This document shows positions 1 to 64,000 of a DNA stretch of 64,000 nucleotides, one piece after another. Where the stretch lies: the IMG/VR virus record IMGVR_UViG_3300028388_001496, positions 15,317 through 79,316 of that record, one strand, 5' to 3'. The DNA comes from a virus. Under the pieces are notes generated by a model. That model did no database searches. It had not been told where the DNA came from and saw only the letters and a program-made list of their open reading frames with translations. The first letter of the stretch is position 1. The number at the start of each line of letters is the position of its first letter. The position numbers were made by a program, and so were the translations under genes.

Positions 1-8804: not shown

Positions 8805-10888
8805 TAAGGTTTTTAATATTCTTTTTGTTTAGTCTGCCTGTTTTTAGTCAACAGTATTATGTTACTAATACAGATGTTCAAGGAACTGGAACACAAGGTA
8901 GTCCGTGGACTTTTACTCAAATGCTAAATAGCGTAAACCCAGGAGATACAATAAATGTTGCTCCAGGCGTATATATACCGCCACAAACAGCTAGTCCCGC
9001 ACAGGGCTATAGACTAACAAGAAATGGAACAGCCTCAAATCCTATTCTAATTAGAGGATATACAAATGTGCCGGGAGATATTGATCCTGATGCTACACAA
9101 GATAAAACCTACAGTAATAGGACTATTCAGCAACCAGCTTTTTGGACGTATGATGTAGGTCAAGCAGCATCTATAAATCCTAGCACATTAAATGCGTTTA
9201 ACAACAACGCAATGCCAACTATTTATGCTGCTGCTGAAACACGACCAAATCCAGATATTAGTTATTGGGGATATACAGCTTTTGAGGTGCTTGGAGATTA
9301 TGTAATTATTCAAAACTTTCAAATTGAAGGTGGATATAATGGATTAAAAACAAACGGTGCAAACAACTCAACTTTTAAAAACATATATGTTAGAGAACAA
9401 CTTTATAGCGGTGTTCAAAATACAAACAATGACAATGTTGTATGGAAAAATATAATATCAGAAGATGGGGGTTATTATGGTTTTGTAAATAAAAATGGAT
9501 CAAACAACATTTTTGATGCTATTGCTGTAGTTGATGATAATAGCAAGTTAAATGGTAACGGTTATTATGGAACCGGCTATTTCTTTTTGTTCTCTCCAAT
9601 GGCAAACTCAGTTGTAACAAACATTTGGGTTCATTTTAATTACATAGGTTGTGGCACAAGTCACTGTGGAGGACACGGAATTGTTTTAAAATGGCCTGAT
9701 GAAGCTACAGGGATAGACAATACTAAAAACGTAGTTGATGGTTTTATTATAACAAATACCTATTTAGAATATCAATTTCCCGGTTCAAAAATAGCAAGTG
9801 ATGGCACTAGAAACATTTACAGAAATGGAGCCGTAATACGGTGGGAAGATTGGGTTTCTGACTATGATAGATCGGGGGCAAGAATAGCTAATAACGCAAA
9901 TGGTCTTTTAGTTGAAAATGTTACGTTTGATAATTGTGCTATTAGCTTTATGGATTGGGATGATGGCAGGGGCGGTGAAGGGCCAAACAATGTTTCTGGT
10001 AGTGCTGGATATGACATGGTTTTTAACAACATAACAAGCATAGGTAATAGATATGCTTTTCAGTTTGATGAATATGGAAACGGTTTTAATGATGGTAGTG
10101 CTAGAGATATTTACGTTTACAATAGTACTTTTTATGGAAGCGTTTATATGTTTGAAAGTTCCAGGGCAAACGAGAATATCAACTTTGTAAATTGTTTGTG
10201 GGATAGTATGAGTTCTGGATATAGAAATAGTGCTATATCAACAAATTATCCGATAGATGCTAGTTTTGATAGTAACAGCTTTTCTAACATAGGATTTAGC
10301 TTAACAACACCTGCTGGAACCAATTATAGAACTGATCCATTATTTACTGATCCAGCTAATTATAATTTTACAGTAACAGAGCCTTCATTATTAACAGCGG
10401 GAGTAGCAACACCATATACTTCCGCAGGACAGCCTTTAGGATCGCTTGATCCTGCTGTAAACGGAGGTGCTGATGTTCCAACTGATCCAGGAGACGTAAC
10501 GCCTCCATCGGTTAGTAATTTTTCTGTTGAATCAATAACAGAAAATAGTATAACTGTTTCTTGGAGTTTAAATGAAGGTGGAACTGGTAAAACAGAATAT
10601 GGAACCAGTACTGGAAATTATACGCTTGAAACAACAAATGAAACAAGTTATTTAACATTTCACAGGCAAACTATGAGGGATTTAATCCCTGATACTCCTT
10701 ACTTTTTTAGAGTAACCGGGACAGATGCTGCAAATAACACATATACTTCAAACGAACTTACAGCAACCACTTTAACGGCAGGTCAAGACCCAGGAGAAGG
10801 AGGCGATCCAAATGAGCCTATTTTAGGAATTTCAAAATCAAATAGAAAAAGAGGAAAAGGCGTTTTATTAAAAAAGAAAAAACAATGA
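8801..10888 (+). CDS. Secreted pectin-lyase-like beta-helix protein + FN3 (putative depolymerase)
   Basis: Signal peptide VFS/Q; GTQGSPW...PGDTINVAPGVY...GTASNPI beta-helix start; DPLFTD end; FN3 domain; basic tail. Confidence 0.7.
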   Translation: MIRFLIFFLFSLPVFSQQYYVTNTDVQGTGTQGSPWTFTQMLNSVNPGDTINVAPGVYIPPQTASPAQGYRLTRNGTASNPILIRGYTNVPGDIDPDATQDKTYSNRTIQQPAFWTYDVGQAASINPSTLNAFNNNAMPTIYAAAETRPNPDISYWGYTAFEVLGDYVIIQNFQIEGGYNGLKTNGANNSTFKNIYVREQLYSGVQNTNNDNVVWKNIISEDGGYYGFVNKNGSNNIFDAIAVVDDNSKLNGNGYYGTGYFFLFSPMANSVVTNIWVHFNYIGCGTSHCGGHGIVLKWPDEATGIDNTKNVVDGFIITNTYLEYQFPGSKIASDGTRNIYRNGAVIRWEDWVSDYDRSGARIANNANGLLVENVTFDNCAISFMDWDDGRGGEGPNNVSGSAGYDMVFNNITSIGNRYAFQFDEYGNGFNDGSARDIYVYNSTFYGSVYMFESSRANENINFVNCLWDSMSSGYRNSAISTNYPIDASFDSNSFSNIGFSLTTPAGTNYRTDPLFTDPANYNFTVTEPSLLTAGVATPYTSAGQPLGSLDPAVNGGADVPTDPGDVTPPSVSNFSVESITENSITVSWSLNEGGTGKTEYGTSTGNYTLETTNETSYLTFHRQTMRDLIPDTPYFFRVTGTDAANNTYTSNELTATTLTAGQDPGEGGDPNEPILGISKSNRKRGKGVLLKKKKQ

Positions 10889-11910
10889 AAAAACTAATCT
10901 ATATACTAACCTTTTTAATCTCAGGCTTTATTCAGGCTCAAATAGCCACAGATAGTATTGCCAAGTTCATATCTATTGGAGGCCAGATTTACAAGGTTAC
11001 AGGAAACAGCGATACGCAATACTTTACAGTTGCTCAATGGAACGCTTTAAGTCAGGCACAACAAGACGCTGTTCAGGATGCGGTGATTGTAACTGATTAT
11101 GGAAGTGCTTTAGGTTTATTTAATGTTACTGATTTAGGAGCTGCTGATAAAACGCTCACTCAATCTGATTTTAATGCTTTTGGTTATACAGACAACACAG
11201 TAACATTTACAGTAGATGATACTCCAGTAAGCAGTTCAAGATTAATTCTTAAAAACACAGATATTGATTCTGTAATAAGCGTTGTTCCAGCCGCTGGCGT
11301 TTCGTTTATTGGAACAGGTACAGGAGTTATTTCAAATGCCTTTAAAATTGATTCTTTAAATGCAGCTACAATTACAAAACTATATGCCAATACTTATAGC
11401 GTAGATGGTTATGTAAAACCATTTATACCTGTTGATCCAGGTATTTATGATGCTCTTAATGCTTTAGAAGATTTTAATGGAAATGAAACAAACGCTATAA
11501 CAGGAGTCACTGAAAATAACGGAAGTGGTACACTAGCTTCAGTTGCAACAACAAGTCCGGCAGTAGGTAGTACTAACATGATTCAGTACACAGTTACAGC
11601 TAATTCTCAAAACACTATATATATAGCCGCACCGAGTACTTTACAATCAGGTGTAAGTTATACTTTAGAGATGAATGTTTCATGTAATTGTCCAGGAGGT
11701 GCTATAGCTAATTTTAGAGTAGATACTTCTGATGGATACGGAGTGCTTGACGTAGATACAAACACTCTATCAGATGGAACTTGGGAGGTTTTAACAATAT
11801 CAGGAACTTGGGGAGGAACAAATAGTGGTCTAGTAAGAATATATTTAGGAGGAACACCTACTATAGGAGATGTAATTTCATTTGATGGATTGAGATGGGT
11901 AGAAAATTAA
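10885..11910 (+). CDS. Secreted adaptor + CBM-like protein
   Basis: Signal peptide IQA/Q; TxxQWxAL motif and VPAxxVxFxG domain shared with 6768; jelly-roll C-terminus. Confidence 0.6.
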   Translation: MKKLIYILTFLISGFIQAQIATDSIAKFISIGGQIYKVTGNSDTQYFTVAQWNALSQAQQDAVQDAVIVTDYGSALGLFNVTDLGAADKTLTQSDFNAFGYTDNTVTFTVDDTPVSSSRLILKNTDIDSVISVVPAAGVSFIGTGTGVISNAFKIDSLNAATITKLYANTYSVDGYVKPFIPVDPGIYDALNALEDFNGNETNAITGVTENNGSGTLASVATTSPAVGSTNMIQYTVTANSQNTIYIAAPSTLQSGVSYTLEMNVSCNCPGGAIANFRVDTSDGYGVLDVDTNTLSDGTWEVLTISGTWGGTNSGLVRIYLGGTPTIGDVISFDGLRWVEN

Positions 11911-13160
11911 TATACATATTTCTTTTTGTTGGTTTGTTTGGATATTCACAAACAAACACAGTAGCAGAATGGTATGCATTATGGGAAACAGCATATCCTA
12001 TTGATTCAGCTAATGGAAACACATCTGGAACTGGTTCACCACTTCAAATGTGGGTAAAGTCAACGTCTAACGGGGCTAATCAAGAACATTATTATTTAGC
12101 TTGGAATTATAAAGGAGTTGTTGATGTATGGAAAGCCAACGGACAAGAAATTGATCTTTGGAGAGCTTTAAAAATGGCATATAATGTAAGAAATGCATCT
12201 GTTCCTTGTGATGGTACAGAAGATCCAAATTGGAGTCCTGGAGAATATCAAGTATGGCCCAGAGAAAGAGACGTTATAGACCCACAGGGAGCGGCTTTGT
12301 GGGAAAGTTATTTTTGGAGATATGTAACACACTTGTTAAGAGTAATGTATCAAAGTCCAGTATTACTTTCAACGGCTCATAATGGAGATCCTGATTTTCC
12401 AGGTACTACTTGGCAAGATGTTTACAATGATATGTTGCCTTGGGTAGAACAACATCTTTGGAATAAATGGGAAGAAGCAAATACAGATAATTTTTACAGA
12501 TCAAGGGTTCACATGGCTCAACATTGGGGTTGGATGGGTATGGAGCTTTATATAATGACAGGAACACAAAAATATTTGAATGTGTTTCAAGAAATAAATT
12601 ATACTGGTATGCCTTCTAATTATCCAGGTGCTAATATTAGAGATGAAGTTTATAATATAGGTGATGCGTATTCATGGACAGCTGTATGGTTTTCTTCTAC
12701 TGCTGTTCAAGATAGAGATCATGCTGAATCTGTTTATAATTCAATTCCAGAAATGTATGAGCAAGGATATCATTGGACATTAGATGATGTAACTGCATTT
12801 AGTGAAGGGTTTAAACAATTTGTATATGGATCGAGTTTAGATAACACTAATACTTATGTTGATGGATCGGGATCATTTACATCTTCTGGTCATGTTGCAT
12901 CTTGTTTGCCTTTAGCAAGATATGATTCACAAATAATGGGATATTGGCAAAACCAAGTAACAACTATTGCGGATATACCGGGATCAGTTAATTGGATTAA
13001 TATGCGATTATATGCAATTGGCGGTGCTGCTTTAGCTCAAGCATATCAAAATAACACAATTTCATATCCTGAAAATTTAGCTGTTACACCTCCTATTCAG
13101 GGTTTGCCTGGAGGAAAAAAAGGATTAAAGAAAAAATACATTTCCATAATAAGCAATTAA
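11895..13160 (+). CDS. Secreted alpha-helical (toroid-like) putative glycan hydrolase/lyase
   Basis: Signal peptide GYS/Q; Trp/Tyr/His-rich helical body; PIQG-basic tail. Confidence 0.45.
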   Translation: MGRKLIYIFLFVGLFGYSQTNTVAEWYALWETAYPIDSANGNTSGTGSPLQMWVKSTSNGANQEHYYLAWNYKGVVDVWKANGQEIDLWRALKMAYNVRNASVPCDGTEDPNWSPGEYQVWPRERDVIDPQGAALWESYFWRYVTHLLRVMYQSPVLLSTAHNGDPDFPGTTWQDVYNDMLPWVEQHLWNKWEEANTDNFYRSRVHMAQHWGWMGMELYIMTGTQKYLNVFQEINYTGMPSNYPGANIRDEVYNIGDAYSWTAVWFSSTAVQDRDHAESVYNSIPEMYEQGYHWTLDDVTAFSEGFKQFVYGSSLDNTNTYVDGSGSFTSSGHVASCLPLARYDSQIMGYWQNQVTTIADIPGSVNWINMRLYAIGGAALAQAYQNNTISYPENLAVTPPIQGLPGGKKGLKKKYISIISN

Positions 13161-13161
13161 C

Positions 13162-14166
13162 ATGAAAAAATTACTCTACATCATAGCGTTAATTTCCTCC
13201 TTTGCATGGAGCCAAGACCCTGTAGTAGTAGGAATAAAAGCCAATGGGCAATACACACAAGTCCTTCAAGGAGGTATTGGTCAAGCCGTTGCCATAGACC
13301 TGCTAAACCCAATCGACAGCCTTGTAACGGCTGCATCTGATTCTTTGTATTTGGAATATACTCACTATCAAACTGGGCTTAATACTGGGCGAAGAAAAAA
13401 CCTTCGCAAGAACAATGGAAGAATTGATTATTTTCCTACCTCTGAAGCTATTCCTCTGAATACTGTTTGGAGAGGAAGAACCGGGGCATCTAATGATACG
13501 CTTGCCATTAATCCATTCAACAATTACAAACTTGTTTTTGATGGACAGACTACTGGTAATGCAGCTTACATCACAGGGCCATACGAAACAATGTATATTG
13601 AAAAGGTAGCCACTGATACTCTACTTGTGGCCGGGGCTAATTTGGTGGAATATACTTACTCCTCTGTAAATCCTTGGCTCATTGACGGGTTTTCTGGGTC
13701 AATAGGGTCTGAGGCCAACACTTCTTATGCCGTAGAAGCAGCTTCTGGTGTTTACATATCCCTTGTCGGGCCATTAGGTGTGACGGAATCTGTTGCCTCT
13801 GACTCCCCAACTGGAGAAGGGGTATATGCTATGGAGTTAACTTCTGACCCAGGGGGTGATGGAGATGGTGATAGGCAAAGAATATTTATTGAAGGGCTTA
13901 CTATTGGGGAGATATATGAATACGAGGTAAGCTATAAAATGGTCACTGGAGCCGGTGGACGGTTTACAATAGCAAACGGAAACGGAGTTAGTATTGAGGA
14001 CACTAGATTTAGTGGCACCACATGGGTAACAGCAACTGGTGAGTTTACATATACAGAAGGAGCAAATAATAATATCCAATGTGTGTTCTATGCTGCTGAT
14101 GCCCCAAGCGGTTTAGCCGGAGATGTTGCTAGATTTCAATTTGACATAAGACTAAAAAATGATTAG
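13162..14166 (+). CDS. Secreted adaptor + CBM-like protein
   Basis: Signal peptide AWS/Q; GLTIGEIYEYEVSYK...TTWVTATGEF CBM4/9-like pattern. Confidence 0.55.
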   Translation: MKKLLYIIALISSFAWSQDPVVVGIKANGQYTQVLQGGIGQAVAIDLLNPIDSLVTAASDSLYLEYTHYQTGLNTGRRKNLRKNNGRIDYFPTSEAIPLNTVWRGRTGASNDTLAINPFNNYKLVFDGQTTGNAAYITGPYETMYIEKVATDTLLVAGANLVEYTYSSVNPWLIDGFSGSIGSEANTSYAVEAASGVYISLVGPLGVTESVASDSPTGEGVYAMELTSDPGGDGDGDRQRIFIEGLTIGEIYEYEVSYKMVTGAGGRFTIANGNGVSIEDTRFSGTTWVTATGEFTYTEGANNNIQCVFYAADAPSGLAGDVARFQFDIRLKND

Positions 14167-15055
14167 AGCTTTATTGTTTTTATTTCTTTTTCCATCTGTC
14201 ATATTTGGACAGGGGTCTATAATTTGGGATACAGACTTTAACTCAATTCAGTGGTCTGTGGATGGTAGCGGAAGAAATGGTGATCCCCAGCTTTGGGAAA
14301 CCAATGGAGCTACTGCCAACCTTGTCGGAAATGCCAGAGAGGGAACGGGTGCTGTTGAACTTCCGATGGAGTCCGACAACGAAAGAAATGAAATGAATGT
14401 AGATGCACTATTTTTTGATGCGTGGAACGAAGAGTTTTGGATAGGTTTTTCATTTAAAATAGTTGAGCCTTTACCGTCTTCAAGATTGTTTATGCAAATT
14501 AGATGTAAAGCTATTGATCCAGATTCCCCTACTGTAAATCCGATTGGATTTAGGCAAGAGTCGCCTGGAAAATGGTATATTCAAACAGCTACTGATCCAA
14601 ATTATTATGATGTTGCTCCTGTTCCATTTGGTGGAGCCGGGTCATATACTGAAAGCAGCAACTTAATAGACTACGTTCAAGGGGAGTGGAACGATGTGGT
14701 AATTTATTGGAAACCAAACTCTGTTGGAAATTCGTCGGATGGAGATGTAAAAATATGGGTTAATGGCGAGGTAATAGTTGATAAGTCCAACACGACAACT
14801 GTTTATAGAAGGTCGGTAGACGGTGTAATTATTGATGATTTTTTTGCTCCTAAGATTGGCCCGTATGCTGGGACTTTGGATAGGGTTGGCGTGTATCATT
14901 ATGATGCTTATAAGGTTTGGAAGGGAGCTGGAGGTACTTACGAAGATGTAAGTCCGCTTGGTTTAAGTCCGGGAGATGTGGGCGGTGGAGGCACACCTGT
15001 AGCCCCAATACAAGGAAATAAAAAAGCAGTTTACAAAGCATTTTACGATAACTAA
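14159..15055 (+). CDS. Secreted polysaccharide lyase-like (jelly-roll, heparin lyase I-like) protein
   Basis: Signal peptide IFG/Q; AREG..AV, RNE, EFWIGFS, GEWNDVV..W, G.VKIWVNG, PKIGPY, YD motifs. Confidence 0.7.
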   Translation: MIRALLFLFLFPSVIFGQGSIIWDTDFNSIQWSVDGSGRNGDPQLWETNGATANLVGNAREGTGAVELPMESDNERNEMNVDALFFDAWNEEFWIGFSFKIVEPLPSSRLFMQIRCKAIDPDSPTVNPIGFRQESPGKWYIQTATDPNYYDVAPVPFGGAGSYTESSNLIDYVQGEWNDVVIYWKPNSVGNSSDGDVKIWVNGEVIVDKSNTTTVYRRSVDGVIIDDFFAPKIGPYAGTLDRVGVYHYDAYKVWKGAGGTYEDVSPLGLSPGDVGGGGTPVAPIQGNKKAVYKAFYDN

Positions 15056-15066
15056 AAATAATCATC

Positions 15067-15393
15067 ATGTTATTACACTTTTTAGAATTAGTAGGATTAT
15101 CACTACTAGGAACAGCAATATATACACTTTGGGCAGTAAGAAAGCATATTAAAGACTTTAAGCCTAAGATTTTTATAGGTAAAAATAAAGGATTTTGGAT
15201 ATGGTGTACTTGTTTTCAAGTGGTTATGTCTTTTACGGCTGTTAAATTTCCAGAGGTAATTGATGGTTTAGGTCAATTTATACCTATTAAATTTGATGAC
15301 CCTAAAGCATTTATTATAAGTGGATGGGCATTAGCTATGGCAGCTAATCAAGTATCTAAACCTGAACAAAAAATAGGTCAACTAAAGAAATAA
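15067..15393 (+). CDS. Membrane protein, holin candidate
   Basis: Three hydrophobic segments and basic C-terminus; lies upstream of the endolysin. Confidence 0.5.
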   Translation: MLLHFLELVGLSLLGTAIYTLWAVRKHIKDFKPKIFIGKNKGFWIWCTCFQVVMSFTAVKFPEVIDGLGQFIPIKFDDPKAFIISGWALAMAANQVSKPEQKIGQLKK

Positions 15394-15401
15394 AATGACT
15401 A

Positions 15402-16145
15402 ATGCAATCATTATTAAATGGAGATGTTATTGTAGAGATAATTAAGTTTGTAGGCTTGATAGCAACTCCTATACTTGGTTATGTAACTGCTAAAAAAGTA
15501 AAAGAAAATAAATCAATAAAAGCTGATAATGAATTACTAAAAGATAATGTATATCAAACTAAAGTACGAGTACTTAAAGAATTGTTTGATTTACAACATT
15601 TTGCTCAATTAGAAAGATATATAAATCTTGTATGGGATACTACTCCTATGGATAGATTTACTATTATGTTTGTAATGAATGGTAAGATTAACTTTAATTA
15701 TCTTACTGTAATTCATGATCAAAGTTCAATAGATCATAAACTAGGAGGTGCTTCTCCTTATGCTAAATTTAGCATAGATCAATCTTATAAAAATCTAGTA
15801 CATAAAATCGAAAAAGGTCGTCCTGTTTGGTATGATATTCCTGCTAAAGAAATAGGAGAAATGAATGATTTTATTGAACTTGAAGGAATAAAAAAGATTG
15901 TATTTTTTCTTGTTAAGAGAATACCTATTGATGAGTTTAATGATATTGTAGTTTATTTGTCTTTTTCTTCTACTACTGAACATGATTTTGATAAATTAGA
16001 TACAAGAAGAGTTGAACTAATAACTTCAGGTAAAATAACTCCTAAACTTGAGGACTTACTTGAATTACCTACTGTTAAAAATGCAGACGAATTATTATCT
16101 AACTTAGAAACAACTGATGAAAGCTTTTCAAATCGCATTAAGTAA
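15402..16145 (+). CDS. Single-TM lysis-associated protein with soluble (GAF-like?) domain
   Basis: One N-terminal TM, short coiled coil, ~170-aa alpha/beta domain; overlaps the endolysin gene. Confidence 0.4.
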   Translation: MQSLLNGDVIVEIIKFVGLIATPILGYVTAKKVKENKSIKADNELLKDNVYQTKVRVLKELFDLQHFAQLERYINLVWDTTPMDRFTIMFVMNGKINFNYLTVIHDQSSIDHKLGGASPYAKFSIDQSYKNLVHKIEKGRPVWYDIPAKEIGEMNDFIELEGIKKIVFFLVKRIPIDEFNDIVVYLSFSSTTEHDFDKLDTRRVELITSGKITPKLEDLLELPTVKNADELLSNLETTDESFSNRIK

Positions 16146-16548
16146 ATTCGGGGTAAAAGAAATAAAAGGACATGAAGACAATCCAGAAATTGTTGGATGG
16201 TTTAATGATCTTGGATATGAGGGTGAAAAACTCAAAGACGAAACAGCTTGGTGCAGTTTATTTGCAAATTGGTGTTGCAAGCAAGCTGGATTACCATATA
16301 CAGGAGCTTTAAATGCTCGTAGTTGGTTAGATTGGGGTGTAGAAGTTGATATACCAAAGCAAGGAGATATAGTTGTGTTATGGAGAGAAAGCCCTGACAG
16401 TTGGAAAGGTCATGTAGGCTTTTATGTAACTGAACGTCATGGTTGGATTTATGTACTTGGAGGAAATCAATCTAACGAGGTAAACATAAAAGCATATCCT
16501 AAAAAACGCTTGCTAGAGTATAGACGCTACTCCAGAGGTGTTGTATGA
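16117..16548 (+). CDS. Endolysin, TIGR02594-family NlpC/P60-CHAP peptidase
   Basis: DETAWC, ARSW, GDIVV, GHVGF, LGGNQS motifs. Confidence 0.88.
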   Translation: MKAFQIALSKFGVKEIKGHEDNPEIVGWFNDLGYEGEKLKDETAWCSLFANWCCKQAGLPYTGALNARSWLDWGVEVDIPKQGDIVVLWRESPDSWKGHVGFYVTERHGWIYVLGGNQSNEVNIKAYPKKRLLEYRRYSRGVV

Positions 16549-16572
16549 TTTTTGCTTGTAAATAATTTTTGA

Positions 16573-16602
16573 TTGGTTTTGTAAAACAGTTTTTTACCTT
16601 TA
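16573..16602 (+). promoter_or_regulatory. Possible Bacteroidota sigma-A promoter
   Basis: TTG-N19-TACCTTTA (one mismatch to TAnnTTTG) in the only intergenic gap here. Confidence 0.45.
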
Positions 16603-16606
16603 AGAA

Positions 16607-17260
16607 ATGGTTAATCTTGCTGTTATAAAGCGTGGTGTAATAGTTGCAATTATACTTATAGTTTTCATTACACTTGTAGTTAACTGTAGAGGTAATATTA
16701 TTACTGCTTTAGGAGGTTATACTGATGAAGACTTTGTAACCAAGATTGATACTGAGTATTTGCCGGTAAAAATAGATACCACAGCAGTATTTAATCATTA
16801 TGTAGAAACTCGTGGTATTATACTAAATCCTGATCCTGAGATTAAGTATAAGTATAAGATTGTAAAAGAATACATTAAAGATACTGTAGTTGTTGATAGT
16901 ACTAAGTATTTTAGTGTAGCTGTAAAAGATAGCTTAATTGATGGAACAATCCATGTCGTTAACAATTTTGAAGGCGACTTACTGGACGCTTATTTTCGTT
17001 ACAAACCTTTGTTTCCTAAGTATATTGAGAAAAGAATACCAATTAAAGTTACGGAAACAAAATACGTCAATACCCAAGGGATTTTGTTTGGTGTTGGTGG
17101 TCGCGTTAATAATTTGGGACATATCGGGGGTCATGCTGCTTTTATGACTAAAAATAGATGGGATTTTAGAGTAGGATATAATAGTGGCAGAGTTATTGAA
17201 AATTCGTTTAACACTGATGATTATATATCAATAGACATAACAAAGTACTTTAAATGGTAA
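16607..17260 (+). CDS. Spanin candidate
   Basis: N-terminal TM/lipobox-like (VVNC), DT/DS-rich stalk, amphipathic beta-strands ending in Trp; follows the endolysin. Confidence 0.5.
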   Translation: MVNLAVIKRGVIVAIILIVFITLVVNCRGNIITALGGYTDEDFVTKIDTEYLPVKIDTTAVFNHYVETRGIILNPDPEIKYKYKIVKEYIKDTVVVDSTKYFSVAVKDSLIDGTIHVVNNFEGDLLDAYFRYKPLFPKYIEKRIPIKVTETKYVNTQGILFGVGGRVNNLGHIGGHAAFMTKNRWDFRVGYNSGRVIENSFNTDDYISIDITKYFKW

Positions 17261-17907
17261 CACTTAGAGGAATAACAGAAAATCTTGCTTTTCAATTTGG
17301 ACAGCAATTTAATCAAACACTACAAAAGTCTATTGAAGATAGTGTTATTGAATTAAGAGCTTTATTTATTAGGCAAGACTTACAAAGAAACCAACTATCT
17401 TTACAACATTATATAGATAGTTTTTGTCTTAATATGGAGCTTGTAGATAAGTCTGAGTGTGAAGGTCTTAGTACAGGTGATAGGATTCTTAGAAGTACAA
17501 CTGAAATACCTCGTTCTATAAGACTTAAAGGAATGGGTAGAACAAATTATAGATATGTTGGACCAGTAGATAGGTCTAAGCCTTTTGTATATGTTGACCC
17601 TGAAGAAATGATGTATGTCGAACATCTTCCTTTTACCGGCCCCTTTACTTACTATACTATTAAAAATGACAGACTATTTTTACTTAATAGGAAAAAAGGT
17701 TGTAAGGTTCTTATGGAAGGTATTATTGAAGATCCTAGAGATATTGCTGATTGTAATTATCCTGATCGCCATTATAATGATATTCCATTTTCATGCCCTG
17801 CTGATCTTATTGTAGGAATTAAGGATGCAATTAAACAACGATTCTTCCCAGAACTTATTAAAGATGGTGAAGAAGTAAATATAGAGAAAGGTGATACTGA
17901 AGCTTAA
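17254..17907 (+). CDS. Tail ring/neck structural protein
   Basis: Size and motifs (RALFIRQ, C..MELVD, YY....RLFL, EDP, P.DL...I) resemble crAss-like ring proteins; position. Confidence 0.55.
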   Translation: MVTLRGITENLAFQFGQQFNQTLQKSIEDSVIELRALFIRQDLQRNQLSLQHYIDSFCLNMELVDKSECEGLSTGDRILRSTTEIPRSIRLKGMGRTNYRYVGPVDRSKPFVYVDPEEMMYVEHLPFTGPFTYYTIKNDRLFLLNRKKGCKVLMEGIIEDPRDIADCNYPDRHYNDIPFSCPADLIVGIKDAIKQRFFPELIKDGEEVNIEKGDTEA

Positions 17908-18697
17908 CGTAATGTACCAACTCTATATTAAAGAGTTGTCAGATAAGATTGAGAAGGCTGATAAGGAGATAGGCAAGCTTCAAATAGAACGTGAAAAGGT
18001 TCTGAAGCTATTATCTAAATATGAGATAGCCATTAACCAATCTTATGTAGTTCGTTTTAAAGAGCTTATTAAAATCACTACATTACGAGAATTTAGACAA
18101 GTATTAAATTCAAATAAGAATAAGATTATTCCTATTTACTTTGAAAGATTGATAAGAGTTAATAGGAATATTGCTGTATTAACTTATCAACGTAAAAAAG
18201 CAGAAAAACAAATAATTTCTTATAAAGTTTATAAGGAAATTTGCTATAAATTCAATCAAAAGATAGTTGATGCTATAGTATATAAAAATTACTATTTTAC
18301 TCCTAATAGATATTTTGGTGGTGTAGGCATTATAAGGAGAGAAGAAGTTAATCCTAAAGTTAATTGGGGTAAAAGTAATAGAAAAAGAAAAGAATTAGAA
18401 AGTAAAGGTCTTACTCCTTACAAACAAGCAGATGCTGAAGCTGCTGCTGCAAGAGGAGAAGATTATGATGGTATAGAGTGGCTAGTTTATTTACCTACTG
18501 TTAATTATTATTTCTACTGGTTTAAGAATAAAGATCAATATCAATTTTTACCATTGGTTAAAGATTATAAATTCACACCAGCTCGAAGAAGAACTCCTGA
18601 TCTTCCTAGTCCTGTAAGAAAATTACAGGAAGTTAAAGAAGATCGTACTAGAGCTGCTGCTTTATATAATCGAAAACCTGTTCAGAATGGTAACTAG
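17891..18697 (+). CDS. Basic IHF-like protein of the crAss tail module
   Basis: Lys/Arg-rich; VNWGKS, FYW.K, YKFTP.R; lies between ring genes. Confidence 0.5.
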   Translation: MILKLNVMYQLYIKELSDKIEKADKEIGKLQIEREKVLKLLSKYEIAINQSYVVRFKELIKITTLREFRQVLNSNKNKIIPIYFERLIRVNRNIAVLTYQRKKAEKQIISYKVYKEICYKFNQKIVDAIVYKNYYFTPNRYFGGVGIIRREEVNPKVNWGKSNRKRKELESKGLTPYKQADAEAAAARGEDYDGIEWLVYLPTVNYYFYWFKNKDQYQFLPLVKDYKFTPARRRTPDLPSPVRKLQEVKEDRTRAAALYNRKPVQNGN

Positions 18698-19508
18698 CTT
18701 AGTAAGTAGTAAAGTAATAATTGGAGAAATGTTCCAGGATTTTAATATGTCTGGAACTAATTGGTTGGGGAATGTCAATAGACACCTCGCTAGAGCCTTA
18801 GAGCTGATGCGTCTGAGTGGATATTTTAAAGAAGCCCTACAAGTAGGAGAAGTTTCCGATTCAATGACTCCTGTACCCTGTGGTCTTAAAGAATTGATCG
18901 CAGTTTTAGATATTTCCAACGGTATAACCGTTTTACCTATAATGAATAGCAATTATGTAGGTAGAAAGTTTGCTGACTACTTGGGAACATCGTTAAGAAG
19001 TGGAAGCGTAAACTTTAACGCTTTACATACTAGCTTTGAAACAGGCAGAGTTGCATTTATTTATCACAAACCTCCTGTTGATGATGAAGGCTATCCTATG
19101 ATTCCTGACAATCCTGAAGTCATGGAAGCATTACCTTTTTACTTAATAATGAGATTAGGATATAGTGGTTATATCCATCCTGTAGTTACCAGACAGGAAG
19201 CAGAAGAAAAATGGGAAAGACTATTTCCTAGAGCTAGAAATAGTGTTAACTTTCCAACTATTGAAGAAATGGATCATGTGGTTTCATCTGTCGCTGATCC
19301 TTATTATGAGAGGTGGTTTAATTATGAAGTACTCTTAGGACTTGAGGCTGATCTTCCAGTTTACTTGTCTGAAGCTTATCTTGATGAAGACAATGTTGTT
19401 GTTAATATGAATGTAACTAACATAGAACAAGACGACAATATTACAGTATCTGATACTGCACCTCCAAATCCAGAACCAGGTGATATTTGGATAGATACCA
19501 ATGGCTGA
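18687..19508 (+). CDS. Tail tubular/ring protein with C-terminal fibre-docking motif
   Basis: P.DDEGYPMIPD...EA...Y motif; C-terminal VSDTAPPNPEPGDIWIDT. Confidence 0.65.
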   Translation: MVTSLVSSKVIIGEMFQDFNMSGTNWLGNVNRHLARALELMRLSGYFKEALQVGEVSDSMTPVPCGLKELIAVLDISNGITVLPIMNSNYVGRKFADYLGTSLRSGSVNFNALHTSFETGRVAFIYHKPPVDDEGYPMIPDNPEVMEALPFYLIMRLGYSGYIHPVVTRQEAEEKWERLFPRARNSVNFPTIEEMDHVVSSVADPYYERWFNYEVLLGLEADLPVYLSEAYLDEDNVVVNMNVTNIEQDDNITVSDTAPPNPEPGDIWIDTNG

Positions 19509-19785
19509 TGATAAACAATATAGTAAGATAGGTATATTCTTTGCTAGAAATTGGCAATGGATTATCGCTATTACTATTAGTGCTATTGGTGCATATTCTC
19601 AGTATGAATTACTACATTATCAAGTTGAACGTAATACTAACAGGTTACAAACTTGGATAGAAAGACAAGAAAAACATAATGAAAGTAGTAATGCTATACA
19701 CTTAAAGGAAGCTCTTGAAATAGCTACTTTAAAACAACAGATTAAATATTTAGAAGAAGAAGTTAATAATTTAAAACAAAAATGA
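19501..19785 (+). CDS. TM + coiled-coil protein
   Basis: WIIAITISAIGAY TM followed by heptad region. Confidence 0.55.
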   Translation: MADDKQYSKIGIFFARNWQWIIAITISAIGAYSQYELLHYQVERNTNRLQTWIERQEKHNESSNAIHLKEALEIATLKQQIKYLEEEVNNLKQK

Positions 19786-19786
19786 A

Positions 19787-20194
19787 ATGGCTGATATTAA
19801 GTATAATCAATTTAAAGTCGATCTCCTAAAGGGAGTACATAATTTAGAAACAGCATCTGGTTATAAACTAGCACTATTTACTGCTAGTCATACACCTGCT
19901 GCTACTGATACTCTATATTCTGGACTTACTGGTGAAGTAGCTAATGGAAATGGATATACTACCGGAGGTGCTACTGTAACTGGTGTAGCTGTAACAGATA
20001 ATGCTGGTACTGCTGAAGTAGATGCAACTGACGTTACTTGGACAAGTTCAACTATTACTGCTCGTTATGCAATTTTGTATAAAGTTGCTGATAGTAAACT
20101 TGTATGTCTTTGGGATTTTTCTACTGATCAAAGTTCTAGTAATGGTGACTTTACTGTTCAGTTCAATGCTAGTGGTCTATTGAACTTAACATAA
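19787..20194 (+). CDS. Small fibre subunit protein
   Basis: KLAL...EV.NGNGYTTGG...DVTW...ITARYAILY...DF...S.NGDFT, a widespread phage fibre-associated family. Confidence 0.65.
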   Translation: MADIKYNQFKVDLLKGVHNLETASGYKLALFTASHTPAATDTLYSGLTGEVANGNGYTTGGATVTGVAVTDNAGTAEVDATDVTWTSSTITARYAILYKVADSKLVCLWDFSTDQSSSNGDFTVQFNASGLLNLT

Positions 20195-20215
20195 TAGTAT
20201 GAGTAAATAACAATA

Positions 20216-20245
20216 GGCCGGTAGGACATTATGTTCTTACCGGCC
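20216..20245 (+). promoter_or_regulatory. GC-rich intergenic hairpin without U-tract (attenuator/stabiliser)
   Basis: ggccggtaggacat...atgttcttaccggcc between the small subunit gene and the long fibre gene. Confidence 0.6.
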
Positions 20246-20259
20246 ATTGTATATAAGAT

Positions 20260-23200
20260 ATGGCTAACCGAGATAGATATTTCAATTCTACTATTACTGC
20301 TACCATTGCCAATCCAGGCAATGCTTTAGGAGCCCCTGACGGTACGGTAGCTGGTACTGCTGACAAAACAGCCGTATCTGGTAATTGGGATTTCTCGGTT
20401 GAAGCTGTAGGAACATATACAGGAGATCATACAATTGTTTTAACGGTAGGTAAAAATGCTTCAGGAGGTGGTGACGCTACTCTTGATTCCGTTGTTATTG
20501 ATGTAAACGGTTCTCCCGTAACACCTACCTCCGCACCTACGCTTCCATTAACGCTTACCGGAGATCCTGCCGGAACATTAGACACAGCCACATTTGTAGT
20601 TGCCAATGCTGATATAGCCCCAGGCGACACCCTTGATATTACAATAGGTGGTACAGGTGGCGGTGGTGGTCCGAACGAGCGTGGTTTTGTACTTGACGGT
20701 GCTACATGGACTGTAGATTACAGTACGGGTAGTAATGTAACTCCTCAAGTAGGTGTACAAAGTTTTACCCTTACCCAGCAAGCTGTTACTGTTGATACTG
20801 TATTTAATCAAACAGTTGTTGTAGGCATACAGTCTATTACTATTGAAGCAAAACATAGTTATGTAAATGAGTATTATCAAACTCCAAGCCCAATAAATGC
20901 TTATGAAGAAACCAATGAAGTATCTACAATAGGAGGTACTGTTACAACTGAAGAATCTGTTGCTGAAACAGGCGGTGGTAGTTCTTATGTTCTTTCAAAA
21001 GGAACACAAGCAGGTGCTGCATACTTTGGAATAACAAATAACATAGGTGGACAAAAGATGCCAGTTGGCTGGTATGAAATAACTATCAAATTATCATTTA
21101 TAAGTAGTATTGGTGACGTTGCTCTTTATGGTTCTCAAGGTGATCGTTTTGTATATGAAGCTGATGGAATTCCTTGGGGAGTTGGAGAAGCATTTAAAGA
21201 TGGTACATGGCATACGCTAACTAGTTATAACTACTATGAAGGATATGTTGGAACTAACGATGGTAGTTATCGTGTTTGGTTCGATTCTGAAACCTTAACT
21301 GGAGATACGTTATATCTGGATCAGTTTAGTATTAAACCGTTATTTCCAGTTTATTCAGCTAACAATCTTTATACACCAGCAAATGCACTTAATGCTGATA
21401 ATATTTCTTTTACACTTGGAAATATAACAGATCAAACTAATGATACAAGTGATCTTAGTGTTGTAAAAAAAGACACCCCTTCTCAATATCCTACTTCCCC
21501 TTATTCAGTAAGATTAAACACTACAGCTAGTCAATATGAACGTATAGAAATACAATTAGCTTTAGACGGTGTTACACTAGATACTTCTAAAAATTACATA
21601 GTAAAAGTTTGGTATAAAAGAGTTGTAGGAGCTACGACAACTGGAAATGGATTCTCTTTTGCTGTTAGAACCAGTGGTGGAAATAGTAGCGCCGCTACAG
21701 GTGATGGAGCGTTTGAAACAATCACAGAAGCTAATACTGGTACTTGGACACAATGGACTTCTTCAGCATGGTCTCCCACTGAAACACAACCTGATCTTTG
21801 GTTTGTAGGATCTTGGAATGAAGCAGTAACTGCTGATGATTTTTATATTACCAACCTTGAAATACTAGAAGCTTCAGTTGATGTAACTGTTGTTTTAGGC
21901 GTACAGTCTATTACACTTACACAACAAACTGTTAATGTATTTACTCAGGACGATTCAATACTTGTTACTGATCCGGTTTTATATTTACGTCCATCTACTA
22001 TCGACCCAGATGTTACGATAGATGGAAATGCTCTTTCTGATACAGGAGAACCGGCGTGGGCTGATAGATCTTCTAATGGTTTAACAACCACAATGATTGG
22101 AACTAATCCTCTTGCTCTTAATATTGACGCTTCAGCTGGAAGACAAGTAACTTTCGATGGGACAAATGGATTAGATATAAGTGATGATGCATCAATTGAT
22201 TTTACTCCTGGTACAGATGAATTTAGTTTAGTATTAAGAGAAGGATCAGATGATACAGCTCAAGGTTATTGGATAGCAAAAGCAGACGATGCAGATACTG
22301 GTAGACAATACACTGCTGTTATAAGAAATACTACATTAAGAGTTGTAATAGGAGGAACTGAACAAATAGCAACAGTTCCTGCTGGTCCCAATAGATTAGT
22401 TATTCTCAATGTTTCAACTACAGGTGTTGATGCCTGGGTAGACGGAACTCAATATTTAACAGCTGCTTCTATAGGAACTAATACTGCTACAAATTCTTTG
22501 AATGTAGGTTGTCGAACAGATGCTGCTGGTGGTCAAATGATTGGTGATCTTGACATAGTTGCTATTATTCCAAAAGTCATTTCCACCGCTGAACGGGAGG
22601 CTATTGAGGCAGAATTTCAAATTAATGGAGGTAATCAAACAGTAAATTTAGGAGTACAGTCTATTACTTTAACCCAGCAATCTGTTACTGTAAATACAGA
22701 CTGGGTAACTACTATAGGGATACAATCTTATAGTCTTTCTGTATTAGCAGCTACAGTTAATACTGATTGGACTACTATAGTTGGTATTCAATCCTATACT
22801 TTATCTGTATTATCGGCTACTGCTTCTCTTGGTAATACATCTGTTGTAGCTCTACAAACATATAATTTAAGTGTATTATCTTCTACTGCTAATCTTGATT
22901 GGGTAAATGTTGTAGAAATACAATCTTATAATCTTACTCAAGTAAGTGTAACTACTGTAGAAGGTACTGGAGTTAATGTTGCTACAGCGATTCAATCTTT
23001 TAGTTTATCTGTATTATAGTTAACTCAGATTGTGTTGTTACAGTTAACTTACAATTTTATACATTATCTATATTAAGTGCTACGGTTGTAGAAGGTACAG
23101 GAGTTAGTGTATCCACTAATCTTCAATCTTATACCTTATCAGTACAATCTGTTACTACTAATTATGATTGGGTTGAAATAGTAGGTATTCAATCTTATAC

Positions 23201-24776
23201 ACTTTCAGTAAGTTCTTCTACGATAGTAACTGAAGAAACAGCACTTGTAGGAGTTGCAGTACAAAATTATACATTAAATGTACTTGCTGCTACAGTATCT
23301 ACTGCATCAGTTACTACAGTAGTTGTAGGAATACAATCTTATTCTCTTAGTGTTTTAGGTGTTACAGTTAATACTGGAACAACTTATACAGCAGGAGTTC
23401 AATCATACTCTCTGAGTATCCAGCCGGTAACAGTAAATACCGGAACAGGTGTAACTGCCAACCTTGCAGTACAATCATATACGTTAACTGTAAATGCTAT
23501 CTCGGTTAACACTGCTTCAAATGTATCTGTTGAGGTTAATCTTCAAAGTTATACCTTATCTCTTCTCTCAGCTACTGTTTCCGAAGGAACTGGTGTTGTA
23601 GCTAGTGCAGGACTACAAAGTTATACTTTAACTGTACAACCTGTAACAACTAATGTGGAGGTTGTTGTTACAGTTTCTACAAATGTACTTTCTTATAGTC
23701 TATCTGTACTTGGTGTAACAGTTAATACAACATCTAGTGTTACTGTATCGGCTGGATTACAATCTTATGCATTAGTTCAACAAGCAGCTAGTGTAGTAGC
23801 AGGAGGATCTATTTCTGTTGGTCTTTCTTTACAAACTTATACTTTAAGTGTACAAAGTGTTATAGTTAATCTTGATTATGTAGTAGCTACTAACACACAA
23901 GCGTACACATTATCTTTACCGGCTCCTACTATTGTTAGAGATGCAAATGTAGCTATTAATGTAATTAATTATACTCTTTTAGTACAATCTGCTACTGTTG
24001 TATCAGCAGGTAATGTTGTTGTTGCTATAGGAGTACAATCGTTTACTTTATCAGTACAATCTGTTACTGTTGCTACTACAACCAACATAAGTATAGTAAT
24101 TGCAATTCAGTCTTATAGTTTATCTACACAAGCTGTAACTACTAGTCTTGGTACAGGTGATACTGTAGCAGTTGCAGTTCAAAGTTTTAGTTTAAGTGTT
24201 CAATCTGTAACAGTATTAGCAGTAGTTAATACTAGTATATCAGTTGCAATACAAAGCTATTCTTTAACTGTAAATCCTGTTATTATTGCTGCTGGGGGTA
24301 ATATCTCAGTAGGAGTAGCTATACAAACCTTTTCTTTATCTGTAATAAGTGTTACAGTTGCTACTGTTTCTAATGAAACTGTAGTAGTAGGAATACAATC
24401 ATACAGTCTTTCAGTACAAGCAGTATCTGTAGTAGTTGGTGGTAGTATTGCGGTTTCAGTTGGATTACAGTCTTATTCCTTAAATATACAGCCTGCTTCT
24501 GTTATACTTAACACAAATAATACTATCTTAGCAGGAGTACAGTCTTACGCACTTTCTGTAAATACTGTAACTGTTAATGTAGAGTTTGGAGTATCTGTTA
24601 GTCTAGCTGCATTAGGATATACTTTACAAGTTGAATCTATAGTTTTTCCTGGAGCAACTGTAAAAGTTTGGTTGAACAATCAATGGGTTTCTGGAGAAGT
24701 AAAAGTGTGGAAAGATAATCAATGGATTACAGGAACTATTAAAGTTCGGCAAGGAAATGAATGGATAACAACATAA
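20260..24776 (+). CDS. Long fibre protein (~1500 aa; CBM-like x2, LamG, ~32 beta repeats), frameshifted near 23016
   Basis: ORF 20260-23019 stops mid-repeat; the -1 frame is open from 23004 to 24776 and continues the same QSYxLSV repeats. Confidence 0.8.
22636..24650 (+). repeat. ~29 tandem 24-26 aa repeats (consensus vgiQSYtLsVqsvtV)
   Basis: Counted in translation: 6 before and 23 after the frameshift; 3 more copies upstream between globular domains. Confidence 0.85.
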
Positions 24777-24780
24777 TGAT

Positions 24781-27700
24781 ATGAAAAATTTTGGAGGACT
24801 TATTACCGATACATTGCCTATCAATCTTCCTCCCGGAAATTGGTTGAAGGCTCGTAATATCATTAAGAATAAAAAACTTGATGCTGTTAGTAATGAGTAT
24901 GCACATACATTATTTACCAATCAGTCTGCTATTTATTTAGGAGAAGTCAGTACTGCAAAAGATATTGTATTTTTTGGTGTATCCTCTACTGGTAACAGTC
25001 TGATATACAGGCAACGATTAGGTGATGATGTTAATCCAATAGAAAAGGTATTTGATAGTGCATATCTAGGATTTAATAAAAGTCGTCCTATAGAAGGTAT
25101 TGCTGTTTACAACTATCTCGATGAATTGATTATAGCATTTTGTGATGGAATTTTTGAGGATAGTAATTCTCCAAAAGTTATTAATATTGATAATCCTCCT
25201 GTAGAACTTGATGCTAATAAAGAACTTGTAACTCCAGCTAATGTTAATAGGCTGGAAATGTTTCCAGATGTACAAGAAGCAAATATTAATCTTAGTTACT
25301 TAGAATCTGGTGATATTGATGGTTTATTTGCTTATGTAACTTATTGCTATGTTTTCAAAGACGGCAGTACTACAGCTTACTTCCCTGTAAGTAATGTTGC
25401 TTATCTAGGAGAGGGGGTTGATCCAGTTAATAGACGAGGTATGCGTCTTGGATTTTCTGGATTAGATTCTAGCTTTAGCAAACTGAGGATCGGTTTAGTC
25501 GTAGTTAACGATTCAAATCTGGTAGGTTATGAAAGTTATGACATATCATATACTGGAACAGCTAAGACAATTGACGTTAGTACTCTATCTAACTTTGAAA
25601 GTACTGCCGCTGAAAACATAGTACTTAATAAAATAGTGTTTGACAAATTTGAAACTATAACTAAACAAAATAATAGAGTTGTAGTTGGTAAATATACTAT
25701 TAAACCTAGAGTACCGTTACAAAAGTATTTTTGTAATCTAACACTTTCTCCTTATTTATATCTTGGTGATAGATCTACTCCAGGTTTGATGCCTGATGAA
25801 GTATATTCTTTTTATGGTCAAGTTCAATGGAAAGATGGTAGTTATTCTGAAGCGTTTCATATACCTAACAGAGTAGCTCAAGTAGGAACTGATGCTCCTG
25901 ATGCTGCTTTTATTAGTGAGTGGGGTTTAGATTGGTTAGATCAATATCCAAGTGTAGATTGGAGAGAATTTCATTTCTACAATAGAGGTAGAGTAAGTTC
26001 TAATAACACAGGAACCCGTTATTTTGGTGTTTGGCAAAATACTTCAGAATACTATCCCAATGATGAGGAATATGATGGTAGCGAAGATTATAATGGTAGT
26101 AATATCCCAGGAGGAACAGATTTAAGAAATCAACCTATTAGGTATCATAGAGTACCAGCTCTAAACGAGATTGCCAGAAATTCCGGATATGTACCTAATA
26201 CCTTTTATACTGATCCTAAGCAATTCTGGAAAGTAGGTGTATCTGTAATGAATTTCGCCGATGCTTTTCCATCAGAAATTAGGGATCAAATTCAAGGGTA
26301 TCGTATTTGTTTTGTAAAACGTGATATTGGTAATAGTCTTGTAAGTGGTAATTGGTTTGCTACTAGAAGAGGAGATTTAGAATGGTCTCAAGGTGCTACT
26401 GATATTACTTATGAATATTATAATTTTAATTATAATGAAAGTACTTATGATACTAGAGTTAGTCAGCCTGATATAAGATTTGACAATCTTAGGCTTATTA
26501 GTCCTGAATTATTTAAGACTAGACCTAATTTAGATCTTACTTTTATAAAGACTAATTATCTTTTTTCTGCACAAACTCAAAGTCCTCAATTATTATTTGC
26601 TGATAATAATGAACTTCATGCTCCTACTTATGAAGGACTTACATATAGACCTGGAAATAATCTTGCAGCAAGTACTCAGTACTTAGAAGAAGGAGTTAAT
26701 TTAGATACAGGTAAAACAGATTATTTAAAAAGTCTATTTACTAACACTCCTACTAATGCTATAAATTTCGAGAGATTTTATATGGCTAATGTATCTGGTA
26801 TTAGCTTTAAAAATAATGTATATCCTGGATTTAAAAGTGCTGATTTAGTTGTATTAGGACGTACTAGCACACTTAATTCAGTCGTTGATTTTAAAGGCGG
26901 AGATGTATTTAACGACAATCAAGCTGATATGCATATTCACTATGCTTCTTTTGAAGCTATAGGAAATGATGCTAGAATTATTGTTGCTAGATATTATCAA
27001 TACTTAACATTACATGGATTATATTCTCCTATTAATGGATCATTAATTGAAAATGATGAACCTACTAGAAAAGATGAAGACTTTACTATAGGTGATAATG
27101 AAGAGCCTGATCGAATTAATGAAGAGTATTATTTTACTAATGATTATGACTTTGATGTTAAGAATGAAGATGATTTAAGCAAACTAAATGACATCAATAC
27201 TATACTTACTTTTGAACCTGATAGTCAGTTTATTGATACATTTTTGTATCGTTTTCATAGAGGTATTTCTATTGGTAAGGAAACATTGAATACGTCTGGT
27301 TTGCGTACCTTCTTGTCCGACGAATACTACGAAGTGGCGAACGATAGGGGCGATCTGGTAGCCCTTCGTGGGTCGGACAGGGTTTTATACATTCAGTATG
27401 AGAACTCTTTATATGTGGCAGTTCTGAAAGATATTTTGAGAGCAAACAATGTGGATGCTTATCTTGGAGAACCTGATATTTTAGAACGTACTCCACAAGA
27501 AGTTTTACCTGATAGTAAAGGTACTATTAGTTCTGTATCTAAAATGTCATGTAAAGTTATTAAAGGAATGTATATAGCTCTTAATGCTATAGATGGTCAA
27601 ATATATATTGTAAGTAATAGTGCTAAAGAAATTACTAGACTTGGTAATAGAAACTGGTTTAATAAAAATTGGGATATAGGATTGACTTACTATAATACCC

Positions 27701-28527
27701 ATCCAGTTACAGGTCGTAAAATAAGAGTGGATCATCCCTCTATTGCAGGATATTCAGTAGGTTACGATGAACGATTTGAAAGATTATTTGTAACAAAAAG
27801 ATATTTTGAGCCTACTCAAGCTGCTTACAATGAAAGCATTTATAGTTTTGATGGTAATTTTTTTAGTAATGATAGTGGCATAGTAAGTGTTTATACTTCT
27901 GGTTTATTTCAAAATAAGAGTGAAACTCTTAGTTTTAGTCTAGAAGATAATCTATGGATGTGTTGGCATGATATAGAACCTGGAGCTTATATTCATACTC
28001 CTAATAGGTTTTTAAGTGTAAAAACTGATCCAGGTCAACCTCTTTTCTATGTATTCCAACATAATGATCAAGATAATGTAGGGGTTTATCATGGTATTAG
28101 ACATGAAAGTTATGTTGATTTAGTGTTTAATGGTGATAATAGTTTTACAAAAGTTTATCAAGCAGTTAGAGTTATATCTAATGCTATAAAGGATAATGTG
28201 AACTATAAAGATGTTACCATAGATAAGATGGTAATATACAACGATAATCAATGTTCTGGTGAAATCGACTTATCTGATTTGACTAGAAATGCCAACAATG
28301 AATTTAATTTTAATGAGTTTCGTGATCTTGTAATAGATGCTCAACAGCCGATAATAAATGAAGATGGCTCGATTAACGAAAGCAATATAAATTATGACAA
28401 GTTGTGGTTTGAAAGATCGTATTTTATGAGTAAATTTATAGTGGTACGGTTAATAATGAGTAATACTGATGCTACTAATATTTACTTAACTGAGGTTAAT
28501 GTTAAAAGCGTAGTAAGTAAGCGATAA
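24781..28527 (+). CDS. Tail stabilisation/muzzle protein
   Basis: 1248 aa; GL.TD..P...P......A.N start, PDEVYSFY, IRYHRVP, TLSFS....W..WHD motifs; precedes ejection genes. Confidence 0.7.
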   Translation: MKNFGGLITDTLPINLPPGNWLKARNIIKNKKLDAVSNEYAHTLFTNQSAIYLGEVSTAKDIVFFGVSSTGNSLIYRQRLGDDVNPIEKVFDSAYLGFNKSRPIEGIAVYNYLDELIIAFCDGIFEDSNSPKVINIDNPPVELDANKELVTPANVNRLEMFPDVQEANINLSYLESGDIDGLFAYVTYCYVFKDGSTTAYFPVSNVAYLGEGVDPVNRRGMRLGFSGLDSSFSKLRIGLVVVNDSNLVGYESYDISYTGTAKTIDVSTLSNFESTAAENIVLNKIVFDKFETITKQNNRVVVGKYTIKPRVPLQKYFCNLTLSPYLYLGDRSTPGLMPDEVYSFYGQVQWKDGSYSEAFHIPNRVAQVGTDAPDAAFISEWGLDWLDQYPSVDWREFHFYNRGRVSSNNTGTRYFGVWQNTSEYYPNDEEYDGSEDYNGSNIPGGTDLRNQPIRYHRVPALNEIARNSGYVPNTFYTDPKQFWKVGVSVMNFADAFPSEIRDQIQGYRICFVKRDIGNSLVSGNWFATRRGDLEWSQGATDITYEYYNFNYNESTYDTRVSQPDIRFDNLRLISPELFKTRPNLDLTFIKTNYLFSAQTQSPQLLFADNNELHAPTYEGLTYRPGNNLAASTQYLEEGVNLDTGKTDYLKSLFTNTPTNAINFERFYMANVSGISFKNNVYPGFKSADLVVLGRTSTLNSVVDFKGGDVFNDNQADMHIHYASFEAIGNDARIIVARYYQYLTLHGLYSPINGSLIENDEPTRKDEDFTIGDNEEPDRINEEYYFTNDYDFDVKNEDDLSKLNDINTILTFEPDSQFIDTFLYRFHRGISIGKETLNTSGLRTFLSDEYYEVANDRGDLVALRGSDRVLYIQYENSLYVAVLKDILRANNVDAYLGEPDILERTPQEVLPDSKGTISSVSKMSCKVIKGMYIALNAIDGQIYIVSNSAKEITRLGNRNWFNKNWDIGLTYYNTHPVTGRKIRVDHPSIAGYSVGYDERFERLFVTKRYFEPTQAAYNESIYSFDGNFFSNDSGIVSVYTSGLFQNKSETLSFSLEDNLWMCWHDIEPGAYIHTPNRFLSVKTDPGQPLFYVFQHNDQDNVGVYHGIRHESYVDLVFNGDNSFTKVYQAVRVISNAIKDNVNYKDVTIDKMVIYNDNQCSGEIDLSDLTRNANNEFNFNEFRDLVIDAQQPIINEDGSINESNINYDKLWFERSYFMSKFIVVRLIMSNTDATNIYLTEVNVKSVVSKR

Positions 28528-28530
28528 ATT

Positions 28531-29697
28531 ATGGCACTAGGGGCAATTATGATGGGAGCAAATGCCGGTATGGGTATTATAAATTCTCTCATTCAGAATA
28601 AACAAGCAAAAGAAGCTGCAAAGGAGGCTATGGATATTTCTTTAGCTAATCGCCAGCGAACAGATCAATTTGAACTTGAAGAATTTCCTGAAGAAGGCTA
28701 CAGAGTTAGTAGCTTTTATCAGGCTTATGGTGGTAAATTACCTATGAAAGCAAGAGGAGGTAATCTTGCACCTATGTCTTCTGATATGGTTGATGTTGTA
28801 GGACCAAGACACTCTCAAGGTGGAGTTCAAATTGGAGGTGCAGAGGTAGAAGGTGGCGAAACTATTAAAGACGGTGAAAGAGTATATAGTGATCGACTAA
28901 AGTTTGCTCCTGGTATTACTTATGCTGATCAGGCTAAGAAATACGCTAAGATGAAAGCTAAGTTTGAGAAAAAACTTAATAGTGATAATCCTCTTGCTAT
29001 TAATACTGCTAAAAGAAAGATTCAAATTTTAGACAGTAAAGAAGATAAATTATTTGAACAACAAGAAACTAGTAAAATGGGATACGGAGGTAAAAAGTTA
29101 CAAGCAGGAGGTTTTCTTCAAAATTTCATGCCTTATGCTGATAATATAGTTAATGCTGGTCTTAGTTTCTTAACTCCTAAAGTACCTAAACCTAATCTGG
29201 TTAAACCAAGAAAACTAAATACCAACATAAATGTCAATCCTCAGTTAAATGCCGTATCAAGAGCCGAAGATGCCGCTAAGAACACGATTCTTAACAATAC
29301 TAATAATAGTGCTGTTGCTCGTAACGCTATTACTAGGGCAAGGCTACAAGGTTCTGAGCAAAAAGCGAATATTCTTGGTAGGAAAGAAAATCAAGAAACT
29401 CAATTGAGGAATCGTAATACAATGTTCCAGACTCAAACTGATCAAGCTAATGCTGCTAAAATGGATCAGTATAATCAAATGAAAATGGGTCGGTCTTCTG
29501 CTATTCTTAGTAATATTTCTCAGAATATTGCTGATGCTTCTAAAGATTGGACGGAACAACAAAACTTTAGTGCTAAAAAAGACTTTAACACCAAGCAACT
29601 TGCTGCTCTACTAGCTAGTGGAGATTTTGGAGAAGGTGATGTTCTTATGCGTAGGTTTAAAGAAATACTTGCTGGACTAAGAAAAAAGAATAACTAA
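28531..29697 (+). CDS. Cargo/ejection protein
   Basis: GPRHSQGGV..EVEGGE..VYSDRL motif, repeated xGG motifs, hydrophobic Gly-rich N-terminus, Gln/Asn-rich helices. Confidence 0.65.
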   Translation: MALGAIMMGANAGMGIINSLIQNKQAKEAAKEAMDISLANRQRTDQFELEEFPEEGYRVSSFYQAYGGKLPMKARGGNLAPMSSDMVDVVGPRHSQGGVQIGGAEVEGGETIKDGERVYSDRLKFAPGITYADQAKKYAKMKAKFEKKLNSDNPLAINTAKRKIQILDSKEDKLFEQQETSKMGYGGKKLQAGGFLQNFMPYADNIVNAGLSFLTPKVPKPNLVKPRKLNTNINVNPQLNAVSRAEDAAKNTILNNTNNSAVARNAITRARLQGSEQKANILGRKENQETQLRNRNTMFQTQTDQANAAKMDQYNQMKMGRSSAILSNISQNIADASKDWTEQQNFSAKKDFNTKQLAALLASGDFGEGDVLMRRFKEILAGLRKKNN

Positions 29698-32444
29698 TGT
29701 TTCCAAAGTTTTCATACAGTAACGCTAAGTTACAGGATTTCGGTGCCCCTATTAATATACTAGGTAAAGCTCTTGATGAAAGAGAAAAACGTGCTGAGTA
29801 TGTTATAGATGCTACTGAAAAATATAAACAGGCTCTTGCTAGTATGCCTGTTACTGCTGCTGATCAACCTAAATTAAAAGAGGCTCAAGATTATTTAGGT
29901 AATGTTGTTGGAGAGTATGCAGAAGGAGAAAGCTATGCAGATAAATATTTAGATACAAAACGACTTGCTAGTGATTTAGAAAGTCGTTTCGGTCTTTCTG
30001 CTATGCAACAACAGTATAAACAACAACAGGCTTATATTACTGATTTAAAAGAAAGGTATAAGCAAGGAGATATTAGTGCTGGTGATATGGATCGAGCTAT
30101 TGCTGAGACTCAATACTTAAATCGTAAGGGTGTTGAAAAAGGTGAGGCTGGTTGGAGATCTACATTTAGTGGTAGAAGAGTACTTAACAAATTTGATGCT
30201 GCTAAAGAAGCTGAAGATTTTATTAAAGGTATTAAAGCTAGTACTATTATTGATCCTGATACGGGTGCTACTTATCACTATAGTCAAGATGTTCAAGGAT
30301 ATATTAATGCTGATACTGGTGATGCTGTATCAGCAGATAGAGTAGCTAGTGCTGCCAGAGGATATTTAATGCAGAATCCTGATTTTCTTGATAAAGTTCA
30401 AGATGACGTTTATTACGAACTTAATGCTATGTTGCGTGATCCTGAAACAGGTAGACGTCGTGATATGACTGCTGAAGATTTTCAAGCATTAACTGGAGTC
30501 AGTGTATCTAAAGCATTAGGTGATGAATTTGGTGGCAAAAGTATAGAAGAATTACAAGAGGAAGGAGTTGATCTTGAAACTTTATATGGAAGACTAAGAG
30601 CTGAAAAAGAAGTAAATAATGCTATTGCTCCTGTAGTAGGTAAAAATGCATATGCACAACTTCGTCGTACTCACTTAACTGATTTTGTTTTCCGTCACGG
30701 GTTAACTAATTCTGGAAAAGATAAAACTGACCCAGTTGTAGCTCATTCTTATCTTGAAGCTTTTCATACAGAGGATCGTTATAATAGTGAAGATCTTGCA
30801 CTTGCTGGTCAAAATAGAGTTCAAGCACAAGACAGAATCAAATTTATCGAAGAAAACATTGATAATGTAGATTCTTTAGACCCCGAAACAGGCAAATCTT
30901 ATAAGCAAGAACTCATAGACCTTAGAGATGTTGTAGAAAGAACTACTGAAAATATTGATAAAGTTCTTGAATATTCTCCTACTGCTCAAAAACTAATTAC
31001 CAAAGCTGTTCAAAACGAGGGAGAACCTTATGATGTAAGTTTAAATTCAGGTTCTATTGATGGACTTGATATTAACAAAGGTCAAATGATGGATCTTGTT
31101 AATATCGCTATGAGTCGTGATCTTGAGTACGAAGATTTATCTCCTTTTATCGGCCTTGAAGAAGATACGCAAGAAGGAGCGTTAATGGAAGATACACCTA
31201 AAGCAAATGCTATAAGTGCATTAAAACACAAAGTAGAGCGTGTAGCTTCTGAAATTGAAGATAATATTGAAGATGAAGATATAGTTTATAATAGAACTTA
31301 TCATTATTTGAATCTTAATGAATTATCTGCTGAAGAACGTAGATCAAACAGTTATCATCAACTTGTTAGACAAGTTAAAAATATTCCAGAACAAAGTAGT
31401 AACTTCCATACGACATTTAAACCCGTTGGCGATGGTAGAGCTTTAGCTGAATCCATAGCTGATGAATTTAATGTAGAAGATGGAGATACTATCCAATGGG
31501 ATAAAGCCGTAATTACTCCTCTATTTGATAATCGTAAAGATGAGGATGGAAACTATAAACCTCTTTACGGTATAAAAGTTCCTATTAAAAGAAAAGATAA
31601 AGACAGTGAAGAAGCTAAAATGGCAACTGTAACTGCACACGGAAGTGATCCTAATAGAGATGCTAGATATATAGATGCTATGCAAGATTTGTATCGTAAA
31701 TATAGAAGTATTCCAAATCCTAATGCTACACAAACAAATGTATTAGAAGGTCTTGCTGTAAATCTATTTAATCTTACACCAGCAGGAAGGGAGTTTGATA
31801 TGTACGATTTGAGAGGGGCTAAAAATCGTCAAGTATTTGATATACCCTTAGATGATGAAGGATTAAGAGCAGATATTCAAGTCTTTACAAAAGGTTCTCC
31901 AGATAATAAGAAATACTATCTTATCGAGCCTAACAAAAAGGATAGAATGGGTAATCATATGTTCTATGCTGCTAATCAATATGGAGATATTAGCACTTAT
32001 ACTGCTGCTCAAATTCAAAGCAGCTCTGATCTTACTTCTATAGGTGCAAATACTCCTACAGGATTAAAGAAACAAATTGCTAATATGTGGGCACAAACTC
32101 GTCCTCAATATAGAGTCGATACTTCTCAACTAGTAGATGCTAAAGGCATTTTTGGTAATGATATTAAAGATGAATCTGTAGATACCAGAGTTACTCCTAA
32201 AGCTGCTGACAGTTTAAGAATAATGAAGAGTAGATATAGCGATTTAATATTAACTGACGGACTAAGAGAAGAAGGAGTTAGTTATGGTGCCAAAGACTCA
32301 ATACATAAAGAAGCAAATGCTGTAGATTTAAGAGATACTCCTGGAGCTAGAGAATTAGCACAAGAATCTCCTGAGAGTCTAAATTCTATGGGTATCGAAG
32401 AAATAAGCTTTCATAATAACCATTTTCACGTTGTATTCAAATGA
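29697..32444 (+). CDS. Ejection protein with C-terminal peptidase M15-like domain
   Basis: SIHKEANAVD (HxxxxAxD) and terminal HFH (HxH) LAS-type zinc ligands. Confidence 0.7.
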   Translation: MFPKFSYSNAKLQDFGAPINILGKALDEREKRAEYVIDATEKYKQALASMPVTAADQPKLKEAQDYLGNVVGEYAEGESYADKYLDTKRLASDLESRFGLSAMQQQYKQQQAYITDLKERYKQGDISAGDMDRAIAETQYLNRKGVEKGEAGWRSTFSGRRVLNKFDAAKEAEDFIKGIKASTIIDPDTGATYHYSQDVQGYINADTGDAVSADRVASAARGYLMQNPDFLDKVQDDVYYELNAMLRDPETGRRRDMTAEDFQALTGVSVSKALGDEFGGKSIEELQEEGVDLETLYGRLRAEKEVNNAIAPVVGKNAYAQLRRTHLTDFVFRHGLTNSGKDKTDPVVAHSYLEAFHTEDRYNSEDLALAGQNRVQAQDRIKFIEENIDNVDSLDPETGKSYKQELIDLRDVVERTTENIDKVLEYSPTAQKLITKAVQNEGEPYDVSLNSGSIDGLDINKGQMMDLVNIAMSRDLEYEDLSPFIGLEEDTQEGALMEDTPKANAISALKHKVERVASEIEDNIEDEDIVYNRTYHYLNLNELSAEERRSNSYHQLVRQVKNIPEQSSNFHTTFKPVGDGRALAESIADEFNVEDGDTIQWDKAVITPLFDNRKDEDGNYKPLYGIKVPIKRKDKDSEEAKMATVTAHGSDPNRDARYIDAMQDLYRKYRSIPNPNATQTNVLEGLAVNLFNLTPAGREFDMYDLRGAKNRQVFDIPLDDEGLRADIQVFTKGSPDNKKYYLIEPNKKDRMGNHMFYAANQYGDISTYTAAQIQSSSDLTSIGANTPTGLKKQIANMWAQTRPQYRVDTSQLVDAKGIFGNDIKDESVDTRVTPKAADSLRIMKSRYSDLILTDGLREEGVSYGAKDSIHKEANAVDLRDTPGARELAQESPESLNSMGIEEISFHNNHFHVVFK

Positions 32445-35400
32445 GAAAGAGCATTGGAGAATTAATGAAAAACCAGAATACGAATCCTACTCCTGACCCT
32501 AAAGAGGGTAGGAGTATTGGAGCTTCTGGAGCTAAGTTAAGCAGACCGTTTAGTGAAGGTGATGAAACTTATGTTGAAACCGAAGCTTATAAGCCTTATT
32601 TAGGTGCCCCTAAAGGTGCTTCTGCTTTTAACTTTGACATGGATTATGAAAGAGCTAGAGCATTAGGTCAATCTAACTGGGAACAAGCTGGTAATGCAGT
32701 AGCTAGATTACTCCCTAATACTATTCTAGAAATTGCTAATCAGGTAGGTGCTACTCTTGATTTAGAGGATTATGCCAATGCTGATGGTGAGATAGGTAAC
32801 TGGTTGAGCAAGTGGGCATTGGAGCGTCAGCAAGATATTAATGAAGCATTACCTATATATAGAGAACAACCTGATCGTGCTTTAGATGTTGGAGATTTTG
32901 CATGGTGGATGGAGAACGGTTCTGAGTTAGTTAAATCTGCTACTGCTTTTGTTGCTCTTGGTTATGGTGTAGGAGTTGGTTTAGGTTCTTTAGGTACTTT
33001 ATCAAAAGGTACAAGAGCTGTAAAATGGTTAGAAAGTATTGCTGGAGTTGATAACGTAGCTAAAGGAGCACAAGCAGCTGGAGCACTTACTAATGCTTAT
33101 ATTCTTAACCATGCTGAAGGATATGGAATAGCTGTAAATGTTTTTGATGAAACTTATAAAGAAGCTCTTCAAAAATATTCTAATACACCTGATGTAAGTC
33201 CTGAAGAAGCTGATAGACTAGCTCGTAGAGATGCTGCTCGTAAAGGTGAAAATGCTTTAAATCTTAATAAAGCTAATATAGCTCTTAACTTATCTAGTGC
33301 GGCTATGTTCCTGAAAGCTCCGATGCTTACAAGACATATCCTGAAAAAGCCTAATCTTCTCAGAAGTCTTAAACGCACAGGAGTTGAAGGGTTACAGGAA
33401 TCTGCTGAAGAAACTATTAACCTTATCGCAGAAAAACGTGCTTTGGCTGATGATTTCTCTTTATCGGCTATGATTGACGATGCTTTCACTAGAGAAGGTG
33501 CTGAAGCTGCATTTTTAGGTTTTCTTGGTGGTGCCGGTCAAACAGGAATGACCCTGGCAGGCCGTGATTTAAAAATACGCAGAGATAGTGAAGGTAACAG
33601 GGTAAGTGATAATCAACTCTTACGGGATCGTCTGTCTACTCAAGAGGAACAAATGGCAAAGTGGGATGCTATGAGTAAAGCAGAGAAAATATCGTCTGTT
33701 ACGGATGCTTTTCTCAATCTTAACGAACAGGCTAAAGCGTTCCAAGCATACGAGGCCGTTAAAGATAGTGATCCAGTAAAAGCTGAACAGATTGCTAATA
33801 AAATATTTGCTAATCAAGTTTATGCTGCATTTAATACTGGTACTACAGAGAGATTTGAGCAAATTTTCGATGAGATTTCAAAGTTAGATGAAGACCAAGC
33901 TAAAGCAAAAGGACTTGATCCTAAAACTTATAAGCAAAAAGCTACTGAAGCTAAAGAAACAATTAAAAGTCTAGAGAAACCTTTTGTAGAATCTAGAGGT
34001 TATCTTAATGCAAATAAAGTATATGGTAATCAAGCTGAATTAGCTTATTACAGGAGAGAAGAAGATAAGTTAAAAAAAGAACAAGAAAATCTTCTTAATA
34101 GTATTATTCAGTATGGTGCAGATCGTAAATTAGATATGACTGCTGAGAGTGTTGAGAACTGGAAAGGTGTTCAAGACCTTCCTGAATATGCTCAATACAC
34201 AGCTAATAAAGCTGCTTTAAATGTTATTGAAGATCGTAAAAAGTTTCTTGTTGATGAGTATGCTGAGATTACATCCAGAAAATATCAAAATAAACTTAAA
34301 GAGGATGATAGAGAAAGGATAAATAATCTTAAAAGTGAAGAAGAAAATCAAAAAGGAGCTACAGCTAAAGCAAATACTGTTGCAAAATCTAAAAATGTTA
34401 AAAAGAGCATTAAGAAAAAGCAAGAGGCGACTCCGCCTGTGGAGCCGACTACAGTTGCTGAAGAACCTGCTTCGATAGCTCAAGTAGATTTTGGTCCAGG
34501 AGCTGAACAAGCTACTGAAGCTGCTAATAAAGTACTAGCAGATAAACGTACTAAAGTTGATACTAAAATTCAACAACTTGAAACCTTTAGAAATAAAGTT
34601 AATGAAAGTAGTGATGAGGTATTAAAAAATAAAGTTAATATCCAAGTTGCTCAAGCTATTAGAGTTCTAAAAGCTGAAAAAACTCAACAAGAACTTAAAT
34701 CAAAAGAAGAGGATCAAAATAACAGTGCTATTGAGGGTATAGCTACAGATCTTGCTAATGATTTTGAAGAAGACTTTTCTCCAGCTAGTGAAAATTTAGA
34801 AAAACAAAGAAGTCGTATTAATAAAATGCTCGATTTGCTGGGTTCTATCGAGGCTACTGGTACAGACATTACTAATTTTCAAGAAGTTGGTACGAAAATA
34901 AAAGGAGTACTGGGTGAGGATCGTTTTATTCGTTACTATCAACAGTTTCAAGACCTATATAATATTGCTGTACCAGAAGGTAAAAATAATCAACCCTATG
35001 AAGAACTTTTCTTAGACCCTGCACAAGAAAGAGAAATTTTAGCTAATGACAGGAGTATTGCTCAAGCAGCTTTACCAGCTCAAGTTTTTAAACTTACTGA
35101 ACAGGAGCTTTTAGAAGAAATTGACAAGGGTTATACCAAAATCCTGGAAGATCAGGGTTACAAGAGATATAAAAAAGAAAATGCTACAGAAGAAGGTAAA
35201 CGACTTGATGTTGCCCACAATACAGTAGCTCACAAGGACAAAGATTACCGATATACCGCAAAAAGCAGTAAAACGGATAGGTTCAATGTACTCAATTTTA
35301 CTTTAGGTAAAACTGATCTTAATACTTATTTTACTAAAAATGCTGATGAAGCAGTATTAGATTTTGATAAGATTAATGTAGGTAGTAAAGTTACTTTTAA

Positions 35401-38400
35401 AGTTGTACCAGAAGTTGTGTATGACGATGGTACAGTTGTAAGGAGAAGATTTATTGAATGGGAAAAAGGTCATAGAGTTGATGGTGCTGATATAGTTAGG
35501 GATGATTTATCGACAATAGATGATGAATTTCTTGGTGATATTGTCGATCAAGCAAAATCAGCAAAAATAGTAAAAATTAACGGAGAAAATGAAAGAGGAG
35601 TAAGTGCTGACATAAGAGTTGTAACTGATGATGGTGCTCAAACTTTTACTGTTTTTCTAAAAAGTAATAGAAAAGAATTTGTAGAAAAAGTTAAAGACGG
35701 TAATGTACAAGTTCTGCCTATGGTAACAGATGCTCCTATTGCTATGTTCTGGAAAGGACGTAGAATTAATGGTGCTTATTTACACCTGCCTGAATGGATT
35801 CGTCCTGATAACGTAAGAGGAGTTGAACAAAGTGTAGAAGAACAAAAAGCAAGACTTACTGCAATTCGTGATGCTGTTATTCGTAATGGAGAAATTACAT
35901 TTGAAATTACTGAAAGAGGAGATGGATTTCCATTAGTAGATCCTAATGGCATTAAAAATAAAACATCTGCTGCTATGCCAGAAGCAACGCTTGCAGTAGG
36001 TAAAGATGGTTATTTTAAAAAGGGTATTAATAGCCATGAAGTAATTAATAAATATATTCCTGCTGATGGTTGGTTGTATGGTATATTCCCTGTAAATAAA
36101 AATAAAAACTGGGCTACTCCATTAAAACCTTCTTCGTTAGAAGAGCATCCTGATTATGTTAGTACTTTAACTCAAGTTTTACAAGCTCATTTAATTGGTG
36201 CTGAAACTAAATTAGTTAAAGACATTCGTGATGAGCTAAGTATCGACATTCTTACTTTACCTGGCCTCAAACAGTTTTTTGACTTGTTTGTTTATACTAG
36301 CCAGAAGAAGGATAATAATGATGATTTTAAAGCTAGAGTTGATAGTATTAGAGATGAAGAAGCTTTAATAGAATTTACTGACTATACTATTAGGTTTTCC
36401 AGAGGTAATAATAATGGTAATACTACTGAAACATTAAGTTCTGAGCGTATTAGAACTATGAATGTTCCTGCTTCTGAAAGAGTTATTACTAAAGCAGTAA
36501 AAAATCTACAAAAGGTTCTTTATAATCGTTCTATAAATCCAGTTGCTAACAGGTTTGGTAAAAAAGATTTTAAACTTCCAATTATACGAAATGGTGAACT
36601 TAAAGTACAGACTTATGATTCCTATGATAATTTTATCAAAGATCATAGCTATACTGCTAATTACAGCTATACCTTACCTAGCGGTAAAACTATATACACT
36701 GCTCAAAGTACTCTTAGATTTGATGAAACAAGAGTTATTAAACCTGAAGTACCAACTGAGTTAGAAACAGTAGAAGAGCCTATAGAATCTGCTCAAGAAT
36801 CTGAAGAAGATTTTGATCTTCTTGCAGGTTTTGAAGAAGATTTTGCTCCAAAGTCTTTGTCAAGACAACAAAGAAGAACTATTAAAAGAACTACTCCTGA
36901 TGAATTAGATATTAAAGGAGTAAGTGTCAGAATACAAGAAGCTATTATAAATCATTTAGTAGCTGAAGTTGTAACTAGGTATGCTAAAAAAGGAGATCTT
37001 AATGCATTTACTTATTTAGATATTTTTAGAAAGAATAAGCTAAGTACTTTTAGGAAAATGTATGAGGAGGCTATTGAAAATGCTAAATCAGATAACCTTA
37101 AAAAGCAACTTAAAAGTAAGCTTAATATTGTTAATTCTTTAGATGAGAATTATAACAAGATTTTAGCTATGACCGTTGAACGGTTACAGCGTGTTAACGG
37201 TTTAGTTTTGGATGGTCGTACCATTCGTAAAATAACTAAAGACATTAAGGAGGATAATCTTGATTTTGAAGAAAAGGTAAATGATGATGGAGAGGTAAGA
37301 CAAGAAAACTGGCAGACTAACATATTCAAAACTGATTACAGAGAAAAAGTAAGTGCCGAAGTTAAAAACTTACTTACTGGAATTAAGAAAATAAAAGAGG
37401 ACGGTTCTGTTGAAAAAACTGTCTTTGGTTTAGATGCTGTATTACCTTTTGATAGAGTATTTAATGATGTTACTGCTATTACTGCTTTTAGTAATAAAGG
37501 AGAAGATGCTATATCTGGACCTAATTTTGATAATCTAGTAAAGCTTATAGAAGATCAGGTAGAAAACAAGCCTTATTTGCAACAAGTTGTAGATACGCTT
37601 AGAGATGCTGATCCTCAAACTCAAAAGCAGTTTACTAGAGTAATGAGTAAGCACTATACTCATCATATCTATGCCTTTAAAACAGAAGATGAAGACGGTG
37701 TTCCAAAAATTTTCTATTCTAATAGTGATAGAAATTCCCTACAAAATGCTATTAGAGATCGTTGGGCTGCCAACTTAATGGCTAGTAAACTTGTTACTGT
37801 TAATGATAGAGGTACTCAACTTAAATTAAGAGCTTCTGAAGTTAATAAGCTTAGGAAGTTACAAAAAGAGATTGCTGATGATCCTAAAAACGAAGAAAAC
37901 ATTCCTAAACTTGTTAAATTATTTAATGATTTAGGTGTTGATGTTCCTACTAGGTTTGTTGAAAGAATTTTTAACAATCAATTTGTAATGAATGGACGAA
38001 TTGTACCTACAAAAGAAGTTGTAGCAGGTTCTAGTGGATTCATTAAAAATTACCTAGATAGATTAGATGCTCTTAAAGGCAAAGATCTTCTAAAAGAAAA
38101 GCTCTATGAGAATTTTGGAGCTATGAATACTTTTATTGAAGAAGCTGCTAAAGTCTATCCTAGTTACTATGCACACTCCTTTAAAGATGTTAGAGGAGAA
38201 AATTACTTTGGTTATTCTCAGAATAAGTTTATTGTAGATAGGATAAAACAACTTAAAACTGATCCTGATCTTATTGATCGTCTTCAAAAGCAACCTTTTA
38301 CTCGTAAAAGTTGGATGCTTACTAAGTTGACTGAGAATAATAACGATGGAATGAATTACCTTCAATATAAAACTATTGATGGTATAAATGATGGTAGAGA

Positions 38401-41400
38401 AGGTTCTAAATACCATCAAATGACTACTCAAGAACAAGAGTTGTTTAAAGTAGGTTTATTCTATTCAGAAAATAAATATAATAGAAGTGAGGATGAAAGA
38501 TATATAGTAAATACTATGTATCCTACTTTATCTGACAAAGAAACTGCATATTCACTTAGATTTTTAAGTAGAGATTTTACTAAGGGTGCTTTAAATGGCG
38601 ACTTAAATATTCAATGGGCTAAAGCGTTATTCAATAATATAGTAATGCCAGAGGCCAGGAGAAAGTACACTAAGCAAGTCAATCCTGAGAATTTTGAGTA
38701 CTCAGGAATGAATGAAGGTAGTGATGTGTTTTTGTTGTTCCCAGAATTGAACATGGTAAAAGAAATGTTTGAAGAGGGTACTCACGTTATAAAAGACTTA
38801 GATACAGATAAAAAAGCCTATAACGCTGGTGTAGAAGCTTTCAAAAGAATTGTCGATAACCTTGCTAAAAAACGTCTTGATACGTTTAAAGGTCTAGGAA
38901 TTGTTGAAACAGTAGAGGGTCAGAATAATGCTCCTAGTAAAGAAATCCTAACTATGGTACCTCGTAAAAAAGGTACTACTGCTCTACAGGAAGCATATAA
39001 CTATGAGATCAATTACCTGTTGAGTAATATGGGTGTTTTTCAATTGTTTACGACTGATCCTGCAAACTACTTCAAATCAAAACATTGGAAAACTGTAGCT
39101 GAAAGAGTAGGTACAAGTACTCGTATGGCTACTCTTCCTTTTTATACTTTAGAAGATTTTCAAAAAGAGCATGATGATACCTTTGATAATATGGGTAAAC
39201 GTCTTGCTGCTGATTCTGCTCCAGGTGAAGATATACCTGGTAGTGATAGTGATTCATTTACTATTGCTCACGTTTCTGATACAGAAACAGAGTCTATGTT
39301 CATGGATTATTATAATTCTATACTTGATAAAGCTGATGCAGATCAATATAAGAAAATGGCAGATACTGATGCTCAGGAATATACTACTATAGAAGAGCAT
39401 CTAAAAATAATGGAAAGCCTTGGAGAGATAAGTAATTCACAAAGAAGAAGTTTACTTATCAAAGAAGGTAAAGGTACTCTTACGGGAGAAGATTTAGATG
39501 TTATTCTTCAACCTATGAAGCCACGTTATGTAACTAACAAGTGGAATGGGCCGATAGAAAGAAGGATTTACATTAAGTCTTCCAGTTTCCCGTTAATAAA
39601 ACAACTTACTAAGGGATTAGAGATAGATAAACTACGCGAAGCTATGCATAAAGCTAAGATAGATCGTGTTGTTTATAATACTGCTTTTAAAGTAGGTGGA
39701 AATCTTGAAACTAGTGCTGTCTTTAATGGAGATGGAACTGCTGTTGATAAGCTTGTGGAAACTCTGAGCAGGGGTGAAATCTCTGGGTTACCTCGTACAG
39801 GCATGAAAATTCAACAGCAAGTTCCTCCCTCCATTCGACTTGGAGATGGTAAAAGTGATAAGAATTATATTACTAATCCAACTCAATTAGTAGCTCTTAT
39901 TACTAGTATGTTTAGAGAAGAGGCTGCTTTTGATATTTCTGGTAAGAAAAATGCTAAAGGTAAAGAAGTTCAAGATCGTTTGAATGAAAATTATCAAAAA
40001 CTTTATCAATATAAGTTTGAAGAACTTAGAAAAGAACTAGGATATGATCCTATTACTAATACTTTAAATACAGGTAGGCTTAGAAATATTCTTCAAGCTG
40101 AAGCTATAGAAAGAGATTATCCTTTATACGACTTACTAGCTTTTGATATTACCGGCGAGGGAAAATTTCAAGTTCCTTTGTGGGCAACTGGTGTTTCTGC
40201 TAAGATTCAGAGTATGCTCAACTCCATTGTGTTCAATCGGATGATCCGGCACCGCCCTAGAGGACAATCCTATGTACTTGGTAGTAATATGGGTTTCAAA
40301 CCTGTAATTAAAGAAGGTACAGAAGCAGATGAAGTTATACAATCTGAAACAGGAATTGTATTCGATCAATCCTGGCTTAAAGAAAGTGGAGGAACATTAC
40401 GCCCTATGCGTATTGAAAGAGGTGAAGTAAAGCCTGCTGAAGTTATTGCTCCATTTAGAATGTACGATAAGACTGGAAAGAGATTACAACTTTCTAAATA
40501 TGTTGATGCAAATGGTAACATAGATACATCTAAACTTGATCCTGAAGTTCTTGAAATGCTTGGATTTAGGATTCCAACTCAGGGTGTTAAATCTATGTCT
40601 TATATTAAAATTGTAGGATTTTTACCAGAAGCTTCTGGAGATTTATTATTAGCTCCTTCTGAATTTACTATTCAAATGGGTAGTGACTTTGATATTGATA
40701 AGCTTTACGCTTTAATGTATCATACAAACGTTACTGAAAATGGTAAAGTATCTGTTTATAAAGGAGGTAGTGTTTCTAAAACTATTGATAATGATAATCT
40801 AAGATTATATTTCTCAGTACTTAAAAGCAATAGTACTTATGTACAAAAACAAATTGCTAGTCCTCTTGATTTTGGTCAACTTAAAGACTTAGCTGACGAA
40901 ATTTATCCTATTGTAAAAGAGCAAGAAGATTATATAGGAATTAGTGAAGGATACCAAGCTTATAAATACAATAACGCTAGAGCTGGTAAACTTGCTGTAG
41001 GTGTATTCAGTAATGATATGCGTCTTATGGCTAACTTTGCAGATACAGGAGTTTATTGGAGAACTAAAAAAGGAAAGCAATTAAGTTTTAATATTGGTGG
41101 TGTTAGAAATACTCCTTTAAGTTATCCTAGAGCACAGACTAAGCCTAAAGCTGCTGTAATTGAAGCTTTTCAATCTCTTGCTGTAGATAACGAAAACGAA
41201 CAGGCATTACACAAACTTAATATTAATAATAGAACCTTTGGATTTATTCGTGCTATGGCAATGAGTGGATTTGAAGAAGATATTATTAGTTATGTTCTTG
41301 CTCAACCTATTGTTATTGATTATGTAAACGAGTTACTTAAAGGTGCAACTGAAAATGAAGCCAATTCTCGTGCTAGGGCACCGTTTGTAGTAGAAGAAGA

Positions 41401-44400
41401 TCTTAAATGGACTCTTAATACTAATATTAGTAAAAGTGATCTGAAGCGTAATATGCGTAGGGCACAAGCTAATTCAGTTCAGCAGCATAGAGTTTTAGAC
41501 TTGTTTCAATATCTAAGTGGTAAAGGATCAGAGCTTAATACTATATCTACTGCTCTTAATAGTTTTAATTCTGGTATTGGTAAAAACTTGTTTTATTCTA
41601 TTGCTAAAGAAAAGCAATACTTGGCATTATTTACTCCAGACTATACAAGTAAGTATGCTAATCTTCATAATATAATTGGAGATTACATTTCATTGTCTGT
41701 TAAAAATCCTAACGTATCTAATCCAGAATATAATCAAGTTGTTATAGATTGGACTAAAGCTCACGTTAATGGTAATCAGAAAGAAGTATTAGATAAGCTT
41801 ATTAATGATGGTTTCTATCCTATTACACCTGTAGCAGATCAGGTGGGAGAGGATTTAAGGTATCGTAAGAATGTAGAGTTTATCAAGCCTAAAACAATCC
41901 CGGCTTTAGCTAGTGTATATGGTACGCTACTGAATAATAATATCTGGTCCGAGTTCTTTCCTTATAATAATGAGGGAGTATTAGAAACAGTACGACAACT
42001 TAAAAAGCTTAAAGGCTATTATGGAAGTTCTCTTAATAGGGATGCAGAACTAAGTCAAAAAGCTTTTAATGATATTAAAAGATATTTAGCTTCTAGAGGA
42101 GCTGGTGTTTTAGTTGATGGTAATCTTACTCAAGAACGTGCTAGATTATTTATTGATACAAATGAGAATAAATCTATTGCTACTATTGTTAAAGAATACA
42201 AAGAAGAAGGTAAGCTTAGAAACTTATTTGTAAATAGACTTAGCTTTGACACTAAAAAAGCTATTGTACCTTCTAGGATTCTTTATAAAGCTGCTGTAGC
42301 AGAAAACTTACATGAAAGAGAGATTTATCAATCTTTCTATTCTATGTTAATTAGTAATAGAAAACTTGATCCTAAAAACGGTATTGAGTATGATGTAGGG
42401 ATGGTAGCTAGAGATATGATAGCTGCTCAATTGCTTGGTAATGGTGTACAAGGTGCTGAAGAGTTTATTAAATACATTCCTATTAACTATCTGCGAACTA
42501 TAGGTTATTATGGTGCTATTACAAATGACTTGGTTAATAGTATAGAACCTGGCATTATTGTAAAACAAGCTATTCAACATAATCCTAGTTTTATTTATAA
42601 CTGGAAAGTAGATGCTGCCCTTAAAAAGGAGATATTAAAAGAATCAGAAGATGGTAGAAAAGTAATTATTGATTTAAACCGTAAATTTAAAGCTCCTGAT
42701 TTTATTGCTATACCAGACTCTACACATCGTAAGGGTTCTAGATTGTATGAACTTAATGAAGAACGTACAGAATACAATCAAATTCCTACATTAGGAGATC
42801 AAAATATCTACGAGTTTAATTTTGGAGAACCTAATGCTATATCTGCATTTCCATTTAATAATTTACAAGATCCAGAACCTGTAACTGTATCTACTGAAGT
42901 TGATACTGATACAGATCTTGTTAAACCTTTAAATGTAAATGATGAGATTATTAGTGATCCTCAAACTCAAACTGTAGAAGAGAGGTTTAATCTTGATAAT
43001 CCTAATGTATTTGATATTCTTACTAAAGTTACACAAAGTAATAATAGTTTACATAAAGTATTTGCTACTGCAATACTAAATTCAAATAATACTGAGATTC
43101 TTAACAAAATTAAATTTATTGTTGATCCCAGTCTTAAAGTAAGAGGTAGCTTTAATATCAATGATTGGACTATTAAAGTTAATCCTTTAGAATATGACTT
43201 TCCTGGAGAATTTGAAGCACTTTTCTTGGAAGAGGTTATTCATGCTGTAACTAAAGAAGCTATATTAGAAAATAAACATGGTGAAGTATTACAACTTAAA
43301 GCTTTAAGAAAAGAAGCTATTAATGCTGTAGAAGCTATGTTTAAAGCTAATAATCCTGATGCTAGTTTTAAAGTAGCTGCTGAAGCTATTAGAAAGAAAA
43401 TACAGGAAGGTAAAGCTTTATCTGCTTTGGAAGAGGATATTATTTATCCTCTTATGAATGATGAAGAATTTATTGGTCGTCTGTTTAAATCTAAAGAGCT
43501 ACAAAAAATTCTGAATCAAACTAAAAGCCAGAACGGTACTATAAGTATCTGGGATCGGTTCAAAAACTGGATTAGAGATATTTTAAACGGCTTAGGTTTC
43601 GATATTCAAAAAGGTTCTGTACTAGATTACAGTTTGAGTAATATACTAGAGCTTATTCAGTCTGAAAAGCCTTCTGCTCAAGTAATGGAAGAAATGAAAC
43701 GAGTTTCTCCTGTTATGAGAACTTTAAAACAAGTATATCAACAATTTGATTTAGTAGTAGAAACTGATAATAGATTCTCTCCTAGACTTATTAATAATGG
43801 ACCTGAAGTAGTTGATAAAATAAATAGTACTTATTCTAATATTGAAGCTTCATTTATTCCAGACGATCCATATAATACAGGAGAACCTACAACTACAGGT
43901 TATGTAAGATTAAAGTTTACTGAAGATTTTGCTCCTAAAGTAGAACGTAGTAATCTTAGATCATTCCAGGATAACTATAAACGTAGGATGCGTTTCTTAA
44001 AAGACGCTATTGATAAAGCTGCTGCTCAAAAAGATTTTAAACGAGTTGAAACTCTTAAAATACAATTAGATCAGCTAACTGAAAGAGAGAAAGATGTACT
44101 CACTATGGAATTTCTTGCAGATGCTAAAGCACAAGGTTTGCAAGATATGGCTGAAATTTCTCAAATATTTAAACGAGGAACTACAGTTGGTGATGCAATC
44201 TATATTAAAGAAATTACTGATTATTGGACTAACTTAGATCAATTATTATTTACTGAAGATGATCTATACTCTAGTGTTATTAAAGAGTTTAGAGAAATCG
44301 AGAACATGGCTTATCAACATCAACAAACTTTACATGATATTGAAGAAAATTATGCTAATAAAGTTCTCGACGATTATGGATTTGGTACTACAGTAGAAGA

Positions 44401-47281
44401 TATATTTAAGTATTATAAAGATGTAAATAGAATTACATCTGAAACTTTAGATATTAGTAGATTTGGTAATGCTTTAAGTAGTAATTTACTTCTTAAATTA
44501 AAAGAAGCAAATATTCAAGCTATTGATGAGTCTAGGGATATGCTTAAAGATCTGGAAGAAAGAGAAAAAGTTCTTCGAGCTGCACTTAAATCCATTGGTT
44601 TTACCGGCGAGGATACATTTGATGTATTTAGACAAAGAGATTCTAAAGGACGTTTAACTGGTCATTTAGTTCGTCGTTATAGTGCTGATTTTGTTAAGAC
44701 TTTAGGCAGACTTAAAAAAGGTCTTAATAGAAATAATAACAGACAAGTTTATGAAACTCTTCTTAATTGGTCAAGAACTAATACCAAAGAAATTGATTTA
44801 AGAAAGATTTTCCTTGATGCGGAAAGAGATCAAGATTATATTGACACTCTTAAAGAAGAAATGGGAGAAACTCATTACAATGCTTGGTACAAGAATCAAA
44901 AGGCTAAAATTGATCGTTACTTTGAACAAAAACAGAATTTTGAAGAATTGCTTGAAGAAAGAAGAAGTAATAACCCAGAACAAGCTATGGCTACTTGGGT
45001 TGCTCAACATTCTCCTTTTGTATATCAACGTCATTTAAAATCTGGACTTACTAAAGGATTTGAAGAAGGATTAAATAAGTTCCGTAATACTGATTTTATA
45101 GTATCTGTTCCTGCTAAAGAAAAGGATTATGATAATAATTTTAAAACCATAGAATCTAATAAAGATATTTATGATTTCTACAATTATTTCACCGATTTGG
45201 ACGCAAAATTACAGTCGCTATTGCCCGAAAAAGAACGAGTTAATTTGATCTATTACGGAATCCCGTATTTGCCTAAAACAGCCCAAAATGCGTTTAGGGG
45301 TAAGGGTATGACTATTGGTTTAGCCCCAGTTAAAGATGCAATCGCAAGAACTGTTAGAATAGCTGGTGAAGGTCAAGAAGATATAAATCCTATTACAGAT
45401 AGACCTTATCGTAATCTTGATATTAGTCTTACAAAAGACAATAGACTTGAATTAAAAGTTTATATGGAGAATAAGACTATAGAGTATCAAGAAAATAATA
45501 ATGGTCAACTACCTTCTAAAGAGTTGCAAAGTGAATGGATGGCCGATAAAATAAATGAATTGAGTCAGCAAAAATCATTTGATCTTCCTGCTGTACTTAG
45601 ACTTTATTCTATGGCTGCACATACTTATACTCATAAAGCTAGGGTAGAAGATTATATGCGTCTTGTTCAAAATATATTTGATAGACAAAAAGAAAATAAA
45701 TTAGATAGGGCTACTAATGAACCTATTGAAGGAAAAACTAAAGAAGCTAGTAATAGTTTTAGAAATACTAAAGCTGCGTTAGATTATACTGCTAGTACTT
45801 TTTATGGTATTACAAAATCTAATGAAGGAATAACTAGTGATAAGGTTTATACTACAGAAGAGAAAAAACTACTTAAAGATGTTGAAAAAAATATTCTTAA
45901 AGTAGAATCTATGTATAGATCTGGAGTTCTTAGTGAAGATCAGTATAATGAAAAGATTAAAGAGTTATATGATATAAGAGATAGTATTGGAGGAATTGCT
46001 GTATGGAGTAGAAGAGGAGATGCTGTTCTCAAGTATGTACAGCTAAAGGGAATGGGATGGAACTTTATGAGTGGTATTGCCAACATAGGTTTTGGTCTTA
46101 TTTCTAACTATATTGAAGCTGCTGGTGGTTTACACTATACTAATGCAGATTTAAACAGAGGATATAAATTAGTAAGAAGCAGTATGCTTCGTAATGCTAC
46201 TTTTAATCGTGTAACTACTCCTACTGCTAAGAAGATTCGTTCACTTATGAATAAGTGGGACGTACTAAAAGATGCTAGTAAAGAGCTTTATGAAAATGCA
46301 TTTGATTTAAGAGTTAGTGATAAACATAAGTGGTTAGAGCCATATAATATGACAGTACGTACTGAATATTTAAACCAGGCTCCATTATTAATCGCTGTGT
46401 TAAATAATAAGAAACTAACATTACCTGATGGTACTGTTACTACTTATTGGGATGCTTTAGATGAAAATGGTAATTGGGATACAGAAAAATATGGTCCCGA
46501 ACCTACTAAAGAACTTACTAAAGCTAAACTAAAATTGGATCAACTCATTAAACGTAATCATGGTAACTATGATCCTGTTTCAGCACTTAAAATTAAAGAT
46601 AAGATTCTTGGTAGAGCTTTAAGTCAGTTTAGAACATGGATGTTTGAAGGGTTTGCTAATAGATTTCAAAATCGTAAATATGATGCCCTTTTAGAAATGG
46701 ATGTAAAGGGTAGGTATGTTACTACTATGGATTTCTTTAAAGAGTATGGTTTTAAAGGTAGTATAGATGTACTTAAAGGTATGGTTAGACACCTTACTTT
46801 TGGTAAAGTCTTTAAAAATTCTGATTTTGATAGTATTATTAGTGATAATAACAAACTAGATAAAATTGATGCAGCTAACCTTAGAAAACTTATGGCTGAG
46901 ATTAGTATGTATATAAGTTTATATACTAGTTATATGCTTCTTTCTCTTGCTGCTGGAGAAATGGATGATGATGATAAGTATAAAAAGTATGCACTTAATC
47001 TTTTCATCAATCAAGGAATTAGACTTAAAACTGATATTCTGTTTTATAGTAATCCTCAAGAATTTAGAAATCTAATGCGTGATCTTATTCCAGCTATGTC
47101 TATTATTAAAGATGGATATGAGTGGGCAGATGCAGTAGGAAGATTTATACAAGGAGATGATGAAATTAAAACAGGAGTTTACTCTGGAAATTCTAGGTTA
47201 CTTAGAGAAACAGTACAAATGTTCCCATTTGGTACTCAAGTCTATAAAAATATCAACTACTCGGTTCAGACTTTCGACTAG
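32441..47281 (+). CDS. Virion RNA polymerase polyprotein (4946 aa)
   Basis: GFRIPTQ and catalytic MGSDFDIDK (D2749, nt 40685-40699); zincin-like segment ~aa 3597; hydrophobic N- and C-terminal ejection-type regions. Confidence 0.9.
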   Translation: MRKSIGELMKNQNTNPTPDPKEGRSIGASGAKLSRPFSEGDETYVETEAYKPYLGAPKGASAFNFDMDYERARALGQSNWEQAGNAVARLLPNTILEIANQVGATLDLEDYANADGEIGNWLSKWALERQQDINEALPIYREQPDRALDVGDFAWWMENGSELVKSATAFVALGYGVGVGLGSLGTLSKGTRAVKWLESIAGVDNVAKGAQAAGALTNAYILNHAEGYGIAVNVFDETYKEALQKYSNTPDVSPEEADRLARRDAARKGENALNLNKANIALNLSSAAMFLKAPMLTRHILKKPNLLRSLKRTGVEGLQESAEETINLIAEKRALADDFSLSAMIDDAFTREGAEAAFLGFLGGAGQTGMTLAGRDLKIRRDSEGNRVSDNQLLRDRLSTQEEQMAKWDAMSKAEKISSVTDAFLNLNEQAKAFQAYEAVKDSDPVKAEQIANKIFANQVYAAFNTGTTERFEQIFDEISKLDEDQAKAKGLDPKTYKQKATEAKETIKSLEKPFVESRGYLNANKVYGNQAELAYYRREEDKLKKEQENLLNSIIQYGADRKLDMTAESVENWKGVQDLPEYAQYTANKAALNVIEDRKKFLVDEYAEITSRKYQNKLKEDDRERINNLKSEEENQKGATAKANTVAKSKNVKKSIKKKQEATPPVEPTTVAEEPASIAQVDFGPGAEQATEAANKVLADKRTKVDTKIQQLETFRNKVNESSDEVLKNKVNIQVAQAIRVLKAEKTQQELKSKEEDQNNSAIEGIATDLANDFEEDFSPASENLEKQRSRINKMLDLLGSIEATGTDITNFQEVGTKIKGVLGEDRFIRYYQQFQDLYNIAVPEGKNNQPYEELFLDPAQEREILANDRSIAQAALPAQVFKLTEQELLEEIDKGYTKILEDQGYKRYKKENATEEGKRLDVAHNTVAHKDKDYRYTAKSSKTDRFNVLNFTLGKTDLNTYFTKNADEAVLDFDKINVGSKVTFKVVPEVVYDDGTVVRRRFIEWEKGHRVDGADIVRDDLSTIDDEFLGDIVDQAKSAKIVKINGENERGVSADIRVVTDDGAQTFTVFLKSNRKEFVEKVKDGNVQVLPMVTDAPIAMFWKGRRINGAYLHLPEWIRPDNVRGVEQSVEEQKARLTAIRDAVIRNGEITFEITERGDGFPLVDPNGIKNKTSAAMPEATLAVGKDGYFKKGINSHEVINKYIPADGWLYGIFPVNKNKNWATPLKPSSLEEHPDYVSTLTQVLQAHLIGAETKLVKDIRDELSIDILTLPGLKQFFDLFVYTSQKKDNNDDFKARVDSIRDEEALIEFTDYTIRFSRGNNNGNTTETLSSERIRTMNVPASERVITKAVKNLQKVLYNRSINPVANRFGKKDFKLPIIRNGELKVQTYDSYDNFIKDHSYTANYSYTLPSGKTIYTAQSTLRFDETRVIKPEVPTELETVEEPIESAQESEEDFDLLAGFEEDFAPKSLSRQQRRTIKRTTPDELDIKGVSVRIQEAIINHLVAEVVTRYAKKGDLNAFTYLDIFRKNKLSTFRKMYEEAIENAKSDNLKKQLKSKLNIVNSLDENYNKILAMTVERLQRVNGLVLDGRTIRKITKDIKEDNLDFEEKVNDDGEVRQENWQTNIFKTDYREKVSAEVKNLLTGIKKIKEDGSVEKTVFGLDAVLPFDRVFNDVTAITAFSNKGEDAISGPNFDNLVKLIEDQVENKPYLQQVVDTLRDADPQTQKQFTRVMSKHYTHHIYAFKTEDEDGVPKIFYSNSDRNSLQNAIRDRWAANLMASKLVTVNDRGTQLKLRASEVNKLRKLQKEIADDPKNEENIPKLVKLFNDLGVDVPTRFVERIFNNQFVMNGRIVPTKEVVAGSSGFIKNYLDRLDALKGKDLLKEKLYENFGAMNTFIEEAAKVYPSYYAHSFKDVRGENYFGYSQNKFIVDRIKQLKTDPDLIDRLQKQPFTRKSWMLTKLTENNNDGMNYLQYKTIDGINDGREGSKYHQMTTQEQELFKVGLFYSENKYNRSEDERYIVNTMYPTLSDKETAYSLRFLSRDFTKGALNGDLNIQWAKALFNNIVMPEARRKYTKQVNPENFEYSGMNEGSDVFLLFPELNMVKEMFEEGTHVIKDLDTDKKAYNAGVEAFKRIVDNLAKKRLDTFKGLGIVETVEGQNNAPSKEILTMVPRKKGTTALQEAYNYEINYLLSNMGVFQLFTTDPANYFKSKHWKTVAERVGTSTRMATLPFYTLEDFQKEHDDTFDNMGKRLAADSAPGEDIPGSDSDSFTIAHVSDTETESMFMDYYNSILDKADADQYKKMADTDAQEYTTIEEHLKIMESLGEISNSQRRSLLIKEGKGTLTGEDLDVILQPMKPRYVTNKWNGPIERRIYIKSSSFPLIKQLTKGLEIDKLREAMHKAKIDRVVYNTAFKVGGNLETSAVFNGDGTAVDKLVETLSRGEISGLPRTGMKIQQQVPPSIRLGDGKSDKNYITNPTQLVALITSMFREEAAFDISGKKNAKGKEVQDRLNENYQKLYQYKFEELRKELGYDPITNTLNTGRLRNILQAEAIERDYPLYDLLAFDITGEGKFQVPLWATGVSAKIQSMLNSIVFNRMIRHRPRGQSYVLGSNMGFKPVIKEGTEADEVIQSETGIVFDQSWLKESGGTLRPMRIERGEVKPAEVIAPFRMYDKTGKRLQLSKYVDANGNIDTSKLDPEVLEMLGFRIPTQGVKSMSYIKIVGFLPEASGDLLLAPSEFTIQMGSDFDIDKLYALMYHTNVTENGKVSVYKGGSVSKTIDNDNLRLYFSVLKSNSTYVQKQIASPLDFGQLKDLADEIYPIVKEQEDYIGISEGYQAYKYNNARAGKLAVGVFSNDMRLMANFADTGVYWRTKKGKQLSFNIGGVRNTPLSYPRAQTKPKAAVIEAFQSLAVDNENEQALHKLNINNRTFGFIRAMAMSGFEEDIISYVLAQPIVIDYVNELLKGATENEANSRARAPFVVEEDLKWTLNTNISKSDLKRNMRRAQANSVQQHRVLDLFQYLSGKGSELNTISTALNSFNSGIGKNLFYSIAKEKQYLALFTPDYTSKYANLHNIIGDYISLSVKNPNVSNPEYNQVVIDWTKAHVNGNQKEVLDKLINDGFYPITPVADQVGEDLRYRKNVEFIKPKTIPALASVYGTLLNNNIWSEFFPYNNEGVLETVRQLKKLKGYYGSSLNRDAELSQKAFNDIKRYLASRGAGVLVDGNLTQERARLFIDTNENKSIATIVKEYKEEGKLRNLFVNRLSFDTKKAIVPSRILYKAAVAENLHEREIYQSFYSMLISNRKLDPKNGIEYDVGMVARDMIAAQLLGNGVQGAEEFIKYIPINYLRTIGYYGAITNDLVNSIEPGIIVKQAIQHNPSFIYNWKVDAALKKEILKESEDGRKVIIDLNRKFKAPDFIAIPDSTHRKGSRLYELNEERTEYNQIPTLGDQNIYEFNFGEPNAISAFPFNNLQDPEPVTVSTEVDTDTDLVKPLNVNDEIISDPQTQTVEERFNLDNPNVFDILTKVTQSNNSLHKVFATAILNSNNTEILNKIKFIVDPSLKVRGSFNINDWTIKVNPLEYDFPGEFEALFLEEVIHAVTKEAILENKHGEVLQLKALRKEAINAVEAMFKANNPDASFKVAAEAIRKKIQEGKALSALEEDIIYPLMNDEEFIGRLFKSKELQKILNQTKSQNGTISIWDRFKNWIRDILNGLGFDIQKGSVLDYSLSNILELIQSEKPSAQVMEEMKRVSPVMRTLKQVYQQFDLVVETDNRFSPRLINNGPEVVDKINSTYSNIEASFIPDDPYNTGEPTTTGYVRLKFTEDFAPKVERSNLRSFQDNYKRRMRFLKDAIDKAAAQKDFKRVETLKIQLDQLTEREKDVLTMEFLADAKAQGLQDMAEISQIFKRGTTVGDAIYIKEITDYWTNLDQLLFTEDDLYSSVIKEFREIENMAYQHQQTLHDIEENYANKVLDDYGFGTTVEDIFKYYKDVNRITSETLDISRFGNALSSNLLLKLKEANIQAIDESRDMLKDLEEREKVLRAALKSIGFTGEDTFDVFRQRDSKGRLTGHLVRRYSADFVKTLGRLKKGLNRNNNRQVYETLLNWSRTNTKEIDLRKIFLDAERDQDYIDTLKEEMGETHYNAWYKNQKAKIDRYFEQKQNFEELLEERRSNNPEQAMATWVAQHSPFVYQRHLKSGLTKGFEEGLNKFRNTDFIVSVPAKEKDYDNNFKTIESNKDIYDFYNYFTDLDAKLQSLLPEKERVNLIYYGIPYLPKTAQNAFRGKGMTIGLAPVKDAIARTVRIAGEGQEDINPITDRPYRNLDISLTKDNRLELKVYMENKTIEYQENNNGQLPSKELQSEWMADKINELSQQKSFDLPAVLRLYSMAAHTYTHKARVEDYMRLVQNIFDRQKENKLDRATNEPIEGKTKEASNSFRNTKAALDYTASTFYGITKSNEGITSDKVYTTEEKKLLKDVEKNILKVESMYRSGVLSEDQYNEKIKELYDIRDSIGGIAVWSRRGDAVLKYVQLKGMGWNFMSGIANIGFGLISNYIEAAGGLHYTNADLNRGYKLVRSSMLRNATFNRVTTPTAKKIRSLMNKWDVLKDASKELYENAFDLRVSDKHKWLEPYNMTVRTEYLNQAPLLIAVLNNKKLTLPDGTVTTYWDALDENGNWDTEKYGPEPTKELTKAKLKLDQLIKRNHGNYDPVSALKIKDKILGRALSQFRTWMFEGFANRFQNRKYDALLEMDVKGRYVTTMDFFKEYGFKGSIDVLKGMVRHLTFGKVFKNSDFDSIISDNNKLDKIDAANLRKLMAEISMYISLYTSYMLLSLAAGEMDDDDKYKKYALNLFINQGIRLKTDILFYSNPQEFRNLMRDLIPAMSIIKDGYEWADAVGRFIQGDDEIKTGVYSGNSRLLRETVQMFPFGTQVYKNINYSVQTFD

Positions 47282-47322
47282 TAGTTGTGTTTTGTGTTTA
47301 TTTATTTGTTTAGTGTTTAAAA

Positions 47323-47352
47323 GAAAAGGGGTACAATTAAGTACCCCTTTTC
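47323..47352. terminator. Bidirectional terminator between convergent arms
   Basis: Perfect 12-bp stem gaaaaggggtac-aattaa-gtaccccttttc with imperfect flanking inverted repeat. Confidence 0.88.
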
Positions 47353-47391
47353 CGAATAAACAACTAATAAACAAATGAAGCTACCTACTTA

Positions 47392-47721
47392 CTAATACTT
47401 AGGGAACACTTCGACATCAGTAAATTTTTCTGCTCTTTTAGCTCTAGTATAAAACTTAGCACCAGTTGGAGTTTTCTTAATCTTTACAGATTTATTCCCA
47501 ATGTCAGTACCATCTTTATAAGTAAAGCTAATCTTAGAAAGATCAGGTTTTTCATTACTGAGGTTTCTTAAACTATAATATTGTTTATAAAGTTCATGAT
47601 ATTTTTCATCAAGTTTTACGTTTTCACGTTCAAGCTTACCTACTTTTCTAAAGTAGAAAACGTACTGTGCAAATATAATAACTATCGCACCGATTAGAAC
47701 AAAAATCATAGTGGTATTCAT
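47392..47721 (-). CDS. Membrane-anchored hypothetical protein
   Basis: N-terminal TM then coiled coil; ATGA overlap with the upstream gene. Confidence 0.6.
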   Translation of the reverse strand: MNTTMIFVLIGAIVIIFAQYVFYFRKVGKLERENVKLDEKYHELYKQYYSLRNLSNEKPDLSKISFTYKDGTDIGNKSVKIKKTPTGAKFYTRAKRAEKFTDVEVFPKY

Positions 47722-48422
47722 TTTTTAGAATTTAAAAGGTTGAAAATCAATTTATTAAGGTCTGCTTCTCGATAGGTACTAGGTTTTAAAACCTTACCTG
47801 TTTCAGCATTTTTAAACATAATATAACCATTTTTCAGGTCAACAGTTTCTACTTGGTTTCCTTTATCACGAAGTTCGGAAACTAACTCTTTTAGTTTCTC
47901 TTCAGTTATGTTAGTAGGAACAAGTTTACTCATATTAGAACTATGTACTTCTTCCATACCTTCATAAGCAATATCAGCTAAATTAAAAGTATAAAAGTTT
48001 CTATAGGTTACATATAAGAGATCAAGAAGAGCATCAAATACAGCAGTAACATCGTTCTTAGGGGCAGATTCAGCTTTCTCTTGTAATTCAACAAAATGAG
48101 AATATATTTCTCCTCTGCTTAATCCCATAGCAAAGCCAAGTTCCAATGCTTCTTCCATTATTAGTCTGAACGCTAGTCCAGTACCTTGCCAATCAGATAC
48201 AACGTGCGTATCTTCCTTTTTAACGGCAAAGGTCTTATTAAATTCAAGGATCATCTCAAAATTTGTAGGAGGCAATCCTTGTAACAAAGACATAATCATT
48301 GAATACTTCTGTGAGGGGGTCAGGAGTTCATCTATTGATACTTCTTTGCCTTCAGCACCTACAGGAAGGTCGTCAAGAATTTCGTACAACCTGGCGGCTA
48401 ATTTCTCTTTATTATGATACAT
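47718..48422 (-). CDS. MazG-like/PRA-PH NTP pyrophosphohydrolase
   Basis: LIMEEALEL, DALLDLLYV, EVHSSNMSK, GKVLKP. Confidence 0.85.
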   Translation of the reverse strand: MYHNKEKLAARLYEILDDLPVGAEGKEVSIDELLTPSQKYSMIMSLLQGLPPTNFEMILEFNKTFAVKKEDTHVVSDWQGTGLAFRLIMEEALELGFAMGLSRGEIYSHFVELQEKAESAPKNDVTAVFDALLDLLYVTYRNFYTFNLADIAYEGMEEVHSSNMSKLVPTNITEEKLKELVSELRDKGNQVETVDLKNGYIMFKNAETGKVLKPSTYREADLNKLIFNLLNSKK

Positions 48423-48895
48423 TAAACAGTTAAATTTGAAGCTTTATGCTTAGGTTTATTACTAACTTTAACATCAGTATCGTATGTAGGTTTTTTAACT
48501 TGACATACAATAGTAGAAGCAGGCATTACAAGTACTTCATAAGTTCTACCTTTAATTTCTACTTTAAATCCATGTTTTAAATCATATTCAGAAGCAATTA
48601 CTTTTACATATAGTTTATCACCGTAAAAGTGTTTGACTTGAATATTATCTTTAAGACTAGGACACATATCTACAAGCATACCTCCTTCTTGTTGTATGAT
48701 CTTTTGAACTTCCATCTTTACAGTATCAGGAATTTTAATTCCAGATTCAGTTTCTAATTTATCCAAAGCAGGATAAAGAAACATAATATTACCATTAGCA
48801 AGACTTAATACTTTTTCTTGACAAGCTGCTAAAGCAACATCAAAAGGTGGTAATTGTAATTCAGAAAAATCGTACTTTACATTGTTTATAATCAT
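48422..48895 (-). CDS. GroES-like co-chaperonin
   Basis: ETESGIKIP mobile-loop motif, GDKLYV, C-terminal beta strands. Confidence 0.5.
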   Translation of the reverse strand: MIINNVKYDFSELQLPPFDVALAACQEKVLSLANGNIMFLYPALDKLETESGIKIPDTVKMEVQKIIQQEGGMLVDMCPSLKDNIQVKHFYGDKLYVKVIASEYDLKHGFKVEIKGRTYEVLVMPASTIVCQVKKPTYDTDVKVSNKPKHKASNLTV

Positions 48896-48911
48896 AGTAT
48901 TAGGGTTTAAA

Positions 48912-49613
48912 TTATCTCCATTTAATAGTTGGTAATCCCATTCTCATACACTTTAGATCAGCTTCAATGAAATTTTCATGTTTCCATTGAGTATTATTAT
49001 AAGAAGCTGAAGCTGGATGAGAAGCAGTTAGTATGTAATTACCTTCTGGTTCAATCACTCTACCAAGAGTTTGAGCGTATTTGCCCCAGAGCATAAATAT
49101 AATACCTTTTCTCTTAAAAGACAGGGTTTTAAGGAAATTTGCAATAGCAGTTTCCCAGCCTAGATGTTTATGAGAATGTGGTTTTCCAGCTTCTACTGTA
49201 AGTACAGTATTAAGAAGCATTACACCTTGATCTACAAGATATTGTAAATTAGGATTCGCGTTTACTTCGCCGGTAAGAGGACAAGTTGCTTGTATTGTTT
49301 GCCATATCTTCCTTAAAGAAGGAGTCATATGTTTTTTAACAGCAAAAGCATAACCTGTAGCATTACCATCGTGGTAAGGGTCTTGTCCAAGAATAACAAT
49401 TCTTAGCTTATCAGGATGAATTTCTCTAAAAATTCTGAGTATATCCTGTTGTTCGGGATAAACTACTACCCCACCCTTTCTCATTTCCTCAACATCAGAC
49501 ATTGCTTTGCGTATAACATCTAAGGAAGTTTGAGAGAAATAATCTACCCAATTATCTAAATCAGGGTGGGGACTTTCAGTAGTTTTAACATCAGCAGAAC
49601 TAAAAAGATCCAT
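48912..49613 (-). CDS. ung: Uracil-DNA glycosylase (family 1)
   Basis: ILGQDPYH, QGVMLLNTVLTV, SH..LGWE, FMLWG, SHP. Confidence 0.95.
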   Translation of the reverse strand: MDLFSSADVKTTESPHPDLDNWVDYFSQTSLDVIRKAMSDVEEMRKGGVVVYPEQQDILRIFREIHPDKLRIVILGQDPYHDGNATGYAFAVKKHMTPSLRKIWQTIQATCPLTGEVNANPNLQYLVDQGVMLLNTVLTVEAGKPHSHKHLGWETAIANFLKTLSFKRKGIIFMLWGKYAQTLGRVIEPEGNYILTASHPASASYNNTQWKHENFIEADLKCMRMGLPTIKWR

Positions 49614-50176
49614 TATAAAGTATATCTTAAATGATCAGATCCTTTCTTAACAGGAGGGTTAGTAGATACTTCACCACTTTCTTCTTCAAACTCAAGATAA
49701 GGTATTCTATCCCAATGTAACACAAATGGACGAATACCAAAAGTCTTAACAGACATAGGATCATTTTCTTTAGTCCAAGCGTTTGCTTTAGCTTCTACTT
49801 CTTTTTTACGAGCTTTGATAAGTTCTCCAACTCGGTTATAGATATTTTCTAAAGCTTCAAGATAAGGATCATCAGTATCTTCATAATCCCAAAAGCCTCT
49901 AGTAGCTAATGTAATTTTAGCACCATAAGCTTCAGCAGTTTTGCTTTTACTATCTTCTATAGCACGTTCTACAGCATCTTGAATAAATCCTTTAGCTCTA
50001 GAATTTTTATTTACTTCTTCATGAATCTTTGAGAATTTCTTTAGCATTACTCCGGCATATAGAGGATCTACTTTGCCTTCATCAATAGCTTCAATTACTT
50101 GTTTAGCGGTATCCTTGGCTGGTTTACCAAGAATACCTTTAAAAATAATACTGGGTTTATTAGTTGTTTCTGACAT
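49613..50176 (-). CDS. Hypothetical protein
   Basis: Coupled ORF with phage-like codon usage. Confidence 0.6.
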   Translation of the reverse strand: MSETTNKPSIIFKGILGKPAKDTAKQVIEAIDEGKVDPLYAGVMLKKFSKIHEEVNKNSRAKGFIQDAVERAIEDSKSKTAEAYGAKITLATRGFWDYEDTDDPYLEALENIYNRVGELIKARKKEVEAKANAWTKENDPMSVKTFGIRPFVLHWDRIPYLEFEEESGEVSTNPPVKKGSDHLRYTL

Positions 50177-50906
50177 GAGGGTTAATTTTTTTTACTCTGT
50201 TTTTTATTATTTCATTTATATCCTGTTTTTCGTATCTTAACCAGGGATTGTTTCTTAGTAATAACTTTTCTTCTAATCCCAGAGTAACTTCACGAAATAT
50301 TTTACAAGCGTGAGTTATACGTTTAAACAGTAGTTCGTAGTTAAAGGTCATTTCTCCAATTCGTATTTCAGCAGTTCTGAATCCACGTTGAAGACGCACC
50401 CAACCCATTCCAGTACTTACAGCACGACGATTATATGAACCTTTGTAATTCCATTTTTCAAGTTCAGATAATATATGTTCTTGCAGTTTTTGTTCTTTAT
50501 CATTTTCAAGTACTTTGACAAAATCATCATAATAATCGTCAAGACCTATATGGTAATGTATTCCACTACCAAAATTCAAAAGACTGTACTTACATAAACC
50601 TTGGGATAATCTATAAAGAGCTTGTAGCCCTTCAAGACCTTTTACAATACGATAGCGTTGTTCACTTCGGTCCACGTTTACTTCTACCATTCCAGGGATT
50701 TCTTCAAACCACCTTACGTTGTAATCTGGACCCATATCACATTCAAACTCCATCCCCACCCCAAAAGGTAGGAGGTAATCTCCTACCTGTCTGGTTTCGG
50801 GGGTACTCTCTACTGCTAATGGTAGAGTAGCTAGAAGCTTGGATAGATTAATACTCTCCTGATCTCCTTTTTGGAGAAGCTTTGGCAACTGTGTATCCAT
50901 TGTCAA
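50160..50906 (-). CDS. Putative amidoligase (COOH-NH2 ligase family)
   Basis: GVGMEFE, SGIHYH, TAEIR motifs. Confidence 0.65.
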   Translation of the reverse strand: MTMDTQLPKLLQKGDQESINLSKLLATLPLAVESTPETRQVGDYLLPFGVGMEFECDMGPDYNVRWFEEIPGMVEVNVDRSEQRYRIVKGLEGLQALYRLSQGLCKYSLLNFGSGIHYHIGLDDYYDDFVKVLENDKEQKLQEHILSELEKWNYKGSYNRRAVSTGMGWVRLQRGFRTAEIRIGEMTFNYELLFKRITHACKIFREVTLGLEEKLLLRNNPWLRYEKQDINEIIKNRVKKINPHVRNN

Positions 50907-51249
50907 TTAAGAGTTTTTGAGCAGCAGCAATTTCCATATTAGTAGCAACTCTATCAGCAAAATTAGGAGCAGGTTTACCCTTCTTTACTTCCTTAACTTT
51001 AGTACGAGTTTCTGCTTTCTTCTTTTCAGTAGTAGCTTTATCAGCAGTCATAAGACTAATAATTTCTTTTAGCCTTTTTTTACTATTACGCTTATTATAA
51101 GCTTCTACTTCATTAAGAATGTGTTCTCTGTCTTTCTTATTCTTAAAGGCCCTGGAATACTTATCCCGGCCAATAGTAATGATAACATTACGACCAATTT
51201 GACGTCCTTTAATTTGTTCCTGTTTCGTTTTAGTTGTTCCCATTTTCAT
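50848..51249 (-). CDS. Basic hypothetical protein
   Basis: Lys-rich 133-aa ORF immediately after rIIA. Confidence 0.6.
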   Translation of the reverse strand: MKMGTTKTKQEQIKGRQIGRNVIITIGRDKYSRAFKNKKDREHILNEVEAYNKRNSKKRLKEIISLMTADKATTEKKKAETRTKVKEVKKGKPAPNFADRVATNMEIAAAQKLLIDNGYTVAKASPKRRSGEY

Positions 51250-53461
51250 TTGTTTTAGGGGTTAATAATAAAGATGAATGATAATATTTATTATCGAGTT
51301 TAAGACACTTCATAGTAGATAAGAATCTCTGTGTTACCTCCAAAGGGGCACTATCATTGATCCATTTTGCATCTTTAATACGCTCGATAAACATCATTAA
51401 AGGTACAAAAAGATGTTCGTTATATAACATCTTATCAAAAGTGTTAGGATAAATCTCACTAAGTTCTTTATTAAAGTATTCAGGAAGATTTATATGATAA
51501 GTCTTAGTAAATTCTTTTGTAGTAGTAGGAATCTCATAATAAGTAGCTGCATAACTATAACTTAGATATGTTTTAGCTAAAGTATCCCACATATTACTAT
51601 AATAAGTACTATACTTTTTAATAAGAGATCTATGTTCTTTAATATTTCTACTAAAAGCATCATATAGCCTTAATCTACAAAAGTAGTTATGTAAACTCTT
51701 TACTTTAAAAATAGATTTAGCGTGATAACATTTATCTTTCTTAATAAGTTTAGATAAAGTTGTAGGAGTAACAATTAAAAGCTTAAATCTTTTATTGTAA
51801 GGAGCATTTTCAAGTAACGTGTGATAAGCCATTGTACGTTCTTTATCTTCCTTTTTATCAATAAGAAATATAGCTTTATATTTATCAATTAGATCACCAT
51901 ATTTAGTCTTATGCATACTATTGTAATAATCATAATATGTAATAAGTTCTTTACGTTCTAATCTAATTCTCTTTTGTTCAGCCTTATATTCTTCTATCCA
52001 TTCTTCGTCAGCATATCCATCAAGAAGATGTACATGACTACGATTTTTAATAGATTCATTTAAAGCTTTATTCCATTCGTAGACAGCTTTAACAGAGCCG
52101 TCTTTAAGAATATATCTTCTAGTAGGAGTACCCCAACTAGGAGCATCACGATTCCTTTCAGCATAACCTAATGCATAAGCCAGCTCATAAAAATCATTTT
52201 TATTAAGCTTCTTTTTCTTTATAAGATTACCATGCCCTGCTGCTAAAAGATCATACTTACTAGGTCTATCTTTTTCAGTATAATACATACGAGATTTATT
52301 AGCAAGAGCATATGCTAAATCCTGATAACGTCTATATGTTCTAATTGTTTCATTAGAAAATTCCACTACATCATAAACATTTACAAGAACATCATAAAGA
52401 TTTCTCTTAGGTAGTTTAAGATTTAATGGAGTATAGGTAGGTTTAGCATTAGATAATCTAACCTGAAGATCAATATCTCCTATACTAAGAACATGAAAGT
52501 CATTACCTTTTCTATTCATTGTTACAAATTCAACAGGATCATCTGTTTTTAATCCTTCTTCATATAAAGAATCAAAATATTCTGTTGCTTTTGTTATCCT
52601 CTCAATAAGGTATTCCTTTACATCTTCAGTATAATTAATACTTTCTCTACTTAAAGTAACATCTAATTCTTCAAATGTACATTTAAGAGCTACAGGAACT
52701 GCATAAGGTTCAAGTTCTAAAGTACGCCAGTTAATAGGATATGGTACACCGTTAATAGACAAGTGCATCACATCAAAGGGACGTTCTTTATCCTTTAATA
52801 AAAAATCACCAGCATCATAGATAGTGTACTCATTATCAAAGTAATAATTCTCATCTTGGACATAAATATCTGTAAAATAAGATAATTGTTGATGACAAGC
52901 TTTATTAACAGCAAGAAGATCTTCAGGTTTAAGTTCTACTATTACAGTAGTTCCACTATGTTCTAAAGTGTCTTCTTCAACAAGTAATTCAGCTTTAAGA
53001 TTAGTATCAGAGTTATCAAGTAAATAATGATACTTAACACCATCATGAATAGTTATAAGTTCAAAAAACTCTTGATAAGCAAGAGGAGATTTAGATCCAA
53101 TTCCCCATCCACCAATCTTATCATTAGAATCTCTTTTATCTGAAGCAAAGATATTCATATAAATCTGTTTAAATCTATCAGGACTTATACCTGTACCCTG
53201 ATCTTTAAAAGAAATATAAGGAGTATCATCTTCATTGTAAATATGAATTACTACAGGATGATTATGACCTGCTTCGTAATTAGCATCTACAGCATTAGCA
53301 GTAATTTCTCGGATAAATGAACCTATAGGATTAGAGTATAGATTCTTAGAAACCATTGTAAAAGCAAGTCCGAGATCGTCTTGTCTTATACCGGCTTGAA
53401 TAGTATCATCAAACCCATCGCCAATGGTTTTACGTTCAATTTTTGCGTGTTTAATCTTCAT
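51230..53461 (-). CDS. rIIA: rIIA-like protein with GHKL ATPase domain
   Basis: LYSNPIGSFIREITANAVDA, D.G.G, GGWGIGSKSPLAY, SRE; start moved to MKIKHAK. Confidence 0.85.
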   Translation of the reverse strand: MKIKHAKIERKTIGDGFDDTIQAGIRQDDLGLAFTMVSKNLYSNPIGSFIREITANAVDANYEAGHNHPVVIHIYNEDDTPYISFKDQGTGISPDRFKQIYMNIFASDKRDSNDKIGGWGIGSKSPLAYQEFFELITIHDGVKYHYLLDNSDTNLKAELLVEEDTLEHSGTTVIVELKPEDLLAVNKACHQQLSYFTDIYVQDENYYFDNEYTIYDAGDFLLKDKERPFDVMHLSINGVPYPINWRTLELEPYAVPVALKCTFEELDVTLSRESINYTEDVKEYLIERITKATEYFDSLYEEGLKTDDPVEFVTMNRKGNDFHVLSIGDIDLQVRLSNAKPTYTPLNLKLPKRNLYDVLVNVYDVVEFSNETIRTYRRYQDLAYALANKSRMYYTEKDRPSKYDLLAAGHGNLIKKKKLNKNDFYELAYALGYAERNRDAPSWGTPTRRYILKDGSVKAVYEWNKALNESIKNRSHVHLLDGYADEEWIEEYKAEQKRIRLERKELITYYDYYNSMHKTKYGDLIDKYKAIFLIDKKEDKERTMAYHTLLENAPYNKRFKLLIVTPTTLSKLIKKDKCYHAKSIFKVKSLHNYFCRLRLYDAFSRNIKEHRSLIKKYSTYYSNMWDTLAKTYLSYSYAATYYEIPTTTKEFTKTYHINLPEYFNKELSEIYPNTFDKMLYNEHLFVPLMMFIERIKDAKWINDSAPLEVTQRFLSTMKCLKLDNKYYHSSLLLTPKTNENGNN

Positions 53462-53496
53462 TTGTTTATGTTTATTTGTTGTTTCTATGATATAGA

Positions 53497-53572
53497 AAAG
53501 CCCCCTAATACGTTCATCCACTAAACAACTCTTAACCAATCATGGGAAAAAAGATGAACGCTCAGAGGGCTT
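53497..53572 (-). promoter_or_regulatory. Structured intergenic RNA element/terminator upstream of rIIA
   Basis: Nested inverted repeats aagccc/gggctt and cgttcatc/gatgaacg with a short T run on the - strand. Confidence 0.5.
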
Positions 53573-53662
53573 AAAAACCCTATTACTATTAGGCAATAGT
53601 AAGTTACAAAAAATCGAAAACATTATTCTGGAATACAGACAGAATCGTTTTCTTATTAGTTT

Positions 53663-54919
53663 CTACTCATAATCCCTTATATGCATATCTATAATGTGAA
53701 ATGGTAGTCTATCTGCTGTCCATTCATAGAACACTAGAGTTAGATCATGACCAATCATATCATTTTTAAATTTCAAAACATTACGCTTATAATCATCAGT
53801 TCCTTTAGGATTAACAGCAAATGTTTTTCCTTTCTCATTTATACATATAAAGTTTCCTTTAGTAGGGTCTTTATCTTGAGGTAGTACATTTGTAATTTTA
53901 AATTCCTCAGATATAGTTCTTTTTAGTTTAGTCATAGTCATAGGACGACCACCAAACTTATACTGAGCATTAAAATCTCTAAATATTGCACCCTCATATC
54001 CTTGTCCTATAAATTTATCAGTAAGTTCTTGAGCTAATTTGTCATTAGGAACTTTAATAGATCGGATAAGTTCTATAGGACTAGAAAGATCAGAAAAATG
54101 TTGAGTATGTATAGACTTTAAAGTTTGCCACCTTTCAAGTTGTATCATGTTTGCTATTGCAAGATCAAATACTACATAAACAACTCGTTGAGTTGTAAGT
54201 GATATCTTCTTAACAGCAGAAGCTATTTCTTGTAAAGGTTCACCATGTATATAAAGTTCACCATCCAGTACAACGTCTTCACCATTCCAGACAAAAACAT
54301 CTGATTTCTGTCGTAGGTAGTCCAGAATATGAGGTATTTCATATTCCTTTCCCTCCTTTGACAATATTTTCGGCTCGCCGTTAAAAAGAGAGATTGTAGC
54401 TCGCACCCCGTTTATCTTGGGTTGAGCCATGACGGGAAACTTAGAAATAATAGACTTAGGTTCCTTTTTTACATGAGGATTTTGCATATAATAATACTTA
54501 CGATCATCATATACAGTACCATCAGGAGCAGTCCAATCTTTCTTTGATCTATAATACTGTTGGGCTTTCATAGGTTTAATTCGACCTTGAGCATCAGTAC
54601 GATACTGAGGAAGAGTATTATCTAACTCATCTATCGTACTAATACCAAGATCTTCCATAGACTTATAACCCTTGTCTTTCTTGCGTTTAATAGCACTTTC
54701 AACCTTAGATATAGCCTGTTCAAACGGAGTAGTTTCATTTGCTTTTCCGATGTTTTTTCCTTGAACATTACGTTCCCAGGTAATCGCTCTCTTACCGTCT
54801 AAAAGACCATAAGATTTACAAATATCTACTTGTGCTCCAGTATTAACTACTTTAGCAGTCCAAACAACTATATTACCTTTACTATCTCTAGAATAGATAG
54901 GTTTAAACTCCTTTCTCAT
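53663..54919 (-). CDS. ATP-dependent DNA ligase
   Basis: QPKINGVR (motif I), LDGELY, FD, GYEGAIFR, KLK; WGR-like N-terminus; start probably MRKEF. Confidence 0.92.
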   Translation of the reverse strand: MRKEFKPIYSRDSKGNIVVWTAKVVNTGAQVDICKSYGLLDGKRAITWERNVQGKNIGKANETTPFEQAISKVESAIKRKKDKGYKSMEDLGISTIDELDNTLPQYRTDAQGRIKPMKAQQYYRSKKDWTAPDGTVYDDRKYYYMQNPHVKKEPKSIISKFPVMAQPKINGVRATISLFNGEPKILSKEGKEYEIPHILDYLRQKSDVFVWNGEDVVLDGELYIHGEPLQEIASAVKKISLTTQRVVYVVFDLAIANMIQLERWQTLKSIHTQHFSDLSSPIELIRSIKVPNDKLAQELTDKFIGQGYEGAIFRDFNAQYKFGGRPMTMTKLKRTISEEFKITNVLPQDKDPTKGNFICINEKGKTFAVNPKGTDDYKRNVLKFKNDMIGHDLTLVFYEWTADRLPFHIIDMHIRDYE

Positions 54920-55085
54920 GTTCATCTGTTTTAGGTAATATATCAGCATTAACTTCCATATCATGAATCATATTAAGAAGTTTTTGAGCTTCATCTGAAC
55001 TTATTATAACATTAGGTTTATTGTCTATAATAGCTTGAAGCTTTTCAGTTATACACATTGGCCTTATCTCCATTATATTTTTCAT
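54903..55085 (-). CDS. Small hypothetical protein
   Basis: Fills the gap between genes; start probably MKNIMEIR. Confidence 0.5.
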   Translation of the reverse strand: MKNIMEIRPMCITEKLQAIIDNKPNVIISSDEAQKLLNMIHDMEVNADILPKTDEHEKGV

Positions 55086-55087
55086 TG

Positions 55088-55972
55088 TTATAAATTTAAG
55101 ATTGGTTCCCATATAGCTCTTTTATCAGCGTATATAGAAAAGATTATTTTATGTTTTTCACCTTCATCAATAGGAGTAAAAAAACTTCCATCACCTATAA
55201 CGTGAAGTCGATCATCATCTTCTATAATAGGAGGTATTTTATGTTTAGTTTTATCATAACCCTCTACTAAAAAGTCAGTAAAAGTTTTAAGATAAGGATA
55301 AGCTAGGTTAGAAACGTCCCAACGACGACCATGACCTTCCTTAGTTTTATCATTAAACTTTTTAACAGTATCTTGTATTTCTACAGTAATCCAAATAGGA
55401 TAATTTTGAGCAACTATCTTACGCATCTTTTCGATCATATTCCAATCAATAGTAAGAAACTTTTGATAGTACATTTCTTTAAGATCATCCACCATTTTGT
55501 TTCTTTGGAATGGATTATAGATACCACTATACAAACCTTGACCACTAACTACAAGAGTTTTAGAAGTACCAACTTGAGTAGGATTAGCTATAATTCTTTC
55601 TCCAGTATCACCATCAACAAGAAAATATTTAGTCTTTCTTTTCTTTTGTTTTTCAGTAAGTGGTGCAAAATGAGTTTCGTATATAGTCGGTTCTACATAA
55701 GACAATATTGAAAACGCTTTAGAACCTTTAAATCCCCATATCTCATATCCATCTCTGAGATGAGCAGGTGTTATATTACCATCATTAAGGGCAATAGCTT
55801 TTTCAGATCCCTTTTTTAAAAGTTTCTTCCAAACTTTCTTACCCTTAGCTCTAATAGTAGTACCATCCCAATAAAAGTATTTAGGATTCTGTTTCTTAGA
55901 TACCTCAATTTCTCTGGTATATTCTTCGATAGTTATCCCTATCAACTTTTGTAAATTTTCTAACATTGTCAT
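55088..55972 (-). CDS. RusA-like Holliday junction resolvase
   Basis: WDVSN....K.F.D.L.....IEDDD pattern in the C-terminal half. Confidence 0.6.
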   Translation of the reverse strand: MTMLENLQKLIGITIEEYTREIEVSKKQNPKYFYWDGTTIRAKGKKVWKKLLKKGSEKAIALNDGNITPAHLRDGYEIWGFKGSKAFSILSYVEPTIYETHFAPLTEKQKKRKTKYFLVDGDTGERIIANPTQVGTSKTLVVSGQGLYSGIYNPFQRNKMVDDLKEMYYQKFLTIDWNMIEKMRKIVAQNYPIWITVEIQDTVKKFNDKTKEGHGRRWDVSNLAYPYLKTFTDFLVEGYDKTKHKIPPIIEDDDRLHVIGDGSFFTPIDEGEKHKIIFSIYADKRAIWEPILNL

Positions 55973-56399
55973 AATTTTTATCTGGAGTATCGTACCAAAT
56001 GATTATATATTTAGGATGCCCAAGAGCCATCATTAGTGTTGTCCATGATCCTCTATGATCTGGACAAACATTAATAAGCCAAGCATTATCTTTTTGCTTT
56101 TCTATACTTTTTGTATAATCTCTGTAATGTGTTTGACGATAACCGCCAGTACTAGCTTCAAAGCTATCGAGATATTTAGTAACTCTAGTACTAATAAACA
56201 TACCTGATCTACTTTTATCAGGTACGCCTACTACAGTATGATTATTACAATTAATACCAAGCTTTTGACTTAGTTCAGCAAGAGTCCCTCTTTGAGAAGC
56301 TTCTTCAATTTGTTGATAGATTTTCTCAGTAAGAGCAGTAATATAATAGTTAACATTTGTTTCTTCTTCTTTTCCAGTACTTAGGAATATTGTTTTCAT
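55905..56399 (-). CDS. Hypothetical protein
   Basis: ATGA overlap with primase. Confidence 0.55.
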   Translation of the reverse strand: MKTIFLSTGKEEETNVNYYITALTEKIYQQIEEASQRGTLAELSQKLGINCNNHTVVGVPDKSRSGMFISTRVTKYLDSFEASTGGYRQTHYRDYTKSIEKQKDNAWLINVCPDHRGSWTTLMMALGHPKYIIIWYDTPDKNYDNVRKFTKVDRDNYRRIYQRN

Positions 56400-57345
56400 G
56401 TTATGAAATTTAGTTGTTTATATAATTGTTTATCTTGATCTCTAAATAGATATTCATATTTAGAGTAAATATTATCTATATGATTTTTATAATGACCAAC
56501 TCCTCTAAGTTTTACAAAATCACTTACATCTTTAGCTCCATAATCATGTGTACCAAAGCGTCCATTAGTAAAGAAAAACGGATCAATACGATATTGCTTT
56601 CTCATTTTATTGGCAGCGGAGACCCCAGCAGAATCGAAATCCATACAGCTTATAATATAATCAAACTGCATTTTTAACCACTCATATTGCTTGGAAGTTA
56701 TTAAAACGGACTCAGCGGGCGGTGCAATCGCCTGTAAACCAATAGATTTGAACGTAAGCACATCTTTCATAGATTTAGTTATTATACAAAATCTACCAGG
56801 AGTTATCATATGAGCACCTTCAAGAAAAGTTTTATTAAGATGAAAACCAGGTTCTCCTTTACTTTTACGTATAGGATAATATATTTTCCATCTATCTATT
56901 CCTTCTTTAGTTTTGCCTCCATAATAACAATAAGCTGGATCAGTGTAATGGTATTTGTAAATACTTATAAAAGGAAGGTTGTTTTTAGATACATATATTT
57001 CTTCAGCAAAATATACATGACCATAAGAAAGTAATTTCTTATTTATATTAAATTGTTTCCAGTATTTTTCATCATTATAGTTAAACTCACGAAATCTAAT
57101 TCTAAATTGAGTAGTAGCTTTTCTTCTTTTCTCAAAATATTCCTTAGTTACTCTTTCATATTTAGCTATTTCATTCTCATTTTCATATCTATGAATACGA
57201 AAATCTTTAGCAATAGTTTCCATAATGAAACCAAAGCCATATTTATCTTTACTGTCAACACCAAGTCTATATGCAACATTTGTTCTTGGTTGATACGTTC
57301 CAGAATATAATCTTTAGTAAGTTTAGGATATACTCCGAAAGCCAT
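56396..57345 (-). CDS. DNA primase (TOPRIM), apparently frameshifted near 57277
   Basis: IITKSMKDV, DFD.AG, KD.SDF; primase-like N-terminus MAFGVYPKLTKDYILERINQEQM starts at 57345 in a different frame. Confidence 0.8.
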
Positions 57346-57358
57346 AAGAACAGGATAT

Positions 57359-57389
57359 TAAAAAAGGGGTAACGTGAATTACCCCTTTT
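57359..57389 (-). terminator. Intrinsic terminator
   Basis: aaaaggggtaa-cgtgaa-ttacccctttt with A7 on + (U-tract on -). Confidence 0.8.
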
Positions 57390-57405
57390 AGTTAAACAAA
57401 AACCT

Positions 57406-58161
57406 CTAATCGTAAGTTTGATCGAAGTCTGGCATTTCACCACCACTAGGTACACCGCCAGCAAGACCAGCAGGACCTCCTTGAGAAACATCACTAGTAA
57501 CCTTATCATATTTAAGATTAACAGTAAGTATCTTATTAACAGGTCCGCGTTCTACGAAATTAGGTGAGTAAGGGAATCCTAGATTACCTTTATAGTAAAC
57601 CAACTTAACAAAAAGCGGGTTGATACTATATACTTTCTTTCCTTCGTGTTCCCTCGAATTAAAAGCATCAGCAATCATATTAAAATACTCAGTCCAGTTA
57701 GAAGCACCAATACCAATACCACTAGAAGGAAACTCACCAACAGCTTGTTCCCAAATGTGTTTGATACGACTATTAGATGCATCAAGTTTATTCTTAAACT
57801 TAGCATCATCAGAATCAATCTTCCACTCTGTATGAGTATATTGTTTCCCATCACTTGTTTTAAATACAAATTGAAGTACGGGAACAGTTGAACCATCTTT
57901 CTTCTCCAGTTCTGGATTACAAACTACATTAACAAGACGAGCAACAGGAAAATGCCAGCCACTTGTGTATTGTTGTGTAGGTTTCTCCAGCTTATGAGGA
58001 GCAGGAATAGGTACTAAATTGGAGGATTTAGTTTCAGTAGTAATACCAAACATTCCTCCAGATTGGGGATTAGCTTGCTTTGGAGCCTCTTTATTAGTAA
58101 CAGGTTCTTCAGCAAAGCTAGGTGTAGCACCTGATTTTTCAGGTGTTAAATCATCAGACAT
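57406..58161 (-). CDS. Putative single-stranded DNA-binding protein
   Basis: OB-like beta-rich core, Gly-rich linker, acidic/aromatic tail MPDFDQTYD; lies among replication genes. Confidence 0.5.
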   Translation of the reverse strand: MSDDLTPEKSGATPSFAEEPVTNKEAPKQANPQSGGMFGITTETKSSNLVPIPAPHKLEKPTQQYTSGWHFPVARLVNVVCNPELEKKDGSTVPVLQFVFKTSDGKQYTHTEWKIDSDDAKFKNKLDASNSRIKHIWEQAVGEFPSSGIGIGASNWTEYFNMIADAFNSREHEGKKVYSINPLFVKLVYYKGNLGFPYSPNFVERGPVNKILTVNLKYDKVTSDVSQGGPAGLAGGVPSGGEMPDFDQTYD

Positions 58162-58236
58162 ATGTACATGATTTTAGAAGGGTTAATAATCAGTTAAAGC
58201 ATAAGTGTTAAAAGTAGATAGGGATAAAGATAAAAA

Positions 58237-58271
58237 AGGCTATCACCAGTTTCCCGATGATAGCCTAATTT
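58237..58271 (-). terminator. Probable terminator
   Basis: aggctatca...tgatagcct stem with A run on + side. Confidence 0.55.
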
Positions 58272-58275
58272 TGAT

Positions 58276-58773
58276 TTACAGATCTTCAAGGCTGTCTCCA
58301 GCTTCATCAGAAGGAACTGCCTGGGGTTCAGGCATATTAGCAGCTTCGTTAGAAGAAGAACTGCGTTGCTGTTTGGGAACTTTACGATCTTCAACAAGAG
58401 GATAGTAAGTAATAGTTCCTTCAGCTCCAGGAACCTCAACTTCTTCACCATTCTCTTTGTCAATTACGAAGTGAATGTTGTGATCAGCATCACCCATTTT
58501 ACTCCATGCAGCAGCGGCAGAAAGAGTCAAGTAAGATCCAGACTTTCCAAGTTTAGATCCATTTACATTGTCTCCGTCGTCAAAACCTTTGCCAGCAAAG
58601 AATTTTCCAGGTTCAGCAGGATGCTCTGCAATGTCTACTCGATCACCTTCAGTAACTCCGAGAACACTTGCAGCCTCATCGCTTACTTTAAAGGCTCCAG
58701 AAGTAGGAGCAGCAATAATTTCACATCCTTGATCTTTCACTGGTCGCACGTTAGTCAAACTTTTTAAACGCAT
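58276..58773 (-). CDS. Hypothetical protein with acidic tail (possible nucleic-acid binding)
   Basis: Biased, highly expressed-type codons; AA..LGV.EGDRV AbrB-like pattern; acidic C-terminus. Confidence 0.55.
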   Translation of the reverse strand: MRLKSLTNVRPVKDQGCEIIAAPTSGAFKVSDEAASVLGVTEGDRVDIAEHPAEPGKFFAGKGFDDGDNVNGSKLGKSGSYLTLSAAAAWSKMGDADHNIHFVIDKENGEEVEVPGAEGTITYYPLVEDRKVPKQQRSSSSNEAANMPEPQAVPSDEAGDSLEDL

Positions 58774-58849
58774 AATAATAAATAATTAAGGGTTAATAAA
58801 TAATTAATAATTAATGAATAAAAATAGATAAGTAGGTTAGTAGTTAGAT

Positions 58850-59701
58850 TTAAGCTTCTTCGTAAGGAATTTCTTCAATCACTTCCTCACCTCTGTCGTT
58901 TATATATGAATTAGCTCCGAGTTCATCAGGACTCATAAGTCCAGAGATAACATCATCACCAATCTCTCTAGCTCCATTATTAAAAGCTCTGGCATCAAGC
59001 ATCCTTCTCCAATAGGCTTTCCAATTATGCTTATCAAGAAGATTAGCTTCGCCTGCTTCCATAGTACTAAAACTACCTTCGGCTGTCATTTCTTTCCAGG
59101 TACCATCCGGACGTTTAATCAAACGATTAAATTTATAAGTAGTTCTGTATCCAGCAAGAGCCTTGCCTGTATTGTCTGGTTGTTCCTCAATAGTTCCTTG
59201 TTTAACTATTATAGGTTTACCACTACTCATTACAACTTTGCCTTGTTTATCTTTCTTAGCAAAGTTATAAATCTCTACAGCGTTTTCTACTTTCTCAAAT
59301 GTAATTCCAGCTTTAATAATTAAAGCACGAATTAAATGAGTACCTAGACTAGGCTTACCCTCTATGGGATAAATCTGAGAAATAGATGTTACAAAAGGGA
59401 GTCCAAGTTCTCTACCAGTCATCATAGCTAAAGCTACGTCTTCTGGTGTTTTTAAAGGACAAAGTTTACTGTTAGCAATAGCTTCCCCTAATGCAAGCAT
59501 CCTAGCTGGAGTACTAAAATCACTATAATCAAGAGCTTTTAATTCAGCAGTCGAAAGACTTTTTGAGGGTAAATTTTTAGAAACAGAAGGAGAAGCTTTT
59601 GAGGTATCAGGAGCTTCCTGAACGCCCTTAACTTCTCCCTTGTTTACTTCCCCTTCTTTTAAATCACTTTGTACTGTCTTTTGAGTTTTCTTCTCTGACA
59701 T
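58850..59701 (-). CDS. RecT/Redbeta-like ssDNA annealing protein
   Basis: GRELGL....I..IEGKP, A..A.L....NW..Y.RRML.ARA....AR....D...G. Confidence 0.75.
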   Translation of the reverse strand: MSEKKTQKTVQSDLKEGEVNKGEVKGVQEAPDTSKASPSVSKNLPSKSLSTAELKALDYSDFSTPARMLALGEAIANSKLCPLKTPEDVALAMMTGRELGLPFVTSISQIYPIEGKPSLGTHLIRALIIKAGITFEKVENAVEIYNFAKKDKQGKVVMSSGKPIIVKQGTIEEQPDNTGKALAGYRTTYKFNRLIKRPDGTWKEMTAEGSFSTMEAGEANLLDKHNWKAYWRRMLDARAFNNGAREIGDDVISGLMSPDELGANSYINDRGEEVIEEIPYEEA

Positions 59702-59761
59702 TGTGAAATTTGTTATTAGTTATACGATTCGTTTCGTATTGCCATCTCTAATAACACATTA

Positions 59762-59791
59762 CAAATATATAAAATGTAACTAGATATGCAA
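59762..59791 (-). promoter_or_regulatory. Bacteroidota sigma-A promoter
   Basis: On - strand TTG-N19-TATATTTG, exact -33/-7 consensus, upstream of the RecT-like gene. Confidence 0.8.
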
Positions 59792-59807
59792 CACTTTTTA
59801 GCAAAAA

Positions 59808-60851
59808 TTAAAGATTAGAGTCTGTTAGAGCATCAGATTCCTCTTCAACATTATGATCATACGGCACTATTTTTCCTGTATGTAGTTCATTTCTTAACCA
59901 TATAGAACCAATAGAACCGTGTCTAGCTTTGAGCTGTTGTAGATGAATAAGTCCAGCAGTAGGAATTTTCTTAGGGCCATACTGTGATATTTTTAAAAGT
60001 GCAGGTTGATGTATAGTTAGCACTGAATCACAAGCATTATATAATTGACCTTGAGCATAAATATCAGATTTGATAGGATAATGCATAGAAGATTTCATTA
60101 TACGATCAGTTGTTTCAATATTATTATTTAACTGACCGATAATAAATACCATCGCTCCAAATTCCTTTCTCAATCTAATAGCTATTTTCCCTAATCTAGC
60201 CATTAACTCTCTTTCGCTCTTTTCACCTAGTTTCTCAATAAGTAATGAGTGGTCAATATTAATAACCACCTTATACTTCTTTCCATTCTTAACTTCTTTA
60301 TTCTTATATACTTTATAATAGTGTGATACAGTATTATAAATCATATTAAGATTTCCAGCAGTTTCAAAAAATAAGATACTCTTACGCTTATAATAATTTA
60401 GAAAGTTATCTACTTTAAGTAATTCATCATCAGTTAGACGATTATAATTCTTAGTATTCCTATCATAATGACTACTAAGAATATAATTATAGTTAACACC
60501 CATATCATTAGCACAAGCTCTAATTATTTCTGTATGACTAGACATTTCAAAACAGAATTGAAATATCAATGGTATAAAATCTATCTCTCCATTTATAGAA
60601 TCAGGTTCTCTATAATCAAGAAAATCCTCAATAAATGTATTCATAAGATAAGACTTACCAGAACCAGATAATCCAGCTAACAAGTAAACATTGTTAAATC
60701 TAAACCATTTGCGTTGAGCAATATTTAGTTTAGGATACCTGGTTTTTAGACCATGTTGTTCTCCAGTTCTTTCTAACAGTATCTGTTGCCTAGCTTGTTG
60801 AACAGCTTGAGCAGGAGTAGTTACTGGTAGTACATTTAGTTGTTCTGTCAT
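59808..60851 (-). CDS. dnaB: DnaB-like replicative helicase
   Basis: AGLSGSGKS Walker A, FEM, IDH, QLN, P..SD, KARHG. Confidence 0.88.
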   Translation of the reverse strand: MTEQLNVLPVTTPAQAVQQARQQILLERTGEQHGLKTRYPKLNIAQRKWFRFNNVYLLAGLSGSGKSYLMNTFIEDFLDYREPDSINGEIDFIPLIFQFCFEMSSHTEIIRACANDMGVNYNYILSSHYDRNTKNYNRLTDDELLKVDNFLNYYKRKSILFFETAGNLNMIYNTVSHYYKVYKNKEVKNGKKYKVVINIDHSLLIEKLGEKSERELMARLGKIAIRLRKEFGAMVFIIGQLNNNIETTDRIMKSSMHYPIKSDIYAQGQLYNACDSVLTIHQPALLKISQYGPKKIPTAGLIHLQQLKARHGSIGSIWLRNELHTGKIVPYDHNVEEESDALTDSNL

Positions 60852-61405
60852 CAGAAATCAGTATCAAAGTTATTGTCCACCCTTATCTTTATATCGGCTA
60901 CTCGCAACTTACGAATAGCTTTCCAAAGCTCAGAGGTTAAGAATTTATTAATTCCAGTTTTAATTAAATTATGATCTATCGCATATTGTATATCTTTTTT
61001 AATTTCTTCATGTTCTCTTAGACTTCCATTAATTTTCTTAATGTAAATCTCTTTAAAGACCTTTCTATCCATCGCTATTAATGGTATATCAACACCATTA
61101 TTATTAATAAAAGGAGGATATAGGTCAAATATCTCATCAGTTGCTTTATGTATATCTACAAATGCACTGTAAAATCTTTCTCCTAACTTAAATCCACCAG
61201 TTTTAGTTTTAATTAAAAACCTTCTAGCAAATAAATCTTTTAGCAGATAATCAGAAATCATCTTACCATTGTCAGTAGGAAAAGCTTTCTTGTACTTCTT
61301 GATTAAATCAAGCCTATTCTCATATACCAGTTGTAATAATAAATATTGACTTTGAGTTAATTTATGTTCTATTAAGAACTCTACATACGTTTCAGTTAAT
61401 ATCAT
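60851..61405 (-). CDS. Putative replication initiator/helicase loader
   Basis: wHTH-like N-half, FDLYP motif; coupled upstream of DnaB. Confidence 0.4.
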   Translation of the reverse strand: MILTETYVEFLIEHKLTQSQYLLLQLVYENRLDLIKKYKKAFPTDNGKMISDYLLKDLFARRFLIKTKTGGFKLGERFYSAFVDIHKATDEIFDLYPPFINNNGVDIPLIAMDRKVFKEIYIKKINGSLREHEEIKKDIQYAIDHNLIKTGINKFLTSELWKAIRKLRVADIKIRVDNNFDTDF

Positions 61406-61406
61406 T

Positions 61407-62849
61407 TCATATTACATTGTTTGAGAACTCATTAACAGGAGCAGGATTAAATACTATTTCATCTATACTCTCTATCCAATGAATTGGGTTAGTACTTTTT
61501 GATTGTCTTCGTCTTAGCCAATCTTCATCTTTAGTATCTGGTACATAAAGATTAACAATTAGCTTTACTTTACCTTCATCCATTACATCAGCTACACGCT
61601 TAATACGTCCACCACGTTGTTTCTGTTGATTAAAGTTTTGTGTTCCTGAACCTATAATACCAATGAGAATATCTTTGACATTAAATCCAGTATCTAATGA
61701 AGAAGCAGTACATATTACTTTAATACGTCCGGCTTTTAGATCTTCAATAGCTTTCTTCTTTAATCTACCCTTACCAAATTTGATAAGTTTACCAGTCTTA
61801 GGACTAGGAAGCATTTGAGTAGGTACATTACTATGATAAGCAGCAGATAAACCAGGAAATTCTTGATTAACTAGAAGATTAACTTTATCAGCATAATTGG
61901 TTTTTTGACCAAATACGATGATTTTCTCTCCCTGGAACTTCTTAATAATATCTACTGTTACCAAAGTTTTATTCGTAGCGTTATACAGGAGATCTTTCCT
62001 TGTACGAATAGCTCTCATTAATAGCTTTGCATACCCCATTATCTTTTGAGGGTTCCAAAGGTCATTAACAAGAACATTATCAGGTCTGGACATATTCATT
62101 TTAGGACTCCATCCTTTTTTACTCGCCCAAGCATGACAGAATCCCATGTTGGTATATTCTTTTCCTTTAAATTTACCACCAGATAAACATTTAGTTGCAA
62201 GATCAAGTCCACCATTACCAAATTTAGCCATGTGTGTTCTAATGATCTTACTAGATTTCTCATAAATGTCTTGTTCCTCTTGAGTAAAATTAACAGAAAG
62301 ATTATATTCAATAAAAGGAGCTACAAATCCTCTTTCAATAGCTTCAGCTTCATCAATAACATCTACAACAGGAAATAAATCCTTATATAATGTATGACGT
62401 CCTTTAGGATCAACATAAGTAGCAGTTAGTCCTAATCTATTTTTAGATTTAAGATAAGTACCATCTATTACTTTAATGTATTCTTGTCCTAAAAAAAGAT
62501 GTAGTTCATCTACAACAAGAGTATCAGTTTGTGCATATATTTGTGAGTTAACCACATAACTAGCAGACATAACAGTAACTCGGTTGAGGTCTTTCTTAGT
62601 AAAATGGTTATTAAGTTCTATTTGCCATTGAAAAACAAGGGCATCAGTAGGCACACATACTATTACGTTGTGTAGGGGGTCTTGTCTAAAAAGACGTTTA
62701 ATGACTAATATAGCCGTAAATGTCTTACCAACGCCTGTACAATAATGAAATGTACCTACTTTATCCCTTGTCGCTCCATGAGAACTGGAAACAAACCATT
62801 TATCAACTCCAACCTGTTGTCGTTCTAGTCTTTTCTTATCTATCTTCAT
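61407..62849 (-). CDS. Superfamily 2 helicase
   Basis: TGVGKT, VPT, DELH, GLTAT, LDTGFNV, QRGGR. Confidence 0.92.
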   Translation of the reverse strand: MKIDKKRLERQQVGVDKWFVSSSHGATRDKVGTFHYCTGVGKTFTAILVIKRLFRQDPLHNVIVCVPTDALVFQWQIELNNHFTKKDLNRVTVMSASYVVNSQIYAQTDTLVVDELHLFLGQEYIKVIDGTYLKSKNRLGLTATYVDPKGRHTLYKDLFPVVDVIDEAEAIERGFVAPFIEYNLSVNFTQEEQDIYEKSSKIIRTHMAKFGNGGLDLATKCLSGGKFKGKEYTNMGFCHAWASKKGWSPKMNMSRPDNVLVNDLWNPQKIMGYAKLLMRAIRTRKDLLYNATNKTLVTVDIIKKFQGEKIIVFGQKTNYADKVNLLVNQEFPGLSAAYHSNVPTQMLPSPKTGKLIKFGKGRLKKKAIEDLKAGRIKVICTASSLDTGFNVKDILIGIIGSGTQNFNQQKQRGGRIKRVADVMDEGKVKLIVNLYVPDTKDEDWLRRRQSKSTNPIHWIESIDEIVFNPAPVNEFSNNVI

Positions 62850-63004
62850 CTTGTAGGATTAGATGTTGCTATAATATAACCAACGATAATTAATGCTGGT
62901 CCTACAATAATAGTAACAGGATCAGCACCAAAGTTGTTTAGAATAGTAACTAATCCAAATAGTATAAGAAGAATACCAAAATAAACTTTAACTCTAGGAT
63001 TCAT
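62846..63004 (-). CDS. 52-aa two-TM membrane protein (not in ORF track)
   Basis: MNPRVKVYFGILLILFGLVTILNNFGADPVTIIVGPALIIVGYIIATSNPTR; ATGA overlap with the helicase start. Confidence 0.7.
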   Translation of the reverse strand: MNPRVKVYFGILLILFGLVTILNNFGADPVTIIVGPALIIVGYIIATSNPTR

Positions 63005-63251
63005 CGTTAGCTAATTCAAAGTATTCAGCAAGATAAGGATTCTTAACTCCTGGCTTCTTTTCTAAATAAATAACAGCAGCAATAAGATTACCAAGACTAG
63101 CATAGTAACACTTTTTAACAGTATATACAATACCAATCATTTTGTTATGTGATCTGGATACATCATAATAATCTTGATGTAACTTAACTTTATCTCCCTC
63201 CTTAAAAGGAGTATCAGGTAAAGTTTCAACAGGGGTTTCTTGTTCACTCAT
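62994..63251 (-). CDS. Small SH3-like hypothetical protein
   Basis: FKEGDKVKL...G.VYTV pattern; start probably MSEQ. Confidence 0.55.
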   Translation of the reverse strand: MSEQETPVETLPDTPFKEGDKVKLHQDYYDVSRSHNKMIGIVYTVKKCYYASLGNLIAAVIYLEKKPGVKNPYLAEYFELANDES

Positions 63252-63255
63252 AGTT

Positions 63256-63723
63256 TTAGTGTTTGTTACCTCTACATACAGGTCCAATACCTAATTCAAT
63301 AGAATGAGCATCAGTTAGCTCTCTACCACATTTAAGGCATCTACCAGTATGATAGAGTTCAGCTTTGTCAAGTATATGATCAAAGTCACGGTTAATAAAA
63401 TGTTCTAATAGCCAATGAGCACCTTTAATAATAGGTTTATGTGTAAATCTATATCTAGAGTACTCTTCTACACTACCAATAGATGTTACATAACAACAAT
63501 TGGTAAAAGAATTATAATCATTCTCAAAACCTATAAGAATCTTATAATCAGTATAGAATTTTTTCTTCTCATCAGGAAAACCACTTATCTTATAGGTTAC
63601 ATCTTTACCTGATTTCTTAGACTTTACAACAATTTTAGCATTAACCTTTTCTTTATCTTCAATAAGATCTCTTAGTATCTGAAGACTTTCTTCTGTAAGC
63701 TGGGTCACGGTTAATAGATTCAA
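63256..63723 (-). CDS. DUF6011-like zinc-finger protein
   Basis: CLKCGRELTDAHSIELGIGPVC. Confidence 0.8.
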   Translation of the reverse strand: MNLLTVTQLTEESLQILRDLIEDKEKVNAKIVVKSKKSGKDVTYKISGFPDEKKKFYTDYKILIGFENDYNSFTNCCYVTSIGSVEEYSRYRFTHKPIIKGAHWLLEHFINRDFDHILDKAELYHTGRCLKCGRELTDAHSIELGIGPVCRGNKH

Positions 63724-64000
63724 TTATTTGTTTATAAATATCTGTATCAACTTCAATATAGTCATAAAATATAGTAACATTTTGATATTGCATAAAGTTA
63801 CCAATAGTTCTATTTCTTTGAAATTGTCTTGAGGTATTATTCAAAGTCCTAATAGCACTCCAATCACTTACAGTAGTTTCACTATAAGGAAGTGTAGTAA
63901 CAACACCACTAGGCATATCAGGATACCAAGCAGAATAGATAGGTTCACTAGGTACATACACACCTACTGTTTCTACCGGCCAGGTTTCAACTGTCCATGT
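63659..64000 (-). CDS. Hypothetical protein (5' partial)
   Basis: Frame open to the window edge. Confidence 0.5.
   Translation of the reverse strand, partial: TWTVETWPVETVGVYVPSEPIYSAWYPDMPSGVVTTLPYSETTVSDWSAIRTLNNTSRQFQRNRTIGNFMQYQNVTIFYDYIEVDTDIYKQIIESINRDPAYRRKSSDTKRSY

Follow-up and report, generated by a model that had tools for sequence, protein, structure and literature searches.

The giant cargo gene and its neighborhood

The window analyzed here is a 64,000-nucleotide stretch of the 79,316-bp genome of a marine, crAss-like phage, and all features given with coordinates below lie on its plus strand. It harbors a giant ORF (32,441..47,281) that encodes a chain of 4,946 residues with 0 cysteines. 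The chain is an injected RNA polymerase (RNAP) and two partner proteins encoded as a single ORF. It matched g066 of Cellulophaga phage phi14:2 in tblastn searches (E = 3e-23), and blastp aligned it with phi14:2 gp66 over aa 2187-2759 and with phi14:2 gp65 over aa 4528-4933. Homology to crAss-like units of the gp67, gp66 (RNAP), and gp65 types was found within this one reading frame, in line with the fusion proposed in the initial annotation. The RNAP catalytic motif DFDID (aa 2749-2753, 40,685..40,699), recognized by homology to phi14:2 gp66, is invariant in relatives. A conserved N-terminal domain (aa ~70-560, 32,648..34,120) carries the sequences NQSNWEQ and DFAWWMENG and a single hydrophobic segment (aa 163-181).

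A crAss-type module of terminase, portal, capsid, and tail genes precedes the giant ORF, with TerL, portal, and major head protein identified on the same contig by PHROGs and ORF order. Directly upstream of the giant are two cysteine-free ORFs of 388 and 915 aa (28,531..32,444), presumed to encode further cargo proteins. The counterpart of the 915-aa ORF in relative L004 has 913 aa and ends in an SLT transglycosylase domain. By eye the C-terminus of the upstream ORF appeared peptidase-M15-like, but Pfam gave no match. By analogy with the proteomics of phi14:2 and crAss001 (PMC10172136), the 4,946-aa protein would be present in the virion and ejected from it.

Searches with the whole giant protein gave no Pfam hit above threshold, and 'virion structural protein' was the sole PHROGs annotation. 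At near-identity (blastn), phage sequences yielded a single 81-nt match to the giant ORF and nothing else. With an RNAP and a zincin-like module in one polypeptide, the giant has the make-up of a polyvalent protein, and in relatives ART-PolyVal, AAA_33/zeta-like kinase, and SF1 helicase modules are added in the same frame.

The seam motif in the window protein

The translated ORF contains the three motifs that had been noted in the initial annotation, at the same positions: FEEDFSP (site 1, aa 775-781, 34,763..34,783), FEEDFAP (site 2, aa 1464-1470, 36,830..36,850), and FTEDFAP (site 3, aa 3826-3832, 43,916..43,936). The additional EEDF before the second motif (aa 1455-1458, 36,803..36,814) is a half-copy forming the upstream part of a bipartite site 2; its counterpart in split relatives, which encode the units as separate genes, is SEDTFD. 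The motifs delimit pieces of 781, 689, 2362, and 1114 aa, close to the earlier estimates of about 780, 690, 2360, and 1115 aa. DFDID at aa 2749 falls in the third piece, to which all RNAP motifs had been assigned.

When the window and the complete 79,316-bp genome were scanned in all six frames, [DE]DF[ASDN]P appeared at just these three places, which answers the earlier suggestion of a proteome-wide scan for EDF[AS]P. From composition, the naive expectation for the pattern of the initial annotation was 3e-5, a value that applies to a pattern picked post hoc. A pattern-blind test looked for any trio of 7-mers with five fixed residues in common, both in the protein and in shuffled versions of it. 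In the real protein FEEDFSP/FEEDFAP/FTEDFAP was the sole triple; some triple occurred in 28% of the shuffles, an equally similar one in 6/300, and one of equal information in 0/300. By this test the recurrence is of modest significance (p 0-2%). The DNA around the three copies is mutually unrelated, so they do not stem from a recent duplication.

Two looser candidates were discarded. The upstream 915-aa ORF contains EYEDLSP, which L003 and L004 do not share and which was treated as a chance occurrence; DNRFSP at aa 3776 lacks conservation and falls in a stretch predicted to form a beta-hairpin.

In structure predictions all three sites are located in disordered linkers between folded parts. 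Site 1 coincides with a break of pLDDT<50 (aa 776-785) between two long helices. Site 2 is embedded in an acidic linker predicted to be disordered (aa 1434-1501, 36,740..36,943; pLDDT<50), where relatives have an insertion hot spot for modules. Site 3 marks the transition from the end of a predicted strand (aa 3820-3826) to the start of a disordered segment (aa 3829-3838). The zincin-like domain and site 3 are separated by a small predicted alpha/beta module (aa 3762-3826, 43,724..43,918); a suspected homology to the module with which stand-alone gp65-type genes begin was dropped for want of support from hhalign (probability 0.2). A fold search with a model of aa 700-1560 revealed neither a meaningful match nor a protease fold.

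Conservation and private flavors in relatives

A motif was found at the same sites in about 10 fused giants of ~30% identity, each with its own flavor such as DLAP, DLDP, or DLSP. Motifs inside folded domains and without conservation would have contradicted the initial annotation; instead the sites lie in predicted disordered linkers and recur at the same seams. The window genome has EDF[AS]P three times, P0009 has DLAP three times, L003/P0010 have DLAP, NLAP, and DLAP, L004/P0007 have DQDP, DLDP, and DLDP, and P0004 has NLAP, NLAP, and DLAP. At site 1, relatives carry DIDLAP, DGDQDP, ENLAP, or DADLAP. At site 2, Phi-[ASD]-P immediately precedes a conserved anchor in 10 of the 11 closer giants, and distant giants have DDDFSP. 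Sites 1 and 3 have an invariant Asp and Pro amid linkers that otherwise vary. The concordance of flavors within genomes exceeded that in all 5000 label shuffles. Such conservation of seams combined with genome-private flavors is expected if the sites track one recognizer, and suggests that it co-evolves with them. The motif is absent from phi14:2 and FpV4, and in split relatives enrichment of the motif regex did not exceed that in shuffles. The data support the view that selection acts on the motifs as seam markers, and the peptides are probably a tag for cutting or docking.

The conserved proline after acidic residues would also suit a role in translation, with the acidic run and Pro pausing or destabilizing the ribosome through SecM-like arrest with Pro in the A site, acidic nascent-chain destabilization, or a 2A-like skip. 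The benefit could be co-translational folding of modules or the production of N-terminal fragments. Site 2 (DLLAGFEEDFAP) loosely resembles 2A peptides such as LAGDVESNPGP, but the 2A-defining NPGP (D[VI]ExNPGP) occurs at none of the sites, and we know of no 2A function on bacterial ribosomes. Some private flavors lack Pro altogether (DNMS/DNFS in P0005), and abortive termination could not deliver the downstream units. We consider an effect on translation very improbable.

Chain lengths vary and modules insert at the seam linkers, which are otherwise poorly conserved. In three independent cases an insert at site 2 has a copy of the motif, in the flavor of the host genome, on each side: an ART-PolyVal ADP-ribosyltransferase between EEDLDP and TVDLDP in L004, a 600-aa AAA_33/zeta-toxin-like, kinase-like module between DEDLSP and AVDLSP in L009, and an insert between GDLAP and INLAP in P0004. 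A NADAR-like identity for an insert at site 3 of L003 was dropped, as Pfam gave no match. Repeat-flanked inserts at hot spots within poorly conserved linkers would also be left by recombination at a common sequence, and the motif might be a passive hinge or recombination scar (a structural stop or micro-homology for swapping) that has no dedicated recognizer. However, both copies flanking an insert have the flavor of the recipient genome, which is common to all its seams, so that selection or homogenization would be needed. The unrelated DNA flanks of the window copies and the invariant Asp and Pro within variable linkers at sites 1 and 3 also argue against this explanation, which appears improbable.

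Private flavors would also arise if the motif were an uncut short linear docking motif by which one co-evolving partner binds the intact chain. Conceivable partners are the portal, the inside of the capsid or a scaffold (for loading), a component of the tail channel (for ordered ejection), and, once the chain has been delivered, a host protein. Acidic disordered linkers are a typical context for such motifs. In P0006, P0010, P0011, P0012, and L008/L012 the site-3 motif is adjoined by QL[SDG]LF, of the canonical sliding-clamp type and present once per protein, which indicates that seam linkers host binding motifs. The window protein has no copy of the beta-sliding-clamp pentapeptide QL[SD]LF. 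On the other hand, docking does not obviously need duplication of the tag on either side of every insert, and the genome scan revealed the motif in no other phage protein; the partner itself is hypothetical. Docking is the main rival to the favored explanation and the less probable of the two.

Motif sites and gene borders of split relatives

Two of the three sites lie near places where relatives separate the units into genes. Site 2 is located ~15 aa upstream of the gp67|gp66-type border. In split relatives the motif is retained in the gp67-type protein, ahead of a C-terminal tail and 14-70 aa from its end. Site 3 is found where the interval of gp66|gp65-type junctions (aa 3742-3834) ends downstream, and stand-alone gp65-type genes show homology from aa 3834-3839 onward. 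In phi14:2 the gp66|gp65 border is upstream of the zincin-like domain. The match is approximate, with sites 2 and 3 inside border intervals. The mapping of homologous gene boundaries proposed earlier gave no exact coincidence with the motifs: no relative has a border at site 1, and a frequent border at ~aa 2540, inside the 2360-aa RNAP piece, lacks the motif in the window protein. Retention of the motif in split relatives, where gene separation makes a cut unnecessary, favors docking and counts against processing.

In three split loci a 480-nt gap inside the RNAP genes holds a ferritin-like ORF; an intron at this place was rejected as Rfam gave no match. The short first gene of L025 was also dismissed as a junction, since it is a frameshifted copy.

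The cargo block of the giant contains no cysteine. In relatives a terminal cysteine pair is present at 16 of 16 split junctions, consisting of a cysteine in penultimate C-terminal position and another within residues 3-6 of the protein that follows; the proteins at these junctions are otherwise almost cysteine-free. In our literature search neither cysteine-free ejection proteins nor terminal cysteine junctions turned up. The pattern suggests that the units need physical chaining inside the particle. Since they are kept joined either by fusion or by cysteine pairs, their connection seems to matter, which agrees with docking to an intact chain. Conceivably, crAss-like RNAP cargo is loaded and ejected as one thread and then released. 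Split relatives would form the thread by head-to-tail disulfides, separated by reduction in the cytoplasm; in this phage gene fusion would form it, and in fused forms the private D-Phi-s-P peptides would be release sites for a host protease or for the EExxH domain after retuning. We regard this continuous thread as rather unlikely.

The zincin-like domain and the search for a protease

The third piece includes a predicted zincin-like domain (aa 3524-3773, 43,010..43,759) in which EEVIH (aa 3597-3601, 43,229..43,243) replaces the HExxH motif. EExxH is present in all 13 fused giants whose motif could be read (the fused giant P0011, for which the regex gave no metal-motif match, was left out of this count), and every split relative has HExxH. 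In NDEEF, residue E3676 is invariant, and NxxEF aligns with NxxEF of HExxH-bearing homologs; this Glu is a putative third metal ligand. Foldseek returned no match at E<=0.001 for the domain. The best local matches, all weak, were to selecase/jannalysin (minigluzincins; prob 0.96-0.98 over ~70-84 columns), IrrE, and lethal factor.

When the head module and the giant were searched with PHROGs and Pfam, no active protease was detected, which leaves the EExxH domain as the only candidate. AlphaFold did not confidently place the motif segment beside it.

Co-evolving processing sites as the favored explanation

We favor the explanation that the three peptides are co-evolving processing sites of a cysteine-free virion cargo polyprotein, to which we assign a probability just short of even. 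F-x-E-D-F-[AS]-P would be the private form of a seam tag with the consensus [D/E/N]-[F/L]-[A/S/D]-P after an acidic run, marking flexible joints between modules of a single-chain cargo. One endopeptidase would recognize the tags and co-evolve with them, and cutting would give an N-terminal product of ~89 kDa, a middle product of ~78 kDa, an RNAP/zincin-like product of ~268 kDa, and a C-terminal product of ~126 kDa. Cutting would probably follow either packaging or delivery into the host. The obvious candidate for the cutter is the built-in zincin-like domain, although its metal motif is altered. Thermolysin-type gluzincins prefer a hydrophobic P1' residue, with which the F or L following an acidic residue would be compatible.

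Processing is suggested by the uniqueness of the triple in the genome, by its counterparts with genome-private flavors at the three seams of divergent fused giants, by the position of all three sites in low-confidence linkers where modules insert, by the presence of sites 2 and 3 within the gene-border intervals of relatives, and by the bracketing of inserts with motif copies, as viral polyproteins have a site at each module border. Precedents are the prediction that fused crAss polyproteins are 'likely cleaved' (bioRxiv 10.1101/2020.03.07.982082), the predicted processing of polyvalent proteins by zincin-like peptidases, and the processing of P1 DdrB ahead of packaging (both PMC5512222). A defined seam peptide provides exact residues and peptide ends, by which the 'likely cleaved' conjecture becomes testable.

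Against processing, EExxH is found in the fused giants, the forms most in need of a protease, and HExxH in the split relatives; a zincin-like domain without HExxH is better accommodated by docking. The borderless site 1, the motif-less border at ~aa 2540, the negative protease scans, and the lack of a confident AlphaFold placement also weigh against cutting. Either kind of tag would bear on how crassviruses pack ~0.5 MDa of polymerase-associated protein, thread it through a narrow tail, and switch it on in the host (PMC10172136; 10.1101/2020.03.07.982082).

Comparison with known systems

RNA virus polyproteins have a cleavage site at each module border, with a lineage-private flavor that tracks their own protease. 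Here a similar arrangement occurs in the virion cargo of a DNA phage, with a putative cutter only. The T4 head protease gp21 cuts after [L/I]-x-E, and the phiKZ gp175 site is S/A/G-x-E. In both systems several cargo substrates with one short consensus are cut inside the capsid. They differ from the present case in having a recognizable prohead protease and sites in capsid proteins too, whereas the scans of the window phage gave no such protease and its motif is confined to one protein.

The virion RNAP of coliphage N4 (~3,500 aa) is likewise a very large polymerase that is ejected; its modules are loosely connected and include a similar domain with HExxH (PMC5512222, PMC13434306). It has an unrelated polymerase fold and no described seam motif, and is packaged and active uncut. 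This working uncut giant (PMC13434306) supports docking and argues against processing; the latter also applies to the crAss001 cargo proteins, reported at their full predicted masses with processing not mentioned (PMC10172136).

Polyvalent proteins (Iyer et al. 2017, PMC5512222) are also giant, delivered, multi-module proteins with a zincin-like module, and their signature ART-PolyVal domain is present in the site-2 linker of L004. Autoprocessing is predicted for the class (PMC5512222). The present clade is distinguished by EExxH and by the genome-private seam peptide, which is absent from the published description.

Closest in gene content are crAss-like phages. 'Huge polyprotein' forms were mentioned by Drobysheva et al. 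(bioRxiv 10.1101/2020.03.07.982082), and the literature searched proposed no cleavage sites for fused forms. In phi14:2 the stand-alone gp66 has 2180 aa, as the roughly 2200 aa of the initial annotation had implied, and is flanked by the large proteins gp67 (1797 aa) and gp65 (1421 aa). Phi14:2 shares with the window protein the DFDxD RNAP core, the homologous C-terminal unit, the gene order behind the structural module, and a zincin-like module. However, phi14:2 has separate genes, no motif, and HExxH, whereas the window combines the units in one cysteine-free ORF.

The giant cargo ORF and its neighborhood

The giant cargo ORF (32441..47281, + strand) encodes 4946 aa and lies on a contig of 79,316 bp with roughly 33% GC, where a crAss-type terminase, portal and major head protein are encoded upstream of it. 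Among cultured phages the closest relatives are Flavobacterium phage FpV4, with gp32 (4287 aa) and gp33 (1596 aa), and Cellulophaga phage phi14:2, with gp67 (1797 aa), gp66 (2180 aa) and gp65 (1421 aa). The window giant, which carries DFDID at aa 2749, fuses the three unit types (gp67, gp66, gp65) into one chain. Its start is overlapped by a 915-aa ORF (29697-32444; counterpart at 19-2757 of the related contig L004), the product of which is probably a wall-degrading ejection protein. The C-terminal module of this ORF is variable: an SLT lytic transglycosylase forms the end of the L004 copy, and the copies of the window and of contig L003 end in an S-x-H...D...H-x-H pattern that had no match in Pfam.

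Seam peptides in the window protein and its relatives

The initial annotation proposed three motifs in the giant protein as processing sites or a capsid-loading signal. We recovered FEEDFSP at aa 775, FEEDFAP at aa 1464 and FTEDFAP at aa 3826 (sites 1, 2 and 3), with an EEDF nine residues upstream of FEEDFAP, and a genome-wide scan in all frames gave no further copy. The composition-based expectation for the pattern was 3e-5, which exaggerates its rarity because the pattern was picked after being seen. When any three 7-mers with five fixed residues in common were sought without a preset pattern, only the seam triple was returned; an equally similar triple arose in 6 of 300 shuffles and an equally informative one in 0 of 300. 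The nucleotide flanks of the three copies are unrelated to each other.

Relatives were collected from two IMG/VR contigs with 34-38% identity (L003 and L004, whose fused giants have 5141 and 5151 aa), from 37 further loci found by a profile scan, and from an HMMER search run exhaustively with aa 560-1560, which gave 17 fused giants of 5005-5749 aa. In alignments a related peptide occurs at all three seams of the relatives, immediately preceding conserved anchors, with the consensus of an acidic run followed by [D/E/N]-[F/L]-[A/S/D]-P. The version differs by genome: DIDLAP, DLNLAP and DFDLAP in L003 (giant P0010), DGDQDP, VDLDP and LDLDP in L004 (P0007), DLAP at all three seams of giant P0009, NLAP, NLAP and DLAP in P0004, and ELSP and ELAP in P0008; distant giants have DDDFSP at site 2. 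Versions without the typical Pro, as judged by eye, occur in P0005 (DNMS, DNFS) and L005 (DDNPD, DANPD). Identity was 2.59 within genomes versus 1.50 between genomes (mean of 4 positions), a concordance reached by 0 of 5000 shuffles. The seam peptide is real, under selection and probably recognised by something; a literature search found no description of it.

Structural context and gene borders

An AlphaFold2 model of aa 3500-3960 (pLDDT 76) shows the helical zincin-like domain, a small alpha/beta module (aa 3762-3826) and then the motif; site 3 stands where the last strand ends and enters a segment with pLDDT<50 (aa 3829-3838) beyond which long helices follow. In a model of aa 700-1560 that was poor overall (pLDDT 57), site 1 falls at a pLDDT<50 break (aa 776-785) with two long helices either side, and site 2 inside a 68-residue disordered stretch (aa 1434-1501). 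Since break or disorder is predicted at or beside the sites, the concern that the motifs might be unconserved and lie in folded domains was not borne out.

Three junctions recur among relatives in which the units are separate genes. J1 (gp67/gp66 type) is located within the linker around site 2. Where gp67-type proteins stand alone, they retain the conserved IYTxQ..F domain, the acidic linker and the motif (DEDLSP in P0013, LFDMSP in P0033, DFDMSP in P0037), followed by a tail of 14-70 aa, so the J1 border lies ~15 aa downstream of the motif and not at it. J3 (gp66/gp65 type) maps to the interval aa 3742-3834. From aa 3834-3839, immediately past site 3, the window protein is again homologous to gp65-type genes that stand alone; these genes bear an additional N-terminal module of 155-230 aa. 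The phi14:2 gp66/gp65 border is upstream of the zincin-like module. Motifs and homologue gene borders agree only approximately, with sites 2 and 3 near J1 and J3 but not coinciding with them. Site 1 has no gene border in any relative, and the window protein has no motif at J2, a junction within the RNAP unit, near aa 2540, that is common in relatives. The RNAP halves split at this point are roughly 480 nt apart (L006, L007, L008, L010-L012, L015, L016, L020); the gap had no Rfam match, and in L008 it holds an ORF for a 158-aa ferritin-like protein (PF00210; L008:10860-11336).

Inserted modules and the reading of the seams

The site-2 linker is also where modules are inserted in relatives, each insert being bracketed by two motif copies of the resident version. 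In L004 an ART-PolyVal ADP-ribosyltransferase (PF18760, E=3e-13; L004:7129-7662) stands between EEDLDP and TVDLDP, L009 has 600 aa with an AAA_33/zeta-toxin-like kinase (L009:7462-9315) between DEDLSP and AVDLSP, and P0004 has 555 aa between GDLAP and INLAP. A RecD/PIF1-like SF1 helicase module lies within the giant gene of L015 (L015:18646-21243). The presence of a site at each border between modules argues most strongly that the peptides may be separators that are acted on, and cleavage sites are the best-supported, if tentative, reading. A serious though less probable rival is an uncut docking tag, which is favored by canonical sliding-clamp-type peptides (QL[SDG]LF) that stand beside the seam motif in the site-3 linker of several relatives, one copy per protein (P0006 aa 3926; P0010/L003 aa 3829; P0011 aa 3864; P0012 aa 3979; gp65-type gene of L008 and L012, aa 135). 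This peptide is absent from the window protein.

If the seams are cleaved, the zincin-like domain is a candidate protease. Homologues of this module (aa 3524-3773) in FpV4, phi14:2 gp65 and split metagenomic relatives bear HExxH. EExxH was found in all 13 of the fused giants, free of cysteine, in which the motif could be read, and HExxH in every split form, a perfect correlation with gene fusion in this sample (window 43229-43243). EExxH and a downstream NxxEF are conserved at ~25-35% identity, and their retention at such low identity points to constraint on the domain. A fold search gave weak local matches only, to minigluzincins, IrrE and lethal factor, and no other protease families were detected by family scans or fold search.

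Cysteines and proposed chaining of the cargo units

The giant protein has 0 cysteines, where the cysteine content of the other ORFs in the genome would predict 26.6. All 17 fused giants are cysteine-free, as are both upstream cargo ORFs (388 and 915 aa), and the entire cargo block of the window (28531-47281; 388, 915 and 4946 aa) is without cysteine. At 16 of 16 split junctions, from 10 representative phages (L001, L002, L006, L008, L015, L016, L018, L020, L021, L022), the upstream protein has a Cys in its last four residues and the downstream protein one in its first seven, against background rates of 2.4% and 6%. The junction cysteines are often the sole ones (1, 2 and 1 in phi14:2 gp67, gp66 and gp65; 1, 2 and 1 in L008). 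One border in L016 (L016:2746-11685; ...HLESL* followed by MQKLY...) lacks the pair, lies within a conserved region and probably reflects a frameshift or misassembly, not a true junction; the first gene of L025 is similarly frameshifted.

From these patterns we infer that the cargo units may form a head-to-tail chain inside the particle, made by fusion in the window phage and probably by disulfides in split relatives. Such chaining fits threading through the tail. If chained, split forms could come apart through reduction once they arrive, and fused forms would need a protease, should the units separate at all.

Comparison with known systems

Fused crAss forms have been described as 'likely cleaved', with a zincin-like domain that might activate the RNAP (Drobysheva et al., 10.1101/2020.03.07.982082). 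For polyvalent proteins autoprocessing has been predicted, and the N4 vRNAP is packaged unprocessed (Iyer et al., PMC5512222); the N4 giant is uncut, with loosely connected modules (2026 N4 study, PMC13434306). The cargo proteins of crAss001 were tabulated at full mass, partial unfolding during ejection was argued, and many virion disulfides were documented (Bayfield et al., PMC10172136).
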